Source: an uncultured Acidobacteriota bacterium
GTDB lineage: Bacteria; Acidobacteriota; Vicinamibacteria; Fen-336
Direction of reading: 5' to 3'
Length of the DNA: 64,000 nt
NCBI GenBank assembly: GCA_902826455.1
Contig: CADEEV010000005.1
Coordinates: 2,306-66,305 of the forward strand
Below the pieces are notes generated by a model. That model was not told the origin of the DNA and did not search any database. It was given only the letters and a program-made list of their open reading frames with translations. Both the position numbers and the translations under genes were made by a program. Positions 1 through 64,000 of this stretch are shown one piece after another. How positions within the stretch are numbered: the first letter of the stretch is position 1; each line of letters begins with the position of its first letter.

Positions 1-1978
1 CCGTGCGCTTGCGGCCGGTGAAGAGGCCGATGTTCGAGAGGATGGCCGAGCCGATCGCCACCCACTTCTCGCTCTTGCGGCCCGACAGGTTCTGCTCCTC
101 GCTGGCCAGGTCGCGGCGCTTCTTCTCGAGGCGCTCCGCCAGTCTCTGGGCGGCGTCGCCGCCTCCCGCCGTCGACAGGCGCTCGGCGAAGGCGTCGGGC
201 CGCTCGCCGGGACGCGACATCGTCTTGGTCACCGGATCGAAGAAGACCGAGGCCGCGAGCTTCCCGGGAAGGCGGTCGCGCAAGGCGCGGTCCACTTCCT
301 TCGCGGCGTCGGCGTCGAACCACCCGGGGAGCTCGGCGTGCTGCAGCGACGCGGGGGCGTCGCTCGAGACCCGCGCTTCGTCGACCTCGAGGGGCTCCGC
401 GTCGAGCATCTCCGCCGCGGACGGCGCGTCGAGGGGCCAGGCCCGCACGGCGATCGTCTCGCCGGCTCCCTTGAGGCGGACCGCGTACTTCGCGAGGAGG
501 TAGGGCGTGCCTCGCTCGGCGCCGTACTTCGAGAGGTAGTTGTTCCGGTACGGGGCCGGCAGGACCGGCGGCCCGCTCACCGGCGCCCGGGCCGGCGCGG
601 CGCCGGCCGCCGCCTGGGGCCGGTCCTTCATGAGCCGACCGATGTCCTCGCGCGTGAGGGGCCCGCGCAGGTAGGACATGGCCCAGCGCGATTCGACGAG
701 GACCGGCGCGGGGCGGTGGACGTCGTGGAGCAGGAACACGCGCTTGCGGGTGCCGGCCATCAGGGCGTCGATCGCCGACGGCTCGAGGCCCGAGCCCTGC
801 AGGCCCTCGCGCAGCCGCGCCTTGTCCTGGGCGGTCTGGAGCGTCCCGACGAGCCAGGTGCCCATGTTCGCGAGCCCCTTGTAGTCGAGGTCCACGGGGT
901 TCTGGGTGGCGAGCACGACCGAGACGCCCTGAGCCCGGGCCTGCTTCAGGAGCGTCAGCAGCGGCCGCTTCGTCGGCGGGTTCGCCGAGGGCGGGAAGTA
1001 GCCGAAGATCTCGTCCATGTAGACGACGGCGCGCAGCTCGCTGGTGCCGCCCTGGGCCCGCATCCAGGTCTTGATCTTGTCGAGCAACAGCGCGGTCACG
1101 AACAGGCGCTCGGCGTCCGAGAGATGGGCGGTGTAGACCACGGAGAGCTTCGGGCGGCCGTCGGCGGTACGCAGCATGTGCGCCACGTCCAGGGGCTCGC
1201 CCTGGCGCCAGGCCTCGAAGGACGGCGCGGCGAGCAGGTTGTTGAGCGCGAGCATCAGCCCCTGGCGTTCCTTGCGGGGATAGACGCTCTCGAGGGGCAG
1301 GGCGCCGAGCTTCTCGAAGGGCGGGTCGGCGATGCCCGAGAGCAGGCTCTCCAGGGAGAGTCCCTTCCCCGCGCGCCATGCCTTCTCGATCAGGGTCGAG
1401 AGCAGGATGAACTCCCGGGACTGGAGCGGGTCCGCGTCGATGCCGAGGAGCCCGAGCAGGCCGGTGACGGCGCCCGCGATCTCGTCGCGCAGGTCGTCCG
1501 CGGCGCTGTCGAACGGGACGCTCGGCGCCTCGAGCGAGCCGAGGATATTGAGCGGCACGCCGAACGTGGCGCCGGGCGTGTAGACGACCGCGTCGCGCGA
1601 CTTGCGGAGCGCCGCGACGTCCGCCGGGCCGAGGCCCCAGCCGGCGAGCCCCTTCGTCCAGTTCGCCGCGATGTCGGCGGCGGTCTTGCCCTCGCGCTTC
1701 GTCTCGGCGTCGATCCACGGCTCGAACGACTCTGCGTCGAGGGTGTCGAACAGCAGGAGCAGGTTGCCCAGATCGCCCTTGGGGTCGACGGCGATCACGG
1801 GCACGCCGCGCCGCAGGAGCTCTTCGATCAGGACGACGGCGAGACCTGTCTTGCCCGAGCCGGTCATGCCGACGATGAAGCCGTGGGTCAGCAGGTCGTC
1901 GGGATCGAGCTCCAGCCGCTCGCCCGGCGCGGCGCCGGGCGCCGTCGCGACTCGCCCGAGATACAGGCCGCTCGCCAC
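1..1978 (-). CDS. HerA-like / DUF853 (YjgR-type) P-loop ATPase, partial: the 3' end runs off the window start
   Basis: The minus-strand translation contains the Walker A motif GMTGSGKTG and long YjgR/HerA-like conserved blocks (VVYMDEIFGYFPP, VSVVLATQNPVDLDYKGL). The in-frame start is GTG at 1978 (complement of cac 1976-1978). The track misses this gene because its stop lies outside the window. Confidence 0.7.
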   Translation of the reverse strand, partial: MASGLYLGRVATAPGAAPGERLELDPDDLLTHGFIVGMTGSGKTGLAVVLIEELLRRGVPVIAVDPKGDLGNLLLLFDTLDAESFEPWIDAETKREGKTAADIAANWTKGLAGWGLGPADVAALRKSRDAVVYTPGATFGVPLNILGSLEAPSVPFDSAADDLRDEIAGAVTGLLGLLGIDADPLQSREFILLSTLIEKAWRAGKGLSLESLLSGIADPPFEKLGALPLESVYPRKERQGLMLALNNLLAAPSFEAWRQGEPLDVAHMLRTADGRPKLSVVYTAHLSDAERLFVTALLLDKIKTWMRAQGGTSELRAVVYMDEIFGYFPPSANPPTKRPLLTLLKQARAQGVSVVLATQNPVDLDYKGLANMGTWLVGTLQTAQDKARLREGLQGSGLEPSAIDALMAGTRKRVFLLHDVHRPAPVLVESRWAMSYLRGPLTREDIGRLMKDRPQAAAGAAPARAPVSGPPVLPAPYRNNYLSKYGAERGTPYLLAKYAVRLKGAGETIAVRAWPLDAPSAAEMLDAEPLEVDEARVSSDAPASLQHAELPGWFDADAAKEVDRALRDRLPGKLAASVFFDPVTKTMSRPGERPDAFAERLSTAGGGDAAQRLAERLEKKRRDLASEEQNLSGRKSEKWVAIGSAILSNIGLFTGRKRT

Positions 1979-1985
1979 GTGCGGA

Positions 1986-1991
1986 GTATAA
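1986..1991 (+). promoter_or_regulatory. Perfect TATAAT -10 hexamer in the 23-bp gap between the divergent HerA-like and desaturase starts; leaderless-type geometry
   Basis: TATAAT sits 10 nt upstream of the desaturase ATG (2002). No convincing -35 element. Confidence 0.3.
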
Positions 1992-2001
1992 TCGCAGGTT
2001 C

Positions 2002-3012
2002 ATGAAGTCGAACCATTACTGGCAGGCCATCGGCGCCCTCAAGCGCCGCCTGCGCGAGGCCGTCCCCCATGCCGAGCTGAAGGCGCTCCACGTGAAGCGT
2101 CCCAGGGTCCACCTGGCATACGCGGCGCGCCAGTTCGGCATCGTCGCGGCCTGCAGCGTCGCGCTCTGGCACGTTGCGAACCCCTGGCTCTGGGTACCGC
2201 TCGCGATCCTCCAGGGCTTCACGTTCTTCAACATGACCACGCTGCTCCACGAGGTGGTTCACAACTCGATCGCCCCGACGCCGCGACCCCGGCTGGAACG
2301 GATCCTCGGTCTCGCCTATGCGATCACGAGCGGCATCTCGTCGTCGCAGTTCACGCGCTGGCACCTCGACCACCACGACAACCTGGGCGACGGGGACGAC
2401 GACCCCAAGCGCCATTGGCTCTCGCCGAAGCGCAACGCCCGCTGGTACAAGCTGCTCTACTGCACGCCGATCCTGATGCCGATCTACTTCCGGGCGGCGG
2501 CGCAGGAATGCCGGACCTATCCCGAGGCGCTGCGCCGGACGATCCAGCGGGAGCGGATGGCCACGATCGGGATCCAGCTCGGCGTGATGGCGCTGCTCTA
2601 CGCCTTCGGAGGCGGCTGGGGCGGCGCCGTCCTGCGCATCCAGCTCGTGCCGTACTTCGTGGTGTTCCCGATCGCGTTCACGCTGAACCGGCTCGGCCAG
2701 CACTACAACATCGACCCGACCGATCCCCTGAAGTGGTCGACGCTCATGAAGCCCAGCCTGTTCTGGGACTTCCTCTTCCTGAACTCGAACTACCACCTCG
2801 AGCACCACTACTTCCCGCGGGTGCCGTTCTACAACCTCGGGAAGCTGCACCAGCAGCTGAAGCCGTTCTACGCAGAGATCGGGCTCAAGCCGAGGACCTA
2901 CCGCGAGATCGTGTGGCAGTGGTTCGTACTGAACAAGGCTCCCCACACGAACTGGGAACTACCGGTGGTCGTCCAGCCGGTGGGTTCGGCCGAAGCCCTG
3001 CCCTCGAACTAG
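2002..3012 (+). CDS. Membrane fatty-acid desaturase
   Basis: Three histidine boxes (HEVVH, HLDHH, HLEHH) and hydrophobic segments, as in FA_desaturase-family proteins. Confidence 0.85.
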   Translation: MKSNHYWQAIGALKRRLREAVPHAELKALHVKRPRVHLAYAARQFGIVAACSVALWHVANPWLWVPLAILQGFTFFNMTTLLHEVVHNSIAPTPRPRLERILGLAYAITSGISSSQFTRWHLDHHDNLGDGDDDPKRHWLSPKRNARWYKLLYCTPILMPIYFRAAAQECRTYPEALRRTIQRERMATIGIQLGVMALLYAFGGGWGGAVLRIQLVPYFVVFPIAFTLNRLGQHYNIDPTDPLKWSTLMKPSLFWDFLFLNSNYHLEHHYFPRVPFYNLGKLHQQLKPFYAEIGLKPRTYREIVWQWFVLNKAPHTNWELPVVVQPVGSAEALPSN

Positions 3013-4742
3013 TCGAAGAGCACGAAGCCGGGGTTCAGCCGGCCATCGGGATCGTAGGTCTTCTTGGCCTTGGCGAACTCCGGCCAGCGGGGACCGAAGT
3101 AGTCGCACCAGCCGGCGGCGTCGAAGTTCACGTAGCCCGAGAGGTAGCGCTTGCCGCCCATGGCGATCGAGAGCTCGCTCGCGGCGTCGAGCTTCGGCTT
3201 GAACTGCTCCCAGAACTTCGGCGGGACGGCCGGCAGGATGCCGAAGCCGATCAGGTACTCCTCGTCCGGCGTCATGAAGTTCTTGACCTCGGATACCGAG
3301 CGGCGCGCGGGCCACAGCAGCACGTGGCCGCCGACGTTCACGCCGGGCGAGAGGTCGGGCAGGATCGCATCCAGGTACTCCGCCGCGGTCGAGTACGGGA
3401 GCACGACCTCCATCCAGGGGTGCAGGTGGTCCCAGGTGCCGAGCTTCTTCCACACGTCGAAGACGGGAACCAGGCGATTCGCGAACTCGTGGGTCGGCAG
3501 GTCGTCGACGTGGAGGTTCTGGTAGGGGCGCAGGCCCTCGAGCAGTCGCTTCTCGTCGGGCTCGTGGCCGGGCTCGAACTCGACCGTGAGGTGGAACGGG
3601 AAGAACCACTTCGCGAAGGGCTGGCGGACGCCGCCCACCCACTTGAGGCCTTGCGGGCACGGAGCGCACCAGGATTCCATGTAGTCCCAGCGACCCGAGT
3701 CCATCGCGATCTTCCCGTCCTCCATGAAGCGGCGGGCGTCGTCGTAGAGAAGGTAGTAGGTGCGCGTCATCGGCTTGGCCCTGCGCAGGCGCAGCCGGGC
3801 CTTGAGGATGATCGCGATCTGGCCGAGGCCCGAGAGCACGCCCCAGAACAGGTCGGCCTTCTCCGTGCGCGAGCAGCGGTGCACGACGCCATCGATCGTC
3901 GCGACCTCGAGCCACTCGACGTTGTCGGTCTGGGCGCCGAACTTGAAGGACGCGACGCCGATGCCCGCGATCGAGAGCGTGCCGCCGACGGCGACGGACA
4001 GGTTGTTCGTGAGCACGGGCGGGATCAGGCCGTGGCGCCAGGTGCGCGCGACGAGATCGCGCCAGAGGACGCCGGGCTCCACCGTGACCTGAGCGGCCTT
4101 CTCGTCCACGTCGAGGATGCGGTCCATCGACTTCATGTCGAGGAGCACGCCACCGCGGTTGATCGCGAGCTGGGACTGCGAGTGGGCGGCGCCGCGCGTC
4201 GAGACCGTGAGGCCGTTCCGGCGGGCGTAGGCGAGGGCCGCGAGCACGTCGTCGGCCGACACCGGCTTCACCACGACCCGGGGACGCCAGTGGTGGATGC
4301 GGCCGAAGTTCGTGACGAACTCGTCGTGGGCCTGGGGGCCGGGGAGCACGACGCCGTCGACCGTCTTGCGCAGCTCCTCGACCTCGGCCGGCGGCAGGCC
4401 TTCGTCGCCGAGGGACGGCACCGGTAATGGGGCCGGGCCGGCCGCCGCCGCAGGCCCGGGCCCGCCCTTCGCGGCGCGCTCCACGGTGTCGCGCAAGCCC
4501 TGCTCGACCTTCGACTTCATGAACGAGAGCGGGGCCTTCAGCGTCGTCGAGACGCGGATCTCGCCGGGCTTCACCTCGATGCGGCCGTCGGCGCCCATGC
4601 CGACGAGGCGGAAGACGTCGCCTTCCCAGTAGCGCTTGATCCGGCCTCCGGGAAGGCGGGTCGCGATCTCCGCGTCGATCGTCGCCTTGACGTCCGCGAC
4701 GGAGCGCGCGGTGGGGACGGAGAACTCGATGTCGGCGGCCAA
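3009..4742 (-). CDS. FAD-linked oxidase (PCMH-type FAD-binding domain) with an N-terminal extension of about 120 aa
   Basis: Conserved FAD-binding region (VVKPVSADDVLAALAYARRNGLTVSTRGAAHSQS, GGTLSIAGIGVASFKFG). The track ORF 3009..5876 is over-extended through citrate synthase. The likely start is TTG 4742, 2 nt after the citrate synthase stop. Its stop overlaps the desaturase stop (CTAG). Confidence 0.7.
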   Translation of the reverse strand: MAADIEFSVPTARSVADVKATIDAEIATRLPGGRIKRYWEGDVFRLVGMGADGRIEVKPGEIRVSTTLKAPLSFMKSKVEQGLRDTVERAAKGGPGPAAAAGPAPLPVPSLGDEGLPPAEVEELRKTVDGVVLPGPQAHDEFVTNFGRIHHWRPRVVVKPVSADDVLAALAYARRNGLTVSTRGAAHSQSQLAINRGGVLLDMKSMDRILDVDEKAAQVTVEPGVLWRDLVARTWRHGLIPPVLTNNLSVAVGGTLSIAGIGVASFKFGAQTDNVEWLEVATIDGVVHRCSRTEKADLFWGVLSGLGQIAIILKARLRLRRAKPMTRTYYLLYDDARRFMEDGKIAMDSGRWDYMESWCAPCPQGLKWVGGVRQPFAKWFFPFHLTVEFEPGHEPDEKRLLEGLRPYQNLHVDDLPTHEFANRLVPVFDVWKKLGTWDHLHPWMEVVLPYSTAAEYLDAILPDLSPGVNVGGHVLLWPARRSVSEVKNFMTPDEEYLIGFGILPAVPPKFWEQFKPKLDAASELSIAMGGKRYLSGYVNFDAAGWCDYFGPRWPEFAKAKKTYDPDGRLNPGFVLFD

Positions 4743-4744
4743 GG

Positions 4745-6076
4745 CTAGCTCCGCGCCCCGATCGGCACGTAGCCGCGGCGCTCGTGGCCGAGGAAGATCT
4801 GACGCGGCCGCGCGATCTTCTGCTCCTTGTCCTGGAGCATCTCCTCCCACTGGGCGAGCCAGCCGACCGTGCGTGGGATCGCGAAGAGCACCGGGAACAT
4901 GTCGACCGGGAAGCCCATGGCCTGATAGATGAGGCCCGAGTAGAAGTCGACGTTCGGGTAGAGCTTGCGCTTCACGAAGTACTCGTCCTGGAGCGCGATG
5001 CGCTCGAGCTCGAGGGCGATGTCCAGGAGCGGGTTGCGGCCCGTCACCTCGAAGACCTGGTCGGCGCACTGCTTGATGTACTTCGCGCGCGGGTCGTAGT
5101 TCTTGTAGACGCGGTGGCCGAAGCCCATGAGCCGCACGTCGCCGCCGCTCTCCTTCACTTCCTTGATGAAGGCCGGCACCTTCTCCTTGGAGCCGATCTC
5201 CTGGAGCATGCGCAGCACCTGCTCGTTGGCGCCGCCGTGGAGCGGCCCGTAGAGCGCCGCGATCGCGGCTCCGGTCGAGGAGTACGGATCGGACTCCGAC
5301 GAGCCGACGCCGCGCATCGCCGAGGTCGAGCAGTTCTGCTCGTGGTCCGCGTGGAGGATGAACAGGATCTCGAGAGCGCGCTCGAGCACCGGGTTCACCT
5401 TGAACTTCACCTCGGTCATCTTGAACATCATCTGCAGGAAGTTCCCGCAGTAGCCGAAGTCGTTGTCGGGGTACGCGAATGGCATGCCGACCGTGTGGCG
5501 GTGGGCGAAGGCCGCGAGGGTCGGCATCTTCGCGATGAGCCGCACGATCTGCTTGCGACGGTTCCCGGGATCCTGGATGTGCTTGGCCTCGGGGTAGTAC
5601 GTGGAGAGCGCCGAGACCATGGACATGAGCATGCCCATCGGATGGGCGTCGTAGCGGAACGCCACGAGCAGGTTCTTCACGTTCTCGTGGATGATCGTGT
5701 GGTGGATGATGTCGTCCGACCACGCGTCGTACTGCCCCTTCGTGGGCAGCTCGCCGTTCAGGAGCAGGTAGGCGGTCTCGAGGTAGTTGCTGTGCTGCGC
5801 GAGCTCCTCGATGGGATAGCCGCGGTAGTTGAGGACCCCCTTGTCCCCGTCGATGAACGTGATGCGGCTCTTGCACGACGCGGTGTTCGTGAAGGCCGGG
5901 TCGTACGTCATGAGCCCGAAGTCGTCGTCGGAGGCCTTGATCTTCCGGAGGTCGAGGGCCTTGATCGTGCCGTTCTCGATCGGAAGCTCGTAACTCTTCC
6001 CGGTGCGGTTGTCGGTGATGCTCAGCGAGTTATTGCTCAACGCTTTCAGGCCTCCGGGGGGTCCCGCGGGCGACAC
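4745..6076 (-). CDS. gltA: Citrate synthase (type II)
   Basis: Near-collinear with E. coli GltA; carries the signature MGFGHRVYKNYDPRA. GTG start at 6076. Confidence 0.95.
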   Translation of the reverse strand: MSPAGPPGGLKALSNNSLSITDNRTGKSYELPIENGTIKALDLRKIKASDDDFGLMTYDPAFTNTASCKSRITFIDGDKGVLNYRGYPIEELAQHSNYLETAYLLLNGELPTKGQYDAWSDDIIHHTIIHENVKNLLVAFRYDAHPMGMLMSMVSALSTYYPEAKHIQDPGNRRKQIVRLIAKMPTLAAFAHRHTVGMPFAYPDNDFGYCGNFLQMMFKMTEVKFKVNPVLERALEILFILHADHEQNCSTSAMRGVGSSESDPYSSTGAAIAALYGPLHGGANEQVLRMLQEIGSKEKVPAFIKEVKESGGDVRLMGFGHRVYKNYDPRAKYIKQCADQVFEVTGRNPLLDIALELERIALQDEYFVKRKLYPNVDFYSGLIYQAMGFPVDMFPVLFAIPRTVGWLAQWEEMLQDKEQKIARPRQIFLGHERRGYVPIGARS

Positions 6077-6111
6077 TACATCCGCCGCGACGGCCGGTCA
6101 ACAAGTTCGCG

Positions 6112-6828
6112 TCAGGACTCGAGGGAGCGGTAGAGAGCGATCATCTCGGCCGGCTTTCCCTCGCCCCGCACGGCTCCTTTGTGGAGCACCACGAGCCGGT
6201 CGCACAGTCCCTCGAGCAGCGCCATCTCGTGGCTCACGAAGAGCGCCGTGTCTCCCCTGTCGCGCCGGCGTCGGAGCTCCGCGACGCAGCGCTCGCGGAA
6301 CGCCTCGTCGCCGACGGCCAGCGCCTCGTCGATCAGGAGCACCGGTGCCTCGGAGCGCAAGGCGACGCCGAAGGCGAGACGCATCCGCATGCCGGTCGAC
6401 AGGTTCTCGAGATGGGCGTCCGCGAAGCGCTCGAGGCCGGCCGCGGCCACGATCGCGTCGGCGTCGGCCAGCAGCGTGCGCCGCGGGATGCCGAGGACGA
6501 CGCCGTAGAGCAGCACGTTGTCGAGGACGCTCAGGGTGCCGTGGAAGCCGACGCCCAGCTCGAGGATCGGAGCCATGCGGCCCGTGACGCGGACCGTGCC
6601 TTCGCTCGGCGGGTAGATGCCGGCGACGACCCGGATCAGCGTCGACTTGCCGGAGCCATTGCGGCCCAGCAACCCGACGAACTCGCCGCTCGCCACGCGC
6701 AGCGAGACGTCCTTGAGGGCGTGGAACGTCTCGTAGGTGTAGCGCCCCTCCGCGAGCCAGCGCCCGAGGCTGCGGCGGCGCTGGTGCGGCACCCGGAACA
6801 CCTTCGAGACGCCGGCGACCTCGATCAC
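6112..6828 (-). CDS. ABC transporter ATP-binding protein (Wzt/TagH/KpsT-like, nucleotide-binding domain only)
   Basis: Walker A GRNGSGKST, ABC signature LSTGMRMRL, Walker B VLLIDE. The GTG start overlaps the permease stop (GTGA). Track ORF 6112..7155 is over-extended. Confidence 0.85.
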   Translation of the reverse strand: MIEVAGVSKVFRVPHQRRRSLGRWLAEGRYTYETFHALKDVSLRVASGEFVGLLGRNGSGKSTLIRVVAGIYPPSEGTVRVTGRMAPILELGVGFHGTLSVLDNVLLYGVVLGIPRRTLLADADAIVAAAGLERFADAHLENLSTGMRMRLAFGVALRSEAPVLLIDEALAVGDEAFRERCVAELRRRRDRGDTALFVSHEMALLEGLCDRLVVLHKGAVRGEGKPAEMIALYRSLES

Positions 6829-7590
6829 AGCGCCTCGGGGATGCTCGGCTGCCGCCTGACGAACATGTAGAGACCCAGGGCGAACACGCCCGCGCAGAAA
6901 AGCACCGTGAGCGCCATGAAGCGCGTGGCCGGGAAGAACTGCGAGGTCAGGAACCAGCGGATCAGGTAGATGCAGCGGGCGATCGGGTTCAGATACAGCA
7001 CCTCGGCCAGCGCCTCGGACTCCACGGGGTACACGATCGGGGTCATCCAGAACAACGCCTGGAGCGCCGTGTGCCACATAAGGCCCATGTCGCGGAAGTG
7101 CACGTAGAACAAGGCCACGAAGAAGCCGATGCCGGAGGCGAGCAGCGCCAGGCACACGATCGGCAGGATCGCGAAGGGCGACAGGTGCGAGAGCGAGCCG
7201 CGCAGGGCCAGCACGATCACGAGCAGCACGGTGTTGATCGCGAGGGTGATGAGGGTCGCGATCATGCCCGACGCGACCACGACCACCGCCGGCAACGGAA
7301 CGGCCCGGAGCACGCCCGCCTTGCGTGTGAGGGCGTTCAGCCCCGAGAAGGTGCAGTCCTGGAAGAACGCCCAGAACACGACGCCGACGAGCACGTACGT
7401 CTCGTAGCCGCGCCCCCGGACGCCCAGGATGTGGCGGAACACAGTCACGTAGATCACGAGCATGACGACCGGGCTCAGGAGCCCCCAGGCGTAGCCCAGG
7501 ATCGAGTCGTTGTACTTCAGGCGGAAGTCGCTGATCGCGACCTCGCGCACGATGTCGAAGAGCTGCGCGCGGTCACGCCAGGGATGCATA
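6825..7590 (-). CDS. ABC-2 type transporter permease (Wzm-like)
   Basis: Six hydrophobic segments typical of ABC-2 family membrane proteins. ATG start at 7590 (MHPWRDRAQLFDIV...). The upstream part of track ORF 6825..7811 is Arg/Ser-rich junk. Confidence 0.8.
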
Positions 7591-8712
7591 CAGGGTCTCC
7601 ATGGCGCGGGTGTACTGCGGCCGATCGTATCGCATCGCGGCGCGGGCCCGGCCGGCAGCCGCCAGGCGTGCGCGCAGATCCGGGTCCTCGAGAAGGCGCA
7701 CGACCGCCGCCGCGAGGGATGCCGGGTCGCCGGTGCGGAAGTGCAGCCCCGAAGCGCCGTCCTCGACGATCTCGGCGGGACCGCCGGAGTCGGAGACGAC
7801 GACCGCGACACCCAGGGCCATCGCCTCGACGACCACGAGCCCGAAGGGCTCCCGAACGGAGGGGCACACGACGACGTCGCACGCCGCCATCACGGCGGCC
7901 ACGTCGGGCACGAAGCCGGTGACGCGCACGGCGCCCTCGAGGCCAAGCGTCTTTCGCAGCGCCAGCACCCGGTCGCGAAGACGCCCCACGTGAGGCAGCA
8001 CGGCCGCGTTGAGGGCTCCGCCCACGATCGCGAGCTCGGCGTCGGGCCGGCGCGCGCGCACCTGCTGCGCCGCGCGGAGGAACGTGTCGTGGCCCTTCAT
8101 CGTGTCGAAGCGGGCGAACATGGCGACCAGGGGCGCACCGCTCGCGACCTGGAGCTGTTCCCGAACCGCGGCGCGCTCCGTCGCGGGCTCGGGCGCCGCG
8201 ATGCCCACGGGCACGACGCTGCAGCGTGGAAGGATCTCGGGGGCCGTGCGGGAGAGCTCCTGGCGCTGCGCCTCGGAGAAGACGACGATGCGGTCGACCC
8301 GCCGGGCGAGCCAGCGGAAGAGGGCGCGCCGCGCGGCGCCGCCGGCGTAGTTCGCCTGGTATAGCAGACGCACGCTCTCGGGCAGGGTCAGGCCGAGGAT
8401 CAGGCCGAGCACGTCGCCCGTCTGGAGCACGCGAACCTGACGCGCCGCGGCGAGCTCGCGGAGCTCGCGCGCGGCTCGCGCGGCCTGCGAGATCACCCAC
8501 GGCAGCGTGAGGTTCCACAGCGACAGGGCCGGAAACGGGATGACGCGGCACTCGACTCCCGCCTCGCGCAGGCGGGCGACGAGGGGCCCGTCGCTCGCGA
8601 CCACCACCAGCGGCGGGAAGCGGGACCGGTCGAGGCCGGCGAGCAGGTGCAGCAGGGCGTTCTCCGCCCCGCCCATCTCCGCGTAGAGGTGGAGGTAGAG
8701 GACGGGCGTCAA
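7573..8712 (-). CDS. Glycosyltransferase family 1 (GT4-like)
   Basis: N-terminus YLHLYAEMGGAENALL and C-terminal GT1 motifs (FVPDVAAVMAACDVVVCPSVREPFGLVVVEAMALGVAVV). The TTG start overlaps the upstream gene's stop (TTGA). Confidence 0.8.
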   Translation of the reverse strand: MTPVLYLHLYAEMGGAENALLHLLAGLDRSRFPPLVVVASDGPLVARLREAGVECRVIPFPALSLWNLTLPWVISQAARAARELRELAAARQVRVLQTGDVLGLILGLTLPESVRLLYQANYAGGAARRALFRWLARRVDRIVVFSEAQRQELSRTAPEILPRCSVVPVGIAAPEPATERAAVREQLQVASGAPLVAMFARFDTMKGHDTFLRAAQQVRARRPDAELAIVGGALNAAVLPHVGRLRDRVLALRKTLGLEGAVRVTGFVPDVAAVMAACDVVVCPSVREPFGLVVVEAMALGVAVVVSDSGGPAEIVEDGASGLHFRTGDPASLAAAVVRLLEDPDLRARLAAAGRARAAMRYDRPQYTRAMETLYASLA

Positions 8713-11222
8713 GCCGAAAGCGCGGCGAGACGCGCCTCGATGCGGGCCGCGAGCTCCCCGATCGCGGGCTCTTCGAACAGCCCCTTGTGGCCGGCTTCGA
8801 CCGTGGCGACGTCGACGCCCCCGGACGTGAGCCGGCGCAGCGCGTGCTCGGCCTCGAGAGCCGGATCGCGCGAGCCGGCCCCCGCGAAGAAGAGCGCGAG
8901 CGGCGCGCGGACCCGGCCGGGTCGATAGCGGCGCAGCGCGAGCCGATGAGCCCGTACCACGGCGGGCTCGCGTGCCGGGAGCGGCGGACCCGGCTCGCGG
9001 CCGCGCAGGCGGTCCCACGCCGCCCGGATCGCGACCCGGGCCCGGTCCCCGACGTGACGCCGCGCGCCCAGGGGCAGCGGCGGCGGATCCAGGAGCACCA
9101 GGAGCTCGACGCCCTCGCCGCTCGCCTCGAGCTGGGTGGCCATTTCCATCGCGACCGCGGCGCCCATGCAGAAGCCGCCGAGGCGGTAGGGTCCATGAGG
9201 CTGGCGGCCCTTGACCGCCGCCACGTAGTGGGCGGCGATCGCGGGGATCTCCGCGAGCGGTGGATCCACTCCGTCGAAGCCCGGCGCCTGGAGGCCGAAG
9301 AAGGGCCGGCCCTCCAGGTGAGACGCGAGCCTGGCGAAGAACAGCACACCGCCGCCGAGGGCGTGCACGAAGAACAGCGGCGCGCCCGCGCCCGTCGCCC
9401 GGAACGGGACGAGCGGCCCCCAGGCCGTTCCGCCGTAGCCCGCGAAGCGGGCCGCGAGCGCGCGGGGCGAGGGCGCCTCGAAGAGCACGCTCGGCGCGAG
9501 CCGGTTGCCGAGAACCACGTCGAGACGCTGCATCAGGGCGACAGCCGTCAAGGAGTCGCCGCCGAGCTCGAAGAAGTCGTCCTCGGGACCCACGGCGGGG
9601 CGCTCGAGGACCCGCGCGAGCTCGAGGGCGATGACGTGGGCCACGTCGACGTGCGCCTCGCGGGCGCGCTCGGGAGCGGCCGACGACGCTGCGCTCGCGG
9701 GCAGATCGAGCCCGAGGAGCTCGTGGAGGCGCCGGCGCTGGACCTTGCCCGTCGTTCCGCGCGGGATCCGGTCGCGCACGAGGATCCGCGAAGGAACCTT
9801 GAACGGAGCCAGGCGCTGGGCCACGAACGCCCGGAGCTCGGCGGGGTCGACAGCGACTCCGGGCCGTGCCACGACGACGGCCGCGAGATCCTCTCCCAGC
9901 CGGGCATGCGGAACCCCGAACGCGGCCGCGGCAGCGACGGCGGGGTGTGCGAGAAGGGCCTCGTCGACCTCCTGCGGCGACACCTTCTCGCCGCCCCGGT
10001 TGATGCGCTCCCGGAGCCGTCCCGTGATCGTCAGGAAGCCGTCCACGTCGAGGACGCCCTCGTCGCCGGTCCTGAGCCAGTCCCCATGGAAGGCGGCCCG
10101 CGTCGCCTCGGGGTCGCCGTCGTACTCCTTCATCACGCGGTGGCTCCGCACGAGCACTTCACCCGCTCGACCCACGTCGAGCGCCGTGCCCGACTCGTCG
10201 GCGATGCGGATCTCGGCGCCGGCGAAGGCGCGGCCGACCGTGCCGAGCCTCCGCGACTCGGGCTCGCGGCGCGCGCTGGCCACGAGCCCCGCCTCCGTGA
10301 GCGCGTAGCCGTCGAGGACCGGCACGCCGAACACCCTCTCGATGCGCTCGAGCTCGGCGGGCTTGAGGAGCGCCGCCGCCGAGCGGATGAGGCGCAGGCG
10401 GCCGGCACGGATCGCGCGCTCCTGGCCGGCGGCGGCATCGACGATCGCCTGGTGGGCCGTGGGACTGCCTCCGAAGAACGTCGGGCGGGCCGCCTCGAAC
10501 CATTCGAAGAACCGCGCCGGATCGAAGCCCGGCGTCACGAAGACCGGCGCGCGCGACGCCAGCGGATAGACGACGGCGTAGTACAGGCCCGCGAGGTGGA
10601 AGGTGGGCGCGAAGCAGAGGCAGGCGTCGTCCGGGGTCAGGGCCAGCAGCTCGACACCCTCGCTGCCGACCTGGCAGAGCTGGGCGTGGGTGAAGGCGAC
10701 ACGGCGGGACTCGGAGGTGGTTCCGGACGTGTGCAGGAGGACGGCGACGTCGTCCATGGCCGGCGCGCGGAGGAGCGCTTCGGATCCGCGCTCGTCGTCC
10801 GCAAAGGCGAACACGCCGGCGCTCTCGCAGGGGACGATCTCGAGGACGGGAATGGCCCGGGCTCGCGCGGCGGCAGCCGCGGGCACCTCGGCCCCGCCCA
10901 GCACCAGCATCGCGCGGGACCCGAGCCGGGAGAGCAGGCGCGTCGCCTCGTCTTCCGGCGTGCCGGCCGGGATCGGCACGACGACGCAGGCGCACGACGA
11001 GGCCAGGAGGGCGACCGCGGCGTCGGCTCCGTCGGGCAGCGCCAGGACCAGACGGTCGCGCGGCCCCAGGCCCTGAGCCGAGAGACGACGGCGCACCGCG
11101 TTCACGTGATCGAGAAGAGCCCTCCAGGTCGTGGTGGATCTCCCCGGCGCAGCGAACGCAGGCGCGTCCGGGAGCGTGCGGGCCGCCTCTTCCAGCAGCG
11201 CGAGGAGCGTCTCGGCGGGCAT
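8709..11222 (-). CDS. Adenylation (AMP-binding) - peptidyl carrier protein - thioesterase tridomain enzyme (NRPS-like / fatty-acyl-AMP-ligase-like loading-release module)
   Basis: AMP-binding cores (LLHTSGTTSES, GRLRERINRGGEKVSPQEVD, PRGTTGKVQRR). Carrier-protein motif GGDSL. C-terminal alpha/beta thioesterase with GGFCMG (a GxCxG motif, i.e. a Cys nucleophile). Confidence 0.85.
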   Translation of the reverse strand: MPAETLLALLEEAARTLPDAPAFAAPGRSTTTWRALLDHVNAVRRRLSAQGLGPRDRLVLALPDGADAAVALLASSCACVVVPIPAGTPEDEATRLLSRLGSRAMLVLGGAEVPAAAAARARAIPVLEIVPCESAGVFAFADDERGSEALLRAPAMDDVAVLLHTSGTTSESRRVAFTHAQLCQVGSEGVELLALTPDDACLCFAPTFHLAGLYYAVVYPLASRAPVFVTPGFDPARFFEWFEAARPTFFGGSPTAHQAIVDAAAGQERAIRAGRLRLIRSAAALLKPAELERIERVFGVPVLDGYALTEAGLVASARREPESRRLGTVGRAFAGAEIRIADESGTALDVGRAGEVLVRSHRVMKEYDGDPEATRAAFHGDWLRTGDEGVLDVDGFLTITGRLRERINRGGEKVSPQEVDEALLAHPAVAAAAAFGVPHARLGEDLAAVVVARPGVAVDPAELRAFVAQRLAPFKVPSRILVRDRIPRGTTGKVQRRRLHELLGLDLPASAASSAAPERAREAHVDVAHVIALELARVLERPAVGPEDDFFELGGDSLTAVALMQRLDVVLGNRLAPSVLFEAPSPRALAARFAGYGGTAWGPLVPFRATGAGAPLFFVHALGGGVLFFARLASHLEGRPFFGLQAPGFDGVDPPLAEIPAIAAHYVAAVKGRQPHGPYRLGGFCMGAAVAMEMATQLEASGEGVELLVLLDPPPLPLGARRHVGDRARVAIRAAWDRLRGREPGPPLPAREPAVVRAHRLALRRYRPGRVRAPLALFFAGAGSRDPALEAEHALRRLTSGGVDVATVEAGHKGLFEEPAIGELAARIEARLAALSA

Positions 11223-11247
11223 CCGCGCGAGTCTACAATGACCGTGC

Positions 11248-12681
11248 GTGAGCCCGCTCCTGCGACCCGAGCACGTGCAGCATCTCGTGGCGCAGGGCTA
11301 CGGCACGCTCTCCTTCGGCCTGGGCCGCGGTCTCGCCGGGCGTCTCGCGAGCTTGCATCCCGCACTCGAGGGGGAACGGGACTACCAGGCGTGGCTCGAG
11401 TCCCAGGCCAGCCGTCCCGAGACCCGGCAGCCTTCGACCCATCGACCGCTCGTCAGCGTGCTGATGCCGGTGTTCGACGCGCCCGAGCGGTTCCTGCGCG
11501 AGGCGGTCCGATCGCTGCTCGAGCAGTCGTATGAGGAATGGGAGCTGTGTGCGGTGGACGCGGGGCCGGCCGCCTCTCCGGGCGCACGAGCCCTGGCGGA
11601 GCTGGCCCGGGGCGACCGGCGGATCCGCGTGCTGCCCGTGCCCGAGAACCTCGGAATCGCCGGAAACTCCAACGTCGCGCTGCGGGCGGCGCACGGCGCG
11701 TTCGTGGCGACCTTCGACCAGGACGATCGCCTGCACCCCCAGGCTCTCGCCGCGCTCGTCGCGCGCCTCGAGACGCAGCCCGATCTCGACGTCGTCTATT
11801 CGGACATGGACAACATCACGCCGTGGGGCGATCGCTATGCGCCCTTCTTCAAGCCCGACTGGTCGCCCGAGCTGCTGCTCTCGGCCAACTACCTCGCGCA
11901 CTTCAGCTTGATCCGGCGCTCGGCCGTCGAGCACGCCGGCGGCTTCGACACGGCTCTGAACGGAGCCCAGGACTGGGACCTGCTGCTGCGCGTGACCCAC
12001 GCGAACGCTCGCATCGCCCACGTGCCGGAGGTCCTCTACCACTGGCGCGCGTTGCCCACGTCCTGTGCGTCGAGCCTCGACGCCAAGCCCTACGCCCGCG
12101 AGGCCCAACGACGCGCCGTGCAGGCCCAGCTCGACCGGCGCGGCGTGGCGGCCCGCGCCGAGGTCGCGACGGACGGAACCATGCGCCTCTCGGCGCGGGA
12201 CGGGGCCACCGAGGGCCTCGGCGACGTCGTGATCGTCGCCGACCCGCGCCTGGGGCCGCAGCCGGACGAGACATGGCGAGAACTGGCGCTGTGGGCTTCG
12301 GATCCTGCCATCGGCGCGGCCGGAGCCCTGCTGCGCCGGGCGGACGGCCGCATCGAGAGCGCGGGCTACGTCCAGAGCGAGAGCGCCACGCTGTCGCTTT
12401 TCGCGGGCTCGGCCGGAAAGCGCTGGAGCCCGCTGGGCTGGCCTCAGTGGCTCCGCAACGTGACGGAGCCCGTGCCGCTGGCGTTCGCCATGCGGCGCGA
12501 GCTCCACGAACGGCGCGGAGAGCCAGGAGCGCTCGCGGGACTGAGGTGCGTCACGGTGCCGGCGGCCACGATCGCGTGCCCGCCCGGCGTCAGCGTCGAT
12601 CGAGTGAAGCCCGGCGGCGGAGCCGGGCTCGGCTTCAGCCGGAACCTCGACCCGACCTCGCCGGTGCCCCGGCCGCGCTAG
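11248..12681 (+). CDS. Glycosyltransferase family 2 with a C-terminal extension
   Basis: GT-A signature PLVSVLMPVFDAPERFLREAVRSLLEQSY and DxD-type motif FDQDD. Divergent from the A-PCP-TE gene; only 25 bp separate the two start codons. Confidence 0.75.
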   Translation: MSPLLRPEHVQHLVAQGYGTLSFGLGRGLAGRLASLHPALEGERDYQAWLESQASRPETRQPSTHRPLVSVLMPVFDAPERFLREAVRSLLEQSYEEWELCAVDAGPAASPGARALAELARGDRRIRVLPVPENLGIAGNSNVALRAAHGAFVATFDQDDRLHPQALAALVARLETQPDLDVVYSDMDNITPWGDRYAPFFKPDWSPELLLSANYLAHFSLIRRSAVEHAGGFDTALNGAQDWDLLLRVTHANARIAHVPEVLYHWRALPTSCASSLDAKPYAREAQRRAVQAQLDRRGVAARAEVATDGTMRLSARDGATEGLGDVVIVADPRLGPQPDETWRELALWASDPAIGAAGALLRRADGRIESAGYVQSESATLSLFAGSAGKRWSPLGWPQWLRNVTEPVPLAFAMRRELHERRGEPGALAGLRCVTVPAATIACPPGVSVDRVKPGGGAGLGFSRNLDPTSPVPRPR

Positions 12682-13126
12682 TCCTCGATCTGCTGCGCGA
12701 GGTAGTTCGCGAAGCCGAGCTCCTTGATCTGGTGGAGCTGCGCCTCGAGATAGTCGATGTGCTCCTCTTCGCTCGTGAGGATCTCTTCGAGCAGCGCCCG
12801 CGTGCCGTTGTCGCCCTTCTTCGTGGCGAGGGCGATGCCCTCGTTCAGGCGCTTCACGGCGTCGTACTCGAGCTGGAGGTCGACCTCGTGCGGTTGCTCT
12901 TCATGTACGTCTGCATGTTGGGGACGCCGTCCACGTACAGGATGCGGTCCATCACGATCTGGGCGTGCTTCATCTCGCCGATGGATTCCTTGTACGTGTA
13001 GTCGGCGAGGCGCTTGTAGCGCCAGTTCTGGAGCATCCGCGCGTGGATGAAATACTGGTTGATCGCCGTGAGCTCGGCGCACAAGACGTCGTTCAGCACC
13101 TGGATGATCTCGGCGTTGCCCTTCAC
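12678..13126 (-). pseudogene. bfr: Bacterioferritin, disrupted by a frameshift plus an apparent deletion of about 9 codons (or a sequencing error)
   Basis: The N-terminal 72 aa (MKGNAEIIQVLNDVLCAELTAINQYFIHARMLQNWRYKRL...EMKHAQIVMDRILYVDGVPNMQ) match Bfr residues 1-72 and end at a stop at 12854. The C-terminal 77 aa (DVHEEQPHEVDLQLEYDAVKRLNEGI...EEEHIDYLEAQL...) match Bfr residues 82-158 in a different frame that ends at 12678. The junction is near 12893-12913. Confidence 0.7.
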
Positions 13127-13185
13127 CACCACACCTCCCGCGTGAGCGGGATTCTAGTCGGAAAGCGGCGCGAGCCGAAGGGAAA

Positions 13186-13347
13186 CTAGCGCTTCCGGGC
13201 GAGGAAGGCCTTGAGGTCCGGCAGGCAGGCGGTGCAGGTCTGGGCGCAGCCGGTGCGCTTGCCGAGCTCCTCGAGGGTGAGACGATGCTGGTCGAGCTTG
13301 GTCTCGATCTCCTCGAAGCGCATCTCGGCACACTCGCAGCGCGTCAT
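13186..13347 (-). CDS. bfd: Bacterioferritin-associated ferredoxin (Bfd-like [2Fe-2S] domain protein)
   Basis: 53 aa: MTRCECAEMRFEEIE...GCAQTCTACLPDL, with C-x-C...C-x2-C spacing typical of Bfd. It sits immediately upstream of bfr. Track ORF 13186..14319 is over-extended. Confidence 0.75.
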   Translation of the reverse strand: MTRCECAEMRFEEIETKLDQHRLTLEELGKRTGCAQTCTACLPDLKAFLARKR

Positions 13348-13398
13348 GGGCGGCGGAGTGAAGAGCCTCTCGGCGAACGCGGCCATGTCCGGATCATA

Positions 13399-13420
13399 CT
13401 GAACGTGAATTTCAGGTTCA
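13399..13420. promoter_or_regulatory. Inverted repeat (C)TGAAC-N11-GTTCA in the bfd / small-ORF divergent intergenic region; candidate operator
   Basis: ctgaacgtgaatttcaggttca sits in an unusually AT-rich stretch of a 70% GC genome. It matches the Fur consensus only weakly (11/19). Confidence 0.3.
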
Positions 13421-13451
13421 AGTGGTATCGGAAAAAGGGCCGGAATCGGGG

Positions 13452-13460
13452 TGCTAGAAT
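13452..13460 (+). promoter_or_regulatory. Extended -10 promoter element (TGcTAGAAT), 7 nt upstream of the ATG of the 13468 ORF
   Basis: TGnTAnAAT match. No spacing-compatible -35 element. Leaderless-type geometry. Confidence 0.35.
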
Positions 13461-13467
13461 CCCTGCC

Positions 13468-13758
13468 ATGCCCGAGGCGCTCGACGTCACGTGTCCGTGC
13501 TGCGCGGCCCTTCTGAAGATCGACACCGAGACGGGAGCCGTCGTGTGGGTCGACGCGAAGAAGGCGCCGGCCAAGAGCTTCGACGACCTGGTGAGCCGCG
13601 TCCACTCCCAGCGCAGCCTCCTCGACGAGAAGTTCGCGCGCTCGGTCGAGCAGACCAAGAACTCGAAACAGATCCTCGAGAAGAAGTTCGAGGAGGCCCG
13701 GCGGCGCGCCGAAGCCGACCCGACCGGGCGTCCCCCCAATCCCTTCGACAACGAGTAG
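13468..13758 (+). CDS. Hypothetical small protein (96 aa) with an N-terminal CPCC motif and a Lys/Glu-rich C-terminus
   Basis: Hydrophilic, protein-like composition (MPEALDVTCPCCAALLKIDTETGAVVWVDAKKAPAKSF...). The track start at 13285 is over-extended. Confidence 0.5.
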   Translation: MPEALDVTCPCCAALLKIDTETGAVVWVDAKKAPAKSFDDLVSRVHSQRSLLDEKFARSVEQTKNSKQILEKKFEEARRRAEADPTGRPPNPFDNE

Positions 13759-13764
13759 CGGACG

Positions 13765-14286
13765 GTGCTCTCCGTCCGTAGCGGGGCCGTCTGGATCGCT
13801 GGACTCTGGCTGGGCCTGCTGGTGGCCTCTTGGGTGTCGGCCACCTCGAGCTTCCGGGCCGTCGATCGGGTGCTGGGGTCCGAGGCGCCGGCCGAGTTCC
13901 AGAGCCGCCTCTCGGGCGTAGCGCCGACCGAGCGCCGCGTCGTCCTTCGCTATCTGGCCTCGGAGATCAATCGCTGGATGTTCCGGCGCTGGGCTCTCTT
14001 CCAGGTTGTGCTGGCCCTGATCCTCGTGGCCCTCGCATGGAGCGCCGGCGTCTCGGCGCGGATCGTGGCCGCCCTCGCCCTCCTCATCGTCCTCACCCAG
14101 ACGTTCGCCCTCGGTCCCGGCATCGAGGCCTTCGGCCGCTCCCTGGACTTCCTGCCGCGTCCCCTGGCGCCCGACGTGGCCCGGCGCTTCGGCCTGTGGC
14201 ACGGCGGGTTCCTCGTCCTCGATCTCGCGAAGGCCCTGCTGCTGATCTCGTCGGCCTGGCTGCTCGGCCGCCGTTCGCTGCCCTAG
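13765..14286 (+). CDS. Hypothetical integral membrane protein (3-4 TM helices)
   Basis: Hydrophobic helices (AVWIAGLWLGLLVASWVSA; ALFQVVLALILVALAWSAGV...). GTG start. Tightly linked to the downstream GT2 (TAGaGTG). Confidence 0.55.
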   Translation: MLSVRSGAVWIAGLWLGLLVASWVSATSSFRAVDRVLGSEAPAEFQSRLSGVAPTERRVVLRYLASEINRWMFRRWALFQVVLALILVALAWSAGVSARIVAALALLIVLTQTFALGPGIEAFGRSLDFLPRPLAPDVARRFGLWHGGFLVLDLAKALLLISSAWLLGRRSLP

Positions 14287-14287
14287 A

Positions 14288-15280
14288 GTGGCGCCGCTCT
14301 CGATCCTCATCCCGGTCAAGGACGGCGCGGCCTACCTCCGAAAGACGCTCCCCGCCCTGGCGGTCGGCCTCGAGCCCGGCGACGAGGTCCTGGTCAGCGA
14401 CGACGGCTCGAGGGACGACGCCGCAGCGGTCGCCGCCGCTCACGGGGCGCGCTTCCTGCCACATGCGGAGAACACCGGGCCGGCAGGCGCACGCAATCGC
14501 GCAGCGCGAGTCGCCCGCTCTGCGCTGCTGGTCTTCCTCGATGCGGACGTTCGTGTGCACGCCGAGACTCTGCATCGGCTGCGGCACGCCCTCGACGATG
14601 CGTCCCTGGTGGCAGCCTTCGGCTCCTACGACGCGCGACCGGAGGCGGGGGCATGGGTCAGCGTCTACAAGAATCTCGCCCACCACTTCGTCCACCAACG
14701 TTCCGGCGGTGAGGCGTCCACGTTCTGGGCCGGCTGCGGCGTGATTCGCGCGGACGTCTTCCGAGATCTCGGGGGCTTCGACGAAGGCTACCGGAGGCCC
14801 TCGATCGAAGACGTGGAGCTCGGCTACCGGCTGCGCGCGGCCGGCCATCGCATCCGGCTGCTTCCCGAGATCCAGGTCACCCATCTCAAGGAATGGTCGC
14901 TTGGGAGCTGGCTGCGCGCGGACCTCGTCGACCGCGCGATCCCCTGGGCGCGACTCCTGGCCGAAGGTCGCGGCCTGCCGCGGGATCTCAACTTCACGCG
15001 TCGCGACCGGCTCGCCTCGGGTCTCGTGGCGCTCGGGCTCGGCGCCCTCGCCGCCAGTCTCCTCTGGCCGGCGGCGGCGATCGCGGCCGGCGGCGCCTGG
15101 CTCGTGGCCGTGGCCCTCGACGCGCCGTTCCTGCTCTTCTGCGCACGCCACGAATCAGTGGCCTTCGCCCTGGCCGCGGCGGCCTTCCAGCTCCTGCATC
15201 GGGCAGCCGGCCTCGTCGGCCTCGCGATCGGGCTGGTGACGCCGCGGGCGCGGGTTGCCACCGCGGGGCCCTCCACCTAA
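14288..15280 (+). CDS. GT2 glycosyltransferase with C-terminal TM helices (polyprenyl-phosphate sugar transferase-like, GtrB/ArnC-type architecture)
   Basis: LSILIPVKDGAAYLRKTL, VSDDGSRDD and FLDADV motifs, with two C-terminal hydrophobic helices. Confidence 0.8.
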   Translation: MAPLSILIPVKDGAAYLRKTLPALAVGLEPGDEVLVSDDGSRDDAAAVAAAHGARFLPHAENTGPAGARNRAARVARSALLVFLDADVRVHAETLHRLRHALDDASLVAAFGSYDARPEAGAWVSVYKNLAHHFVHQRSGGEASTFWAGCGVIRADVFRDLGGFDEGYRRPSIEDVELGYRLRAAGHRIRLLPEIQVTHLKEWSLGSWLRADLVDRAIPWARLLAEGRGLPRDLNFTRRDRLASGLVALGLGALAASLLWPAAAIAAGGAWLVAVALDAPFLLFCARHESVAFALAAAAFQLLHRAAGLVGLAIGLVTPRARVATAGPST

Positions 15281-15319
15281 GATCGCTCGGGGGCCGCATC
15301 ACCCGAGGAGGTCGCAAGA

Positions 15320-15805
15320 ATGAAGCGCCGAAGCGTTCTCGTCTCCGTTCTCACCCTGCTGGCGATCCCGGCACTGGCCCATGCCGCTCCGCGCGGCGAG
15401 GCCAAGGCCGTCGTTGCCGGCAAGACCGTCTCGATCGACTACGGCCGGCCCAGCCTGCAGGGTCGCGACATGCTCGGGCGCGCGACGCCGGGCGAGCCGT
15501 GGCGCATGGGCGCCGACGCGGCCACGGTGCTCACGAGCGACGCGGAGCTGACCTTCGGGACCACGGTCGTGCCCAAGGGCTCGTACACCCTGACCGCCAC
15601 CAAGGACGACAAGGGCGGCTGGACGCTGAACATCCGCGACAAGGCCGACAAGACGAAGGTCGTGGCCGACGCCCCGCTCGCCGCCTCGACCGTCAAGGAC
15701 AGCGTCGAGATGTTCACGATCGACCTCAAGGGCGAAAAGAACAAGGGCACCCTCACGATGACGTGGGGCACCGCCGCCTTCACGACGAGCTTCACCGCGA
15801 AGTAG
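15320..15805 (+). CDS. Secreted DUF2911-family protein
   Basis: Signal peptide MKRRSVLVSVLTLLAIPALAHA and DUF2911-like core (KTVSIDYGRPSLQGRDMLG...GEPWRMGADAATVLTSD). Strong SD GAGGAGG. Confidence 0.7.
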   Translation: MKRRSVLVSVLTLLAIPALAHAAPRGEAKAVVAGKTVSIDYGRPSLQGRDMLGRATPGEPWRMGADAATVLTSDAELTFGTTVVPKGSYTLTATKDDKGGWTLNIRDKADKTKVVADAPLAASTVKDSVEMFTIDLKGEKNKGTLTMTWGTAAFTTSFTAK

Positions 15806-15811
15806 CCGTCC

Positions 15812-15831
15812 CGGGCGCCGCCAGGCGCCCG
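15812..15831. terminator. Perfect 8-bp GC hairpin (CGGGCGCC-GCCA-GGCGCCCG) between the convergent DUF2911 and dedA genes
   Basis: The stem-loop is seen directly in the sequence. There is no U-tract, so intrinsic-terminator function is uncertain. Confidence 0.35.
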
Positions 15832-15838
15832 CGATCCC

Positions 15839-16537
15839 TCAGCGGGCCTCTCCGCCGCTGCCCGCTGGGGGGTTCGATCGCTCCTTGTAGACGGTCCAGG
15901 CGATCGGCAGCACCGACAGGAAGACGATGCCGAGGGCGATCTTGTCGATGTTGCGGGCGAGATCGAAGCCCGGCCACACGCGCTGCAGGACCGGTGGCAG
16001 GAAATAGCCGGCCAGCAGCATGCTCCACACCCACGTGAAGGCGCCGATGACGTTGTAGGGCAGGAACGTGCGCAGCGGCATCTTGATGACGCCCGCCACG
16101 ATCGGCGCGAAGGTCCGCACGATCGGCACCCAGCGCCCGGCCACGATGAAGAACGTGCCCCACCGGCCGTAGAAGTCCTCGGTCTTCTTGAGGTACGCCT
16201 GCTTGAAGATGGGGATGCCGAGGACGCTGACGTCGCGCCAGGAGTAGAGGGCGCGGCCGAACCAGGTGCCGATCCAGTACCCCACCTGGTCGCCGACGAT
16301 CGCGCAGACGGGCACGAGGGCGAGCATGGTGCTGAGCGGCAACAGGGGGCGGCCGTCCGCCCCTGGCGTCGCCGCGAAGATCCCGCACAAGACCAGCAGC
16401 GAGTCGCCGGGCAGCAGGGCGAAGAAGCCCGTCTCGGCGAAGATGATCAGACAGATGGCCGGGAGGCCACCTGCCTGGATGAGCCACTGGATGCCCTCCG
16501 GCTTCAGCAGCCAGAGCAGCTTGTGGACGAGCTCCAC
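15839..16537 (-). CDS. DedA-family (VTT/SNARE-associated domain) membrane protein
   Basis: Typical DedA core (LLPGDSLLVLCGIFAA; FIVAGRWVPIVRTFAPIVAGV). Confidence 0.85.
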   Translation of the reverse strand: MELVHKLLWLLKPEGIQWLIQAGGLPAICLIIFAETGFFALLPGDSLLVLCGIFAATPGADGRPLLPLSTMLALVPVCAIVGDQVGYWIGTWFGRALYSWRDVSVLGIPIFKQAYLKKTEDFYGRWGTFFIVAGRWVPIVRTFAPIVAGVIKMPLRTFLPYNVIGAFTWVWSMLLAGYFLPPVLQRVWPGFDLARNIDKIALGIVFLSVLPIAWTVYKERSNPPAGSGGEAR

Positions 16538-16550
16538 GCGAGATCAGTCG

Positions 16551-18713
16551 CTACAGGATGAACAGCGGTGCGAGCACCAGCGTGATGGTCGAGAGCAGCT
16601 TGATCAGCACGTGCAGCGACGGACCGGCCGTGTCCTTGAAGGGGTCGCCCACGGTATCGCCGACGACCGCGGCCTTGTGGGGCTCGGACTTCTTCCCCAC
16701 CACGACGCCGTCCACCTTGAACTCGCCGGACTCGATGTACTTCTTCGCGTTGTCCCAGGCGCCGCCGGCGTTGTTCAGGAACATGGCCATCAGGATGCCC
16801 GTGATCGTGCCGACCATCAGCATGGCCGCCACCGCCTCCGCGCCGATCTGGCCGTGGGGCGACAGGTAGCGGAAGCTGAAGCCGACCGCGATGGGAGCCA
16901 GCACGGCCAGCAGTCCCGGCAGCACCATCTCGCGCAGCGCGGCGACGGTCACGATGTCGACGCAGCGGGCGTAGTTCGGCTTGGACGTCCCGGCCATGAT
17001 GCCCGGGTTCTCGCGGAACTGCCGGCGCACCTCGGTGATGACGACCTGGGCCGCCTTGCCGACGGCCTTGATCGCGAGCGAGCTGAAGACGAAGACGAGC
17101 GTCGCGCCCAGCAGGCCGCCGATGAACACCGGGACACGCGTGAGATCGACGGCCATGTGCTGGCCGGTGATCTTCCGCACTTCGTCGAGGTAGGCGCTGA
17201 AGAGCAGGAACGCAGCGAGCGCGGCGGAGCCGATCGCGTAGCCCTTGGTGACGGCCTTGGTCGTGTTGCCGACCGAGTCCAGGCGGTCGGTCTTGTGGCG
17301 GATCGCCTCGGGCTGCTTGGACATCTCGATGATGCCGCCGGCGTTGTCGGTGATCGGGCCGAACGTGTCCATGGCCAGGATGTAGGCGCAGGGCGCGAGC
17401 ATGCCCATGGTGGCGATCGCGGTGCCGTAGAGGCCCGCGCCGGCGACGCCGGCGAGGCCCATCTTGCCGCACCAGTACGACGCCATCAGCGCGACGGAGA
17501 TCACGACCACCGGGGCGGCGGCGCACTCGAGGCCGACGGCGATGCCGCTGATGATGTTGGTGGCCGGGCCGGTCTTCGAGGCCTCGGCGATATCGCGCAC
17601 GGGCCGGTACTTGTACTCCGTGTAGTACTGGGTGATCCACACGAACGCGTAGGCCGTGAGGATGCCGATGACGCCGGCCGCCAGCAGGTAGCCCTGGCGG
17701 ACGACGACGGGCGAGCCCGCGAGAGGCTTGAGGAGCAGGAAGACGCTGGCGGCGAAGCCGGCCATCGCCAGGACGGTGGTGACCAGATAGCCGCGGTTCA
17801 AGCCGTTCATCGGGTCCTCGTCCTCGCGGCAGCTCACCGTGAAGACGCCGACGATCGTGGCCAGCAGGCCGAGCGCGCGGGCGAACAGCGGGAACAGGAT
17901 GCCCCCCATGCCGAAGACCGGGAAGAGCGCGATGCCGAGGATCATGGCACCGACGTTCTCGGCGGCCGTGGACTCGAACAGGTCGGCGCCGCGGCCAGCG
18001 CAGTCGCCCACGTTGTCGCCCACGAGGTCCGCGACGACCGCGGGGTTCCGGGGATCGTCCTCGGGGATGCCGGCTTCGACCTTGCCGACCAGGTCGGCGC
18101 CCACGTCGGCGGCCTTCGTGTAGATACCGCCTCCGAGCTGGGCGAAGAGCGCCACGAAGGAGGCGCCGAAGCCGAAGCCGACGATCTGGAGCGGCACGTG
18201 CTCGTAGTCGTGCATGCCGCCGAAGAGGTAGAAGAGTCCGCCGACGCCGAGGAGGCTCATCGCCACCACGGACAGGCCGGAAACGGCGCCGGCGCGAAGG
18301 GCGGTCTGCAGGGCCTTGTTGAGGCTGGTCATGGCCGCGGCCGCCGTGCGGATGTTGGCGCGGATCGAGACGAACATGCCGATGTAGCCGGCGATGGCCG
18401 AGCACAGGGCGCCGGTCAGGAAGGAGATCGTCACCTTCCATGCCGTACCCTGGCCCATCTCGGCGATGTTCTTCACCTCGCGGTTCCAGAAGTAGAAGCC
18501 GAAGATGGCCCCGGCTGCCACGACCGAGAGCAGGCCGATCGTCTTGTATTGACGTGAGAGGAAGGCCTCAGCACCCTCGCGGATCGCGTCGGAGATCTCG
18601 CGCATTTCCGGCGTGCCGGTGTCCTGGGACAGCACGTGTTTCGCCAGGAACCCCGCCACGACCAGTGACAGGACGCTGATGCCCAGGACGATGGGCAGGA
18701 CGTTCTCAACCAT
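16551..18713 (-). CDS. hppA: Membrane-bound proton-translocating pyrophosphatase (H+-PPase)
   Basis: 720 aa, 15-16 TM helices, GNTTKA-type and DVGADLVGK/DNVGDCAGRGADLFES motifs. The antisense and alternative-frame ORFs 16266..18557 and 16504..18441 are spurious. Confidence 0.95.
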   Translation of the reverse strand: MVENVLPIVLGISVLSLVVAGFLAKHVLSQDTGTPEMREISDAIREGAEAFLSRQYKTIGLLSVVAAGAIFGFYFWNREVKNIAEMGQGTAWKVTISFLTGALCSAIAGYIGMFVSIRANIRTAAAAMTSLNKALQTALRAGAVSGLSVVAMSLLGVGGLFYLFGGMHDYEHVPLQIVGFGFGASFVALFAQLGGGIYTKAADVGADLVGKVEAGIPEDDPRNPAVVADLVGDNVGDCAGRGADLFESTAAENVGAMILGIALFPVFGMGGILFPLFARALGLLATIVGVFTVSCREDEDPMNGLNRGYLVTTVLAMAGFAASVFLLLKPLAGSPVVVRQGYLLAAGVIGILTAYAFVWITQYYTEYKYRPVRDIAEASKTGPATNIISGIAVGLECAAAPVVVISVALMASYWCGKMGLAGVAGAGLYGTAIATMGMLAPCAYILAMDTFGPITDNAGGIIEMSKQPEAIRHKTDRLDSVGNTTKAVTKGYAIGSAALAAFLLFSAYLDEVRKITGQHMAVDLTRVPVFIGGLLGATLVFVFSSLAIKAVGKAAQVVITEVRRQFRENPGIMAGTSKPNYARCVDIVTVAALREMVLPGLLAVLAPIAVGFSFRYLSPHGQIGAEAVAAMLMVGTITGILMAMFLNNAGGAWDNAKKYIESGEFKVDGVVVGKKSEPHKAAVVGDTVGDPFKDTAGPSLHVLIKLLSTITLVLAPLFIL

Positions 18714-18845
18714 GCAGCAGTCTCCCCTTAGAGATCTCGTCTTTAGAAAAGGACCGGCGAGGCTAATCCGACACGTACCCGCCGGTCAAGCGCGACGGCG
18801 GTTTGGGCGCCAGCCCGCCCCGCCGCAAATTTCCACGCGCCACTC

Positions 18846-18875
18846 TTGACAGGCCTTCCAGAGCCCGGCTATGCT
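18846..18875 (+). promoter_or_regulatory. Sigma70-type promoter (TTGACA, 18-nt spacer, TATGCT) for the PepSY / TonB-dependent receptor / piuC operon
   Basis: cTTGACAggccttccagagcccggcTATGCTc, about 60 nt upstream of the GTG start at 18933. Confidence 0.45.
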
Positions 18876-18888
18876 CCGCGCCTACTGT

Positions 18889-18907
18889 GATGTTGATTTT
18901 CATTTTC
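18889..18907 (+). promoter_or_regulatory. Fur-box-like sequence (GATGTTGATTTTCATTTTC) just downstream of the -10 element
   Basis: 14/19 match to the GATAATGATAATCATTATC consensus, in an AT-rich patch, upstream of iron-uptake-type genes. Confidence 0.35.
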
Positions 18908-18932
18908 AAGTTCAACAGCGACCGGGAACCGC

Positions 18933-20129
18933 GTGCGTAGGGTGTTCTTCTGGCTTCACCTGGCTGCGGGCCTCTCGGGGGGCCTCGTGATCCTCGTCCT
19001 CTCGGTCACGGGCGTCCTGCTGGCCTACGAGCGGCAGATCCTGGCGCTCACCGACGACCCGGGACGCTCGACGCCACCGACTCCCGATGCCGCGCCCCTT
19101 CCCCTCGACGTCCTTCTCGAGCGCGCGTCGGCTGCTAGCCCCGGACTCGCTCCTACTGCCGTCACTCTGTCTTCGGACCCCACGGCGCCGGCCATCGTCA
19201 CGCTGGGTCGTGAGGACACCGCCTACGTCGACGCCTACACCGGCATCGTGGTCGGACAGGGCTCCCGGCGGGCCCGCGCGTTCTTCCACGGCGTCGAGGA
19301 CTGGCATCGCTGGCTCGCGGCTGAAGGGCCGGCGCGCGCCACCGGCCGCGCGATCACCGGGGCCTCGAACCTCGCCTTCCTCTTCCTGGTGCTTTCCGGC
19401 GCCTACCTCTGGTGGCCGCGCAAGCGCACCTGGAAGCACGTCCGGACCGTGACCCTGTTCCAGGGCGGACTGCAGGGGCGTGCGCGGGACTTCAACTGGC
19501 ACAACGTGGCGGGCTTCTGGACGGCCGTGCCGCTGGCGCTGATCGTGGCCACGGGCGTCGTGATGTCCTATCCCTGGGCCAACGACCTGCTCTATCGCCT
19601 GGCCGGGAGCGAGCCTCCACCCCCGCGGCCCCCGGCCGGCCCTGGGGGACCGCCTCGTGAGGGCTCGGCCCGGTCGGCCTTCGCGGCCCCCAGGGGACTC
19701 GACGAGACGCGCTCGGCCGCGACCGCCCAGGTGCCCGACTGGCGCACCCTCTCCGTGCGGCTGCCATCGTCGCCCACGGCGCCTCTCGTCGTCCTGATCG
19801 ACCGCAGCGCCGGGGCCGCCCGGCCCGACCTGCGCTCGTCGCTCACCTTGGACGCGGCCACGGGCACAGTGCAGCGCTACGAGACCTACGAGAGCCAGAG
19901 CCTGGGCCGGCGGCTGCGCACGTGGGCACGCTGGACGCACACCGGCGAAGCGGCGGGCGTGCTCGGCCAGACCCTCGCCGCCGTCGCGTCCGCCGCAGGC
20001 GCGCTCCTCGTCTGGACGGGTCTGGCGCTGGCGTGGCGTCGCTTCCGCGCCTGGCGCTTCGGACCCGCCAAGGACTCCTCTCCCGCATCCGGGAAAGCCC
20101 CTTCGAACTCATTGGAGGTCACGTCGTGA
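18933..20129 (+). CDS. PepSY-associated TM helix domain protein (PiuB-like)
   Basis: N-terminal TM helix (WLHLAAGLSGGLVILVLSVTGVLLAYERQIL) and repeated TM/PepSY_TM organisation (LFLVLSGAYLWWPRKR...). Often encoded next to TonB-dependent siderophore receptors. Confidence 0.8.
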   Translation: MRRVFFWLHLAAGLSGGLVILVLSVTGVLLAYERQILALTDDPGRSTPPTPDAAPLPLDVLLERASAASPGLAPTAVTLSSDPTAPAIVTLGREDTAYVDAYTGIVVGQGSRRARAFFHGVEDWHRWLAAEGPARATGRAITGASNLAFLFLVLSGAYLWWPRKRTWKHVRTVTLFQGGLQGRARDFNWHNVAGFWTAVPLALIVATGVVMSYPWANDLLYRLAGSEPPPPRPPAGPGGPPREGSARSAFAAPRGLDETRSAATAQVPDWRTLSVRLPSSPTAPLVVLIDRSAGAARPDLRSSLTLDAATGTVQRYETYESQSLGRRLRTWARWTHTGEAAGVLGQTLAAVASAAGALLVWTGLALAWRRFRAWRFGPAKDSSPASGKAPSNSLEVTS

Positions 20130-22525
20130 AGAAGATTCGAGTGAGACACAGTCGCAAGCCACGCTGGGTCGCGGCGAGCGCCATCGGCGCCATGGCCACC
20201 TACGCCGCCCTGGGCACGCACTTCACGGCGACGGCGACCGCCGCCGACCTCTCGGACCCCGTTCCGGACCCGGCCGGCCAGTCCCAGCGCCCCGTGCGGC
20301 GCTTCGACATTCCGGCCGGCCCCCTGGACGCCGCCATCGCCGCGTTCCAGAACCTCACCGGAGTCAAGGTCCTGGCCCTGGCGCCGTCGGAGACGCTCCA
20401 CGCTCTCCAGTCTCCGGGAGCGGTCGGGGACTTCACGCCGGAGCAAGCCCTGGGCAAGCTGCTGTCGGGGACCGGCGTCCGGTCCCGGTTCGGCGGCGAC
20501 GACTCCGTGACCCTCGAGCTGCGCCCGCGCAGCGAATCCGTCGTCGTGACGGCCAGCATCGCGTCGACGTCGCTCAAATACTCCGAGCCGCTCCGGGACA
20601 CGCCGCAGACGATCGCGGTGATCCCGCGGGCAGTGATCGAGGACCAGGGCGCCACCACGCTGCGCGACGTGCTCCAGAACGTCCCGGGCCTGACGATCCA
20701 GGCCGGCGAGGGCGGCACGCCCGCCGGCGACAACCTCACCCTGCGCGGATTCAGCGCGCGCAACGACATCTTCGTGGATGGGGTCCGCGATCTGGGTCCG
20801 CAGTCCCGGGACCCGTTCAACCTCGAACAGGTCGAGGTGGCGAAGGGACCCCAGTCCGCGTACTACGGCCGCGGCTCGACGGGCGGGACGATCAACCTCG
20901 TCAGCAAAGGGCCGGTGCTGGCGCCGGAGTACGGAGTGACCCTGGCGGCCGGCACCGACTCGACGCTGCGGGCGACGGCCGACGTGAACCGCCAGATCGG
21001 CGAGAGCGCCGCCTTCCGGCTCAACGTGATGGGCCACAACGCCGACGTGGCGGGCCGCGACGTCGTCGAGAACCAGCGCTGGGGGTTCGCGCCCTCTCTG
21101 GCCTGGGGCCTCGGCACCCGTACGCGGTTCACCGTGAGCTACTTCCACCTGAGCCAGGACAACATCTCCGACTACGGCATCCCCTGGGTGCCCGCGGCCA
21201 ACAACGTGCTCGTCGACCACCGCGATCGGCCGGCTCCCGTGCCTCGCGACACGTTCTACGGTTTCGCAGCCCGCGACCACGAGGACCTGGACTCCGACCT
21301 GGGCACCGTGCGCTTCGAGCGGGACTGGAGCGATCGCCTGCGGATGCGAAGCCAGCTTCGCTACGGTCAATCGAGCCGCGACTCGATCGCGACGCCGCCC
21401 CGCTTCGCCAGCAACGACTCGACCGTCATCAACCGCGAGCTGCGCTCGTGGATCACCGAGGACGACGTCTGGAGCCTCCAGAACGACCTGACCCTGCGCT
21501 TCGACACGGGCGCCCTCGCCCACGCGCTCGTCGCCGGCCTCGAGCTCTCCCACGAAGCCAACCTGCGCACGGTGCGGACCGCGCCCAACTCCCCGACGAC
21601 GCTCCTCGACCCCAACCCGGACGACGTATACCCGGGCGTGATCACGGTCAGCCCCAACATCGGGGACGTGACGGGCAAGTCCGCGGCCGCCTATGCCTTC
21701 GATACCGTGAACCTGGGCTCTCGATGGGAGCTCACCGCCGGCCTTCGCTACGACTACTTCGACGTCGACGGCATCACCACCGTGCCGGCGCCGGTCTCAC
21801 GGGTCGATCGGATGTTGAGCGGGCGCGCTGGCCTCGTCTTCAAGCCGCGCCCCAACGGCAGCGTCTACGCCTCCTACGGAACGTCGCTCAACCCGTCTCT
21901 CGAAGGCCTGTCCTACAGCACGGCCAACACCCAGATCGATCCGGAGAAGACCCGCTCCTTCGAGGTCGGCACCAAGTGGGACTTCGCCCAGGAGCGCATG
22001 GCCCTCACCGCGGCCCTGTTCCGCGTCGACAAGACGAACGCCCGCACGCCGGGCCTCACGCCCGACGATCCGCCCCAGGTTCTCGCCGGAGAGCAGCGCG
22101 TGGACGGCGTGGAGCTCGGCGCGACGGGCGCCCTGACGTCGGCCTGGAACGTATTCGCCGCCTACACGCGCCTCGACAGCGAGATCCGCGAGTCCAACAC
22201 GCCTGCCGAGGTGGGCAAGCGGCTCATCAACACGCCCGGCGACTCCCTCAGCTTCTGGACGACCTATGCCTTCCCGGGTCGCATCCAGCTCGGCGGCGGC
22301 GCGCGCTACATCGGCAAGCGCTTCGGCAACACGAGCAACACGCGCTTCGTCGGCAGCTACTGGCTGCTCGATGCGATGGCCTCGGCCCGCGTGAGCCGCA
22401 AGCTCAGCCTCCGCCTCAACGTCTACAACCTCGGCGACAAGGAGTACTTCGACCGGCTGGGTGGCGGCCACCTCGTCCCCGGCACCGCGCGCTCGGCCGT
22501 GCTCAGCACCTCGATCGACTTCTAG
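20126..22525 (+). CDS. TonB-dependent siderophore-type receptor with an N-terminal STN (transducer/signalling) domain
   Basis: GTG start overlapping the upstream stop (GTGA); SD GGAGG; signal peptide. STN-like segment [23 protein letters not shown]. Plug and barrel motifs, C-terminal ...[14 protein letters not shown] and terminal F. Confidence 0.9.
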
Positions 22526-22534
22526 GAGGAAGCG

Positions 22535-23216
22535 CGTGCTGCTCTCGATTCCCGACGTGCTGTCGCCGGAACAGGTCGCCGAGGCGCGTCGAGCCCTCGA
22601 CCGCGCAGCCTGGGTCGACGGCGTGGTCACGGCGGGCCATCAGTCGGCACGCGCCAAGAACAACCAGCAGCTCCCCGAGGACTCCGAGACGGCGCGGCGA
22701 ATCGGGGAGCTGGTGCTGGCGGCGCTGCAGCGCAACCCCGTCTTCATGTCCTCAGCGCTGCCCTTGCGCGTCTTCCCGCCGTTGTTCAACCGCTACAAGG
22801 GCGGGCAGTCGTTCGGTACCCACGTCGACAATGCGATCCGGCAGGTGCCGGGCACGGCCCACCGTGTCCGCACCGACCTCTCGGCGACGCTGTTCCTCAG
22901 CCAGCCCGATGAGTACGACGGCGGGGAACTCGTGGTCGAGGACACGTACGGCGTGCACACCGTCAGACTGCCGGCCGGCAGCCTGATCCTCTATCCGGCC
23001 AGCAGCCTGCACCACGTGAAGCCCGTGACGCGCGGGGCGCGCGTCGCGTCATTCTTCTGGATCCAGAGCATGGTGCGCGACGACGGCGAACGGACGCTGC
23101 TGTTCGACCTCGACATGGCCATCCAGAAGCTCGTCCGTGAGACGCCCGATCACGCCGCGGCGGTGCAGTTGACGGGCGTGTACCACAACCTGCTGAGGCG
23201 CTGGGCCGACCTCTAG
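22535..23216 (+). CDS. piuC: Fe(II)/2-oxoglutarate-dependent PKHD-type hydroxylase (PiuC/YbiX family)
   Basis: Collinear with E. coli YbiX (HIPGVLSP.., [52 protein letters not shown]). SD AGGAGG. Confidence 0.9.
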
Positions 23217-24529
23217 GCGCGGCGGCGGGCGCGGGCAGGCGCGGTGGCGAGGAACAGGCCGGTCGCCAGACCGAGCGCGACGGCGAGGGCCAGCCATTCC
23301 TCGGCCTTGATTCCGGTGAGCATCCAGAGGATCACACCGCAGGCCAGGAACGGCGCAACGCCGCCGCCCGGCATCTGGAACGGCGTGCCGCCGGCGCGAA
23401 CGTCGAGCTGTCGCAGCCGCCAGGCCGCGAGACAACACCCGAAGTAGAGGACGATCACCGACAAGCTCGCGAGGATCGCGAGGCGCGCGAACGAACCCGA
23501 GACGGCCAGGCCGCAGGCGAGCGCCGATTGCAGGGCGATGGCGACGTGAGGCGTGCGGAAGCGTGGATGGACGGAGCCGACCACGGCCGGGAGGAAGCCG
23601 TCGCGGGCGAACGCGAACAGGGCGCGCGGCACCGCGAGGATCATGCCGCTCACGTAGCCGAACATGGACACCGTGGCTCCCACGAGGAGCAGCGAGCGCC
23701 CGAATCCGCCAAACATGCGACTGGCGGCCTCGGCGAGGGGTGTGGGCGCGCCGGCGAGAGCCGTGCCCAGAACGCCCTGTGCCGCGGCCTGGAGCGCAAT
23801 ATAGAGAAACGTCACCGCCACCATCGCGAGCAGGATCGCACGCGGGACGGTCCGCGACGGGTCCCGTACCTCACCGCTCGGGAGCAGGGCGCTCTCGACG
23901 CCGCAGAAGGCGAAGAGCAACAGGATCGACGTTCGGGAGACAGCCCCGGCGTCGGGCGCCGCGGGCCATGCGAGGTTCGCGGTCGAGACGTAGAAGGGCG
24001 CCGCGACGACGAGGACGAGCAGCGGCAGGAGCTTGGCGACCGTGAAGACCGCGTTGAAGCGCGTGCCCTTGTCGACGCCCCAGACGTTCAGCAGGCTCAG
24101 CAGCGTGAATACCGTGACCAGGAACACCGCGCGGCCGACGTCGGAGCGCAGAGCCGGGGCGAGCTCGCCGGCGTTGGTCGCGAACACCACCGAGACCGCG
24201 GCGACCGCGAGCGTGCCGAGGAGCCACACGAGGACGCCCGCGAGGAAGCCCGCGAAGGGACCGAACGCGACCTCCACGTAGGCGTAGGGACCGCCGGTGA
24301 GATCCACCCGGCTCCCTGCCTCCGCGAAGCACAGCACGATCAGACCCATGGCGACGGCGCAGACGAGGTAGGCGAGCGGCGCCGCGGCACCCAGCGACTG
24401 GGCGACGTCGGCCGGCAGCCGGAAGATGCCGCCGCCGACGGTCACGTTCACGATCCCGGCCGCCAGGCCCAGGGTGCCGATGGCCCGCACGAGAGACGGC
24501 GCGCCGCTCGGCGCTCCGGAGGGGGCCAT
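23213..24529 (-). CDS. APC-superfamily amino acid/polyamine permease
   Basis: 12-TM permease architecture. Convergent CTAG stop overlap with piuC. Confidence 0.8.
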
Positions 24530-24531
24530 GC

Positions 24532-25905
24532 TCAGTGCGCCGCCGAAAGCTCCTTGACGAGACCGCTGACGAAGGACTTCGCATCGCCGAAGAGCATCAC
24601 CGTCTTGTCGAGGTAGAACAGCTCGTTCTCGATGCCGGCGAAACCCGGGCTCATGCCGCGCTTGATCACCATCACCGTGCGCGCCTTGTCCACGTCGAGG
24701 ATCGGCATGCCGAAGACCGGGCTGCCCTTGTCGTGGCGGGCCGCGGGATTCGTGACGTCGTTGGCGCCGATCACGAGCGCGACGTCGGCCTGCCCCATCT
24801 CGGGGTTCGCGTCCTCCATCTCGAGGAGCTTGTCGTAGGGCACGTCGGCCTCGGCGAGCAGCACGTTCATGTGCCCGGGCATGCGGCCGGCCACCGGGTG
24901 GATGGCGTAGCGAACGTCGATGCCCTTGCGTCCGAGGATGTCGGCGAGCTCCCGGACCTTGTGCTGGGCTTGAGCGACGGCCATTCCGTAGCCCGGCACG
25001 ATCATGACCGAGCTCGCGGCTTCCAGGATGCTCGCAGCCTCTTCCGGGGTCGCGCTACGCACCGTCTTCTGCTCCACCGCCGCGGCCGAAGCCTGCACCT
25101 GGCCGAAGGCTCCGAACAGGACGTTCGTGAATGAGCGGTTCATGGCCCGGCACATGATGATGGACAGGATCAGGCCCGAGGAGCCGTCGAGCGAGCCGGC
25201 GATGATGAGGAGCTTGTTGTCGAGCACGAAGCCCATCGCAGCGGCTGCGAGTCCCGCGTACGAGTTGAGCAGGGAGATCACGGTCGGCATGTCGGCGCCG
25301 CCGATCGGGATGATCAGGAGGACGCCGAACGCCAGGGCGAGGACCCCGAGCACCGGGAAGAGGGCCGTCCGCGTCGGGTCGAGCACGAGCAGGATCGCGA
25401 CGAACGCCGCGCCCGCGAGGATCGCGAGGTTCACGATGTTCTGGCCGCGATAGGTGATCGGCCGGGTCGGCAGTAGCTCCTGCAGCTTGCCGAACGCCAT
25501 CAGGCTCGCGGTGAACGTCAGGAAGCCGAGGAGCACCTCGAGAGCGAGCGCTGCCATGGTGAAGTGGCTGAGCTCGTGGGCGCGCAGGTAGTACTCGGCC
25601 GTGCCGACCAGCGCGGCGGCGAGAGCGCCGAACGCGTGGGAGAGCGCGGTGCGCTGCGGCACGGCGGTCATGGGCATCATCGCCATCGGTACGCCGATGA
25701 CGGTCCCCAGCACGAAGGCCACCGCGATGAAGCGATAGCTGACGATCTCGGGCGATGCCAGGGTGCCGCCGATGGCCAGCGCCATGCCGAAGGCGCCGAC
25801 GAGGACTCCGCGACGGGCCGTGGGGACCGACGAGAGCCACTTGAGAGCCAGGATGAAGGCGACAGCGGCAGCGAGGTAGACGACCTCGATCAGGGTATGG
25901 GTCAC
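24532..25905 (-). CDS. pntB: NAD(P) transhydrogenase subunit beta
   Basis: Full-length PntB similarity, including the C-terminal NADP(H)-binding domain (GYGMAVAQAQHKV..., VIGANDVTNPAA). GTG start overlapping the pntAB stop (GTGA). Confidence 0.95.
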   Translation of the reverse strand: MTHTLIEVVYLAAAVAFILALKWLSSVPTARRGVLVGAFGMALAIGGTLASPEIVSYRFIAVAFVLGTVIGVPMAMMPMTAVPQRTALSHAFGALAAALVGTAEYYLRAHELSHFTMAALALEVLLGFLTFTASLMAFGKLQELLPTRPITYRGQNIVNLAILAGAAFVAILLVLDPTRTALFPVLGVLALAFGVLLIIPIGGADMPTVISLLNSYAGLAAAAMGFVLDNKLLIIAGSLDGSSGLILSIIMCRAMNRSFTNVLFGAFGQVQASAAAVEQKTVRSATPEEAASILEAASSVMIVPGYGMAVAQAQHKVRELADILGRKGIDVRYAIHPVAGRMPGHMNVLLAEADVPYDKLLEMEDANPEMGQADVALVIGANDVTNPAARHDKGSPVFGMPILDVDKARTVMVIKRGMSPGFAGIENELFYLDKTVMLFGDAKSFVSGLVKELSAAH

Positions 25906-26183
25906 TTCCCGCCGTCGCGCTTCTTGAACATCCCGACCATGCGCCAGGTGATGAGGAACCCGCCCACGACGTTGATCATCGACGCGGTGACGGCCGCCGT
26001 GCCTAGGAGCGTGCTGAGGGAGGTCTCTTGCCGCCCCGCTATCACGATCGAGCCCACGACCGCGATCGCCGAGATCGCGTTGGTGAGGGACATCAGGGGC
26101 GTGTGCAGGAGCGGCGATACGCGCTTGATGATCTCGAAACCGATGAACGTCGCGAGTACGAGGATGTAGAGGAGCGGCAGCAT
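25902..26183 (-). CDS. pntAB: NAD(P) transhydrogenase subunit alpha part 2 (membrane dII portion)
   Basis: 93 aa with three TM helices, matching PntA-II. Confidence 0.85.
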   Translation of the reverse strand: MLPLLYILVLATFIGFEIIKRVSPLLHTPLMSLTNAISAIAVVGSIVIAGRQETSLSTLLGTAAVTASMINVVGGFLITWRMVGMFKKRDGGK

Positions 26184-26184
26184 C

Positions 26185-27690
26185 CTACAGCTTGCCCTCG
26201 GCCCGCAGCTTCGCCAGTACGCTGTGCTTCCGGCCGTACCCGAAGTAGATGAGAAAACCGAGGCCGAGCCATACGAACAGCCGGTACCAGTTCTCGGCCG
26301 GGAGCGAGAACATCAGCAGCAGGCAGAGCGCGATGCCCGCGAAGGCGGTGAACGGCATCAGGGGCGCCTTGAAGGGACGCTCCGCCTTCGGGTTGGTCTT
26401 GCGCATGATCAGGACGGCCGCGCAGACGACCAGGAACGCGAACAGCGTTCCGATGCTCACGAGGTCGGCGAGCACGCGCAAGGGAACGAGGGCCGCCACG
26501 ATCGCGACGAAGATGCCCGTGAGGATGGTGGACTTCCAGGGCGTACGGAACTTGTCGTGGATCGCTCCGAAGAAGCTCTGGGGCAGCAGGCCGTCGCGCG
26601 CCATCGCGAGGAACACGCGGGGCTGGCTGAGCATCATCACGAGCAGGACCGAGGTGATCCCTGCCAGCGCACCCGCCGACACGAAGAACTGCACCACGTG
26701 CAGGCCGACGTGCTCGAACGCCTTCGACACGGGAGCATCGATGTTGATCTGGTCGTACGGGACCATCCCGGTCAGGACGGCCGTGACCGCGATGTAGAGG
26801 ATCGTGCAGAGCACCAGGGACCAGATGATACCGATGGGCACGTCGCGCTGCGGGTTCTTGGCTTCTTCCGAGTGCGTGGAGATCGAGTCGAACCCGATGT
26901 AGGCGAAGAAGATCGCGGCACCGCCGGCCAGCATGCCCAGGGGCTGGCCGCCGGCGTCGGTCTGGCCGAAGGTGAAGCCGAAGATCTTCACACCGAGCCA
27001 GCCGTGCGGCGCGAACGGGGTCCAGTTTGCCGGATCGACGTAGAAGACGCCGATGCCGATCACCATGAACACGACGGCGAGCTTGATGACCACCATGGCG
27101 GTGTTGAAGCTCGCGCTCTCCTGGATTCCCTTGACGAGCACGATGGTGACGAGAGCCGTGATGATGATGGCCGGAAGGTCGAACAACGTGCCGGTGGCCA
27201 GGAAGTGGCCGACCTTGGGGTCGTAGTCGAAGGGAGCCGCCCGCAACGACTCGGGGATGATGTGGAGCCATCCGAATATGCCCAGCAGGTCCTGGAAGTA
27301 GTGCGACCAGCCATGCGCCACGGTGGAAGACGCGACGGCGTATTCGAGGATGAGGTCCCAGCCGATGATCCATGCGAAGAGCTCGCCGAGGGTGGCGTAG
27401 GCATACGTGTAGGCCGACCCCGCGACGGGCGCCATGGAGGCGAACTCCGAGTAGCACAGCGCCGCGAAGATGCAGGCGAGCCCCGCCACCACGAAGGAGA
27501 TCATCAGGGACGGCCCCGCGACGTCGTGGGCCGCCTTGCCGGTGAGCACGAAGATGCCGGTACCGATGATCGCGCCGACGCCGAGGCTCGTGAGCTGGAG
27601 CGGGCCCAGGACGCGACGCAGGCGGTTCTCCCCCTTGGCCTCGTCGAGGAGCATGCTGAGCGGCTTGGTCGCAAAGAGCGGACTACCCAA
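26185..27690 (-). CDS. Amino acid permease (APC family, cationic amino acid transporter-like)
   Basis: Typical AA_permease blocks (GVGAIIGTGIFVLTG, FAYIGFDSISTHSEEAKNPQRDVP). Confidence 0.85.
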   Translation of the reverse strand: MGSPLFATKPLSMLLDEAKGENRLRRVLGPLQLTSLGVGAIIGTGIFVLTGKAAHDVAGPSLMISFVVAGLACIFAALCYSEFASMAPVAGSAYTYAYATLGELFAWIIGWDLILEYAVASSTVAHGWSHYFQDLLGIFGWLHIIPESLRAAPFDYDPKVGHFLATGTLFDLPAIIITALVTIVLVKGIQESASFNTAMVVIKLAVVFMVIGIGVFYVDPANWTPFAPHGWLGVKIFGFTFGQTDAGGQPLGMLAGGAAIFFAYIGFDSISTHSEEAKNPQRDVPIGIIWSLVLCTILYIAVTAVLTGMVPYDQINIDAPVSKAFEHVGLHVVQFFVSAGALAGITSVLLVMMLSQPRVFLAMARDGLLPQSFFGAIHDKFRTPWKSTILTGIFVAIVAALVPLRVLADLVSIGTLFAFLVVCAAVLIMRKTNPKAERPFKAPLMPFTAFAGIALCLLLMFSLPAENWYRLFVWLGLGFLIYFGYGRKHSVLAKLRAEGKL

Positions 27691-27778
27691 TGGGCACTCT
27701 CCTTAAGTTCGTTCGGCTCGGGCGGCCTAACATCCATCGAAGCGGTCGCGCCGTCAAGCGGATCGGGGCGAAACCTGC

Positions 27779-27809
27779 AGAAAAGAAAAGGCCCCGGTTG
27801 CCCGGAGCC
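27779..27809 (-). terminator. Rho-independent terminator downstream of the BON-domain gene
   Basis: On the minus strand: GGCTCCGGgcaaCCGGGGCC followed by TTTTCTTTTCT. Confidence 0.5.
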
Positions 27810-27842
27810 TTCGACGGAAACCGGCATGGACCAGCGTCGTCC

Positions 27843-28622
27843 TCAAATCGCGATGGCGGGACCTTCGAGGGTGGTGGGCTTGGTATCTTCCGGCGTTTCG
27901 CCGTCGACGTGCAGGTGGTTCACCACGTCGAAGGCCAGCGTCCCGCGCGCCACGTTCTCGATCAGGGCCTTGTCGACGTTGTTCTGCACCCAGCCCGTCA
28001 GCGTTACACGGCCGCGATCCACGACGATGCGGATCGGCGGGTTGGCGCGGTTGCTGTACTGCACGAAGGTGAGGTTCCCGTAGACTCGCGCGTAGATCTG
28101 CCGGCGCAGCTGATCGTCGAAGAACGACAGCGACTGGACCGTGATGCGGCTCTCGATGTCGCGGACGCCCTTCACCCGAGCGACGGCCGCTTCGATGTCG
28201 CTCTTGCGGTTCGGGCGGTAGACGGAACCCGCCAGTGTGACGACGCCGTTCTCGACGCCCATCTCGACGCTGTCGAAGACTCCGTAATACGGCGTACGCA
28301 GGATCGCGCTACGCACGTCCTTCTCCAGCTCGGCATCCGTGCGCTCCTCGGGCACGACGCGAAGGCGGTTCTCGATGACCTTCGCCTCCTTGCGCGCGGC
28401 CTTCTCGGCCTCCTGGCGGGCCGCCAGGGTCGTCACTGCGCCGTCCAGGACGACGGCGTCGTCGTCGATGCCCACCGTTATCGCGCCTTCGCTCAGGAGC
28501 TTCGACTTGGCCAGCCGACTCTCGACCCGCTCCTTGAGCCCCGGCTCCTCGGCGAGCGCGGGGATCGCGGCGAAGAGCGCCAGTGCGGCCATCCCGATCA
28601 TCCGTCCAGAGTAGTGCTTCAT
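27843..28622 (-). CDS. BON-domain protein (OsmY-like periplasmic protein)
   Basis: Signal peptide MKHYSGRMIGMAALALFAAIPALA and three BON-like repeats (VVLDGAVTT, VVTLAGSV, RVTLTGWV). SD AGAGGGA. Track ORF start 28679 is over-extended. Confidence 0.8.
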   Translation of the reverse strand: MKHYSGRMIGMAALALFAAIPALAEEPGLKERVESRLAKSKLLSEGAITVGIDDDAVVLDGAVTTLAARQEAEKAARKEAKVIENRLRVVPEERTDAELEKDVRSAILRTPYYGVFDSVEMGVENGVVTLAGSVYRPNRKSDIEAAVARVKGVRDIESRITVQSLSFFDDQLRRQIYARVYGNLTFVQYSNRANPPIRIVVDRGRVTLTGWVQNNVDKALIENVARGTLAFDVVNHLHVDGETPEDTKPTTLEGPAIAI

Positions 28623-28674
28623 GAGTCCCTCTTCGCGAGGCCGGCCCCCGTTGGCAGCCTTCGCCTTCCCCTTC

Positions 28675-28690
28675 AGCAAGCGGCTTGCCA
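28675..28690 (-). promoter_or_regulatory. Sigma54-type -24/-12 promoter (cTGGCAagccgcTTGCt) upstream of the BON-domain gene
   Basis: GG and GC elements with exact consensus spacing, about 50 nt upstream of the ATG at 28622. The core is also a 13-bp palindrome (GCAAGCcGCTTGC). Confidence 0.35.
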
Positions 28691-28713
28691 GCGCTCGTCT
28701 GACGCCAACCCGT

Positions 28714-28731
28714 TGAACAGAATCATGTTCA
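28714..28731. promoter_or_regulatory. Inverted repeat TGAACA-N6-TGTTCA immediately upstream of the sigma54-like element; candidate regulator site
   Basis: Perfect 6-bp arms in an AT-rich patch. Confidence 0.3.
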
Positions 28732-28773
28732 CATCTGTTGACCGCTCGAGGTTGTCACTGCCAGCGGACGCGC

Positions 28774-29211
28774 CTAGAGGTCGGCGAGTATCTCCTCGGG
28801 GTGGGCGGCCGCGTTGACCTTGGGATAGGCCTTCTTCACGCGGCCCTCCGGATCGATCAGGTAGCTGATCCGCTTCGCATACTGGGCGCTCGAGTCGTCC
28901 GCGGCTCCATAGGCGAGACCCACCTCACGCGTGGCGTCGGACAGGAGTGGAAAGTTGAAGCCGAACTTCTGCGCGAACACGGCCTGGTCGGGCGGCGTGT
29001 CGAAGCTGATGCCGAGAACCTGCACATTCTTGTCGTCGTAGAGCTTGATGCGATCGCGAAAGCCGCATCCCTCGGCCGTGCATCCGGGCGTGTCGGCCTT
29101 CGGGTAGAACCAGAGAACGACACTCTTCCCGCGATACTGGGAAAGTCGCACCAGCTGACCCGTGTGGTCGCGTACCTCGAAATCCGGCGCCTCGGCTCCC
29201 GCTTCCAGCAT
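28774..29211 (-). CDS. bcp: Peroxiredoxin (Bcp / AhpC-TSA family)
   Basis: MLEAGAEAPDFEVRDHTGQLVRLSQYRGKSVVLWFYPKADTPGCT, with the peroxidatic Cys in TPGCT. Track start 29295 is over-extended. Confidence 0.85.
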   Translation of the reverse strand: MLEAGAEAPDFEVRDHTGQLVRLSQYRGKSVVLWFYPKADTPGCTAEGCGFRDRIKLYDDKNVQVLGISFDTPPDQAVFAQKFGFNFPLLSDATREVGLAYGAADDSSAQYAKRISYLIDPEGRVKKAYPKVNAAAHPEEILADL

Positions 29212-29230
29212 TCCTAGCCTCCGGCGGGGA

Positions 29231-29830
29231 TTATAGGGTGGCGGTGTCGGTTCGGCTCGACCAGCGCAGGGACCACACGCAGGCCACGTCGCCACGACTC
29301 TGGCAGTAGCGTTCCTCGGCCGAGACCGGCGCCCCCGTCAGGTGCTCGATCGATCGGCGAAAGTAGCCCTTGGCCGAGAGGCAGTACACCGGATCGTTCT
29401 CGGGGTACTCGCTGAACGAGATCTCGCCGACGCTGAAGTTGATCCGGCGATACTCGGCCTGACCGAAATTGTGGAACCGACGGTGCTCTTCCGCCATTCG
29501 GACCAGGAAGCCGTGGACGTTCACGAGCGCCGCGTGCTCGCCCAGCCAGAGCGTCCGCTGTTGGGCCGACGCCTCGCCGAGGCGCTCGTAGATGGCGGAT
29601 GCGTCCCCGCCGATGTGTCCGGCGATCGCTCGATCGAGCCGGTTGAGCGTAGAGAAAGGGTACCAGGTCTCGCGATCGACGCCCTTCAGCAGCTCGCGGT
29701 CCGCGGGCGTCAGGGCCTCGAGAACGGCTGAGATCGAGTCCGTGCCCTGGTGGCGCCGCAGGTACTCGAAACGGGCCACGACGATCTGCCCGTGGAGAAA
29801 CGGACCCGCGGATTCCGGAGGCTGCGCCAT
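29231..29830 (-). CDS. Hypothetical protein (about 200 aa)
   Basis: Protein-like composition; start chosen at MAQPPESAGPFLHGQIV. Possibly one of the Myxococcus-type paralogous families. No recognised catalytic motif. Confidence 0.45.
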   Translation of the reverse strand: MAQPPESAGPFLHGQIVVARFEYLRRHQGTDSISAVLEALTPADRELLKGVDRETWYPFSTLNRLDRAIAGHIGGDASAIYERLGEASAQQRTLWLGEHAALVNVHGFLVRMAEEHRRFHNFGQAEYRRINFSVGEISFSEYPENDPVYCLSAKGYFRRSIEHLTGAPVSAEERYCQSRGDVACVWSLRWSSRTDTATL

Positions 29831-29987
29831 GGGGCCTTCGAATAGCAGGAAGCATGCCCGCTGTCTATCAATCACTTACAACAATCCGCCCGCAAACGCT
29901 GGCCGAACACCGGACACCTGGCTGAACCTCGGACACACCGGCGCGCAGCCTTGAGCACCACCCACAGATCCTTTACACTTAAACGAT

Positions 29988-30755
29988 ATGGCCGAGAGGC
30001 GGGTGCTGGTCACGGGCGGCGGACGCGGCATCGGCGCTGCCGTCGCCCGTGAGCTCGGGCGCGCGGGGGCGCACCTTGCGCTCGCGGCGCGGAGCCGGGA
30101 TCAGGTCGAGGCGCTGGCCCGCGAGCTCGGCTCCGGGTCGCGGCGTGCGGTGGCCCTGGTCGCGGACGTCTCGGACTCCAGCTCCTGCGACGCCATGGTT
30201 CGCGAGGCGTGCGACGCTCTCGGTGGAATCGACATCCTCGTCAATGCGGCGGGGGTGGCACCCTCGGCTCCCCTCGTGAAGACGACCGACGAGCAGTGGC
30301 GCTCCGCCCTCGACACGAACCTGAGCGGCGCCTTCTACACCACCCGCGCAACTCTCCCCGGGATGCTCGAACGGGGCTGGGGGCGGATCGTGAACGTCGC
30401 TTCGATCGCGGGCAAGACCGGGATGCCCTATATCGCCGCATACTCTGCGAGCAAGCATGGATTGCTGGGGCTCACAAGGTGCGCGGCGCTCGAGGTGGCC
30501 GACAAGGGCATCACGGTGAACGCCGTCTGCCCGGGCTACGTCGACACGGCCATGACCGAGAGCTCGATCGCCCGCATCGTCGCGAAGACGGGGCTCGAGA
30601 GCCGCGCGATCCGCCGTCGCCTCGAGGAGACGAGCCCCCAGAAGCGTCTCTACACCGCCGAAGAGGTCGCGGCCCTGGTCGCGTTCCTGTGCAGCGACGC
30701 GGCCGCCGGCATCAACGGCCAGGCCCTGAGCGTGGACGGCGGAACGGTGGTCTAG
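29988..30755 (+). CDS. Short-chain dehydrogenase/reductase (FabG-like)
   Basis: TGGGRGIGAAVA Rossmann motif and catalytic YSASK. Confidence 0.9.
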   Translation: MAERRVLVTGGGRGIGAAVARELGRAGAHLALAARSRDQVEALARELGSGSRRAVALVADVSDSSSCDAMVREACDALGGIDILVNAAGVAPSAPLVKTTDEQWRSALDTNLSGAFYTTRATLPGMLERGWGRIVNVASIAGKTGMPYIAAYSASKHGLLGLTRCAALEVADKGITVNAVCPGYVDTAMTESSIARIVAKTGLESRAIRRRLEETSPQKRLYTAEEVAALVAFLCSDAAAGINGQALSVDGGTVV

Positions 30756-30757
30756 GG

Positions 30758-31144
30758 ATGCAGCCAGTCGAGGTTCCAGGACTCGCGGCGCCGCGCGGTT
30801 ACAGCCACGCGATGCGTGGCCGCGGGGACATCCTTCTCGTGGCCGGCCAGATCGGTTGGAACGCCGAGGGCAGGATCGTCTCCGACGACTTCGTGGAGCA
30901 GTTCGCACAAGCCCTGGACAACGTGTTGGCGGCCGTCCGAGCCGCCCAGGGAACGCCCGAGAGCATCGGGCGCTTCACGCTCTACGTCGTGGACAAGCGG
31001 CAGTACCTCGCCCGCGCTCGCGAGATCGGCGTTGTCTATCGCGAGCGCATGGGCCGCCACTTCCCGGCCATGTCGCTGGTCGAGGTGAAGGCCCTCCTGG
31101 AGGACCGCGCGCTCGTCGAGATCGAGGCCACGGCGGTCCTGTGA
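30758..31144 (+). CDS. RidA/YjgF/endoribonuclease L-PSP family protein
   Basis: 128 aa, RidA-family length and C-terminal motif (RFTLYVVDKRQY...MSLVEVKALLEDRALVEIEATAV). Confidence 0.8.
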   Translation: MQPVEVPGLAAPRGYSHAMRGRGDILLVAGQIGWNAEGRIVSDDFVEQFAQALDNVLAAVRAAQGTPESIGRFTLYVVDKRQYLARAREIGVVYRERMGRHFPAMSLVEVKALLEDRALVEIEATAVL

Positions 31145-31578
31145 GCGACCCGCAGCTGGCCCTGTCGGTGTGGCTGCGCCTTCTGAAGGCCCATGGTCTA
31201 CTCTTGCGCGAGGTCCGCCGGCGCGTTCCCGGGACCCTCACGCTACCCCAGTTCGACGTCCTCGCCCAGCTTCATCGCAACCCGGACGGGATGACTCCCG
31301 GCATGCTGACCCGCGCTCTTCTCGTGACCGCCGGGAACGTCACCGGCATCGTCGAACGACTCTCAGGGCTCGGGCTCGTGGAGCGCCACCCTGTTCCGGG
31401 CGACCGGCGCGCTGTCCGCATCCGACTGAGCGCGCGCGGTCGTCGCCTGATGGACCGCGCGATCCCACGCCATCGCCGCGACGTCGGGACGCTGTTCGCT
31501 CCCCTTCCGGAACACGAGCTGACGCGGCTACGCGATCTGCTCGGAACCCTGAACCAGCGGCTGGAGGAGCGCGCGTGA
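31141..31578 (+). CDS. MarR-family transcriptional regulator
   Basis: Winged-helix MarR core (LPQFDVLAQLHRNPDGMTPGMLTRALLVTAGNVTGIVERLSGLGLVERHPVPGDRRAVRIRLSARG). GTG start overlapping the RidA stop (GTGA). Confidence 0.8.
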   Translation: MSDPQLALSVWLRLLKAHGLLLREVRRRVPGTLTLPQFDVLAQLHRNPDGMTPGMLTRALLVTAGNVTGIVERLSGLGLVERHPVPGDRRAVRIRLSARGRRLMDRAIPRHRRDVGTLFAPLPEHELTRLRDLLGTLNQRLEERA

Positions 31579-32375
31579 GCCCGCGCAGCTTTCGCTACGA
31601 AGAGTCGGCGGGCGTGGCGCGCATCACCCTCGATCGCCCCGAAGCCCTGAACGCCCTCACATTCCAGGTCTATGAGGAGCTCACGGCGTTGCTCGAGAGC
31701 TTGCACCAGCGACCCGAGGTTCGCGTGGTCGTGCTGACCGGGACGGGACGCGCCTTCTGCACCGGCGGCGACGTCAAGGAGATCATCGGCCCGCTCCTGA
31801 CCTTCGACCGCGGCAAGCTCCTCGCCTTCACGCGGATGACCTGTGCCCTCGTCGCCGCCATGCGCCGAGCGCCGCAGCCGATCGTCGCGTCGCTCAACGG
31901 CACGGTCGCAGGGGCAGGTGCCGCGATCGCCCTCGCGTCGGACGTGCGTGTCGCCGCCGAGTCCGCGAAGATCGCGTTCCTGTTCGTCAAGGTCGGCCTG
32001 GCGGGCGCCGACATGGGAGCCGCGCACCTGCTCCCGCGCCTGGTGGGCCTGGGCCGTGCCACGGAGCTCCTCATGACCGGCGACTTCATCGACGCCCAGG
32101 AGGCGTATCGCATCGGGCTCTACAACCAGGTCGTCTCCCCGGAGCAGCTCGCGGCTGCCACGGAACGTTTCGTCGAGTCCCTGGCACGCGGGCCGCGTGA
32201 GGGACTGGCCGCGACCAAGGCGGCCCTCGACTCGGAGTTCGCCGTCGATCTCAGCACGGCTCTCGACAACGAGGCCCGGATCCAGGCCGAGCTGATGACG
32301 CGGCCCGATTTCAAGGAAGGCTACGCGGCGTTCCTGCAGAAGCGGGCGCCGGCCTTCGAGGGGGCGCCCGAGTGA
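31575..32375 (+). CDS. Enoyl-CoA hydratase/isomerase (crotonase family)
   Basis: Crotonase fold motifs (RVVVLTGTGRAFCTGGDVKE; ASLNGTVAGAGAAIALASDVRVAAESAKIAFLFVKVG). GTGA overlap. Confidence 0.85.
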   Translation: MSPRSFRYEESAGVARITLDRPEALNALTFQVYEELTALLESLHQRPEVRVVVLTGTGRAFCTGGDVKEIIGPLLTFDRGKLLAFTRMTCALVAAMRRAPQPIVASLNGTVAGAGAAIALASDVRVAAESAKIAFLFVKVGLAGADMGAAHLLPRLVGLGRATELLMTGDFIDAQEAYRIGLYNQVVSPEQLAAATERFVESLARGPREGLAATKAALDSEFAVDLSTALDNEARIQAELMTRPDFKEGYAAFLQKRAPAFEGAPE

Positions 32376-33502
32376 GCGACGACCCGTTCCTGGAGACGCG
32401 GCACGTCGAGCTGGCCGAGCGCGTGCGCTTGTTCGGCGACAAGTGGCTTCGGAGCTCCGCGCAGGACGAATCCGATCCCAACGGGCGGACGCGCCGGCTC
32501 GTGGCATCCCTCGCGGAAGCATCGCTCCTGCGCTTCGCGGTCCCGCCGCCCCACGGCGCCATGGACCTGCGCTCGCTGATCGTGGTCCGGGAAGGGCTGG
32601 CGTACTTCTCCTCCCTGGCCGACGCGGCGTTCGTCATTCAGGGCCTCGGCTCGTACCCGATCGCCCTCGCCGGAACCGAAGTGCAGCGGAACACCTGGCT
32701 GCCGCCGGTTGCCGGAGGCCACGTGCTGGCGGCATTCGCGGTGACCGAGCCGGAAGCGGGCTCCGACCTGGCCGGCGTGCGCACACGGGCTCGGCGCGAC
32801 GGCGCGCTCTGGCGTCTCGAGGGCCTCAAGACGTTGATCTCCAACGCGGGCATCGCCGGCGTCTACTGCGTGCTCGCCCGAACCGCCGACGGCAGCGACC
32901 ACAAGGGCCTGTCCATGTTCCTGGTCGACGCCGAGGCGCCCGGCCTCAGCGTGCGCCCCCTCGAGCCCATGGCCCCCCACCCCCTGGGTGAGGTGCGGTT
33001 CGCGGGCACGCCGGCCCTGCTCCTGGGAGAGGAAGGCGCCGGCTTCTCTCTCGCGGCTTCGACCCTCGAGCAGTTCCGGCCGAGCGTCGGCGCGGCGGCG
33101 TGTGGCATGGCCGCGCGCGCCTTCGACGAGGCGCTCCGTCACGCCCAGGGGCGCCGCCAGTTCGGCCGGAGCCTGTCCGACTTCCAGGCCACGAAGATGG
33201 CGCTGGCCGAGATGCACGTGGAGCTCGAGTCGGCGCGACTGCTCGTGCGCAAGGCGGCTTGGCTGCGCGACACCGGCCGGCCGTCGATCGCCAAGGAAGG
33301 GGCCGTGGCCAAGCTCGCGGCCACGGAGATGGCCCAGCGCGTCGTGGATCGTGCCGTGCAGATCCACGGCGGCCAGGGTGTCCTGCGAGGCGCGACCGTC
33401 GAGCGCCTGTACCGCGAGGTCCGCTCCCTGCGCATCTACGAAGGCACGAGCGAGATCCAGAAGCTGGTGATCGCCCGCGAGATCCTGAAGGAGAAGAAGT
33501 GA
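32372..33502 (+). CDS. Acyl-CoA dehydrogenase
   Basis: ACAD motifs (AFAVTEPEAGSDLAGVRTRA; IYEGTSEIQKLVIAREILK). GTGA overlap. Confidence 0.9.
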   Translation: MSDDPFLETRHVELAERVRLFGDKWLRSSAQDESDPNGRTRRLVASLAEASLLRFAVPPPHGAMDLRSLIVVREGLAYFSSLADAAFVIQGLGSYPIALAGTEVQRNTWLPPVAGGHVLAAFAVTEPEAGSDLAGVRTRARRDGALWRLEGLKTLISNAGIAGVYCVLARTADGSDHKGLSMFLVDAEAPGLSVRPLEPMAPHPLGEVRFAGTPALLLGEEGAGFSLAASTLEQFRPSVGAAACGMAARAFDEALRHAQGRRQFGRSLSDFQATKMALAEMHVELESARLLVRKAAWLRDTGRPSIAKEGAVAKLAATEMAQRVVDRAVQIHGGQGVLRGATVERLYREVRSLRIYEGTSEIQKLVIAREILKEKK

Positions 33503-34212
33503 GCGCCGAGATCCTCGACAAAGACGCGATGTCGCCCGAGTACGCGCAGATGATCGTCCAGCTGATGGAGAGCCAGGCCTATCGGGAGCTGGCCGCGGCG
33601 CACATGTTCGGCCATGGGCTGCGCTTCGTCCCCGACAAGTGGCTGCGCTTCATGGTGTGGCACATCCGCGAGGAAGCGGAGCACTACGAGGCAGTCGCGA
33701 AGATGTACAAGCAGTTCACCGGCAACGAGGTCGAGCCGGTCGTCCGCAAGCGGCTCGAGGGCAAGCCCATCCCCATGGCCGAGAGCTGGATGGAGCTCGC
33801 GATGGCCCAGTTCCTGTACGACCGCGGCGGCTTCTGGCAGCTCAAGGAATACGAGGACTGCTCCTTCGTTCCCTATCGAGGGGTGATCCAGAAGATCGTC
33901 AAGGAGGAAGCCGGCCACCAGAGCCTCGGCGAGAAGATCGTCGTCGAGCAGTGCCAGTCGGGCGACTTCGACGACGTGAAGCAGCATCTCTTCGAACGCT
34001 GGCTCCGCATCGGCTTGCTGTCCTTCGGACGCCCCGGAACCCCCGGCAACCGCTACGCCATCGAGCACGGCATCAAGAAGCGCGACTCGGCCGAGTGCAT
34101 GAAGGACTTCGTGGCGGACATCCGGCCCGCGGTCAAGGCCGCCGGCCTCGTCTTCCCCACCCCGGCCGCGCTCCAGATGGAGCTGCCCGGGGACATCGAC
34201 TGGAGCGTGTGA
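33499..34212 (+). CDS. Ferritin-like diiron oxygenase of the PaaA/PaaC (phenylacetic acid catabolic) family; short 237-aa form
   Basis: Two E-x-x-H diiron motifs (HIREEAEHYEAV; IVKEEAGHQSLG) resembling the PaaA catalytic subunit, but about 70 aa shorter. GTGA overlap with the ACAD stop. Confidence 0.6.
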   Translation: MSAEILDKDAMSPEYAQMIVQLMESQAYRELAAAHMFGHGLRFVPDKWLRFMVWHIREEAEHYEAVAKMYKQFTGNEVEPVVRKRLEGKPIPMAESWMELAMAQFLYDRGGFWQLKEYEDCSFVPYRGVIQKIVKEEAGHQSLGEKIVVEQCQSGDFDDVKQHLFERWLRIGLLSFGRPGTPGNRYAIEHGIKKRDSAECMKDFVADIRPAVKAAGLVFPTPAALQMELPGDIDWSV

Positions 34213-34213
34213 G

Positions 34214-34663
34214 ATGGGACGCATCCTGGACCTGTGCGCGGAGATCGCTTCCGAGGCCGAGGAGGGCGAGGACGGCCTCGTGCTCGCCCCCGAGTCCTGG
34301 GAGCGCTTCCGCCAGGACTGGAACGACGAGGAGATCGACGACGCCCTGGCCCTGGTGAAGGACAGCCTCATGCAGGGAGAGCTGGTCGAGGCCTCGGACA
34401 GCCTGTCGGCACGCCTGCTCGACGTCCTCGGCGAGTTCGGCAGCCCCGAGAGCTTCAAGGCGGCGGTGGACGGCGAAGCACGCTGGAGCGTCGAGATCCT
34501 GGGGCAGCTCGCGCGCCGCATCAACCGTCTCGAGGAAGTGCTCGAGGTCTATCGCGACGGCACGCCGCCCGACCGTAGCGGCTTCGACGGCTTGAGGCGA
34601 CAGCTCTCGACGTACGGCATCGAAGACGAGATGGGCGACGACGGCGACCCGCAGGAGAACTGA
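34214..34663 (+). CDS. Hypothetical acidic protein (149 aa)
   Basis: The ATG sits 1 nt after the upstream stop. Asp/Glu-rich; no recognised motif. Confidence 0.45.
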   Translation: MGRILDLCAEIASEAEEGEDGLVLAPESWERFRQDWNDEEIDDALALVKDSLMQGELVEASDSLSARLLDVLGEFGSPESFKAAVDGEARWSVEILGQLARRINRLEEVLEVYRDGTPPDRSGFDGLRRQLSTYGIEDEMGDDGDPQEN

Positions 34664-34670
34664 TCCTCCG

Positions 34671-36044
34671 GTGAGCCACGGCGGCCGGTCCGAGGCCCTC
34701 CTCTTCCAGCCCCTTCCCGTCGGCCGCGGCGGGCACGTCCTTCCGAACCGCGTCTGGCTGCCCGCCATGGTCACGTGGCGCGGCAGCGACGACGGGTTCG
34801 TGACGCCGTCGGTCCGGGAGATCTACCTGCGCTACGCCCTGGGCGGCGCCGGCATGATCGTGCTCGAGGCCACGGGGATCCGGGACGTGGCCAGCGGGCC
34901 GCTGTTGCGCCTCTCGGACGATCGCTACGTTCCCGGCCTCGCGGCCCTCCGCGACGAGATGAGGGCGGTCTCGAAGGGCCTCGTGATCCCACAGATCATC
35001 GACTTCCTCAAGATCGCGACGCGCAAGCCCACGCGCGACTACATGGCCGGCATGGTGCGGCGCGGCCGCCTGCCCGAGGCGGTCCTCGAGCTCACCGACG
35101 GAGCCTTCGAGGCGCGCGCCGACGAGCTCCTCGGCCCCAGGGAGCTGCGGGACTTCCGCCATGGCTACCGTCAGACCATCGAGGACCTGGACCTGGCGGA
35201 GATCCGCCACATCCCGGGCTGGTTCGCCGCAGCGGCGCGACGCGCAAGGACGGCCGGCTTCGACGGCGTCGAGCTGCACTTCGCCCACGCCTACACCCTG
35301 GCCTCGTTCCTCTCCGTCACGAACCGGCGCACGGACGCCTATGGCGGGAGCTTCGAGAACCGCATGCGGCTCCCGCTCGAGGTCGTCGCCGCGGTGCGCG
35401 AGGAGGTGGGGCGCGAGTTCATCGTGGGCTGCCGCTACCTCGGCAGCGAGGACATCCGCGCCGACGACGGCCAGATCGTCGGCAACACCCTCGACGACGC
35501 GCGGGCGATCGGAGTCGAGCTGTGCCGCGCGGGGCTCGACTTCCTCTCCATCTCCCGTGGCGGCAAGTTCGACGACGCCAAGCAGCCGCCGGTCGGTGAG
35601 GCCGCGTATCCCTACACGGGCTGGAGCGGCAGCCGCTGCATCCCCCGCGACAAGAAAGATCCCGCGGAGGTCAACGTGTTCCTGGCGACCGGGATCCGCG
35701 CCGCCGTACGCGAAGCCGGCTTCAGCGTGCCCGTGGTGGCCGCGGGCAAGATCCACACGTTCGAGCAGGCCGAAGGCATCCTGAGCTCGAGGCGCGCCGA
35801 TCTGGTGGGCATGGCGCGGGCCCTGCTCGCCGACCCCGATCTGCCCCGCAAGTGGCGCGACAGCGGCGACTCCGACGCGCGCGCGTGCGTGTTCTGCCCC
35901 TACTGCGAGCAGGAGGACCAGCACCATCGCGTGGTCACCTGCACGCTCTGGCCCAAGGATCCTTCCAATCCGCGAGCCCGCCTGACGCCAGGCCTGTGGC
36001 ATCCGGGCGCTCCCTTCGACCGACGAGCGCTGTTCCGGGGTTAG
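34671..36044 (+). CDS. Old-Yellow-Enzyme family FMN oxidoreductase (2,4-dienoyl-CoA reductase N-terminal-like) with a C-terminal Cys cluster
   Basis: OYE TIM-barrel motifs (GFDGVELHFAHAYTLASFLS, NRRTDAYGGSFENRMR) plus C-x2-C-x2-C-x11-C (CVFCPYCEQEDQHHRVVTC). It lacks the FadH-type C-terminal FAD/NADPH domains. Confidence 0.85.
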   Translation: MSHGGRSEALLFQPLPVGRGGHVLPNRVWLPAMVTWRGSDDGFVTPSVREIYLRYALGGAGMIVLEATGIRDVASGPLLRLSDDRYVPGLAALRDEMRAVSKGLVIPQIIDFLKIATRKPTRDYMAGMVRRGRLPEAVLELTDGAFEARADELLGPRELRDFRHGYRQTIEDLDLAEIRHIPGWFAAAARRARTAGFDGVELHFAHAYTLASFLSVTNRRTDAYGGSFENRMRLPLEVVAAVREEVGREFIVGCRYLGSEDIRADDGQIVGNTLDDARAIGVELCRAGLDFLSISRGGKFDDAKQPPVGEAAYPYTGWSGSRCIPRDKKDPAEVNVFLATGIRAAVREAGFSVPVVAAGKIHTFEQAEGILSSRRADLVGMARALLADPDLPRKWRDSGDSDARACVFCPYCEQEDQHHRVVTCTLWPKDPSNPRARLTPGLWHPGAPFDRRALFRG

Positions 36045-36057
36045 AATCGCCGCCCGA

Positions 36058-38160
36058 ATGACAGCGAGGGCGCGCTGGGCTGCAACGGTCGTGTTCGCGA
36101 GCCTGCTCGGCGGCGCCCTTCTGGCGCCCGGCGGCAATGCCGATGCGCCGAAGACGGCGCCGCGCCTGCCGGAGCTGCAAGCTCCCTACCCGTTGCCGCC
36201 CCTGCCGCCCCAGTCGCCGCGCAACGCGAACTACACGATCGAGGCCCGCCTCGATCCGGCGACGCAGACGATCGACGGCAGCCTGGTGCTCGAGTGGCGC
36301 AACCTCGGGGACGTCCCGATCGAGACGTTCCCGTTCCATCTCTACTGGAACGCCTTCCGGAACAACCTGTCGAGCACCGCGCGGGGCGACGGCACGCGGG
36401 CGGCCCGCTTCAAGTCCGACCGCGACTACGGCTTCATGAAGATCAAGCGCATCGTGCTGCTCGGCGAGCCCGAGGTCGACCTGACGCGAGGCTTGCGCTT
36501 CCTCGCGCCCGACGATCAGAACGGGGCCGATCGGACGATCGGCGGCGTGACCGCGCCCCGGGCGATTCCACCGGGCGCGACGGCCCGCTTCCGGATCGAG
36601 TGGACGGCGCGGATCCCCTACGGGGCCCTGGGCCGCGCGGGGTGGATCCACGACTACTACTTCGTCGTGCAGTGGTTCCCCAAGATCGGCGTCTTCCGGA
36701 AGGACCGCTGGAACGCCCACCAGTTCCACTCCCAGGGCGAGTTCTTCTCGGACTACGGCAACTACGACGTGACGCTCACGCTCCCCCAGGGATTCGTCGT
36801 CGGCGCCACCGGGACGTCGGAGCCCGCGCGGAACAATCCCGATGGAACGCAGACCGTGCGCTTCCGGCAGGACGACGTCCACGACTTCGCCTGGACCGCG
36901 AGCCGCCGCTTCCTCGAGCGCCGCTCCCGCTTCGAGGAGGCGGGCTACGCGCCGGTCGACATACGCCTGCTGCTGCAGCCCGAGCACGAGCACCTGGCCG
37001 AGCGCTACCTGCGCGCCACCGAGGTGGCGCTGCGCAGCTATGGCACCTGGGCCGCGCCGTATCCGTACGGCCACATCACGGTCGTGGACCCGGCGTGGTT
37101 CTCCGCGTCGGGAGGCATGGAGTACCCGACGCTCTTCACCGGCGGAACCCACGTCCAGGCCCCGATTGAGCTCCAGAGCCCGGAGACCGTGACGGTCCAC
37201 GAGGCCGGCCACCAGTTCTGGTACGGCCTTGTGGGCACGAACGAGTTCGAGGAGGCGTGGCTGGACGAAGGCCTCAACGACTACGCCGAGGCCAAGGCCC
37301 TCGAGCTCTTCTACGGCCCGATGGGCCTCGGCCGCCGTTACTTCGGCGGGAAGGAGTCGCGAGGACGGCAGCGCGGCTGGCCCGTGGTCGCACCGGGCGT
37401 CTCGATCGGTCGCGGCGAGCAGAGCCTGTCCGACCTGCGGCGACTCGGCGAGCGCGATCCGATGGTCCGCAACTCCTGGGAGTTCGAGAACGCCGACGTC
37501 TACACCCTCAACGCCTACCGCAAGCCGGCCCTCGTCTACCAGACCCTCGAGGGGCTCGTGGGCGACGAGACGATGACGCGCATCCTGCGCACCTGGAGCC
37601 ACCGCTACCAGTTCGAGCACCCCACGACCCGGGACTTCATCGCCACGGTGAACGAGGTGACGGGCCAGGACTGGACCTGGTTCTTCGACGAGACGTTCTA
37701 CTCGAGCGGGCTATGCGACTACGCGGTCGTGGTCCAGGAGGAGCCGCGCCGGCGGGCGACGGGCTACGTGGACGGTCCTCCCGGCGATCGCAACACGCCC
37801 ACCCCGGCCATCACCATGGCGAAGGGAATGCCCGACGACGGTCTCACGGAGACCACGGTCACCGTGCGCCGCCTCGGCGCGGTGCGGATGCCCGTCGAGA
37901 TCGTGGTGGAGCTCGCGGACGGCCGCGTGGTGCGCGAGAGCTGGGACGGCCGCGACCGTTGGGCACGCTTCCGCTACGACGGTCCGAAGGTGCAGCGCGT
38001 GAGCGTCGACCCGGATCACAAGCTGGCCATCGACGTCGATCCCTCCAACAACACGTGGCGCCGCGAGGAAGGTCTCGCGCGCCAGGCCGCGTGGAAGTGG
38101 TCGGCGCGCTTCCTGTTCTGGCTGCAGAACCTCCTGGAGCTCCACACGGTGCTGGGTTGA
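36058..38160 (+). CDS. Secreted M1-family zinc metallopeptidase (aminopeptidase N-like)
   Basis: Signal peptide, then HEAGHQFWYG...(18 aa)...EAWLDEGL gluzincin motif. Confidence 0.9.
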   Translation: MTARARWAATVVFASLLGGALLAPGGNADAPKTAPRLPELQAPYPLPPLPPQSPRNANYTIEARLDPATQTIDGSLVLEWRNLGDVPIETFPFHLYWNAFRNNLSSTARGDGTRAARFKSDRDYGFMKIKRIVLLGEPEVDLTRGLRFLAPDDQNGADRTIGGVTAPRAIPPGATARFRIEWTARIPYGALGRAGWIHDYYFVVQWFPKIGVFRKDRWNAHQFHSQGEFFSDYGNYDVTLTLPQGFVVGATGTSEPARNNPDGTQTVRFRQDDVHDFAWTASRRFLERRSRFEEAGYAPVDIRLLLQPEHEHLAERYLRATEVALRSYGTWAAPYPYGHITVVDPAWFSASGGMEYPTLFTGGTHVQAPIELQSPETVTVHEAGHQFWYGLVGTNEFEEAWLDEGLNDYAEAKALELFYGPMGLGRRYFGGKESRGRQRGWPVVAPGVSIGRGEQSLSDLRRLGERDPMVRNSWEFENADVYTLNAYRKPALVYQTLEGLVGDETMTRILRTWSHRYQFEHPTTRDFIATVNEVTGQDWTWFFDETFYSSGLCDYAVVVQEEPRRRATGYVDGPPGDRNTPTPAITMAKGMPDDGLTETTVTVRRLGAVRMPVEIVVELADGRVVRESWDGRDRWARFRYDGPKVQRVSVDPDHKLAIDVDPSNNTWRREEGLARQAAWKWSARFLFWLQNLLELHTVLG

Positions 38161-39137
38161 AGCGCGCTCTCTCCGCCGGCCTCGGCGCCGCCTGGCGTTG
38201 CCGCGCGCTCGTGGCTTTCCTCTGGGCCGCGAACCTGGCGATGAGCGCGCTGCTGGCGGTGCCTCTCGCCACGGTCCTCGAGCGCGACCTGCGCGAGAAG
38301 GAATCGGCGGCCCAGATGGCCCGCGGTTTCGACTATCCCTGGTGGAGCCGCTGGTCCGACCAGCAGAAGGGCTGGACCGCCGCCTTCAAGCCCGACATCC
38401 TCGGCGTGGGCTTCGCGTTCCGCAACACGGAGCTGCTGCTGAACGGGCGGCTGCCCGTGGGCGCATTCGCGACCGGCGGCAAGGAGATGGCTCCTCCCGA
38501 CATCGACGTCGACGGCGTGATCCTCGGCCTCGGGGCCGCGTACATGCTGCTCCAGGTCTTCTTCTCGGGCGGCATCCTGGGCGCGCTTCGCGGCCCGCGG
38601 TCGAGCCTGACGGCGCGCGGCTTCGCCCACGGCTGCGGCTTCTACTTCGGCCGCATGCTGCGCGTCGCCGGCGTCGCGCTCCTGCTCGACGGAGCGTGGT
38701 TCTGGCTCAACGCGCCGCTCGCCGCATGGGCGAACCGCATCGCCCAGGACGCCGTCTCCGAGACGACCGCTCTCGCCTGGTCCTACGGGCGCCACGCGTT
38801 CCTGCTCGCGGGGCTTTTGGCGATCCACGGGCTCGCGGGCTACGCCCGGGCCATCCTCGTGCTGGAGGATCGCAAGAGCGCGCTCCTCGCGTTCGTGTCC
38901 GCCCTGGGCTTCTGCGTGAGGCGCTTCGGCGCGGCCGCAGGACAGTACCTGGCCATCGCCGCCCTGTCGCTGCTGGCCCTCGGGTCGTGGACGCTTGTCG
39001 ACGGGGCGGTTCCCGTCACGGGCTGGGCCACGCAGCTCCTGGCCTTCGCCCTGATGCAGGCGTTCGTCCTCGCGCGAGTCGGCCTGCGCCTCGCCCTGCT
39101 CGGCGGCCAGCTGGAGCTCTACCGCGGCGGGCGTTGA
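38157..39137 (+). CDS. Hypothetical integral membrane protein
   Basis: Multiple TM helices. The TTG start overlaps the peptidase stop (TTGA). Track ORF 37257..39137 is over-extended. Confidence 0.5.
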   Translation: MKRALSAGLGAAWRCRALVAFLWAANLAMSALLAVPLATVLERDLREKESAAQMARGFDYPWWSRWSDQQKGWTAAFKPDILGVGFAFRNTELLLNGRLPVGAFATGGKEMAPPDIDVDGVILGLGAAYMLLQVFFSGGILGALRGPRSSLTARGFAHGCGFYFGRMLRVAGVALLLDGAWFWLNAPLAAWANRIAQDAVSETTALAWSYGRHAFLLAGLLAIHGLAGYARAILVLEDRKSALLAFVSALGFCVRRFGAAAGQYLAIAALSLLALGSWTLVDGAVPVTGWATQLLAFALMQAFVLARVGLRLALLGGQLELYRGGR

Positions 39138-39186
39138 TTCGGGACGCCGCGCCCGCGCGAGCTGATCTAGAATCCTCCTGACCTCC

Positions 39187-39681
39187 ATGGCGATCGACGA
39201 GCGGGACTTCCGTCGGGCGCTCGGGCAGTTCGCGACCGGCATCACGGTCGTCACCACGCGCGACGGCCATGGCCGCGCCATGGGCCTGACGGTCAACTCC
39301 TTCGCGGCCGTGAGCCTGGTCCCTCCGCTCGTCATGGTGTGCATCGACAACCGCTCCGACACCCACGCCGGGTTCGACGCGTCGGGCGTCTTCGGCGTCA
39401 GCGTGCTGGGCGAAGGCCAGGAAGCCTTCTCGCGGCGTTTCGCGACGCCCGGGCGCGAGAAGTTCGCGGCCTCGGACCTGCTGACCGGCGAGACCGGCGT
39501 CGCCCTGGTGCCGGGCGCTCTCGCCCACATCGAGTGTCGCGTGGGAGCGAAGTTGCCGGGCGGCGACCACACCATCTACGTCGGCGAGGTGCTGAGGCTC
39601 CACGTCGCCGCGGGGCGCCCCTTGCTCTATCACGGTGGCGGCTACTGCCGCCTCGACGACCCCGAGGAGACGACGGCGTGA
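39187..39681 (+). CDS. Flavin reductase (HpaC/NADH:FMN oxidoreductase-like)
   Basis: FMN-binding split-barrel motifs (FRRALGQFATGITVVTT; GLTVNSFAAVSLVPPLVMVCI). Confidence 0.85.
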   Translation: MAIDERDFRRALGQFATGITVVTTRDGHGRAMGLTVNSFAAVSLVPPLVMVCIDNRSDTHAGFDASGVFGVSVLGEGQEAFSRRFATPGREKFAASDLLTGETGVALVPGALAHIECRVGAKLPGGDHTIYVGEVLRLHVAAGRPLLYHGGGYCRLDDPEETTA

Positions 39682-41258
39682 GCGGGGCCATGGAGTTTCC
39701 CGAACGCTTCAACATGGCCTGGTACTTCCTCGACCGCAACGTCGAGCAGGGCCGGGGCGGGAAGACCTGTCTGTACTACAAGGACGAAGGCTACACCTAT
39801 CGTGAGGTCCAGGCCCGGGCGAACCGCTTCGCGAACGCCCTGGGATCCCTGGGCGTCGCCGTCGAGGATCGCGTGCTGATCGTCCTTCCCGACCGGCCGG
39901 AGTTCGCCTTCGCCTGGTTCGGAGCCGCGAAGGCCGGCGCCGTGATCGCGATGGTGAACCCGTTGCTGCCGGCCGACGACTACGCCCATTACTTCGAGTA
40001 CACGCGCGCCAAGGTCGCGGTCGTGGACGAATCGACCCTCGATCGCCTGGATCCCCTGCGCGAGACGTTCCGGCATCTGAAGCACCTCGTGGTGGTGGGC
40101 CGCAACGGCCGGCACCCGAGCTTCGAGGGCCTGCTCGAGAGCGCCTCCGACGCCTTCACGAACGCCGACACGCATCGCGACGATCCGGCGATCTGGCTCT
40201 TCACCAGCGGCTCGACGGGCAAGCCCAAGGCCGCCGTGCACCTGCAGCAAGACCTGCCCTGGAACACCGAGCGGTACGCGAAGCAGGTGCTCGGGATCCG
40301 CGAGGACGACCTCACGGTCTCGGTGCCCAAGCTGTTCTTCGGCTACGCGACCGGCTCCAACCTGCTCTTCCCGTTCGCGGTGGGCGGCGCCACGGCCCTG
40401 TTCAGCGAGCGCAGCGAGGCGGCGACCCTCTTCGACGTCATCGAGCGCTTCAAGCCCACGATCCTGACCTCCGTGCCGACGATGATCGGCGCGATGCTGA
40501 ACCACCCGGACGCGGCCCGGCGCGATCTCGGCTCCCTGCGTTGCGTGCTCTCCGCGGGCGAGGCGTTGCCCCCCGAGCTCGACCGCCGCTGGCGCGAGCG
40601 CTTCGGCGTCGAGATCCTGGACGGCATCGGCTCCGCCGAGATGTTCCACATCTACATCTCCAACTATCCGGGCCAGGTCGTCCCGGGCAGCCTGGGCCGG
40701 CTGGTTCCGGGGTACGAGGCTCGGGTCGTGGGCGCCGACGGCCTCGACCTGGCCGACGGCGAGCCGGGCACGCTGTGGATCAAGGGCGAGTCGGCGGCCG
40801 TCCTTTACTGGCAGGCCCACGAGAAATCGAAGGCCGTGCTGCGCGGGGACTGGGTCGTGACGGGGGACCACATGCGCCGCGACGCGAGTGGAGTCTTCTG
40901 GTACGAGGGCCGTACGGACGACATGCTCAAGGTCGGCGGCGTCTTCGTGTCTCCCCTGGAGGTCGAGAACTGCCTTCTGGAGCACGAAGCGGTAGCGGAA
41001 TGCGCCGTGATCGGCTATAAAGACGCCGACGGACTCGTGAAATCCAAGGCCTTCGTGGTGACCCGGCAGCGACAGGGCGACGACGCACTCGCTCGCGAGC
41101 TGCAGGAATTCGTGAAACGGCGCCTGGCGCCCTTCAAGTATCCGCGGGCCGTGGAATTCACGCCGTCGCTCCCGAAGAACGACCGTGGCAAGATCGATCG
41201 ACGGCGGCTCGAGGCCGCTGGCCCACGCTCAGAGGACCCTGCCCGCCTGACGCTCTAA
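39678..41258 (+). CDS. Benzoate-CoA ligase family / aryl-CoA ligase (AMP-forming)
   Basis: FTSGSTGKPKA, YISNYPG-type and C-terminal GKIDRRRL motifs. GTG start overlapping the flavin reductase stop (GTGA); an alternative ATG lies at 39690. Confidence 0.85.
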   Translation: MSGAMEFPERFNMAWYFLDRNVEQGRGGKTCLYYKDEGYTYREVQARANRFANALGSLGVAVEDRVLIVLPDRPEFAFAWFGAAKAGAVIAMVNPLLPADDYAHYFEYTRAKVAVVDESTLDRLDPLRETFRHLKHLVVVGRNGRHPSFEGLLESASDAFTNADTHRDDPAIWLFTSGSTGKPKAAVHLQQDLPWNTERYAKQVLGIREDDLTVSVPKLFFGYATGSNLLFPFAVGGATALFSERSEAATLFDVIERFKPTILTSVPTMIGAMLNHPDAARRDLGSLRCVLSAGEALPPELDRRWRERFGVEILDGIGSAEMFHIYISNYPGQVVPGSLGRLVPGYEARVVGADGLDLADGEPGTLWIKGESAAVLYWQAHEKSKAVLRGDWVVTGDHMRRDASGVFWYEGRTDDMLKVGGVFVSPLEVENCLLEHEAVAECAVIGYKDADGLVKSKAFVVTRQRQGDDALARELQEFVKRRLAPFKYPRAVEFTPSLPKNDRGKIDRRRLEAAGPRSEDPARLTL

Positions 41259-41312
41259 GGCCCCCCCGAGGATTCAAGGAAAGGAGAGAAGGAACTTTTT
41301 CCTTCGCTGGCC

Positions 41313-42065
41313 ATGGCCGAGAACATCGTGATGTCGGAGATGACGTGGACCGAGATCGAGGAGGCGCTCAAGGAGCGTCCCGTCGGCCTCCTGCCGGTGG
41401 GCGCCGTCGAAGCTCACGGCCCGCACCTGCCGGTTTCGGCGGACACCGTGATCGCCACGGAGATGGCGAGACGCGGCGCCGAGAAGCTGAAGGAGCACGG
41501 GGTTCCCTCGCTCATCCTGCCCCCGGTCTACTTCACGGTGGCCGATTTCGGCGCGTCCTTCCCGGGCACGCTCAGCATCCCGGCGGATACCGCCGTGGCG
41601 TTGCTGCGCGACGTCTGCATCGCGGCGTCCAAGCGCTTCCGCTGCGTCGGGCTCGCGAACATCCACCTCGAGCCGCAGCACATCGAGTGCGTGAAGAAGG
41701 CTCTCGAGGAAGCGACCAAGGCCGGCGCCTCGGCGTGCTACGCCGACCTCTCGCGCAAGCGCTGGGCCGAGACCATGGGCCCGGTGTTCCAGCTCGGCGA
41801 CCACGCCGGCGCCTGGGAGACCTCGCTGATGATGGCCGCCGCGCCGGCCATGGTGCGCGAGCGCGAGCGCATCAGCCTGCCGCCCCTCGACGGCCTGATG
41901 CCCGCGCTCAAGAAGGGCGCCAAGACCTTCGTGGATGCCGGCGGCGAGGACGCCTACTTCGGCGATCCGACGGCGGCCTCGGCGGAGGACGGCGACAACT
42001 ACTACGAGTCCCTCGGCGAGGTGTTGTGCGTCTCGGTGATGGAACACCTCGGGAGCAAGGCGTAA
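41313..42065 (+). CDS. Creatininase-family amidohydrolase (creatinine amidohydrolase / MftE-like)
   Basis: LLPVGAVEAHGPHLPVSADT and GHAGAWETSLMMA motifs. Purine-rich SD AAGGAAAGGAGAGAAGGAA. Confidence 0.85.
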   Translation: MAENIVMSEMTWTEIEEALKERPVGLLPVGAVEAHGPHLPVSADTVIATEMARRGAEKLKEHGVPSLILPPVYFTVADFGASFPGTLSIPADTAVALLRDVCIAASKRFRCVGLANIHLEPQHIECVKKALEEATKAGASACYADLSRKRWAETMGPVFQLGDHAGAWETSLMMAAAPAMVRERERISLPPLDGLMPALKKGAKTFVDAGGEDAYFGDPTAASAEDGDNYYESLGEVLCVSVMEHLGSKA

Positions 42066-42478
42066 CGTTCTCCACGACGATCCTCGTCCGGTTCTGCGAC
42101 CTCGACCCGGCGGGGATCGCCTACTACCCCAACCTCGTCAACTTCCTGCACGTCGCCTTCGAGGATTTCTTTGCGGGCCACGTGGGGCGGCCCTACCCGG
42201 ACGTCTTTCGCGAGGGTATCGGCTTTCCCACCGTGAAGGTCGAGATGGAGTACCTCTCCCCGGTCCACTACGGCGATCGCGTGGAGGTCTCCGTGGCCGT
42301 CGAGAAGCTGGGCCGGTCGTCGGTAGGCTTCCGCTATGCGGGCAGCGTGGCCGGCAAGCCGGTGTTCACGGCCCGCAACACCGCCGTGGTGGTCGACATG
42401 AAGACGTTCCGCCCGATTCCGCTGCCGGAATCGTTGCGGAGCAAGTTTGTGGAAGCGCAGGATCCGGCTCCGGCCTAA
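42026..42478 (+). CDS. Hotdog-fold acyl-CoA thioesterase (4-hydroxybenzoyl-CoA thioesterase / YbgC-like)
   Basis: TFSTTILVRFCDLDPAGIAYYPNLVNFLHVAFEDFF matches the 4HBT N-terminus. There is no ATG/GTG/TTG next to the expected N-terminus; the only in-frame canonical start is GTG 42026, 39 nt inside the creatininase gene. Confidence 0.65.
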   Translation: MRLGDGTPREQGVTFSTTILVRFCDLDPAGIAYYPNLVNFLHVAFEDFFAGHVGRPYPDVFREGIGFPTVKVEMEYLSPVHYGDRVEVSVAVEKLGRSSVGFRYAGSVAGKPVFTARNTAVVVDMKTFRPIPLPESLRSKFVEAQDPAPA

Positions 42479-42536
42479 ATTCCCTCGAGCCCCTCGTCGC
42501 CTCATCCCAAGGGTCGGTACGCTCATCGGAGGAATC

Positions 42537-45821
<3,285 letters not shown>

Positions 45822-45839
45822 ATCGTAGACTAGCGTCCG

Positions 45840-46415
45840 ATGGCGGACTGGATCGCCCGGACGCTCGACGATGTCGACGACTGGTGCGCGGGGCACTCGC
45901 CGTGGCCCCGCGCGCCGCTGCTCCTGTACATGGCGTACGTCGGCGTCCGCCACCTGGGCGACACCGACTACACGAGCCTGCTCGGGCCCTTGAACCTCGG
46001 CATCCACGAGGCGGGCCACCTGCTGTTCTCGTTCCTGTCCTCGGATTTCCTGACCGTCCTCGGCGGGACCCTGCTGCAGCTCGCCGCCCCGATCGTCTCC
46101 GCCTTCCTGTTCTTCCGGCAACCCGATTACTTCGCCGTGGCGTTCTGCGGCAGCTGGCTCGCGACGAACCTGTACAACGTGGCGACGTACATGGCCGATG
46201 CGCGGGAGCTCGACCTGCCGCTCGTGAGCGTAGGCGGCGGCGAGGGCGACCACGACTGGAACTTCATGCTTTCGGCCGTCGGCCTCCTGAACCAGGACAC
46301 GCACCTCGCGACCCTCGTCCGGCTGCTGGCGTTCGTGGTCGCCTGGGGCTCGATCGCGGCCGGCGGTTGGCTCCTGATGCGGATGCACACGGCCAGCCGC
46401 GAGCGACTGGAATAG
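45840..46415 (+). CDS. Hypothetical membrane protein with an HExxH motif (GIHEAGHLLF)
   Basis: Four or five hydrophobic helices; possible intramembrane metalloprotease-like fold. Confidence 0.45.
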   Translation: MADWIARTLDDVDDWCAGHSPWPRAPLLLYMAYVGVRHLGDTDYTSLLGPLNLGIHEAGHLLFSFLSSDFLTVLGGTLLQLAAPIVSAFLFFRQPDYFAVAFCGSWLATNLYNVATYMADARELDLPLVSVGGGEGDHDWNFMLSAVGLLNQDTHLATLVRLLAFVVAWGSIAAGGWLLMRMHTASRERLE

Positions 46416-46456
46416 CCGCGCCCTCCGCTGCGTAGGACCCGCAACGGAGGTCGACG

Positions 46457-47314
46457 ATGCGACAGCGCGCGGCGTGGGTGGTGTTCTCGACGGTCCTTCT
46501 TTCCGCATGCGTGGAGCGCCACGCGGACGCACCGCAGTCGGCTCCGGTTCCGGACCAGGCAGCCGTCGCACGACCCCAGGAGGCACTGAAGGCCCTCGGC
46601 TACGTGGCCGAGGCAGGAAGGACAGTGGCCGCCGATCCCGTGGCCTCGATGACGGCCGCCCTCAAGCTGATCCGCAACGGCCGGATGACGATCGAGGTCG
46701 CGTCCTACGACGAGGCCCTGCGCCGGGTGGGGGCTCTCGCCACCGGCGTCGGCGGCTACGTCTCCGAGGCGCAGGCGGATCGCGCCGAGACCGGCAAGCG
46801 CCGGGGAACCGTGACGCTGCGGATCCCGGCCCGCGCCTTCGACGAGACGCGCTCGGGTCTCGGGCAGCTCGGGCAGGTGCGGGCCGAGACCTTCACCACC
46901 CAGGACGTCACCAAGGCCTACTCGGACCTCGAGACACGCCTGCGGGTGAAGCGCGAGACCCTCGGCCGCCTGGTGGATCTGCTCCGCAACCGCACCGGCC
47001 GCCTCTCGGACGTGCTGGAGGCCGAGCGCGAGATCGCCCGCGTGAACGAGGAGATCGAGCAGATGGAGGGCGAGCGGCGCTTCTACGACCAGCAGGTGTC
47101 GCTCTCGACGCTGACCCTCGAGCTCCACGAGCCCCAGGCTCTCGTCACGTCCTCGGCGCTGGCCCCGATCCGCGAGGCCCTCGGACGCGCCGCGGAGGTC
47201 CTGGCCCAATCCGTGGCGGCCCTCGTCTACCTGACCATGGTCCTGATCCCGTGGCTGCTCGCCGCCGTCCTCGGATGGAAGCTGGTGCGCCGGCTGCGGC
47301 GCCGGCACGCCTGA
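46457..47314 (+). CDS. DUF4349-like lipoprotein
   Basis: Lipobox LLSAC, central coiled-coil and C-terminal TM helix, as in DUF4349 proteins. Confidence 0.6.
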
Positions 47315-47318
47315 ACAC

Positions 47319-47771
47319 CTACCAGCGGTGGAACGCGGGGTGGTCGGGGCCGACGGCGACGAAGGTGCCACGGCACGTCGCACACACCGCGTCGCCGGAC
47401 TGCAGGGTGCCCTCGACGACGGCCTTGTTGCCTTCGGCCGAGACCACCTGGGCCCGCAGCCGCACCGGAGCGCCTGACGGCGTCGGGCGTCGAAGACGGA
47501 TGGCGTAGTCCGCGGTGACCGTGCTCGGGAGCGGACCCCCGGCCGGCGTGAGGTGCATCGCCGCGGCCCAGTTGCAGTGGCAGTCGAGCAGGGCGCCGAT
47601 GATGCCGCCGTTCAGGACGCCCGGGAAGGCCTCGTGATGGGGCTCGGGAGTCCACTCGGCGACGAGCGCGTCGCCCTCGACGAAGCTGCGGATGCGGAGG
47701 CCCTTGGGGTTCGCAGGACCGCAGCCGAAGCAGGTGCTGCGCGGCGCGAGGCGCTCCTGCAGGCTCTCCAA
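47319..47771 (-). CDS. PaaI-family hotdog thioesterase
   Basis: PaaI/4HBT-class motif (GVLNGGIIGALLDCHCNWAA...VVEGTLQSGDAV). Start tentatively TTG 47771, 5 nt after the upstream stop. Track start 47939 is over-extended. Confidence 0.6.
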   Translation of the reverse strand: MESLQERLAPRSTCFGCGPANPKGLRIRSFVEGDALVAEWTPEPHHEAFPGVLNGGIIGALLDCHCNWAAAMHLTPAGGPLPSTVTADYAIRLRRPTPSGAPVRLRAQVVSAEGNKAVVEGTLQSGDAVCATCRGTFVAVGPDHPAFHRW

Positions 47772-47776
47772 GCGGC

Positions 47777-48148
47777 CTAGTAGAGCTTCAGGTTCATGTT
47801 GTCGGCGGCGATGTCCGTCAGGTCGACGATCGCGGCCGCGTTCACGCCGATCGCGATCGCGATCGACTCCGAGATCTCCTCGCGCGTCGCGCCGAACTTC
47901 AGGGCTTTCTTCACGTGGCCCTCGAGACAGCCCTGGCACTTCGCCGCCAGGCTGGCCGCGATCGCGATCAGCTCCTTGGTCTTGCGATCGAGGACCGAGG
48001 GCCGGTACGTCTCCTTGTAGAACTGGAAGTAGATCTCGCGGAAGCGCGGATCCACCATCGTGTAGGAATCGGTCTGCTCGGGGGGCTTCGGCGCGCCGTT
48101 GTCCTCTTCGGGGAACGGGACGTGGTGCTTCTTCTCTTCAGGGCTCAC
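47777..48148 (-). CDS. Carboxymuconolactone decarboxylase-family (AhpD-like) protein
   Basis: CMD-fold motif with CQGC (LIAIAASLAAKCQGCLEGHV). GTG start overlapping the upstream stop (GTGA). Confidence 0.85.
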   Translation of the reverse strand: MSPEEKKHHVPFPEEDNGAPKPPEQTDSYTMVDPRFREIYFQFYKETYRPSVLDRKTKELIAIAASLAAKCQGCLEGHVKKALKFGATREEISESIAIAIGVNAAAIVDLTDIAADNMNLKLY

Positions 48149-49083
48149 CGGAGCTCTCCTTTGCTAGACGGCGAAACGGACTCGAGCAGGGCGGTCACTG
48201 CGGCTTCGTAGGCCGGCGTCCCGTCCTTGTACGCGTGGCCGTGGCCCTCGCTCGTGACGAGGAGCGTCCTGGCCGTCGGGCCGGCGGCGCGGGCCAGGTC
48301 CTGGGCGATCGCGGGCGGCATCCGCTCGTCGCCGCTGCTCGCGACGAACAACGCGGGGCGCCCGCCGAGGCGTGACGCGGCCCTCAGGATGTCGAGGTCG
48401 TCCGGGTCGAAGCCGGCACGCCGGCCCATCCAGAACACCGCGATGTCGGACGTCGGCCAGGCCGGAACCAGGTTGAGCCACCAGCGGTAGGAACGGAACA
48501 GGGACAGGTGGTGGCGCGCCGTGTCGCGCAGGCTGCGGAAACTGCTGTCGCACACCAGGCCCGCGATCCGCGAGTCCTCCGCGGCCGCCAGCGTGGCCGC
48601 GGCGCCACCGAAGGAGATGCCCCAGGCGACGATCGGGTGCGTCGAGCGGCCGCGCGCGAAATCGGTCGCCGCGATGACGTCGAGGCGCTCGTGGTAACCC
48701 AGGCTCCGGACGGTGCCTCCGCTCGCGCCGTGACGCCTGAGATCGAAGAGCAGCACGTTCCAGCCCAGGTTGTTGAGGAACGGCGTCTTCTTCACCATCT
48801 CGATGCGCGAGCGGTTGAGTCCGTGGACGAGGATCACCGTCCCCTTGGCCTCGGGCGCCGGAACCCACCAGCCGGACAAGGGCACGCCGTCCTTGGAATT
48901 GAACTTCACGTCCTCGAAGGGGAGCTGGAAGGACGCCGGGGTGAGGCCCTGGTTGTCGGCGTCCTTCATCTGGAAGGTGCGGATCGTGAAGACGCCGGCG
49001 AGGAAGTAGGGAACGAAGCCGAAGACGAAACCGAGGAGCGCGATGAGGAGAAGGAGGAGGATCCGGCGCCACCACCGTTTCAA
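48145..49083 (-). CDS. Membrane-anchored alpha/beta hydrolase
   Basis: N-terminal TM helix, oxyanion-hole HGLN, nucleophile elbow GISFGG. Confidence 0.8.
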   Translation of the reverse strand: MKRWWRRILLLLLIALLGFVFGFVPYFLAGVFTIRTFQMKDADNQGLTPASFQLPFEDVKFNSKDGVPLSGWWVPAPEAKGTVILVHGLNRSRIEMVKKTPFLNNLGWNVLLFDLRRHGASGGTVRSLGYHERLDVIAATDFARGRSTHPIVAWGISFGGAAATLAAAEDSRIAGLVCDSSFRSLRDTARHHLSLFRSYRWWLNLVPAWPTSDIAVFWMGRRAGFDPDDLDILRAASRLGGRPALFVASSGDERMPPAIAQDLARAAGPTARTLLVTSEGHGHAYKDGTPAYEAAVTALLESVSPSSKGELR

Positions 49084-49325
49084 GCCGGCCCCGCGCTCGC
49101 GTTCACGGGGCGATGATAGCAGGACGACCGGAGGAGGGCGTGGAACCGGACACGACGGCCGCGCGTGTGAGGCCTCTCTGGGGGCATTGGATCAGCCTCG
49201 GCGCGCCGTCACCCCGTCTCGTTCCCACGCCTCCCTCCGATTTGCTCGACGAGACCTACGGTCGTCGCAGATCCTTGTTCCACAGTCACTTGTGAAAGCT
49301 TGTCACCGTTCACGATAGGATCGCG

Positions 49326-50144
49326 GTGCGCATGGAGCCCTCGACGTCCATCCTCATCGTGAGCGGCGCGGCGACCGGGCTCGTGGGCTCGCTCCTGGGG
49401 CTCGGCGGCGGCGTCTTCCTCGTGCCGCTCCTGACTCTCGCGCTCGGCGTGCCGATTCGCACCGCGGTGGCCGCGAGCCTCATCTCCGTGATCGCGACCG
49501 CCTCGGCGTCGGCCACGGTCAACCTGGGCCGCGGCCTCGTCAACATGCGGCTGGGCCTGTCCCTCGAGGTCGCCACGAGCCTCGGAGGGCTAGCCGGCGG
49601 CATCGCGGCGTCCCTCCTCACGCATCGCCAGCTGTTCGTCACTTTCGGGACCACCCTCGGCGTGATGGGCGTCATCATGGCGGCGCGATCCAACAAGCGG
49701 AACGTGATCGTCGACCCCGACGCGGAACCCGGCCGGCTCGGCGGGCGGTTCACGGAGGGCGGTCGGGCGTACGTCTATCGCATGAAGCGGCTGCCGGTCG
49801 GGCTCGCCGCGTCGCTCGTCGCCGGCGCGGTCTCGGGCCTCCTCGGGGTCGGCGGCGGGATCATCAAGGTGCCGGCGCTCTCGGCGTTCTGCGGCATCCC
49901 GATTCGCGTGGCCGCCGCCACGAGCACGTTCATGATCGGTGTGACCGCGGCCGCCTCCGCCTTCATCTACTTCAGCCGTGGCGACGTGCTGCTGCCCCTG
50001 ACGGCCGCCGTGGCCCTGGGCGCGCTGCCCGGCAGCCTGCTCGGCGCGCAGCTCTCCGACCACGTGCGCGCCCGGTCCCTGAAGATCCTGATGGCGATCG
50101 TGCTGATGCTCGTGGGAACCCGCATGGGGCTCGAAGGCCTATGA
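49326..50144 (+). CDS. Sulfite exporter TauE/SafE family membrane protein
   Basis: Internal-repeat TM protein with GLGGG...VPLL motifs in both halves. Confidence 0.85.
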   Translation: MRMEPSTSILIVSGAATGLVGSLLGLGGGVFLVPLLTLALGVPIRTAVAASLISVIATASASATVNLGRGLVNMRLGLSLEVATSLGGLAGGIAASLLTHRQLFVTFGTTLGVMGVIMAARSNKRNVIVDPDAEPGRLGGRFTEGGRAYVYRMKRLPVGLAASLVAGAVSGLLGVGGGIIKVPALSAFCGIPIRVAAATSTFMIGVTAAASAFIYFSRGDVLLPLTAAVALGALPGSLLGAQLSDHVRARSLKILMAIVLMLVGTRMGLEGL

Positions 50145-50413
50145 ACGAGAAGGCGTCCGCCCTCGACAAGACGATCGAGGCCGTCCTCACGCTCGGCCTC
50201 GCCGGCAGCGCAGCGCTCCTGACCCTCGGCCTGTTCCTCGGGCGCTCTGGATTGCTCCAGGCCGGCGTCCTGATGCTGATGCTGACGCCCCTCGCACGCG
50301 TGGTGGTCGTCACGGTGGTGCTGTTCGACGAGGGCGACCGGTTCTTCGGGACCGTATCCCTCGGCATCCTCCTCGTCCTGATCGGGTCCGTCGTCGTGGC
50401 GGTGCGGCTCTGA
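50141..50413 (+). CDS. DUF1634-like small membrane protein (typical partner of TauE/SafE)
   Basis: 90 aa, two TM helices. ATGA overlap with the TauE stop. Confidence 0.6.
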   Translation: MNEKASALDKTIEAVLTLGLAGSAALLTLGLFLGRSGLLQAGVLMLMLTPLARVVVVTVVLFDEGDRFFGTVSLGILLVLIGSVVVAVRL

Positions 50414-50418
50414 GGACC

Positions 50419-51045
50419 TTGCGGGCCGTTCTCTTCGACTGGGACGGGACGCTCGTGGACTCGGCGGCGGCGAGCCTGCGCTCGTACGTGACGCTGTTCG
50501 GCGGCTTCGGCATCGACTACGGGCCCGAGGAGTTCGAGCGGACGTACTCACCGAACTGGCATCGGACCTACGCCGCACTCGGCCTGCCCGAGGAGCAATG
50601 GGACGAAGCCGACCGGCGCTGGCTGGAGATCTACGCGTCGGAGTCCAACGCGCTGCTCCCGGGAGCCTGGAGCCTGCTGGTCGCGTTGGGCGAGGCGCGG
50701 CTCGTCCAGGGCCTGGTCACGAGCGGCAGCCGGCCCCGCGTGGAGAAGGACCTCTCCCGGCTCGCGGTCGCCGCGTTCTTCGACGTGGTGATCTGCGGGG
50801 GCGATACGGCCTTCCGGAAGCCCCACCCCGAGCCCCTCCAGGTCGCTCTGGAGCGGATCGGGATCGAACCCGAGGATGCCGCCTACGTCGGCGACAGCCC
50901 CGAGGACATCGAGATGGCGAAGGCCGCGGGCGTGTACGCGATCGGCATCCCGGGCGCTTTCCCGAACCGCTCGGCCCTCGCGGCGTCGGCGCCCGACCGC
51001 CTGGCGGACGACCTCGCGGCGGCCCGGCGCTTCCTCGTTCCCTGA
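50419..51045 (+). CDS. HAD-superfamily hydrolase (phosphoglycolate phosphatase-like)
   Basis: Motif I LFDWDGTLVDS, motif II SGS, motif III/IV VGDSPEDIEMAKAAG. TTG start. Confidence 0.8.
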   Translation: MRAVLFDWDGTLVDSAAASLRSYVTLFGGFGIDYGPEEFERTYSPNWHRTYAALGLPEEQWDEADRRWLEIYASESNALLPGAWSLLVALGEARLVQGLVTSGSRPRVEKDLSRLAVAAFFDVVICGGDTAFRKPHPEPLQVALERIGIEPEDAAYVGDSPEDIEMAKAAGVYAIGIPGAFPNRSALAASAPDRLADDLAAARRFLVP

Positions 51046-51095
51046 GCCGCCCGAGTTTGGCGATTCCGGAGGCCGAAGGCTACAGTAATCGGCCT

Positions 51096-52229
51096 GTGAC
51101 GAGCTCCGAGATTCGTGCCGCGCCGATCCCGATGGTCGACCTCAAGGCTCAGTACCGGCGCATCCAGCCGGAGGTCGACGCCGCGGTGGCCCGGGTCCTC
51201 GCGAGCGCCCAGTTCATCGGCGGGCCCGAGTGCCAGGCTCTCGAGGCAGAGTTCGCGGCCTACTGCGGCGTGTCCCACGCAGTGGGCGTCGCGAACGGCA
51301 CCGATGCCCTGATCCTCGCCTTGCGCTGCTACGGAGTCGGGCCGGGCGACGACGTCGTGACGGTCGCCAACACCTTCATCGCCACCGGCGAAGCGATCGC
51401 CCTCAACGGGGCCCGCGCCGTGTTCGTCGACGTCGAGGAAGCCTCGGCCACGATGGACCCGCGCCTGCTCGAGAAGGCGCTCACGCCACGCACCAAGGTC
51501 ATCGTCCCGGTCCAGCTCTACGGCCAGCCCGCGGACATGGATCCGATCCTGGAGGTCGGCCGCCGGCATGGGATCCCGGTGCTCGAGGACGCCGCCCAGG
51601 CCCACGGCGGGGCGATCGGCCGCAAGCGGGTCGGGAGCTTCGGCCACGCCGCCAGCTTCAGCTTCTATCCCGGCAAGAACCTCGGCGCCTACGGGGACGC
51701 CGGCATGGTGGTCTCGAACGACGCCGACTTCATCGCGCGGCTGCGACAGATGGCGAACCACGGCGGCGGCGTTCACAAGTACGACAACGTCGTCGTCGGG
51801 ACGAACAGCCGCCTCGATGGCCTGCAGGCCGCGATCCTGCGCGTGAAGCTCCGGCACCTCGACACCTGGAACCGCGAGCGTCGCGAGCGCGCCCAGGCCT
51901 ACACGGCGGCCCTCACGGGGATCGCCGGCCTCACGCTACCGGCCGAGCGGTCGGGCGTGACGTCCGCGTGGCACCTCTACACGCTGCGAACGGCCAGGCG
52001 GGAGGCCCTCGAGGCGCACCTCGCGGGGCAGGGCATCGCCACGGCGAGGCACTACCCGCGGCCGATCCATCTCCAGCCCGCCATGGCCGCCATGGGCGGC
52101 AGGGAAGGCGATCTGCCGGTATCGGAGCGCCTCTGCCGGGAGGTCCTGCAGATCCCGCTGTACCCGGAGCTGCCCTTCGAAGCGGTCGGCCGGATCGCGA
52201 ACGAGATCCGCGCCTTCCTCTCAGCCTAG
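51096..52229 (+). CDS. DegT/DnrJ/EryC1/StrS-family sugar aminotransferase (PLP-dependent)
   Basis: IPMVDLKAQY start region and DAAQAHG...SFSFYPGKNLGAYGDAG core. Track ORF 50598..52229 is over-extended. Confidence 0.9.
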   Translation: MTSSEIRAAPIPMVDLKAQYRRIQPEVDAAVARVLASAQFIGGPECQALEAEFAAYCGVSHAVGVANGTDALILALRCYGVGPGDDVVTVANTFIATGEAIALNGARAVFVDVEEASATMDPRLLEKALTPRTKVIVPVQLYGQPADMDPILEVGRRHGIPVLEDAAQAHGGAIGRKRVGSFGHAASFSFYPGKNLGAYGDAGMVVSNDADFIARLRQMANHGGGVHKYDNVVVGTNSRLDGLQAAILRVKLRHLDTWNRERRERAQAYTAALTGIAGLTLPAERSGVTSAWHLYTLRTARREALEAHLAGQGIATARHYPRPIHLQPAMAAMGGREGDLPVSERLCREVLQIPLYPELPFEAVGRIANEIRAFLSA

Positions 52230-52640
52230 CGGGGACCGCGCCTCTCGAGCCGCCAGCACGCGCAGCTGGGCTTCGGCCGCCTTGCGCACCTCGAGATGCC
52301 GGCTCTCGGCCAGCAGGCGCCGCAGGTAGTCGACGTCCTCGGCGCGCGTCATGCCCCGGACCAGGATCTGGCCGATGTGACGGTCGCCGGAATGGTCCCG
52401 CAGCAGTCGCACGTTGCAGACCTTCTTCGCCGCTTCCTGGCGGACGAAGAAGTGGCGGTCGCTCGCGATGATCTCGAGCAGCGAGCGATCGTCCTCGTGC
52501 TGCGGACCCAGGGACTCGATGCGGAACAGCAGCTCGTCGTCGGAGAGGGCCAGCCAGCCTTCGTCGCGGGGGCGGGCGGGCTCGGGGCCCTGGCGCCAGG
52601 GCTGGCGCCGTCCCCGGTCGTCGTCCTCGGAGACGCTCAC
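52221..52640 (-). CDS. Hypothetical protein (139 aa)
   Basis: GTG start after SD GGAGGTGGGA, overlapping the PilZ stop (GTGA). Helical, protein-like C-terminal composition. Confidence 0.45.
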   Translation of the reverse strand: MSVSEDDDRGRRQPWRQGPEPARPRDEGWLALSDDELLFRIESLGPQHEDDRSLLEIIASDRHFFVRQEAAKKVCNVRLLRDHSGDRHIGQILVRGMTRAEDVDYLRRLLAESRHLEVRKAAEAQLRVLAAREARSPLG

Positions 52641-53023
52641 CGTCCCACCTCCAATAGCTGCTCCGCCCGTTCCCGGAATTCCACGAGGACCGATTCCACG
52701 GTGCGCCGTTCCTCGGGCTTCAGGCCCTTGAAGCTGATGCCGAACGAATGCAGTCCGGTGACGTCCGATGCGGTGCGCACCCAGCGCGCCTCGGCGGGAA
52801 GGCGGTACGAGGCCGCGCGCGCCCGGAAGCGGATCTCGACCACCATGGCCTGTCCCACGCGGGGCGGCTTCTCGTCGGTGTAGACGCGGGCGCCGCGGGG
52901 CGACAGGTTCGTCACGTAGCCCGAGATGCGGCGGCGGCCGAGGCGCACGTGGCACGGCGCGAGATAGGGCTCGATGCGGCGCGTCTTCCGCTGATCCTTC
53001 GCATCAGGCCCGGACCGCACCAT
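52637..53023 (-). CDS. PilZ-domain protein (c-di-GMP binding)
   Basis: RRxxxR-like (RKTRRIEPY / GRRRISGY) and DxSxxG-like (TNLSPRGARV) PilZ motifs. SD GGGGAGG. Confidence 0.7.
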   Translation of the reverse strand: MVRSGPDAKDQRKTRRIEPYLAPCHVRLGRRRISGYVTNLSPRGARVYTDEKPPRVGQAMVVEIRFRARAASYRLPAEARWVRTASDVTGLHSFGISFKGLKPEERRTVESVLVEFRERAEQLLEVGR

Positions 53024-53612
53024 CCGCCTCGCCTCCCCGATGCTCCTCGCCGAGCGCCGCCGCGATGCGGCCGCGAACTTCGGCGATCAGCCGATCGCGA
53101 TCGTCGTAACTGTATCCTCCCGCCTCGACGGGGTCCAGGACCCGCACGGTGACCAGCCCCGGTCTCACGCGGATGCCGCCGCGGGGCAGGAGCTCGCGGA
53201 TCCCGGTGATCGCCACGGGCAGGATCCGGCTGCCCGCTTCCATGGCCACCACGAAGCCGCCCTTCTTGAACTCCCCCAGGTGCCCCGAGAGGGTCCGGGT
53301 TCCTTCGGGGAAGATCAGGAAGCAGTTGCCTGCCCGGAGCGACGCGACCGCCGCGGCGATCGCCCGATGCGACTGGTCCGGGTCGCTGCGGTCGACCTCG
53401 ATGAAGCCGGCGTAGCGCAGGCAGTACTGGAAGAACGGCGTGCGGTAGATCTCGGTCTTCACGACGGCCTTGAAGTCGATGCCGAGGGTGAGCGCCACCA
53501 CGGGCGCGTCGAGCTGGCTCACGTGATTCGGCATCATCACCACGTTACGGGTGTCGGCGAGGTGCTCCCGCCCTTCCACGACGAAGCGCGTGCCGGCGAG
53601 GAACAGCATCAT
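53004..53612 (-). CDS. plsC: 1-acyl-sn-glycerol-3-phosphate acyltransferase (PlsC/LPLAT family). Annotated from the first canonical start; the real N-terminus is probably about 45 aa longer
   Basis: HX4D motif PNHVSQLD, FPEGTRT, and C-terminal PVAITGI. The same frame stays open upstream to 53795 and encodes a TM-anchor-like segment with no ATG/GTG/TTG. Confidence 0.75.
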   Translation of the reverse strand: MMLFLAGTRFVVEGREHLADTRNVVMMPNHVSQLDAPVVALTLGIDFKAVVKTEIYRTPFFQYCLRYAGFIEVDRSDPDQSHRAIAAAVASLRAGNCFLIFPEGTRTLSGHLGEFKKGGFVVAMEAGSRILPVAITGIRELLPRGGIRVRPGLVTVRVLDPVEAGGYSYDDRDRLIAEVRGRIAAALGEEHRGGEADGAVRA

Positions 53613-53748
53613 CCGGGCACCGAAGCGGCCGAGGACGTAGAGGATCGCGGGAGAGCCGAGCAGGCGTGCGAGCGGATAGCCGAAGAGGCTCGCCAGGACG
53701 ACGTAGGGAGGGATGACCGCGAGGATCAGCGCGGCCCGGATCAGGAGA

Positions 53749-54063
53749 CTAGGACTCCGCGGGCGTCTCGGGAGCGGCGACGGCGGCGGCGACGTTCAGG
53801 AGCGCCTTCAGTTCCTTGCCCATCTTGAAGTACGGGATCTTCTTGGGCGGCACGTCCACCTTCTCGCCGGTCTTGGGGTTGCGGCCCTTGCGGGGAGCCC
53901 GGTTGCGGAAGCGGAAGCTCCCAAAGCCCCGGATCTCAACCTCTTCGCCGTTCTGGAGAGCCGAGACGATGCTCTTGAGGGCGGCTTCGACGATGATCCC
54001 AGACTGGACCTGAGTGATATCGAGGCGCTTGGCCACGATGTTGATCAGGTCCGCCTTGGTCAT
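53749..54063 (-). CDS. HU/IHF-family DNA-binding protein
   Basis: MTKADLINIVAKRLDITQVQSGIIVEAALKSIVSALQNGEEVEIRGFGSFRFRNRAPRKGRNPKTGEKVDVPPKKIPYFKMGKEL: canonical HU/IHF fold sequence. The alternative ATG at 54087 would add 8 aa. Confidence 0.8.
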   Translation of the reverse strand: MTKADLINIVAKRLDITQVQSGIIVEAALKSIVSALQNGEEVEIRGFGSFRFRNRAPRKGRNPKTGEKVDVPPKKIPYFKMGKELKALLNVAAAVAAPETPAES

Positions 54064-54180
54064 CGCACTTCTCGAGGGCTCGTTCATGGCCGCGCTGGAA
54101 TCTTGGGTCAAGAGTCGGACGGAAGTCTAGACTCCCAATCCGTCGAAGTCAAGGCAGCGTTTGAAGATGCGGGGCGATGC

Positions 54181-54732
54181 CTAGGCGTCGGAGGTCCGGC
54201 GGCGCAGGCCGACGGGCTTCTGACGGACCGGCTTCGGGGCGGCTTCGAACGTCTTGTTGAGCGCCTTGTCGACGCGCTCCTCGATGATCGCCACCGTCTT
54301 GCCCTCGACCTCGGCGATCTCGCTCGTGATCAAGAACTTGGCGCGATCCAGCATGCGCTTTTCGCGGAACGAAAGCGCCTTCTTCTTGGCCAGGAAGGTG
54401 AGGCCCTTCAGCACGTGAGCGACCTCGAAGATGCTGCCCGTCCGCATCTTGTCGGAATTCTCCTTGAAACGGCCCTTCCAGTTGGAATGCTGCTCGATCG
54501 TGCCGTCACCGAGGATGTTGAAGATCTTGCGCACGTCGCTGGCCGTGATCACGGGACGCAGGCCAACCCCGTCGGCGTTTTCCTGAGGCACCCACACGCG
54601 CGAATCGTTGGAGAGGATCCGCAGCTTGTAGAGGCTGATCTTGCCCGTAGGCGTCGGTCGTGTCTGGATGCTTTCCACGATCCCGATGCCGTGATTCGGG
54701 TAGATCACCTTCTCGCCGACCTGGAACTCCAC
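54181..54732 (-). CDS. CarD/CdnL-family transcriptional regulator (RNAP-binding)
   Basis: N-terminal FQVGEKVIYPNHGIGIVESI (CarD_TRCF RNAP-interacting domain). Confidence 0.9.
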   Translation of the reverse strand: MEFQVGEKVIYPNHGIGIVESIQTRPTPTGKISLYKLRILSNDSRVWVPQENADGVGLRPVITASDVRKIFNILGDGTIEQHSNWKGRFKENSDKMRTGSIFEVAHVLKGLTFLAKKKALSFREKRMLDRAKFLITSEIAEVEGKTVAIIEERVDKALNKTFEAAPKPVRQKPVGLRRRTSDA

Positions 54733-54842
54733 GCGGACCTCTCTTTCGTGTCGTCTACCGATGAGCTCGGGTGGATGGGAGTGCTGGCACGTTCAGAGCC
54801 GAGAAGGTAAGTGTACCAAAGGGCTCGAAACGGGGCAAACCT

Positions 54843-55958
54843 CTAGACGTTGTCGCGGTACTCCCGGAGCAGCTGGACGAGGCGATCGATGTCGCTCTCG
54901 TCGTTGTAGAAGTGCGTCGAGACGCGGATGCCCTGGGGCTTCTCCGTCACGAGAACGCCCTGGCGCCGCAACGCGCGCGCGCACGCGTTGCCGTCGGCGA
55001 CCTCGACCAGGGTCTCCCCCGAGCGATGATCCCCGCCGGGCGACAGCACCGCGAAGCCCGCGCCCACGAGCGACATGGTGAGGTAGGAGTTGAGCTCCAG
55101 GACGCGCTGGGCGATCTCCGGCAGGCCGATCGCCAGGATGTAGTCGATGGCGGCGCCGAGGGCGAAGATCGCGCCGAAGGGCGGACAGCCCACCTCGGTC
55201 CGCGCCGCCGTCGGCATCAAGGCGTACTCGCGGTTGTTGAATTCGAACGGGTTCTCGACGCTCAACCAGCCCACGTTGCGCGGCGGACGGCGCGCCAGGA
55301 GCTCGCGGCTCATGTAGACGAAGCCCGCGCCGTATCCGGCGCAGAGCCACTTCTGCCCCGCCGTGACGAGCGCGTCGATGCGGCTCGCCTTCACGTCCAC
55401 GGGGAACGCCCCGACGCTCTGGCTGCCGCTCACCACGAAGCTGCGAGTGCCCTTGATGCGGCCGAAGGCGTCGAGGTCCTGGCGGCAGCCGTTGGAGAAC
55501 TGCACGTGGCTGATCAGGATCGTCGACGCCCGCGGGGCATCGGCTGCGGCGAAGGACTCGAGGTGCAGGATGCCCTCGACGGCGGGCACGAAGTGCACCG
55601 CCACGCCCCGGTGGATCCAGGGCAATGTGACCGTGGGGAACTCGAGCTCGTCGGAAAGTACCGCTCCGTCCTCGGCGAGCAGGTCGGCGATCAGGTTCAT
55701 GCCGACCGACGTGTTGTCGCAGAAGGCGATCTCTTCCGGCTCGGCGCCGATCAGCTTCGCCGCCTGGACGCGGACGTGGTCGCGTCGCGCCAGCCAGACG
55801 TTCCAGGCGCGGTCGCCGGAGTCCTCCATCTCGCGCAGGTAGGCCTCGACCGCCGCGCGGACGGGCCGGGGCGTCGGACTGCCCGCCGCTGCGTTCAGGT
55901 AGACGTAGCGGTCCGCCGCGGGAAAGTCCTTGCGCAGCTCGTCCCAGGCGGGCGCCAT
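54843..55958 (-). CDS. Class V aminotransferase (cysteine desulfurase / epimerase-like, PLP-dependent)
   Basis: Aminotransferase class V fold motifs (LVTAGQKWLCAGYGAGFVY; FYNDESDIDRL). Confidence 0.8.
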   Translation of the reverse strand: MAPAWDELRKDFPAADRYVYLNAAAGSPTPRPVRAAVEAYLREMEDSGDRAWNVWLARRDHVRVQAAKLIGAEPEEIAFCDNTSVGMNLIADLLAEDGAVLSDELEFPTVTLPWIHRGVAVHFVPAVEGILHLESFAAADAPRASTILISHVQFSNGCRQDLDAFGRIKGTRSFVVSGSQSVGAFPVDVKASRIDALVTAGQKWLCAGYGAGFVYMSRELLARRPPRNVGWLSVENPFEFNNREYALMPTAARTEVGCPPFGAIFALGAAIDYILAIGLPEIAQRVLELNSYLTMSLVGAGFAVLSPGGDHRSGETLVEVADGNACARALRRQGVLVTEKPQGIRVSTHFYNDESDIDRLVQLLREYRDNV

Positions 55959-56037
55959 CGGGGCCGAGAATATCCCAAACCGGCGACGGCGTTGGCGGAG
56001 CGCTCCTTCGCCACTACACTACGTCCTGCTCGCAGGG

Positions 56038-56126
56038 GCCGGAGTGGCGAAACTGGCAGACGCGCGGGACTCAAAATCCCGAGACTCGCAAGGGTCGTGT
56101 GGGTTCGATTCCCACCTCCGGCACCA
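56038..56126 (+). tRNA. tRNA-Leu (anticodon CAA)
   Basis: 89 nt. Acceptor stem GCCGGAG/CTCCGGC, D-arm GCG/CGC, anticodon stem CGGGA/TCCCG with loop CTCAAAA, 17-nt variable arm, T-loop TTCGATT, discriminator A plus an encoded CCA. Confidence 0.9.
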
Positions 56127-56145
56127 CCTCCTCGCGCTCGTCGCC

Positions 56146-56595
56146 TTGAGCCTCGCCACGAGCCTCGGCGCCCAGTCCCTCGGCGAGCTCGCCCGGCGCG
56201 AGAAGGAGCGGCGGAAAGCCTCGAGGGCCGCGCCGAAGGCCTACACCGAGCAGGACCTCCGGCGCGAGCCTGCGAGTCCGAAGGCCTCGCCTTCGCCGTC
56301 CCCCTCACCGTCCGCGACTCCTGAGGCTGTGGCCGAGTACGACCGCCTCAAGGACAAGAACCTCGAGCTGCAGTGGCGCGAGCGCTTCGCGAACGCACGG
56401 GCGCGCGTCGCCACGGCCGAGGCCGGGGCCTGGGTCACGCGGATCGAGACCGTGTTCGTGGGCGGCATCCCCGTGCAGCAGCAGGTCCGCGTGTTCGAGG
56501 AGACCGAGGAGCTACGCCAGGCCCGGAAGGCCCTGCCCGACCTGGAAGAAGAGCTGCGCCGGGCGGGGCTCCCGCCCGGCTGGGGCCGGAACTAG
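56146..56595 (+). CDS. Hypothetical protein with an (SP)n low-complexity linker (149 aa)
   Basis: Open frame immediately after the tRNA; protein-like C-terminal half (AEYDRLKDKNLELQWRERF...). The only canonical start is TTG 56146. Track ORF 55930..56595 runs through the tRNA and is rejected upstream of 56146. Confidence 0.35.
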   Translation: MSLATSLGAQSLGELARREKERRKASRAAPKAYTEQDLRREPASPKASPSPSPSPSATPEAVAEYDRLKDKNLELQWRERFANARARVATAEAGAWVTRIETVFVGGIPVQQQVRVFEETEELRQARKALPDLEEELRRAGLPPGWGRN

Positions 56596-57068
56596 CGATC
56601 GTTCCGGTCGTTGCGGTTGATGTCGACCTGGGCGTCGGCGTCGAAGCCGAGCTTCTTGAGCGAATTGCCGTCGCGCACGAAGAAGTTGCCCTTGGCGCGC
56701 GCCTTGACGTGGTCGTCGTCCAGGAGCCGCTTCACGGCGCCCGGCACCCGCAGGAAGTTGAGGTCGAAGCGGGATCGCACGCGAGCCTCGGCGAAGCCAT
56801 CGAGGCGCACGGCGCTCGGCTCGTAGCCGCGCCCGAGACGCTCGCCGTTCAGGAACAGCTCGTACTCGAAGCGCTCGACGAACAGCGGCTCGGGATTCGG
56901 GTTGCGCACCTTGAAGCCGACGTCGAGGGTCGCCCCGGTGATGCCGATCTTGCCGATGCGCAGGCCTTCGACCGCGAGGGTCGGAGCCTTGACCGAGGCG
57001 CACCCCTGGAGCACCGCGAGCCCGACGGCGAGAACGGCGGCAACGGCGAGAGAACGCTTCATGAGCAC
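56592..57068 (-). CDS. LEA14-like (LEA_2 / water-stress domain) lipoprotein
   Basis: Lipobox LQGCAS and the LEA_2-type beta-sandwich sequence pattern (GATLDVGFKVRNPNP..., FEYELFLNGERLGRG). Confidence 0.6.
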   Translation of the reverse strand: MLMKRSLAVAAVLAVGLAVLQGCASVKAPTLAVEGLRIGKIGITGATLDVGFKVRNPNPEPLFVERFEYELFLNGERLGRGYEPSAVRLDGFAEARVRSRFDLNFLRVPGAVKRLLDDDHVKARAKGNFFVRDGNSLKKLGFDADAQVDINRNDRNDR

Positions 57069-57114
57069 CTCGGAAAGGGCGCGCGAACGGGCGCGACGAC
57101 CGGAGTATAGCGCT

Positions 57115-58539
57115 TCAGCGGATGTACCCCAGCGAACGCAGCATGTCCTTCTTCTCCTCGTCGTCGGTCACCGCCGCTTCCGAGGCCGCCACGACGGCCT
57201 GCTTGTCGATGAGCGGCTCGTACGAGGCGATGCGCTGGACCGGATGGGCGGCGAGGAAGTCCGGCTCGAGGAGCTCCTCGAGCACCCGCCCCGGCATGTC
57301 GCGGGGCACCGGCAGGCCGAGCAGCGCGAGGACCGTAGGAGCGATGTCGTACTGGGTCGCGGACACCGGGATGCCCCGGCGGATCGGCCCTCCGGCGGCG
57401 ATCACGATGCCGTCGAGCTGGTGCTTGCCCGACTGCCCGACGGCGACCATCCCGTTCATGGCCGCGCGCTCGGCCTCGGACCCTTCGAACAGGCCCGGGA
57501 GCGCCTTCAGGGCCGGGAGCTGCCGCGACGCGTCGAAGCCGTGGTCGGACACCACGAGCACGACCGTGTCCGGCGCCACGTGCTTCAGCAGCTCCCCGAG
57601 GTACGCGTCGTTGTGCTTGTAGAAGTTGGGGATCAGCCGGCCGAGGCGCGCGGCTTTCTCGGGGTCGACGCCCTGCGGATACGCCTCGGGCTCGTAGAAG
57701 TGCCAGAAGCAGTGGGACACCGGATCGTTCGCTACCAGGAACACGCCAGTGAGGTCCGGCTGACCCTTGTCGAGGAGCTGCAACGCCATCTTCTCGTAGG
57801 AGCGCTGGCTGCAGTAGGCGTACTTGAACACGGACAGCCCGTGGCCGAACAGCGGCTTCTTCGCGGCGAGGAACTCGGCGCGCTCCTCGGGCGAGAGGGT
57901 CACGAGCGCGTCGATCTCCGCCATCGGCGGGTCGCTCGGCTCCACGACCAGGGGCTGGAGCTGCTGCACGAGCTCCGGCGGGTAGGCGGTGTGCTCGCGC
58001 TTGTTGCCTCCGTACCATTCGTTCCAGCGCTCGCGCGTGAAGCGGTCCGAGACGTTCCAGCCCAGCACGGGCTCGGCGGGCCAGGAGGCCCACCAGCCGA
58101 GAAAGCCCGTCCGCTTGCCGAAGGCCGGCACGATGTTCCAGAGCGCCAGGGTCTTGCGGTCCCGCGAGCTCACGAGGACGCCCGCGCGCGGCCGCTTCGG
58201 GTCCTTGCGGACGATGAAGTCCTCGATGCCGTGCTCCCGGCGCGAGCGGCCCGTGGCGATCGTGGTCCACAGCGCGGGCGAGGCCATGGGATTCTCGGAC
58301 TTCAGGACGCCGCGGCTGCCGCGGCCGACCAGCGCCTGGAACTGGGGCGCCTCCCCCGCAGCCAGCAGCGGGTCGAGAACCCGGAAGCTGGCCCCGTCGA
58401 TGCCGACGAGCAGCACCTTCACGTTCGTGGGATGGCTGCGAAGGACCAGCCGGCGCAACGGCGGCAGGGAGAACCAGTAGGCGAGGGCGCCGCCCGCGAG
58501 GACGAGCGCGAGCAGCAGCGGCCAGCGGCGACGGAACAT
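57115..58539 (-). CDS. Alkaline-phosphatase-superfamily type I phosphodiesterase / nucleotide pyrophosphatase
   Basis: N-terminal TM anchor. Metal-ligand blocks (LLVGIDGASF, VVSDHGF). The alternative-frame ORF 57059..58270 is spurious. Confidence 0.8.
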   Translation of the reverse strand: MFRRRWPLLLALVLAGGALAYWFSLPPLRRLVLRSHPTNVKVLLVGIDGASFRVLDPLLAAGEAPQFQALVGRGSRGVLKSENPMASPALWTTIATGRSRREHGIEDFIVRKDPKRPRAGVLVSSRDRKTLALWNIVPAFGKRTGFLGWWASWPAEPVLGWNVSDRFTRERWNEWYGGNKREHTAYPPELVQQLQPLVVEPSDPPMAEIDALVTLSPEERAEFLAAKKPLFGHGLSVFKYAYCSQRSYEKMALQLLDKGQPDLTGVFLVANDPVSHCFWHFYEPEAYPQGVDPEKAARLGRLIPNFYKHNDAYLGELLKHVAPDTVVLVVSDHGFDASRQLPALKALPGLFEGSEAERAAMNGMVAVGQSGKHQLDGIVIAAGGPIRRGIPVSATQYDIAPTVLALLGLPVPRDMPGRVLEELLEPDFLAAHPVQRIASYEPLIDKQAVVAASEAAVTDDEEKKDMLRSLGYIR

Positions 58540-58550
58540 CTCCCTATCAT

Positions 58551-59390
58551 ATGATCCCGGCCATGACCGATCGATCCGACAGCGGGGCGCGCTTCGAGGC
58601 CTTCGTCGCCTTGATCGCGCGCCTGCGCGCGCCCGGCGGCTGTCCCTGGGACCGCGAGCAGACCCACCAGACGGTCAAGCCGATGACGATCGAAGAGGCC
58701 TACGAGGTCGCCCAGGCCATCGACGAAGGCGACGACCGCGAGCTCGCCTCGGAGCTCGGCGACCTTCTGCTGCAGGTCGTGTTCCACGCGCGCATGGCGG
58801 AGGACCGCGGCGCCTTCACGATCCGCGAGGTGATCGACTCCGTCTCCCAGAAGATGATCCGGCGCCATCCCCACGTCTTCGCCGACGACACGGCGGCTTC
58901 GTCCGACGAGGTCCTGCGGAACTGGGAGGTGCTCAAGGCCGAGGAGCGGGCGGCCAAGGGCAAGAAGACGTCGGAGTCGATGCTGGATTCCGTGGGCAAG
59001 GGCCTGCCCGCGATTCTCGAAGCGTTCCAGATGACTACAAAGGTCTCGCGCGTGGGCTTCGACTGGAAGGACGCCGCCTCGGCGGCGGTCAAGCTCGACG
59101 AGGAGACGGCGGAGCTGAAGCAGGCCCTCGCGGGCCCAGTCGCCTCGAGCGACGCCGTGCTCGAGGAGGTCGGCGACCTGCTGTTCGCGACCGTCAACGT
59201 GGCGCGGCTGCTCGGCGTCGACCCGGAGAGCGCGCTCAAGGCCGCGAACCGCAAGTTCCGGCGCCGCTTCGCCCACGTCGAGACAGGTCTCGCGGCCCGC
59301 GGGCGCACGCCGGCCGAGTCGAACCTCGAGGAGATGGACGCGTTGTGGAACGAAGCCAAGGCCGGCGAGCGTTCCTCGACAGGCTCCTAG
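58551..59390 (+). CDS. mazG: Nucleoside triphosphate pyrophosphohydrolase MazG
   Basis: Tandem MazG domains (PWDREQTHQTV...EEAYEV; the second has EELGDLLF). Confidence 0.9.
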   Translation: MIPAMTDRSDSGARFEAFVALIARLRAPGGCPWDREQTHQTVKPMTIEEAYEVAQAIDEGDDRELASELGDLLLQVVFHARMAEDRGAFTIREVIDSVSQKMIRRHPHVFADDTAASSDEVLRNWEVLKAEERAAKGKKTSESMLDSVGKGLPAILEAFQMTTKVSRVGFDWKDAASAAVKLDEETAELKQALAGPVASSDAVLEEVGDLLFATVNVARLLGVDPESALKAANRKFRRRFAHVETGLAARGRTPAESNLEEMDALWNEAKAGERSSTGS

Positions 59391-59399
59391 GCGACTCCC

Positions 59400-60263
59400 G
59401 TGTCGACATCCCGCGTCTCCCCTGTTTCGCTCGTCCTGATCGGCATCCTTTCGGTTCAGTTGGGCGCGGTGGCCGCCAAGGGTGTCTTCGGTCAGGTTCC
59501 TCCCGTGGGGATGGTGTTCCTCCGCCTGCTGACCAGCTCCCTGATCCTGCTCGCGATGGCCCGGCCACGGCTGCGCGGCCGCGCGCTTCCCGACTGGCGA
59601 CCGGTACTCACGCTGGGGTTCACGCTGGCCGCGATGAACTGGGCGTTCTACGAGTCGTTCGCCCGCATCCCGCTCGGCGTGGCGGTCACGATCCAGTTCC
59701 TGGGCCCGCTGGCGCTGGCCGCGTTCGGAAGCCGGCAGCCCCGCGACCTCGTCTGGGTCGCGCTCGCCGGCATCGGCGTCGCCCTCTTCGGAGCCGGTCC
59801 GGCCCGGATCGAGGTCCTCGGGTTCGGCCTGGCGCTGTTCGCCGGCGCCTGCTGGGCCCTGTACATCGTCTCGGCGGCGGCCACCGGGCGCCGCTGGGCC
59901 GGCGTCGAGGGGCTGGCCGTGTCCAGCACCATCGCGACGCTGGCGATCGCGCCGTTCGCGGTGGCGGGGGCCGGCGGGCGGCTGCTCCAGCCTCGCGTGC
60001 TGGCCATCGGCACGCTGGTCGGCCTGCTGAGCTCGGTGATCCCCTACAGCCTCGAGATGGCGGCCCTGAGGAGCATGACGCCGCGGGTGTTCGGGATCCT
60101 GATGAGCCTGGAGCCGGCCGCAGGCGCGCTCGCCGCCGCGGTCGTGCTCCACGAGTGGCTGACTCCCCTGGAGCTGCTCGCGGTCGCGTGCGTGACGGCC
60201 GCGAGCATCGGCGCCACCCGCGCCGAGCCCGCCCCCGAAGCCAAGGCGGTCGAGCCTCGCTAG
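59400..60263 (+). CDS. EamA-family (DMT superfamily) transporter
   Basis: Ten TM helices in two EamA repeats. GTG start. Confidence 0.85.
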   Translation: MSTSRVSPVSLVLIGILSVQLGAVAAKGVFGQVPPVGMVFLRLLTSSLILLAMARPRLRGRALPDWRPVLTLGFTLAAMNWAFYESFARIPLGVAVTIQFLGPLALAAFGSRQPRDLVWVALAGIGVALFGAGPARIEVLGFGLALFAGACWALYIVSAAATGRRWAGVEGLAVSSTIATLAIAPFAVAGAGGRLLQPRVLAIGTLVGLLSSVIPYSLEMAALRSMTPRVFGILMSLEPAAGALAAAVVLHEWLTPLELLAVACVTAASIGATRAEPAPEAKAVEPR

Positions 60264-60275
60264 AATAGGACACAA

Positions 60276-60656
60276 ATGCAGGGATACCGATGGTGGCTCG
60301 GAGTGCTCGTCCTGGTCCTGGGCGTCTCGCCCGCAGGCGCCCAGGAGGATCCGCATCTGAAGGCTCGCGAGGCGTGGATCTCCCGGCTCACGACCGACCT
60401 CACGCTCACCGCAGAGCAGGTGAAGGGCGTGCGCGCGGTGCTCGCGACGCTCAAGCCCGGCGAGCTCGCGGGCGGCGCCGCTCCCGGCGACAGCGCGGCG
60501 GCCGCCGAACGCCGTGAGCGCTCGAAGCAGGCGATCCAGAAGATCAACGAGCTCCTGACGCCCGAGCAGCAGAAGCTGTGGGCCCAGCTCCGCGAGAAGC
60601 GCAGCCAGGGCCGGCCCCAGCCCTCACCCACCGCGACGCCGGCGCCGCAGGACTAG
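60276..60656 (+). CDS. Periplasmic LTXXQ-motif protein (CpxP/Spy-like)
   Basis: Signal peptide plus LTAEQ / LTPEQ motifs. Confidence 0.6.
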   Translation: MQGYRWWLGVLVLVLGVSPAGAQEDPHLKAREAWISRLTTDLTLTAEQVKGVRAVLATLKPGELAGGAAPGDSAAAAERRERSKQAIQKINELLTPEQQKLWAQLREKRSQGRPQPSPTATPAPQD

Positions 60657-62719
60657 CGCTGAAGCGCATCGGGAAGTACGAGGTCCTCGACCAGCTCGGC
60701 CAGGGGGCGATGGGCACCGTCTACCGGGCGCGCGACCCCATCCTCGATCGCGACGTCGCCCTCAAGACCGTCGCGCCCGAGCTCCTGAGCCACGCCGACA
60801 CCCAGGGCCGCTTCCAGCGCGAGGCCCGGGCGGCCGCGCGCCTGCAGCACCCGAACATCGTCACGATCTACGAGCTCGGCGAGACCGACGGCACGCTGTA
60901 CATCGCCATGGAGCTGCTCGAGGGCCTCGACCTCGCCGAGGCCATGAGCCCCCCGGATCGCCTGCCGCTCGCCCAGAAGCTGCGCATCGTCGTCGACATG
61001 TGCCGCGGCCTCGACTACGCCCACAAGCGCGGCGTGTTCCACCGCGACGTGAAGCCGGCGAACGTGAGGATCCTGAAGGACGGCGCGGTGAAGATCGTCG
61101 ACTTCGGCATCGCGCGCTTCGAGGATTCGACACTGACGAAGACGGGCATGGTGCTGGGCACGCCCAGCTACATGGCTCCCGAGGTGCTGCGCGGCGGCCG
61201 CGTCGACCACCGCGCGGACATGTGGGCCGTGGGCGTCGTGCTCTACGAGCTGCTGCGGGGCCTGCGGCCCTTCGACGCCCCGACCATCGCCGCGCTCGTC
61301 TACAAGATCGTCCACGAGCCGGCCCCGCCCCTCGATACCACGACGCTCGGCGTGCCTGCGAGCGTCGCGGCCATCGTCGACCAGGCCCTCGCCAAGGACC
61401 CGGCGGACCGCTATCGCGACATGGCGGAGATGGCGGACGCGCTGCAGACGGTGCTGGGCCTGACGCCGTCGGGCGAGCGGCCGCTCACGGCCGAGGCGCG
61501 CGCGGAGGCCTACGCCCGGGCCATGGCCGAGGCGCGGCGGCTGTTCGCCGACAGCGACTTCGAGGGCTCGCTCAACGCGGCGCGCCGGGCCCAGGCCCTC
61601 GAGCCCTCGCGACCCGAGATCGCCGCGTTCATGCGCGACCTGGAGGAGCGGCTGCAGGACTCCCCCACGCTGCCGCCCACGCGCGCGACGCCGGCGGCCA
61701 CGGCCTCCCTGGCCGCGACGCGCGAGACGCCGGCCACGCCCGTCTTCGATCGCCTGGCCACCGCCGCGCTCGCGGGCCTGCGCGAGAAGGGCGCCTCGTA
61801 CTTTCGCGAGCTCGCCCTGTTCGGCGAGCCTCCCGCCACGTCGACCGGCATGGTGTCGCCGTCGCGGGAGATGTTCGCGCTCGCGGCCACCGACGGCGGC
61901 ATCCGCCTGTGGGACCTGCGCTCGCGCCTGCGCACCCAGACGCTGCGCACCGAGATGCACCAGCGCACGGGCCACGACGCCGTGTGCCTGTGCCTCGCCT
62001 TCTCCGCCGACGGGCGGCGCCTCGCGTCGGGTCACGTGGACGGCGCGGTCCACCTGTGGGACGTCGAGCGCGGCCAGGAGATCCCGGTGCGCTACCGGCA
62101 CGACGCGCTCGTGGGCGCCGTCGCCTTCTCGCCGGACGGCGTGACCCTCGCCTCGGGCGGCATGGACCAGACGCTCAAGCTCTGGAACCTGCCGGCCGCG
62201 GAGGCCGGCGAATCGCGGCGCGAGATGCACCGCCAGCCCGCGGGCCTCACGGCCCTCGCGTACGTGGGTGGAACCGGGGCGTTCCTCGCCACGGGCCACG
62301 TCAACCGCGCGCTGCGCCTCGTCGACACGCGCACGGGCCGCCTGATCGCGACGCTGCGCGGGCCGGAGGGCCAGGTGAGCCTCCTCGCGGCCTCGCCCGA
62401 CGGGCGACAGCTGGCGGCGGCCAGCCACGACCGCAGCTTGCGACTCTTCGACGTGGAGAGCCGCCAGCAGACGTTCGTGGCCGTGGCACACCGCACGCGC
62501 CCGACGACGTCCCTCGCCTTCTTCCCCGATGGCCGGCACCTGGCGAGCGTCGCCCAGGACAACGCCGTGCAGCTCTGGGACGTCGCGGCCCAGGCGCCGA
62601 TGGCCGTGCTGTGGGGCCAGTCGGGCGAGAGCTTCACCGCCGTCGCCCTGCGCGGCGGCGGCGACCACGTGGCCGCTGCGCTCGCCGACGGTCGCATCCG
62701 ACTCTGGGGGCCCGCATGA
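60578..62719 (+). CDS. Ser/Thr protein kinase fused to a C-terminal WD40 beta-propeller
   Basis: Kinase subdomains (LGQGAMGTVYRA, HRDVKPANVRI, DFGIA, GTPSYMAPE) followed by seven or more WD-like repeats (LASGHVDGAVHLWD...). There is no canonical start between 60578 (GTG, 79-nt overlap with the upstream gene) and the kinase Gly-loop. Confidence 0.85.
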   Translation: MGPAPREAQPGPAPALTHRDAGAAGLALKRIGKYEVLDQLGQGAMGTVYRARDPILDRDVALKTVAPELLSHADTQGRFQREARAAARLQHPNIVTIYELGETDGTLYIAMELLEGLDLAEAMSPPDRLPLAQKLRIVVDMCRGLDYAHKRGVFHRDVKPANVRILKDGAVKIVDFGIARFEDSTLTKTGMVLGTPSYMAPEVLRGGRVDHRADMWAVGVVLYELLRGLRPFDAPTIAALVYKIVHEPAPPLDTTTLGVPASVAAIVDQALAKDPADRYRDMAEMADALQTVLGLTPSGERPLTAEARAEAYARAMAEARRLFADSDFEGSLNAARRAQALEPSRPEIAAFMRDLEERLQDSPTLPPTRATPAATASLAATRETPATPVFDRLATAALAGLREKGASYFRELALFGEPPATSTGMVSPSREMFALAATDGGIRLWDLRSRLRTQTLRTEMHQRTGHDAVCLCLAFSADGRRLASGHVDGAVHLWDVERGQEIPVRYRHDALVGAVAFSPDGVTLASGGMDQTLKLWNLPAAEAGESRREMHRQPAGLTALAYVGGTGAFLATGHVNRALRLVDTRTGRLIATLRGPEGQVSLLAASPDGRQLAAASHDRSLRLFDVESRQQTFVAVAHRTRPTTSLAFFPDGRHLASVAQDNAVQLWDVAAQAPMAVLWGQSGESFTAVALRGGGDHVAAALADGRIRLWGPA

Positions 62720-64000
62720 AGGTCGCTGTCGCCGCCGTCCTGCTCCTCGCCGCGACGCCGTCGCCGCTGGCCGATCTCGAGGCTCGCTATCTCGACCTGC
62801 TCGAGATCCACGATCGCATCGGCATCGCGGAATCCCGGGGCGTCGACCGCGGCAGCGACGGCACCCCGCTCGCCGAGCTGCGTGCGCGCTACGCGAAGGA
62901 GCGCGCGGCGTTCGTGACGCAGCTCGAGCCCCTGGATGCCACGCGCTTCGAAGGCGAGGACCAGAAGGCCCTCGACGCGATCCACCACGTCTTCGGCTAC
63001 GCGCTCGGCGAGCAACAGGCGCCGGCGGAAGCGAAGTCGCCCGCCGTGCCGGAATGCGCCTACGACGCCGCAAGGCTCGTCGGCGGCCCGGAAGGCCTCG
63101 CGACACTGCAGGAAAGGCTGTACGCCTGCTACAGCTACGCGGCGCGCCACGTCGCCTTCGAGGGCAAGGTCCACGACCGCCTCACGATCCTCGAGATGGC
63201 CGGCAAGGAGCCGAGCGCCGCGCGGCGACGGCAGATCTTCCTGGCCCTCGAGCCGGTGTTCCGCAGCGTCAACGGCGACGGGAGCGCGACCAGCCCGTAC
63301 CGCGTGATGCTCCAGCCCTCGGCAGCGCAGTGGAAGAGCGAAGGCTCCCCCATCGACCGCAACCTCACGGCCCTCGGCATCCCCCCGGAGAAGCTCGAGC
63401 CCTGGCTCGTGTCGATCCTCGAGGCCTGGCGCGACGCCACGCAGGGCCAGGAGCTCGAGCCCTGGGACTACGAGTACTCCGGCAACGCCGCCGGCCGCGC
63501 CCTCGCGGACCGCATCACGACCGACAAGCTCCGGCCCCTGAACGACGCGTTCTACCGCTCGCTCGGCGCCGACGTCGTCGCGCTCAACATCCACTACGAC
63601 CTCGAGTCGCGCGAGGGCAAGACCGCCGTCGCCTTCACGAACTTCGGCGCGCGGCCGCGCCAGAAGGAAGGGCGCTGGACGCCGGGCGAGCCGTGGATCT
63701 TCGCGACCTACGGCGCGGGCGGCCTGGGCAACCTCGGGGAGCTGCTCCACGAGACCGGCCACGCGATCCACATCGCGGCGATCCACACCCGGCCGGCGTT
63801 CACGGACTGGCCCGACAGCGACACGTTCACGGAGGCCATCGCCGACCTGATCGCGCTCGACGCCTACGACGCGGCCTGGCAGAAGAAGTACCTGGGCGCC
63901 GAGGCGAGCCTCGCCGACAACCTGCGCACGAAGTACTCCGGCATCGTGCTCGACGTCGCGTGGGGCTTGTTCGAGCTGCGCATGCATCGGGATCCTGCCG
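62716..64000 (+). CDS. Secreted HExxH zinc metallopeptidase, partial (runs off the window end)
   Basis: Signal peptide MKVAVAAVLLLAATPSPLA; HETGHAIH motif. The ATG overlaps the kinase stop (ATGA). Confidence 0.5.
   Translation, partial: MKVAVAAVLLLAATPSPLADLEARYLDLLEIHDRIGIAESRGVDRGSDGTPLAELRARYAKERAAFVTQLEPLDATRFEGEDQKALDAIHHVFGYALGEQQAPAEAKSPAVPECAYDAARLVGGPEGLATLQERLYACYSYAARHVAFEGKVHDRLTILEMAGKEPSAARRRQIFLALEPVFRSVNGDGSATSPYRVMLQPSAAQWKSEGSPIDRNLTALGIPPEKLEPWLVSILEAWRDATQGQELEPWDYEYSGNAAGRALADRITTDKLRPLNDAFYRSLGADVVALNIHYDLESREGKTAVAFTNFGARPRQKEGRWTPGEPWIFATYGAGGLGNLGELLHETGHAIHIAAIHTRPAFTDWPDSDTFTEAIADLIALDAYDAAWQKKYLGAEASLADNLRTKYSGIVLDVAWGLFELRMHRDPA

Follow-up and report, generated by a model that had tools for sequence, protein, structure and literature searches.

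The analysed window, a 64,000-nt stretch of a contig from an uncultured Acidobacteriota bacterium, encodes on its minus strand an 837-amino acid protein composed of an adenylation (A) domain, a carrier (PCP) domain and a thioesterase (TE) (8709..11222, −; defined by its ORF, translation and Pfam architecture, and 100% identical to protein P0174 of the protein collection). Three genes continue in the same direction: a GT4 glycosyltransferase gene with a TTG start (7573..8712, −), whose product matches the EpsE, MshA and BshA-like GT4 families of NCBIfam, all below cut-off; an ABC-2 (Wzm-type) permease gene starting with ATG (6825..7589, −; Pfam ABC2_membrane, NCBIfam galactan Wzm/RfbD); and an ABC ATPase gene of the Wzt/TagH type starting with GTG (6112..6828, −). 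The NCBIfam matches of the transporter genes (Wzm, E = 5.8e-18; Wzt/RfbE, 1.2e-47; TagH, 6e-35) likewise all remained below the equivalog cut-offs. The stop codon of the A-PCP-TE gene overlaps the GT4 start by 4 nt (TTGA), the Wzm ATG lies 17 nt within the end of the GT4 gene, and the Wzm stop and Wzt start again share 4 nt (GTGA). The A-PCP-TE gene thus stands at the head of an operon, in translational coupling with GT4, Wzm and Wzt.

Divergently oriented is a GT2 glycosyltransferase gene, here termed GT2a (11248..12681, +; Pfam Glycos_transf_2), the true start of which may be near position 11305. Further along the plus strand (13765..15280), Pfam and the sequences themselves indicate a 173-amino acid membrane protein (13765-14286) and a membrane-anchored, GT21-like GT2 (GT2b; 14288-15280), which might be a further, albeit uncertain, part of the system. 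Pfam and NCBIfam searches revealed no initiating polyprenyl-phosphate sugar-phosphate (phosphoglycosyl) transferase in the cassette or among the scanned ORFs of the window, although such a gene may lie elsewhere. The cassette also lacks a deacetylase. Elsewhere, the window also holds an apparently frameshifted bacterioferritin gene.

Within the 837-residue protein, Pfam assigned AMP-binding (residues 10-367), AMP-binding_C (418-493), PP-binding (534-592) and Thioesterase PF00975 (615-830) matches. The A domain as a whole covers residues 1-507 (9702..11222, −), as characterised by phmmer against the PDB, NCBIfam and pocket mapping, and contains the A10 lysine (Lys493), a Lys in all 44 of 44 family members. 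The carrier domain (residues 534-592; 9447..9623, −; PP-binding, E = 2.3e-13) bears the phosphopantetheine attachment site Ser557 in a GGDS motif (codon 9552-9554, −), again invariant in 44 of 44 members, and the TE domain (residues 615-830; 8733..9380, −) is fused directly behind it. The original prediction had classified this last domain as a type I TE, and each line of evidence bore this out: PF00975 scored 112.4 bits, above its cut-off of 26.4 (E = 5e-32), the best Foldseek matches of a structural model were TE domains of NRPS, PKS and FAS systems (E = 1e-19 to 1e-12), and a PDB profile search as well as alignment to solved TEs gave the same answer. The A-PCP-TE sequence showed no transmembrane segment.

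The TE domain departs from the usual GxSxG signature in having a cysteine at the nucleophile elbow, GGFCMG (9162..9179, −), located within the stretch GPYRLGGFCMGAAVAMEMATQL of the translation. The residue is Cys685, encoded by TGC at 9168-9170 on the minus strand; the original prediction had read the codon correctly and had placed it one base away, at about 9169-9171. When the domain is aligned to solved structures with phmmer, Cys685 shares a column with the nucleophilic Ser of 7CRN (GWSLGS), the very residue mutated to Ala in 7DXO, and, in the human FAS TE, with the Ser of GYSYGA. An AlphaFold2 model of the TE domain (mean pLDDT 89.3) placed Cys685 (model residue 91) between a strand (85-90) and a helix (92-106), i.e. 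in elbow topology, such that both checks proposed for the nucleophile, alignment to solved TEs and structure prediction, put the Cys at the catalytic site. The suggestion that the C-terminal GHKGL motif supplies the catalytic base also held: His812 in AGHKG (codon CAC, 8787..8789, −) aligns with the catalytic His of the FAS TE (EGDHRTLLE), lies right behind strand 209-214 of the model (model His218), and is conserved as His in 38 of the 44 family members aligned. As the triad acid we identified Asp712 (codon GAT, 9087..9089, −; 'position I'), which in the model (Asp118) directly follows strand 111-117, that is, β6, 27 residues past Cys685, and whose column in the family alignment contains Asp in 38 of 44 members, Glu in two and Asn in four. 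Alignment and model together indicate Cys685 to be the catalytic nucleophile of a type I TE whose triad, Cys685-Asp712-His812, is canonical.

A sequencing or assembly error in a Ser codon, or decay into a pseudo-enzyme, could in principle explain such a Cys, as TGC is one substitution away from TCC or AGC and the frameshifted bacterioferritin gene indicates that the assembly may contain errors. However, the eight closest relatives (54-82% identical, from independent assemblies) recovered in a protein search all have GGFCMG, and the aligned codon in 25 related A-PCP-TE loci, each from an independent assembly, was TGC in 20, TGT in two and a Ser codon (TCG or TCT) in only three. With the triad, the PCP serine and the core residues of the A domain all intact, we regard error or decay as scarcely credible, and the concern that a misread codon might undo the observation is thereby settled, the more so as the same residue predominates among full-length homologues. 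A TE was present in 96 of the best 120 full-length homologues, and its nucleophile was Cys in 79 and Ser in 17 of these. Cys is also frequent in the nearest TE clusters: among the best 150 TE representatives drawn from 1.84 billion proteins, about 40% had Cys, and the single-TE proteins within this set divided into 43 with Cys and 55 with Ser. Cys-TEs are rare among characterised enzymes (PMC11298585). For this lineage, however, the original description of Cys-TEs as rare is wrong, since Cys is the family norm (79/96) and occurs in about 40% of those best 150 TEs. In our reading, Cys is both the ancestral and the usual residue in this large group of stand-alone A-PCP-TE enzymes, whose sister architectures are A-PCP alone and A-PCP-C. 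A literature search returned no papers on such A-PCP-TE enzymes and no known acceptor, product or activity for any family member; the family is a widespread, unstudied group of one-module, acid-loading enzymes.

With regard to the chemistry of the TE, the TE of AB3403 (ABBFA_003403, Acinetobacter baumannii; 4ZXH/4ZXI) has a Cys nucleophile and a triad Asp after β6 (PMC11298585), the same combination as in the window TE, and was the best PDB match of a profile of the PCP-TE portion (E = 9.3e-69). Unlike the window enzyme, which lacks a C domain and has an acyl-CoA-synthetase-like A domain, AB3403 is a C-A-PCP-TE termination module of an NRPS pathway, and its A domain is of the amino-acid type. 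The triad of BulbE-TE from the bulbiferamide NRPS (Cys961/Asp988/His1097) likewise has its Asp after β6 (PMC11536411), and going by the published description, its Cys-to-Asp spacing of 27 residues is identical to that in the window TE. Cys685, Asp712 and His812 thus occupy the positions that define a Cys-TE with a canonical triad (Cys, Asp after β6, His after β8). In BulbE-TE, the Cys is needed to acylate a poor N-nucleophile, and its replacement by Ser abolishes N-acylation and raises hydrolysis. Compared with oxoesters, thioester intermediates are better activated towards aminolysis and about equally so towards hydrolysis (PMC11536411). BulbE-TE terminates a multimodular NRPS and forms a macrolactam intramolecularly, in contrast to the window enzyme, whose acceptor is presumably intermolecular.

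The original prediction had also invoked Cys-TEs that form β-lactones. ObiF and SulM, which act in β-lactone and monobactam formation, share with the window TE a Cys nucleophile in a GxCxG elbow; in both, the triad Asp has moved to the loop following β7 and Gly occupies its canonical site, and SulM additionally has a Gln-Cys-Asn motif (PMC6668435, PMC11298585). Here, Asp712 is in its canonical place after β6 and the motif reads Phe-Cys-Met. The PCP-TE profile matched ObiF1 (E = 2.2e-19) and 8W2D (E = 2e-18) far behind AB3403, and there is no C-A module that could supply a β-hydroxy or β-amino acid. The analogy therefore fails, and ring closure of the ObiF/SulM type appears highly improbable.

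The A domain bears on the nature of the loaded acid. Its best solved match was 5IE0 (AtAAE3; E = 5.4e-83 over residues 1-499), followed by two further oxalyl-CoA synthetases, 6QJZ (LsOCS; E = 3.1e-78) and yeast Pcs60 (8AFF; E = 3.6e-63), with the next family at 1.3e-51; in NCBIfam, the top match was the FadD7 family, below that family's cut-off. These oxalate-CoA ligases, the nearest solved relatives, are free-standing and transfer the acyl group to CoA to yield a CoA thioester, whereas the window enzyme is fused to a PCP and a TE and is predicted to deliver the acyl group to the PCP that it carries. On these similarities, the A domain derives from oxalate-CoA-ligase-like enzymes and has an altered pocket, a point missed in the original prediction. 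The pocket does not support its assignment as an oxalate-CoA ligase: of the ligase residues His216, Ser289 and His319, the oxalate-contacting Ser289 and His319, which are conserved only in oxalyl-CoA synthetases (PMC8905533), are replaced by Ala283 and Leu313, respectively, and His216 by Ala211, with a one-residue deletion. Altogether, the acyl pocket is changed at A211, A282, A283, L308 and L313, and the resulting signature, HLAAAALL, is identical in nine of nine members of the subclade. Most of the wider A-PCP-TE family, by comparison, has the oxalate-type signature HIHSSGM(H/Q) and keeps His216, Ser289 and His319. Because the oxalate-binding residues have given way to Ala and Leu, the acid loaded by the window enzyme is probably less polar, and not oxalate.

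The proposed reaction sequence would begin with adenylation of a carboxylic acid by the A domain and its loading onto the phosphopantetheine arm at Ser557, upon which thioester exchange would move the acyl group to Cys685. Activating an acid merely to hydrolyse it again would burn ATP for nothing, and we therefore infer that either the TE hands the acyl group to a nucleophile other than water or a partner enzyme modifies the acid while it is held on the PCP. In the second case, the TE might be an ordinary hydrolase that frees an acid tailored on the carrier, for instance by hydroxylation or glycosylation, with Cys simply standing in for Ser. Hydrolysis is, after all, the default reaction of TEs, the two residues do interchange in evolution (Ser in 17 of 96 family members), and a thioester intermediate is hydrolysed about as fast as an oxoester (PMC11536411). 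However, the conserved cassette contains no tailoring enzyme such as an oxygenase or halogenase, activation followed by plain hydrolysis would be a futile cycle, and Cys is strongly preferred (79 versus 17), all of which renders a hydrolytic role unlikely.

Alternatively, the TE could join at least two PCP-delivered units, either into an oligo-ester or polyester of a hydroxy acid or by C-C coupling. PHA synthases combine a GxCxG motif with a Cys-Asp-His triad, iterative TEs form oligo-esters, and fungal NRPS-like A-T-TE enzymes carry out C-C coupling. The window enzyme is a single A-PCP-TE module with no other catalytic domain, has the domain order of the NRPS-like A-T-TE enzymes TdiA and RalA, which dimerise aryl α-keto acids, and its TE combines a lipase-box-like GxCxG motif with a Cys-Asp-His triad. 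Its A domain, however, does not appear to be of the NRPS α-keto-acid type, matching acyl-CoA synthetases (E = 1e-83 to 1e-50) far better than NRPS A domains (LgrA, E = 1e-31), the closest solved relatives of its TE are release domains of NRPS, PKS and FAS systems, and nothing shows the loaded acid to be bifunctional. Joining of units seems less likely still than simple hydrolysis.

Acyl transfer to an acceptor has parallels in several known systems. The TE of Pks13 passes a mycolate chain onto a sugar hydroxyl of trehalose. Like the window TE, it is a type I TE behind a carrier domain, and it was also matched well by the PCP-TE profile (E = 5e-45); it uses a Ser nucleophile within a PKS module. 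Its long-chain substrate and its acceptor, trehalose, are known for Pks13 alone. In the D-alanylation of teichoic acids by DltA/DltC, a stand-alone adenylating enzyme and a carrier protein supply the acyl group that is esterified onto hydroxyls. In the tricarballylic esterification of fumonisins by Fum10/Fum14, a stand-alone adenylating enzyme loads the acid onto a carrier (PMC7711896). The likeness of both systems to the window enzyme, as described, lies in a small acid being loaded onto a carrier and then esterified onto hydroxyls of a second molecule; the transfer step falls to DltB/DltD or to the C domain of Fum14, versus a fused Cys-TE here, and it is the A-PCP-C variants of the family that resemble Fum10 plus Fum14.

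The operon context suggests what the acceptor might be. The Wzm/Wzt-type permease and ATPase genes adjoin a glycosyltransferase gene, as in ABC-transporter-dependent glycan export, and the cassette of GT2, A-PCP-TE, (PPTase), GT4, Wzm and Wzt is kept in the related loci L072 (59% identity), L073 and L160 (54%), with GT2a at the same position in all three. Relative to L072, the GT4, Wzm and Wzt proteins are 64%, 86% and 82% identical. In L073 and L160, a PPTase gene separates the TE gene from that for GT4, and L160 retains the cassette within different flanks. Housekeeping flanking genes (citrate synthase, H+-PPase) are also common to the subclade loci; part of the synteny is plain shared ancestry.

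More distant family members occur in varied surroundings. Some have sugar-related neighbours: several genes of the GT2, GT4 and GH26 families with a PPTase gene in L079, a PPTase gene with sugar-nucleotide genes in L075, a PMT_2 gene in L076 and, at a distance of 0.5-2 kb from the A-PCP-TE(Cys) genes of L077 and L122, GT2b homologues (>50% identity). Elsewhere, the neighbours are radical-SAM genes in L074, housekeeping genes in L078, and an ATP-grasp gene together with a luciferase-like oxygenase gene in L001; in L002 the same A-PCP unit starts a two-module NRPS. A census of 15 further A-PCP-TE loci counted only three glycosyltransferases (two GT2, one GT4) among 77 neighbouring ORFs, for which reason the link to sugars may be specific to the present subclade. 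The transfer-to-sugar role put forward in the original prediction is a plausible proposal: the overlaps that join TE, GT4, Wzm and Wzt and the retention of the cassette in orthologues speak for it, the census elsewhere in the family against generalising it.

This variety also lends some weight to the idea that the acyl group is passed to a non-sugar acceptor (for example a lipid head group, amino acid, polyamine, protein, or another thiol or carrier protein), with GT4 then glycosylating the acylated product or the neighbourhood being irrelevant to the chemistry. Family contexts mostly lack glycosyltransferases, and the A-PCP and A-PCP-C forms together with NRPS priming in L002 show that the acid goes to different acceptors depending on lineage. 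Moreover, amine nucleophiles are favoured by a Cys intermediate (PMC11536411), and relatives of the GT4 enzyme (BshA, MshA, GlcNAc-PG synthase; all matched below cut-off) glycosylate small acids or lipids. Yet coupling to GT4, Wzm and Wzt within a conserved cassette points to an exported, sugar-containing product, and the cassette has no gene for an alternative acceptor pathway. We consider a non-sugar acceptor the most serious competitor, though a rather doubtful one.

The best reading of the locus, with moderate confidence, is that an acyl group is transferred to a glycan or glycolipid. The data establish the triad and its conservation, the order of the domains, the intact core residues of A and PCP, the coupling within the operon and the retention of the cassette, whereas we infer the acid, the acceptor and transfer as opposed to hydrolysis. 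The fuller proposal, namely a self-contained, carrier-protein-dependent acyltransferase that acylates a sugar-containing glycan or glycolipid exported by Wzm/Wzt, is our best explanation and is offered tentatively. Under this proposal, a non-water nucleophile would resolve the acyl-S-enzyme, most likely a hydroxyl or amino group of a sugar. That sugar would belong to a glycan or glycolipid intermediate that faces the cytoplasm and is built by the co-translated GT4, perhaps with the help of the nearby GT2s, and the Wzm/Wzt ABC transporter would export the product. ATP and phosphopantetheine chemistry is cytoplasmic; this location and the lack of a transmembrane segment in the enzyme fit acylation before export.

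Hundreds of stand-alone A-PCP-TE proteins of soil bacteria share the conserved Cys represented here by Cys685, and none of them has a known product; in the few Cys-TEs characterised so far, Cys enables difficult acylations. How substrate choice evolved could readily be studied by contrasting the subclade's rebuilt pocket with the oxalate-type one found in the wider family. More speculatively, and with less assurance than the acyltransferase proposal itself, the locus may offer the first glimpse of a widely distributed class of acylating enzymes that 'load and transfer' within one protein (A-PCP-TE with an obligatory Cys, descended from oxalate-activating enzymes). The present subclade would decorate a glycoconjugate, lipid-linked or exported, while it is still in the cytoplasm and has yet to pass through Wzm/Wzt, and the parent family, with its oxalate-binding residues kept, would comprise carrier-protein-dependent oxalyl transferases, an activity of which we found no description for bacteria in the literature. 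If that reading is true, the subclade enzyme would parallel Dlt-type acylation of glycopolymers, in fused form and in the cytoplasm. If acylation of a glycan or glycolipid is indeed its function, the enzyme would constitute a new ATP-driven, carrier-protein-dependent route by which cell-surface polymers are decorated, and would also provide compact, single-protein acyltransferases for biocatalysis.

The A-PCP-TE gene (8709-11222, minus strand) is an open reading frame of 837 residues in which Pfam detects AMP-binding (residues 10-367), AMP-binding_C (418-493), PP-binding (534-592) and Thioesterase domains (PF00975; 615-830; score 112 bits, cut-off 26.4), with no catalytic domain beyond A, PCP and TE. 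The adenylation core is intact, the carrier serine is present and the TE triad reads Cys-Asp-His; no membrane segment was found in the enzyme. The TE text quoted in the original prediction was recovered from the translation, including GGFCMG (residues 682-687; 9162-9179, minus strand), and the nucleophile codon is indeed a cysteine codon, TGC, located at 9168-9170 of the minus strand, one base off the predicted position of about 9169-9171. In phmmer searches against PDB chains, Cys685 aligned with the catalytic serine of 7CRN (GWSLGS; an alanine in the 7DXO entry) and with the serine of the human FAS TE motif GYSYGA, while the catalytic histidine of FAS TE (EGDHRTLLE) paired with AGHKG, the site proposed earlier (as GHKGL) to hold the triad histidine. 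Residues 595-837 were modelled with AlphaFold2 from a 24-sequence alignment (mean pLDDT 89.3, pTM 0.86), and the model placed Cys685 between strand 85-90 and helix 92-106 (fragment numbering), i.e., in a predicted classical nucleophile elbow, with Asp118 (Asp712) immediately after strand 111-117 and His218 (His812) immediately after strand 209-214. The top Foldseek matches in the PDB were exclusively NRPS, PKS and FAS thioesterases (E 1e-19 to 1e-12). Cys685 is thus very probably the functional TE nucleophile, as both the alignments and the modelled elbow indicate.

Protein searches retrieved the identical GGFCMG from the eight closest relatives, which are 54-82% identical and come from separate assemblies. 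Among 25 related A-PCP-TE loci compared by their nucleotide sequence, 20 carry TGC at the aligned codon, two carry TGT and three a serine codon. PCP Ser557 and A10 Lys493 were unchanged in 44 of 44 aligned members, and Asp712 and His812 were each present in 38 of the 44. Together, these patterns for practical purposes exclude a sequencing error or a decayed TE domain. In the same window, a bacterioferritin gene (12678-13331, minus strand) appears to be frameshifted: its N-terminal half is the open reading frame 12854-13132, and the C-terminal half (…EEHIDYLEAQLHQIKELGFANYLAQQIED) is encoded in a different frame, ending at 12678. The ferritin is intact (156 aa) in the orthologous loci L072 and L073, and the window copy would be either a pseudogene or an assembly indel error; the verdict on Cys685 stands despite this apparent frameshift.

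Cysteine is described as a "less common" TE nucleophile, and few Cys-TEs have been characterized (PMC11298585, PMC6668435, PMC11536411). The predicted rarity holds for this literature but not for the surroundings of the window protein, as cysteine occupied the position in 79 of 96 TE-bearing full-length homologues (serine in 17). When 1.84 billion cluster representatives were searched exhaustively with HMMER, 31,888 matched the TE. Of the 150 top-ranking matches, 64 contained at least one Cys-type stretch, and those with a single TE divided into 43 with cysteine and 55 with serine. Such counts argue that the cysteine is an inherited family trait, not a quirk of the window gene.

The original prediction linked the cysteine to unusual release chemistry such as β-lactone formation. 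In ObiF (β-lactone) and SulM (monobactam), the triad aspartate is shifted to the loop after β7, and SulM additionally carries a Gln-Cys-Asn motif (PMC6668435, PMC11298585). In contrast, Asp712 occupies the canonical position after β6, 27 residues past Cys685, and the window motif is Phe-Cys-Met. The Cys-TE of AB3403 shares this canonical arrangement (PMC11298585), as does BulbE-TE (Cys961/Asp988/His1097), in which exchanging the cysteine for serine abolished N-acylation and increased hydrolysis (PMC11536411). A profile built from PCP-TE relatives likewise ranked AB3403 first among solved structures (E 9.3e-69), ahead of Pks13 (5e-45) and the far weaker matches ObiF1 (2.2e-19) and 8W2D (2e-18). 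Given the canonical aspartate, the Phe-Cys-Met motif and this ranking, we rejected β-lactone or β-lactam chemistry.

The best solved relatives of the A domain are oxalate-CoA ligases (AtAAE3, 5IE0, E 5.4e-83; LsOCS, 6QJZ, 3.1e-78; yeast Pcs60, 8AFF, 3.6e-63), followed by FadD13 (1.3e-51) and NRPS A domains (near 1e-31); its top NCBIfam match, the FadD7 family, scored half its cut-off. The oxalate pocket of AtAAE3 comprises Val215-His216, Cys288-Ser289, Ala313-Met314, His319 and Lys500. By residue mapping, the window equivalents are Leu210-Ala211, Ala282-Ala283, Ala307-Leu308, Leu313 (with a one-residue deletion) and Lys493, a signature common to all nine sequences of the subclade, i.e., the window protein and its eight relatives (≥54% identical). 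Most of the wider family, in contrast, retains the oxalate-type motifs FH(I/V)HGL, RS(S/C)SA and YGMTEA(A/S)HQM. The family thus probably began as oxalate-loading enzymes, and the subclade pocket was probably rebuilt into a larger, apolar one. Several homologues carry the JGI name oxalate-CoA ligase; on its pocket residues we rejected oxalate as the subclade substrate, and the name is unfit for the window protein. The serine and histidine that contact oxalate in plant and yeast oxalyl-CoA synthetases are kept in most of the wider family (proteins P0183-P0291), which is also represented at loci L085, L090, L102 and others. Its architectures comprise A alone, A-PCP, A-PCP-TE(Cys) and A-PCP-C. 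These features suggest that many soil bacteria form oxalyl units bound to a carrier protein. A literature search for oxalyl-loading carrier systems returned nothing relevant.

On the minus strand, the A-PCP-TE gene is packed end to end with those for a GT4 glycosyltransferase (7573-8712; its TTG start overlaps the TE stop codon in TTGA), an ABC-2 permease (Wzm; 6825-7589, with its ATG 17 nt inside the GT4 gene end) and an ABC ATPase (Wzt; 6112-6828, its GTG start overlapping the permease stop codon in GTGA). By NCBIfam, the transporter groups with Wzm/Wzt and TagH exporters at scores below the equivalog cut-offs. The first GT2 gene (GT2a; 11248-12681, plus strand) is divergent from A-PCP-TE, and only 25 bp separate the A-PCP-TE start (11222) from the first possible GT2a start (11248). 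As the alignment of the L072 orthologue begins at 11305, GT2a probably starts further downstream, which would leave a shared promoter region of about 80 bp (11223-11304). The same cassette recurs in L072 (A-PCP-TE 59% identical), L073 and L160 (54%), the latter two having a PPTase gene that separates TE from GT4; identities between the window and L072 are 86% for Wzm, 82% for Wzt, 64% for GT4 and 59% for GT2. In L160, the cassette persists although its flanks differ, as three unrelated genes stand between Wzt and citrate synthase. With an identity of 81% between the citrate synthase and that of a named Vicinamibacteria MAG as weak evidence, the host of the window is probably an acidobacterium of this class. 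Three genes of the xanthine-dehydrogenase type, for a 2Fe-2S, a molybdopterin and a FAD subunit, lie beside the cassette in L072 (4375-8433), L073 (4335-8324) and L160 (1305-5327); tblastn found neither such genes nor a PPTase of the L073/L160 type in the window. Elsewhere, a molybdopterin subunit gene follows A-PCP-TE in L076 (10879-13095), and the 1,048-aa homologue P0253 combines A-PCP-TE(Cys) with 2Fe-2S (Fer2) domains on one chain (Pfam). The scanned ORFs between 18.9 and 62.7 kb of the window encode only unrelated housekeeping genes (Pfam). A 733-aa Ser/Thr protein kinase fused to a WD40 β-propeller (60518-62719, plus strand) likewise has no relation to the TE. The RNA genes of the window amount to one tRNA and no rRNA.

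Conserved synteny with the window neighbours was not found by tblastn in 70 genome-contig loci, because most of these hold only distant A-domain relatives. The contexts of distant family members vary: a PPTase surrounded by GT2, GT4 and GH26 genes (L079), a PPTase with sugar-nucleotide genes (L075), amine oxidase, molybdopterin subunit, MMPL and PMT_2 (L076), methyltransferase and GT2 (L077), radical-SAM genes (L074), housekeeping genes (L078), ATP-grasp and a luciferase-like oxygenase (L001), polysaccharide deacetylase (L003) and, in L002, the same A-PCP opening an A-PCP-C-A-PCP-TE synthetase. Across 15 further A-PCP-TE loci, the 77 neighbour ORFs surveyed with Pfam comprised two GT2 and one GT4, the remainder belonging to scattered families. 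Given these contexts and this survey (3 of 77 ORFs), we rejected a family-wide association with glycosyltransferases. Homologues of the second GT2 gene (GT2b; 14288-15280, plus strand; GT21-like with C-terminal membrane helices) were 51-54% identical and were located in L077 (12788-13492) and L122 (5125-5667; fused there to a PMT_2 (GT-C) domain). In both loci the homologue lies downstream of a distant A-PCP-TE(Cys) gene, at 0.5-2 kb, although the A-PCP-TE proteins share no more than 37-39% identity; none occurred in the roughly 135 retrieved loci lacking A-PCP-TE. PMT_2 genes also lie near A-PCP-TE in L076 and L160. Collectively, these neighbours suggest that the enzyme is tied to a pathway for lipid-linked sugars. 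In L119 (733-3570), a gene for a Wzt-like ABC ATPase, 37% identical to the window Wzt, begins no more than about 300 bp after that for a same-family A-PCP without TE, giving a second and independent case in which the family is paired with an exporter of this type.

Mechanistically, a non-water nucleophile would most likely resolve the acyl-S-Cys685 intermediate, since an enzyme that activated an acid and then hydrolysed it would run a futile cycle; the same futility counts against tailoring on the PCP with subsequent hydrolysis, which we consider quite improbable. Thioester intermediates are especially suited to amines or otherwise poor nucleophiles (PMC11536411). Because the gene is tightly coupled in an operon with GT4 and an ABC exporter of the glycan type, the most likely acceptor would be a hydroxyl or amino group of a sugar, carried by a glycan or glycolipid intermediate that faces the cytoplasm, whereas a non-sugar acceptor appears rather unlikely, and oligomerization or C-C coupling more doubtful than any of these. 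Acyl transfer to such a sugar, followed by export of the acylated product through Wzm/Wzt, is therefore our tentative reading, held at somewhat less than even confidence.

The individual parts are of known kinds, namely type I TEs, canonical-triad Cys-TEs, ANL adenylating enzymes and Wzm/Wzt export. Their combination is not of a known kind: a stand-alone, acyl-CoA-synthetase-derived A-PCP with a family-conserved Cys-TE inside a glycan-export operon. Dlt-type D-alanylation and Pks13-catalysed transfer to trehalose follow a similar logic, as does Fum10/Fum14 esterification (PMC7711896). Searching the literature for glycolipid systems with A-PCP-TE or Cys-TE enzymes gave nothing relevant and brought to light no characterized system that matches the combination. 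Should the transfer chemistry be confirmed, or oxalyl transfer by the parent family, this would carry more weight for the family than for the window gene.

Follow-up and report, generated by a model that had tools for sequence, protein, structure and literature searches.

Bacterioferritin (Bfr) is a ferritin of 24 subunits that contains haem and serves in the oxidation and storage of iron, while Bfd, a small [2Fe-2S] ferredoxin, helps to release the iron of Bfr; bfd upstream of bfr is the standard arrangement of the two genes. The described systems with which we compared the present locus are the Bfrs of E. coli (PDB 1BCF), M. smegmatis (3BKN) and M. tuberculosis (BfrA, 3UOF) and, for the gene pair, the BfrB-Bfd system of P. 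aeruginosa (complex 4E6K) and the bfd-bfr operon of E. coli. In the 64,000-nt stretch of DNA analysed here (the window), bfd and bfr likewise lie in this order on the same strand, and Bfd carries the same C-x-C...C-x2-C pattern of cysteines. Compared with the solved Bfrs, the window keeps the codons for Met52, E18, E51, H54, E94, E127 and H130, whereas its open reading frame (ORF) is broken: a gap of 22 nt shifts the frame, and a short patch around this gap holds four non-conservative substitutions. An intact allele of the same gene, recovered from a sibling sequencing run, aligns with solved Bfrs free of gaps. The locus is an ordinary bfd-bfr pair of an uncultured Acidobacteriota, and everything about it belongs to a known system; the split of bfr has the properties neither of a recoding site nor of an established pseudogene, and most probably it is no genuine feature of the biology.

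RESULTS

The bfd-bfr locus and its surroundings

The bfd gene is intact and encodes 66 aa from an ATG at 13386, with bfr directly downstream on the same strand. The first-pass annotation had also regarded bfd as intact, but it placed the gene at 13347-13186; gene calls on related contigs make the upstream start more likely, and an identical 66-aa product is called on a Logan contig from a sibling run (L083, see below). Cysteines C4, C6, C38 and C41 (in the numbering of the 53-aa form) supply the C-x-C and C-x2-C halves of the [2Fe-2S] Bfd signature, and the match to Pfam Fer2_BFD extends over residues 4-50 with 26.3 bits (cut-off 26). In comparison with BfrB-Bfd systems, the protein of the window has nothing notable about it: the Pfam score is barely over the cut-off, and the 13-residue N-terminal extension is lineage-specific. 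The order bfd-bfr is also found in the relatives L001, L002 and L085. A spacer of 56 nt separates the two genes in the window, and bfr starts with GTG.

A promoter-like site precedes bfd (Table 1). One such site was found, against 0.1 expected in shuffles, and its sequence is identical in L001, L083 and L086. It is unchanged even in L001, which overall is only 86% identical to the window. Judged from this conservation, the sigma-70-like promoter and the overlapping inverted repeat TGAAATTCACGTTCA may include a conserved operator at which a repressor, iron-responsive or other, acts. In the spacer between the genes, CTTTCCGA-TAGAATC and GGAGGTG are kept in the window, L001 and L002; the roles of the TAGAAT element and of GGGAGG, the putative ribosome-binding site (RBS), are predicted ones.

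The GC content of the window is 69.7%. In a GTDB scan with P0001, one of the closest full-length homologues, the 80 loci listed are all from Acidobacteriota metagenome-assembled genomes (MAGs) and reach at most 81% protein identity; the labels of the closest MAGs are Acidobacteriota, Thermoanaerobaculia and Vicinamibacteria. The neighbours of bfd-bfr are glycosyltransferases, an A-PCP-TE enzyme and an H+-pyrophosphatase. The A-PCP-TE enzyme (8709-11222, minus strand) is a stand-alone 837-aa protein with AMP-binding, PP-binding and Thioesterase domains, flanked by glycosyltransferases (GT4 and GT2) and an ABC-2 exporter, a combination that suggests a pathway for an acylated glycan or glycolipid. 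An iron-uptake set lies 6-10 kb from bfd-bfr (18933-23216, plus strand) and comprises a PepSY_TM protein, a PiuC-like 2OG-Fe(II) hydroxylase and a TonB-dependent receptor that begins with an STN domain (FecA-type signalling), all apparently intact. By Rfam and ARAGORN, a tRNA-Leu(CAA) at 56038-56126 (plus strand) is the sole RNA gene of the window.

Table 1. Coordinates of the elements of the bfd-bfr locus and of the altered positions in bfr (window numbering)
Feature	Position	Strand	Basis or remark
Promoter-like site, TTGAAC, 17 nt, TATGAT	13393..13421	-	upstream of bfd, overlaps inverted repeat TGAAATTCACGTTCA
bfd	13186..13386	-	Pfam Fer2_BFD, gene calls on related contigs
Spacer elements TAGAAT (13156..13151) and putative RBS GGGAGG (13139..13134)	13134..13156	-	sequence reading
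bfr N-part, frame A, codons 1-79 (MVKGN...NMQTYMKSN)	12893..13129	-	profile matches; start as in P0157/L086
Anomalous 43-nt patch of bfr	12892..12934	-	sole differences from L086 over 904 window nt
Patch change C>G, L66V	12934	-	window vs ancestral state
Patch change A>C, K74T	12909	-	window vs ancestral state
Patch change T>G, I78S	12897	-	window vs ancestral state
Patch change A>C, Q87P	12892	-	window vs ancestral state
Frame-A out-of-frame tail RTRSTSSSSTTP, stop 12856..12854	12854..12892	-	ORF reading
bfr C-part, frame B, 70 codons (HEVDLQLE...QQIED) and stop	12678..12890	-	profile matches; protein and DNA identical to P0157/L086

The bfr gene is read in two frames and lacks 22 nt

On the minus strand, bfr is read first in frame A and then in frame B, the -1 frame. 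Frame A runs MVKGN...GEMKHA...GVPNMQTYMKSN and continues into the out-of-frame tail until its stop; frame B runs HEVDLQLEYDAVKRLNEG...SEEEHIDYLE...QQIED and stops at 12680..12678. The first-pass annotation had described such a frameshift near 12893, with both stops where we find them, and in these respects its description is accurate. Both parts are recognised as ferritin by Pfam (Ferritin, positions 2-71 in the N-part and 86-141 in the C-part). The TIGR00754 model for bfr gives 107.6 bits for the N-part (2-75) and 68.5 bits for the C-part (87-155); neither value reaches the cut-off of 125.55, so that the window has no single ORF of ~155-160 aa scoring above this cut-off as a full-length Bfr would.

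The N-part takes in helices A and B together with the greater part of the B-C loop, and it carries E18, E51, M52 and H54 (E. coli numbering); the C-part covers helices C-E and carries E94, E127 and H130. The N-part has the haem axial ligand Met52, whose motif GEMKHA aligns with that of the homologues. All six codons for the ferroxidase ligands are also present (in CAELTA, GEMKH, DLQLE and EEEH), as had been pointed out earlier for both these ligands and the haem Met, but they are distributed over frames A and B and do not come together in one chain.

DNA alignment with the contigs that encode P0001 and P0002 and with L086 showed that exactly 22 nt are missing from the window at 12894/12893. 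These correspond to codons ~79/80-87, encoding VGKDVKEQ, and the gap falls between ...ATGAAGAGCAA and CCGCACGAGG..., although its placement is ambiguous within ~12899-12893. The junction in the window reads ...ATGAAGAGCAACCGCACGAGG... / ...TACATGAAGAGCAACCGCACGAGG..., and its counterpart in the intact allele reads ...TACATGAAGATCAACGTGGGCAAGGATGTCAAGGAACAGCACGAGG.... When the intact allele is aligned, free of gaps, with solved structures, the lost VGKDVKEQ falls on about residues 79-86 of E. coli Bfr, where the B-C loop ends and helix C begins. The ten closest full-length homologues (P0001-P0010), which are 156-157 aa long and 74-89% identical, read ...GVPNMQKYMKINVGKDVKEQHEVDLQLE... in this region.

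These alignments change the extent of both parts. The loss had been estimated as ~28 nt, or nine codons corresponding to DLGKLNIGE, and the N-part had been ended at residue 72 (...GVPNMQ); frame A is in fact homologous through TYMKSN, which aligns with KYMKIN of the relatives (about residues 73-78 of E. coli), and thus comprises 79 codons, to 12893. Correspondingly, the homologous C-part starts at HEVDLQLE (12890) and has 70 aa, not the 77 aa by which it had seemed to equal the E. coli half. The stretch DVHEEQP, previously matched to DVEEM of E. coli, resembles it by chance: it is what the nucleotides of the frame-A peptide TYMKSN give when read in frame B.

The C-part has neither a start codon nor an RBS at its homologous beginning. 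In the NCBI record of the 165,673-nt source contig, a separate gene call, P0121, covers a 59-aa C-terminal fragment of bfr (MKRLNEG...QQIED) that starts at V99, after the ligand E94. Through this call (window 12678-12857, minus strand), the lesion has entered the protein databases as a spurious small ferritin-like protein.

Substitutions are clustered around the gap

Changes in the lineage of the window were polarised with L001-L004 as outgroups. Besides the deletion, four substitutions, which the first-pass annotation did not mention, flank the gap within a patch of 43 nt (Table 1). All four are non-synonymous transversions, three of them A>C or T>G; transversions of these two kinds are uncommon in spontaneous mutation and a common class of sequencing error. 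V66, T74, S78 and P87 were each found in 0 of 121 close full-length homologues, and a gap in residues 79-87 was likewise found in none of the 121.

Outside the patch, the lineage has acquired four synonymous changes and K126T, and T126 is present in 12 of the 121 homologues and in the intact allele P0157. Because the changes outside the patch are thus four synonymous ones and one instance of natural variation, this part of bfr appears to be under ordinary purifying selection, and nothing in its sequence points to relaxed selection. A relaxation affecting all of bfr was considered from the count of five non-synonymous versus four synonymous changes and was rejected, as four of the five are confined to the patch and K126T is shared with an intact allele. 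The relaxation expected of a genuine pseudogene was therefore not found.

We also considered whether the patch was templated by gene conversion or template switching, and rejected this because elsewhere in the window only short matches at chance level occur. The best of these is a match of 21/23 nt between 4125..4103 and 12928-12950 (both minus strand; blastn-short E = 0.004), where both sequences encode MDRIL.VD. We judged this match between bfr and an unrelated gene to be due to chance, and it does not account for the substitutions of the patch.

Sibling sequencing runs contain the ancestral sequence

Two Logan contigs of the same strain were compared with the window. L083, from run ERR3089239, was found by exact-product look-up of the 66-aa Bfd. 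Of the 3832 nt compared with window 16760..12929, 3831 agree; the exception is 12934, where L083 has the ancestral C (Leu). The contig breaks off at 12929, the upstream border of the patch. L086, a contig of 926 nt from run ERR3089229, was found via its product P0157, which clusters with P0001 at 90% identity. No mismatch separates L086 from the window in the 481 nt that precede 12934 or in the 380 nt that follow 12892, and between these positions L086 has the ancestral bases and 22 extra nt (...ATGAAGATCAACGTGGGCAAGGATGTCAAGGAACAGCACGAGG...), so that its bfr is intact. P0157 is a Bfr of 157 aa in a single frame, equal to the N- and C-parts of the window except at the patch, and shares T126, E104 and A119 of the window lineage. 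It aligns free of gaps over residues 3-156 with solved Bfrs, with E-values down to 1e-44, as a full-length Bfr should.

Together, L083 and L086 allow 4,249 nt to be compared, and every difference lies inside the 43 nt. The chance that four independent substitutions would all fall in the patch is ~(43/904)^4, or ~5e-6. As all differences are within 43 nt and none is found elsewhere in ~4.2 kb, ordinary accumulation of mutations is ruled out, which leaves a single complex event or an artefact. Moreover, with an intact allele in a sibling assembly of the same strain, the lesion must be an artefact or else an extremely recent change for which the population is variable. Independent data of the same lineage did not reproduce the lesion, L086 being intact and L083 ancestral at 12934.

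Searches for the lesion elsewhere

The deletion junction gave no match in JGI metagenome contigs; since the conserved stretch just downstream, which is common to either allele, also gave none there, this search is uninformative on relatives. Exact records of the truncated 91- and 92-aa products of the N-part were absent from all indexed assemblies, and exact-product look-ups of the 53-aa Bfd, the neighbouring 477-aa GT2 gene and P0121 returned no match. When the last 199 aa of the GT2 neighbour served as a protein query for a Logan contig beyond the break, there was no hit at E <= 1e-30, and a literature search for the run accessions found no match.

Within the 64 kb, a model of GC content by codon position identified an abnormal frame junction in bfr only, the other junctions being gene boundaries. 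Thirty other ORFs of the window give full-length Pfam matches, and no other broken gene was seen.

Short bfr fragments on long contigs of other MAGs were examined as possible cases of recurrent biological splitting, and this was rejected, as they are due to single-base shifts of frame elsewhere in the gene, without loss of residues. The two assemblies concerned are also of Acidobacteriota. In L084 (ENA ERZ25039492 contig_12539, 2208-2674), bfr is split by two such changes, and in L085 (ENA ERZ25039541 contig_162461, 2206-2671) by one. Both splits look like indel errors unrelated to the lesion of the window, from which they differ in that no residues are lost.

DISCUSSION

The split of bfr is probably a local defect of assembly or consensus in this contig and not biology. 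Both sibling-run assemblies are ancestral wherever they cover the patch, and the break of L083 exactly at the patch suggests a problem of coverage or of the assembly graph at this place, although 31-mers shared by coexisting relatives in the conserved bfr could also cause such a break. The residues of the patch and the gap in the loop are foreign to the 121 close homologues; neither the junction, in JGI metagenome contigs, nor the truncated products, in indexed assemblies, turned up elsewhere. Around the lesion, the promoter-like site, the RBS, bfd and all ligand codons are untouched, and the rest of the 64 kb is clean. A plausible mechanism is that a low-coverage gap was closed, or a path threaded, using read ends laden with errors; such joining would lose 22 nt of uncovered bases and would leave mismatches on either side of the join, and the organism itself would encode a normal 157-aa Bfr identical to P0157. 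Apparent pseudogenes that arise from local misassembly or consensus errors in MAGs have the same features, i.e. an isolated lesion in an otherwise accurate contig, mismatches clustered round an indel, a position at the break point of an independent assembly and an intact allele in a sibling sample.

Several observations do not sit easily with an artefact. A deletion of 22 nt is atypical for base-calling errors, short-read assemblers normally need k-mer support, so that some reads may carry the allele of the window, and the source contig is long and elsewhere very accurate. Moreover, the sibling-run contigs may derive from a different sample, and an intact gene there does not prove an intact gene here.

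Alternatively, and in our view rather improbably, the lesion is real and very recent: one complex event occurred in a sub-lineage, whose bfr pseudogene coexists with the intact allele. Candidate causes would be a break mended by error-prone repair, or slippage round a small hairpin from one imperfect repeat (AAGATCAAC) to the other (AAGGAAC). The deposited sequence does carry the lesion, its NCBI record includes the separately called C-terminal fragment, the intact allele has imperfect direct repeats at both ends of the deletion, which give several equal placements of the gap, and assemblers normally output k-mers that are supported by reads. However, a real event would need four transversions and a deletion within 43 nt with zero other differences in ~4.2 kb from two assemblies, the assemblies of the sibling runs being ancestral where they cover the patch, and neither the junction nor the truncated products are found elsewhere. 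A run of changes dominated by A:T>C:G is also unusual among spontaneous bacterial mutations. It is thus unlikely that a single-step complex mutation has just knocked out Bfr in one soil Acidobacteriota sub-lineage while the intact allele persists in sibling samples.

Programmed -1 frameshifting, or another form of recoding that joins the two frames into a functional shortened Bfr, deserves hardly any credence, even though conserved ligands persist in both parts and frame B meets no stop where it crosses the junction. A slippery heptamer X XXY YYZ is absent from frame A of bfr, and between 12940 and the frame-A stop the sole homopolymer of at least 4 nt is one CCCC. The gene has a single frame, with the loop present, in 121 of 121 close homologues, and L001, L002 and L086 are intact, so the frame change is not conserved; even the shifted product would lack ~8 residues and contain three substitutions never seen in these homologues. 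We reject recoding because there is no slippery heptamer, the homologues are single-frame and 22 nt of coding sequence are absent. The first-pass annotation had offered a very recent lesion, a sequencing or assembly error or, as the less likely option, recoding; the intact L086 and the rejection of recoding agree with this ranking and narrow it.

A lineage that naturally has a loop-less or two-chain bacterioferritin is next to inconceivable, as nothing beyond the window itself speaks for it, while residues 79-87 are present in all 121 close homologues, the same-strain allele L086 is intact, and the C-part, lacking a start and an RBS, is called as P0121 only from V99, past E94.

If the lesion were real, the sole plausible product would be a 91-aa fragment consisting of helices A and B and 12 junk residues. 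Such a fragment, if made, would have E18, E51, M52 and H54 but not E94, E127 and H130, and would provide neither a ferroxidase centre nor a subunit of the cage. The strain would then lose iron storage by Bfr and keep bfd, and the window would be a snapshot of a population-variable, very young pseudogene. The split has little biological weight: bfd-bfr pairs are textbook systems, and a lone broken gene in a metagenome-derived genome is commonplace. The locus calls for caution in one respect, in that the apparent bfr pseudogene of this record should not be taken to mean that the organism has lost iron storage, and the 59-aa 'ferritin' P0121 is a by-product of the lesion.

Follow-up and report, generated by a model that had tools for sequence, protein, structure and literature searches.

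Gene content and organization of the locus

The window, meaning the whole 64-kb stretch of soil acidobacterial DNA that was analyzed, contains eight plus-strand open reading frames in series (Table 1), all confirmed, along with the domains that a preliminary description had assigned to them. Direct reading of the sequence shows GTGA overlaps of start and stop codons at 31141, 31575, 32372 and 33499, as well as gaps of 1 nt at 34214 and 7 nt at 34671; the RidA gene starts at ATG 30758, 2 nt 3' of the SDR stop, and genes called independently on metagenome contigs of identical sequence agree with the window in ORF lengths and spacing. Junctions this tight are usual for operons at 70% G+C and by themselves unremarkable. 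Comparison of the window with relatives, for each of which a locus and no more than 10 kb of flanking sequence were surveyed, revealed that the operon is kept in at least 12 Vicinamibacteria genomes. The reading as a single conserved operon for aryl or alicyclic CoA thioesters is supported. MarR is absent from three Vicinamibacteria operons (L007, L008 and L013); as regards the autoregulation suggested for it, a search of the 112 bp upstream of the operon turned up no inverted repeat.

Table 1. Genes of the operon and its 3' neighbourhood (window coordinates)
Feature	Coordinates	Strand	Length (aa)	Profile matches
SDR family oxidoreductase	29988..30755	+	255	PF13561/PF00106
RidA/YjgF family protein	30758..31144	+	128	PF01042, 78 bits
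MarR family regulator, operon-internal	31141..31578	+	145	PF12802/PF01047
Enoyl-CoA hydratase/isomerase (ECH), PRK08258 type	31575..32375	+	266	NCBIfam NF006107 equivalog
Acyl-CoA dehydrogenase (ACAD)	32372..33502	+	376	PF00441/PF02770/PF02771
PaaA-like ferritin-fold diiron protein	33499..34212	+	237	PF05138, 49.5 bits
Acidic protein, pI 4.05	34214..34663	+	149	no match in Pfam/NCBIfam
Stand-alone OYE-type FMN oxidoreductase	34671..36044	+	457	PF00724, 142 bits
Flavin reductase-like protein	39187..39681	+	164	PF01613, 143 bits
Benzoate-CoA ligase family enzyme	39678..41258	+	526	TIGR02262, 542 bits
Creatininase-family amidohydrolase, paired with ligase	41313..42065	+	250	PF02633, 170 bits
4HBT/YbgC-type hotdog acyl-CoA thioesterase, start uncertain	42026..42478	+	~150	PF13279/PF03061

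Profile matches further confirmed the flavin reductase and the benzoate-CoA-ligase-family gene 3' of the operon. The flavin reductase ORF overlaps the start of the ligase ORF and is syntenic in nine Vicinamibacteria loci; no homologue was present in any of 80 OYE loci (78 of them without a diiron gene) or in the other diiron loci. The encoded protein is a candidate for supplying electrons to the diiron centre, with linkage seen only in Vicinamibacteria. The ligase, a proposed anthranilate-CoA ligase, shares 57-65% identity with ligases beside tryptophan 2,3-dioxygenase and kynureninase (L034, L040, L042, L049, L053, L065 and L066), and 52% with that of L019, a cluster where the diiron protein is fused to ferredoxin (Fdx::diiron-OYE). 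Its pairing with the creatininase-family protein, possibly a deformylase or amidase feeding the pathway, recurs in eight Vicinamibacteria loci as well as in L019, L110 and L077. The PaaI class earlier given to two hotdog thioesterases was not demonstrated: the one encoded at 42026 belongs to the YbgC/4HBT type, with YbgC/FadM matches below threshold, and the one at 47319 has only a sub-threshold hotdog match. A thioesterase is likewise found in the Azospirillum ACMR cluster.

A PaaA-like diiron protein without Paa partners

Both E-x-x-H motifs previously noted in the 237-residue protein were confirmed as part of a full PaaA-type set of six ligands, E30, E59, H62, D108, E137 and H140, invariant across 22 relatives. 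The checks that had been proposed, a PF05138 profile search and structure prediction, place the protein as ligand-complete and PaaA-like rather than PaaC-like; the AF2 model (pLDDT 92.7) matches PaaA best (TM 0.83-0.84), followed by SSO1313, BoxB and PaaC. The gene is also the best conserved of the operon (78-89% identity). Although predicted fold and ligand set are those of PaaA, identity is about 23%, the protein is 70-90 residues shorter, and it scores 43 bits against the PaaA equivalog, far under the cutoff of 280. Homologues of PaaB, PaaC, PaaD and PaaZ were not found in the window, congruent with the described lack of PaaB/C/D/E partners, and the PaaG/PaaZ/PaaJ lower pathway is equally absent. 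A CoA-thioester substrate, as for PaaA, is suggested by the genomic association with CoA ligases.

The best PDB sequence match is SSO1313 of Sulfolobus solfataricus (PDB 4mud, E = 1.3e-6, TM 0.76), a stand-alone 'ring oxidation complex/phenylacetic acid degradation-related' protein from structural genomics that is similar in size with its 235 residues, but only about 16% identical in the structural alignment, and, as an uncharacterized archaeal protein, uninformative on function. BoxB, the benzoyl-CoA 2,3-epoxidase, is likewise a diiron oxygenase of an aerobic 'hybrid' pathway, in which it dearomatizes an aryl-CoA; however, at about 480 residues it matches only marginally (E = 0.14; TM 0.72 on the query and 0.38 on the target), and the BoxA reductase and BoxC lyase are missing from the window.

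The adjoining acidic protein is all-helical and is an accessory confined to the lineage of the window. It contains no His and a single, non-conserved Cys, and thus no evident metal or cofactor motif; possibly it serves the diiron enzyme as a coupling or effector protein.

The stand-alone OYE

The suggested Fe-S-type Cys motif of the OYE was verified as a C-terminal C-x2-C-x2-C-x11-C (C406, C409, C412 and C424), which could ligate an Fe-S cluster, with the qualification that in other-lineage homologues only C323, C406, C412 and C424 are invariant among the cysteines; H203, H206 and Y208 are invariant. The best matches are the N-terminal domains of the FadH/BaiCD group (mycofactocin OYE_2, 172 bits; BaiCD, 163 bits), trimethylamine dehydrogenase-type flavoenzymes combining an OYE TIM barrel with a 4Fe-4S cluster. 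The window protein shares with them the motif at the barrel end, but lacks the C-terminal FAD and NAD(P)H-binding domains, and the second Cys is unconserved outside Vicinamibacteria. We propose that it acts as ene-reductase for the dearomatized ring CoA ester. It had instead been put forward as electron supplier to the diiron centre; since the subfamily turns up in fused-ACMR, split-FAD and diiron clusters alike, and hence is not tied to the diiron protein, ene-reduction is the more likely main role. Because it also occurs alongside fused ACMR, which has an OYE domain of its own, it may catalyze a different, later reduction, which would leave the hydrogenation following the diiron step without an assigned enzyme.

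Orthology to anthranilate clusters

An aerobic 'hybrid' pathway for anthranilate was first described in Azoarcus evansii, and canonical clusters come in two forms, one with ACMR, in which FAD monooxygenase and OYE domain are joined in a single protein, the other with a split FAD monooxygenase and a stand-alone OYE. The SDR, RidA, MarR, ECH and ACAD of the window are orthologues of the lower abm/ACMR genes (37-61% identity), mostly in the same order, as seen in Deinococcus psychrotolerans (ACMR-SDR-MarR-ECH-ACAD-ligase-...-RidA), Azospirillum thermophilum (ligase-SDR-ACMR-SDR-ECH-ACAD-thioesterase-RidA) and Gemmatirosa (ACMR...SDR-ECH-ACAD-ligase-RidA). SDR is 47% identical to that of the Deinococcus and Azospirillum clusters, RidA 51-53%, ECH 47-49% and ACAD 46-48% to their ACMR-cluster counterparts, and MarR 37.5% to that of Deinococcus L016, in the same SDR-MarR-ECH position that recurs in L036, L048 and L083. 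The ECH passes NF006107 (PRK08258) with 345.6 bits at a cutoff of 330, a model that ACMR-cluster ECHs pass with 425-491 bits and those from other diiron clusters with 366-370 bits; its best plasmid homologues are located in ACMR clusters, and it is 59-61% identical to those of L020 and L049. We regard it as the enzyme that marks an abm-type lower pathway, where it may act as a hydratase or ring hydrolase, and RidA as a candidate enamine/imine deaminase for a 2-amino-cyclohexene-carboxyl-CoA intermediate.

The window thus shares SDR, MarR, PRK08258 ECH, ACAD, RidA, a benzoate-CoA-ligase-family enzyme and an OYE-type module with the abm/ACMR clusters of A. evansii and its relatives, the latter also displaying a link to tryptophan/kynurenine genes. 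It differs in that the FAD monooxygenase half is missing, the OYE is separate, carries the Cys motif and belongs to another subfamily, sharing 28-31% identity with the corresponding half of ACMR, and the diiron and acidic proteins are inserted between ACAD and OYE. The ACMR reaction and products have been described (PMC4539516, PMC3534580), while the steps downstream of ACMR are listed as still insufficiently known (PMC9007349).

Diiron gene and flavin monooxygenase lie in separate clusters among the sampled loci

Retrieval from metagenomes with the OYE profile yielded the 80 loci, with fused ACMR in eight, a split FAD monooxygenase in seven and the diiron gene in only two. Tryptophan dioxygenase and/or kynureninase were present in 9 of the 80, and abm-core or kynurenine genes in 27 of the 47 with usable flanks; in other bacteria, frequent neighbours of ACMR or of a split FAD monooxygenase are tryptophan 2,3-dioxygenase, kynureninase and a CoA ligase closely related to that of the window. 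A flavin monooxygenase was not found anywhere in the 64-kb window. For the N-terminal half of ACMR, no homologue turned up in the window, in any of 14 Vicinamibacteria loci or, by tblastn, in the other-lineage diiron loci (L017-L022, L025 and L026). Conversely, the diiron gene was absent from all 15 FAD-monooxygenase loci, and no locus among those examined held both.

The closest cluster, L049, is of the split type (SDR 53%, RidA 55%, ECH 61%, ACAD 51% identity). Its ACAD is followed by two small unrelated inserted ORFs and a 375-residue FAD monooxygenase. Further on lie a convergent OYE (47%) and a BCL ligase (65%), together with tryptophan dioxygenase and kynureninase. The slot after ACAD that the diiron gene and the acidic protein hold in the window is hence filled in L049 by the FAD monooxygenase.

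Outside Vicinamibacteria, diiron homologues of 43-47% identity adjoin the same OYE in seven contexts, eight with the window's lineage. These are L020 and the P0419 contig (both RidA-ECH-diiron-OYE-tryptophan dioxygenase-kynureninase, and so the two diiron clusters contiguous with kynurenine genes), L022 (diiron-OYE-SDR-ECH-ACAD-ligase), L025 (ligase-thiolase-diiron-RidA-OYE), L111 (ligase-diiron-OYE), and L019 and L110 (both ACAD-Fdx::diiron-OYE-ligase-creatininase); RidA lies beside the diiron gene in L020, L025 and P0419. Fusion of some homologues with a 2Fe-2S ferredoxin domain points to a redox-active oxygenase. Three further homologues (L017, L018 and L026) reside in unrelated gene contexts, indicating that the family is not confined to the anthranilate pathway. 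Neither tryptophan dioxygenase nor kynureninase was detected in the 64 kb of the window or in the 10-kb surroundings of the Vicinamibacteria loci, so that for this lineage it is orthology alone that points to anthranilate.

Proposed pathway and alternative explanations

Collectively, with a probability of roughly 0.6, we interpret the operon and the flavin reductase, ligase and creatininase genes as a variant of the anthranilate pathway in which the flavoprotein has given way to a diiron oxygenase for anthraniloyl-CoA. As judged from gene content, the likely substrate is anthraniloyl-CoA, not phenylacetyl- or benzoyl-CoA, because the conserved genes are the set known for 2-aminobenzoyl-CoA. 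Anthranilate, which usually arises from tryptophan by way of kynurenine, would be converted by the ligase to 2-aminobenzoyl-CoA, the ring of which would be oxygenated and dearomatized in an O2-dependent manner by the single-subunit diiron protein, our proposed substitute for the FAD monooxygenase of ACMR, in Vicinamibacteria presumably assisted by the acidic helical protein. The stand-alone OYE would then hydrogenate the product to amino-oxo-cyclohexene-carboxyl-CoA, whereafter RidA may deaminate, the PRK08258-type crotonase hydrate or ring-open, SDR oxidize or reduce, and ACAD dehydrogenate. Substrate, regiochemistry, product and the order of the lower steps are inferred. Electrons may reach the diiron centre from the flavin reductase or the Cys/Fe-S end of the OYE, both candidates, and in other lineages probably from the fused 2Fe-2S ferredoxin domain.

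The preliminary reading accordingly stands for the operon, the PaaA-like diiron protein and the theme of aryl-CoA oxygenation and dearomatization, is less likely for the OYE as reductase, and does not stand for the PaaI class or an uncharacterized route: SDR, RidA, MarR, ECH, ACAD and OYE are the gene set of the known abm/ACMR pathway. What appears to be new, on this genomic evidence, is the diiron variant of an already known anthraniloyl-CoA degradation, and a PaaA-like protein in place of a flavin oxygenase points to an aryl-CoA oxygenase of a new type.

There is some chance, albeit a limited one, that a distant flavin monooxygenase carries out the first oxygenation of an abm-type pathway, with the diiron protein being accessory or acting later, by hydroxylation, desaturation or epoxidation of an alicyclic or open-chain CoA ester. 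In most of the clusters retrieved, the lower genes and this OYE subfamily do work with FAD monooxygenases, such an enzyme could lie elsewhere in the genome, beyond the surveyed flanks, the diiron family is seen also in non-abm contexts, and the little-known chemistry downstream of ACMR gives room for a further oxygenase. Against this speak the mutual exclusion of the two genes in the sampled loci, the shared slot in L049, and minimal clusters (L111 and the RidA-ECH-diiron-OYE-kynurenine arrangement) that contain no other oxygenase candidate. Somewhat less probable still is that the same architecture handles another aryl-CoA, such as salicylyl-CoA, a hydroxybenzoyl-CoA, another aminobenzoyl-CoA or an N-acylated anthranilate pre-processed by the creatininase-family amidohydrolase. 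NCBI names the ACMR family 'bifunctional salicylyl-CoA 5-hydroxylase/oxidoreductase' (PRK08255), kynurenine-pathway genes are not near the Vicinamibacteria clusters, and the creatininase-family and flavin reductase genes conserved there are missing from type-B clusters; yet the conservation of RidA points to an amino substituent, and both the identity of the ligase to its kynurenine-associated counterparts and the two kynurenine-linked diiron clusters argue for anthranilate.

A minimal Paa- or Box-like epoxidase for phenylacetyl-CoA or benzoyl-CoA, with the OYE/Fe-S protein as dedicated reductase, the two making up an otherwise unknown epoxidation-reduction route, appears highly improbable. 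PF05138 membership, the PaaA-like predicted fold, the recurrent OYE-diiron adjacency and the potential Fe-S site would fit, but they are countered by the equivalog and BoxB scores, the absence of PaaB/C/D/Z homologues and an ECH of the PRK08258 rather than the PaaG type; moreover, the same OYE is found in FAD-monooxygenase clusters, where an external reductase is not needed.

Architecture and conservation of the operon

The eight co-directional reading frames listed in the preliminary description were all confirmed with their domains (see the table of coordinates; ECH, enoyl-CoA hydratase; ACAD, acyl-CoA dehydrogenase; OYE, stand-alone Old Yellow Enzyme-type flavoprotein), as were the stated junctions (four GTGA overlaps and gaps of 1 and 7 nt), which can be read in the sequence and recur in gene calls made independently on metagenome contigs of identical sequence. 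Such tight coupling is ordinary in operons of high-G+C bacteria, and the G+C content of the window is approximately 70%. As a minor point, the 'PaaI-class' label of the nearby thioesterases was corrected by domain and family searches. The eight-gene block is syntenic in at least 12 Vicinamibacteria/Acidobacteriota genomes, with the diiron protein as the best-conserved gene (78-89% identity among Vicinamibacteria relatives), and the MarR gene is missing from three of the syntenic Vicinamibacteria loci. Downstream, these loci usually encode a secreted M1 peptidase (syntenic in most of them), a flavin reductase, a benzoate-CoA-ligase-family protein and a creatininase-family protein. No inverted repeat resembling a MarR operator was detected in 29860-29995, and promoter and terminator scans yielded results at or below shuffle expectation.

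A divergent gene upstream of the operon, also kept in the related locus L001, encodes a 214-aa protein with a sub-threshold match to the small-molecule-binding V4R domain (23.9 bits, cutoff 31), representing a possible second sensor or regulator. The operon is furthermore flanked by secreted M1 peptidase/PD40-amidohydrolase proteins and two APC-family amino-acid permeases, surroundings that fit a peptide and amino-acid scavenging neighbourhood.

Coordinates of features in the window and in retrieved relative loci (L-numbers)
Locus	Feature	Position	Strand
Window	Operon: SDR; RidA; MarR; ECH; ACAD; 237-aa PF05138 (PaaA_PaaC) diiron protein; 149-aa acidic protein; 457-aa OYE	29988-36044	+
Window	RidA, true start (ATG)	30758	+
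Window	Diiron protein	33499-34212	+
Window	Acidic protein	34214-34663	+
Window	OYE	34671-36044	+
Window	OYE barrel insertion, residues ~117-165	35019-35165	+
Window	V4R-like 214-aa protein	29231-29875	-
Window	APC-family permeases	23213-24529; 26185-27690	-
Window	Secreted M1 peptidase/PD40-amidohydrolase proteins	36058-38160; 42447-45821	
Window	Flavin reductase	39187	
Window	Benzoate-CoA-ligase-family gene	39678	
Window	Creatininase-family gene	41313-42065	
Window	SufS-like gene (kynureninase-like match)	54846-55958	-
L019	Fdx::diiron fusion	2705-3778	
L110	Fdx::diiron fusion	1666-2742	
L019	Creatininase-family gene	7053-7829	
L110	Creatininase-family gene	5818-6609	
L077	Creatininase-family gene	3471-3959	
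L018	PPCVARN...ALWQ..NDL protein	8751-8969	
L022	PPCVARN...ALWQ..NDL protein	15324-15521	
L025	OYE-NMT1 fusion, 816 aa	10282-12732	
L028	ACAD in two reading frames	9954-11068	
L029	SDR-ECH, record end	11289-12504	
L027	SDR-ECH, record end	1339-2903	

Identity and spread of the diiron protein

The diiron protein matches PF05138 with 49.5 bits (gathering cutoff 28.5), does not reach the PaaA equivalog TIGR02156 (43 bits, cutoff 280) and is approximately 23% identical to bona fide PaaA. The six PaaA ligands (Glu, Glu-x-x-His, Asp, Glu-x-x-His) are nevertheless complete, as E30, E59, H62, D108, E137 and H140, and invariant in 22 relatives. The best fold match of the AlphaFold model (pLDDT 92.7) is catalytic PaaA (TM 0.83-0.84), followed by SSO1313 (0.76), BoxB and non-catalytic PaaC (0.71-0.73), congruent with blastp (E = 3e-13 for PaaA, 0.27 for PaaC). 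Since PaaA is closest and all six ligands are invariant, the case that the preliminary description had named against its own reading, a PaaC-like protein lacking metal ligands, does not apply.

While the family, ligand set and predicted fold are shared with PaaA, the remainder of the phenylacetyl-CoA system was not found alongside. No homologue of PaaB, PaaC, PaaD or PaaZ was detected in the window by tblastn, Pfam scans covering most of its called genes revealed no PaaE-type reductase, and the ECH, at 192 bits, stays below the PaaG model cutoff of 345. The diiron protein has no significant similarity to BoxB (E = 0.14; Foldseek TM on target 0.38), and the Pfam scans detected no BoxA- or BoxC-like genes.

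The closest homologues all originate from Vicinamibacteria or Acidobacteriota MAGs, and scanning genome contigs with the single protein returned matches in Vicinamibacteria only. Distant homologues (P-numbers) were gathered by a protein profile search, followed by retrieval of their encoding contigs. The family is small, with 317 clusters at 50% identity among 1.84 billion representatives, and includes members of 43-51% identity in Tectimicrobiota, Chloroflexota, Planctomycetota, Thermodesulfobacteriota, other Acidobacteria and Deltaproteobacteria. In P0439, P0447, P0449, P0450, P0452, P0453 and P0457 an N-terminal thioredoxin-like 2Fe-2S ferredoxin (NF041613, 85 bits) is fused to the diiron domain, as expected for an oxygenase that depends on an electron supply. 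Five types of pathway-like context were recovered (see the table of gene orders), and in L017, L018 and L026 the diiron gene has unrelated neighbours or just an adjacent CoA ligase.

Gene orders of clusters with ACMR (2-aminobenzoyl-CoA monooxygenase/reductase) or with a diiron gene
Cluster	Gene order
Deinococcus psychrotolerans	ACMR-SDR-MarR-ECH-ACAD-ligase-cyclase-TPP enzyme-RidA
Azospirillum thermophilum	ligase-SDR-ACMR-SDR-ECH-ACAD-thioesterase-RidA
Gemmatirosa kalamazoonensis	ACMR...SDR-ECH-ACAD-ligase-RidA
L020 and P0419 contig (seen twice)	RidA-ECH-diiron-OYE-tryptophan dioxygenase-kynureninase
L022	diiron-OYE-SDR-ECH-ACAD-ligase
L025	ligase-thiolase-diiron-RidA-OYE
L111	ligase-diiron-OYE-TetR-SDR
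L019, L110	ACAD-Fdx::diiron-OYE-ligase-creatininase (last three directly after the fusion gene)

Several clades of this ~235-aa family lack most of the diiron ligands (P0259, P0270, P0272, P0276, P0279, P0286, P0294 and P0302) and may represent PaaC-like, catalytically inactive partners or proteins with a different function. A 65-72-aa protein (motif PPCVARN...ALWQ..NDL), absent from the window, directly follows PaaK-like CoA ligases beside diiron genes in two distant lineages (L018 and L022). In the deltaproteobacterial-type cluster L025, the diiron gene and RidA are followed by the pathway OYE as a fusion with an NMT1-like domain of the periplasmic-binding-protein fold, and hydantoinase A/B, molybdenum hydroxylase and UbiD genes lie nearby.

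Relation to anthranilate clusters

With 345.6 bits (cutoff 330), the window ECH qualifies for the NCBIfam equivalog NF006107/PRK08258, a model that the ECHs of the three ACMR clusters match as well. The best annotated plasmid homologues of the window ECH reside in clusters around a 'bifunctional salicylyl-CoA 5-hydroxylase/oxidoreductase', a name that stands for ACMR, in which a FAD monooxygenase and an OYE domain form one protein (PRK08255). The SDR, RidA, MarR, ECH and ACAD of the window share their order with, and are 37-53% identical to, those of the Deinococcus, Azospirillum and Gemmatirosa ACMR clusters, and the SDR-(MarR)-ECH-ACAD block, RidA and the benzoate-CoA-ligase-family ligase are 51-65% identical to those of the split-type cluster L049. 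We consider it likely that the window cluster belongs to the family of abm-type pathways, the abm cluster reportedly having its primary description in Schuhle et al. 2001. In Azoarcus evansii, the abm pathway begins with the activation of anthranilate to 2-aminobenzoyl-CoA, which ACMR hydroxylates and hydrogenates to 2-amino-5-oxocyclohex-1-ene-1-carboxyl-CoA, and beta-oxidation-like enzymes are proposed to degrade this product further (PMC4539516, PMC3534580); knowledge of the steps after ACMR is still considered insufficient (PMC9007349). The other objection anticipated in the preliminary description, that the genes form a known beta-oxidation or lipid-A-modifying operon, is rejected because the ECH is of the pathway-specific PRK08258 type and the neighbouring genes are aryl-CoA genes.

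Tryptophan dioxygenase and kynureninase genes adjoin the diiron clusters of L020 and the P0419 contig as well as many split-type clusters; neither gene is present in the 64-kb window, where a kynureninase-like tblastn match proved to be SufS-like on closer inspection.

Two plasmid records deserve mention. Gemmatirosa kalamazoonensis plasmid 2 (NZ_CP007130.1; loci L027 and L029) carries SDR-ECH sequence at both record ends, which probably reflects overlapping ends of the assembly or a duplication where the circular record joins. On a Sphingomonas daechungensis plasmid (locus L028), the ACAD of an abm-type SDR-ECH-ACAD-RidA-ligase block lies in two reading frames, and no ACMR occurs within 9 kb; this cluster may be decaying.

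The diiron protein in the position of the flavin monooxygenase

By tblastn, the N-terminal FAD-monooxygenase half of ACMR has no homologue in the window, nor in the related diiron loci that were searched, and the sole part of the ACMR enzyme with a relative in the window is its OYE half, for which the OYE is a distant and separate counterpart. In addition, 80 metagenome loci were retrieved with a profile of this OYE and censused by tblastn. The OYE subfamily (40-77% identity) is a regular member of anthranilate-type clusters, which are of three kinds: fused ACMR together with SDR-(MarR)-ECH-ACAD-RidA-OYE (8 of the 80 loci), a stand-alone FAD monooxygenase with a window-type OYE (7 loci), and the diiron protein with a window-type OYE (2 loci, both of Vicinamibacteria type). 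Among the 47 loci whose flanks reach at least 3 kb, 27 carry genes of the abm core or the kynurenine pathway. In L034, L040, L042, L049, L053, L065 and L066 the OYE adjoins a ligase (57-65% identical to that of the window), followed by tryptophan 2,3-dioxygenase and kynureninase, and in four of these seven the stand-alone FAD monooxygenase is also visible within the available flanks.

The closest cluster overall is L049, with SDR (53%), RidA (55%), ECH (61%) and ACAD (51%), followed by two small unrelated inserted ORFs, the FAD monooxygenase (375 aa, 38-43% identical to the N-terminal half of ACMR), a convergent OYE (47%) and ligase (65%)-tryptophan dioxygenase-kynureninase. Between ACAD and the operon end, the window instead holds the PaaA-like and acidic proteins and the stand-alone OYE, so that the FAD monooxygenase of L049 occupies the slot downstream of ACAD that the diiron and acidic proteins fill in the window. 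A diiron gene and a FAD monooxygenase co-occurred in none of the sampled loci. Longest-ORF calls on OYE loci without a detected pathway gene were confounded by antisense ORFs in high-G+C DNA, and GC3-filtered gene calls revealed no alternative oxygenase in L048, L073 and L088, which have core genes and no visible monooxygenase.

Judged from sequence and gene order, the diiron protein probably serves as a functional replacement of the flavin monooxygenase, a reading to which we assign a probability of roughly 0.6. Of the earlier proposal, the general idea of aryl-CoA oxygenation and dearomatisation by a minimal diiron enzyme survives; we regard the system as a novel form of the established anthraniloyl-CoA pathway and not as a wholly new route.

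Proposed pathway and electron supply

The benzoate-CoA-ligase-family enzyme would generate 2-aminobenzoyl-CoA, on which the diiron protein would perform O2-dependent ring oxygenation and dearomatisation, probably at C5 by analogy with ACMR and possibly via an epoxide as for PaaA and BoxB. The OYE, with an intact His/His/Tyr active site, would then hydrogenate the dienone product, and RidA, the PRK08258-type crotonase, SDR and ACAD would process the resulting amino-oxo-cyclohexene-carboxyl-CoA.

The OYE comprises a PF00724 barrel (142 bits) with invariant catalytic H203, H206 and Y208, and ends at residue 457, lacking the C-terminal FAD/NAD(P)H domains of FadH-type Fe-S flavoproteins. Its Cys motif (C-x2-C-x2-C-x11-C) is only partly conserved: C409 is replaced in L019, L020, L022 and L049, and the invariant C323 could stand in for it. 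The motif could provide an Fe-S conduit to the diiron centre; a role as dedicated diiron reductase is however weakened, because the same OYE accompanies FAD monooxygenases, which need no external reductase. The barrel also contains an insertion of approximately 45 residues (RKPTRDYMAGMV...LRDF), which occurs in Vicinamibacteria, L019 and L049 but not in L020 or L022.

A second, stand-alone Cys-motif OYE is also present beside the abm block of fused-ACMR clusters (L036, L039, L047, L057, L074, L075, L080 and L083), 45-49% identical to that of the window and directly after RidA in L036, L074, L080 and L083. Its presence there implies an additional or different reduction step, and the two OYE modules per cluster suggest a further reduction in the anthranilate-CoA pathway. 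The stand-alone Cys-motif OYE is a regular, unstudied component of anthranilate-CoA clusters and a concrete candidate for a post-ACMR step.

The flavin reductase, another candidate electron donor for the diiron centre, is translationally coupled to the ligase and syntenic in Vicinamibacteria; no homologue was found in any of the 80 OYE loci (78 of which are without a diiron gene) or in diiron clusters of other lineages. The acidic protein (pI 4.05) is all-helical, without family match or His and with a single non-conserved Cys, and is confined to the lineage of the window. It has no similarity to PaaB, and a fold search retrieved generic helical bundles only, with no informative structural neighbour; that it acts in coupling or as an effector is mere conjecture.

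Three aerobic 'hybrid' routes for aromatic CoA-thioesters are known, namely phenylacetyl-CoA with the PaaABCE diiron system, benzoyl-CoA with the BoxAB diiron system and 2-aminobenzoyl-CoA with the ACMR flavoprotein. If the proposed replacement is correct, the anthranilate branch has a diiron solution too, derived from a much smaller stand-alone PaaA relative, and represents a clear case of non-orthologous displacement, with flavin and diiron oxygen chemistry on one pathway scaffold. It would offer a compact system (237 aa and one or two partners) for studying diiron dearomatisation of aryl-CoA esters, and assign a function to a protein that is highly conserved (78-89% identity) in Vicinamibacteria, which are abundant in soil and have few members in culture; it would also predict catabolism of tryptophan or anthranilate by these bacteria. 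Searches of the accessible literature returned no description of a diiron anthraniloyl-CoA oxygenase. In a more far-reaching version, which we consider rather unlikely, the protein would represent a third aryl-CoA diiron oxygenase class beside PaaABCE and BoxAB, namely an anthraniloyl-CoA oxygenase made of one subunit, which displaced the ACMR flavin monooxygenase in several phyla, receiving electrons via unconventional partners (the truncated FadH-like OYE/Fe-S protein doubling as ene-reductase, a free flavin reductase or the fused thioredoxin-like 2Fe-2S ferredoxin), with the acidic helical protein as a new coupling component in Vicinamibacteria.

A recurrent companion of the benzoate-CoA-ligase-family gene and OYE in unrelated lineages is, finally, a creatininase-family amidohydrolase. 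Its best NCBIfam matches (MftE, creatininase) are far below cutoff, and we speculate that it may be a deformylase or amidase feeding the pathway, acting for instance on N-formylkynurenine or N-acyl anthranilate.
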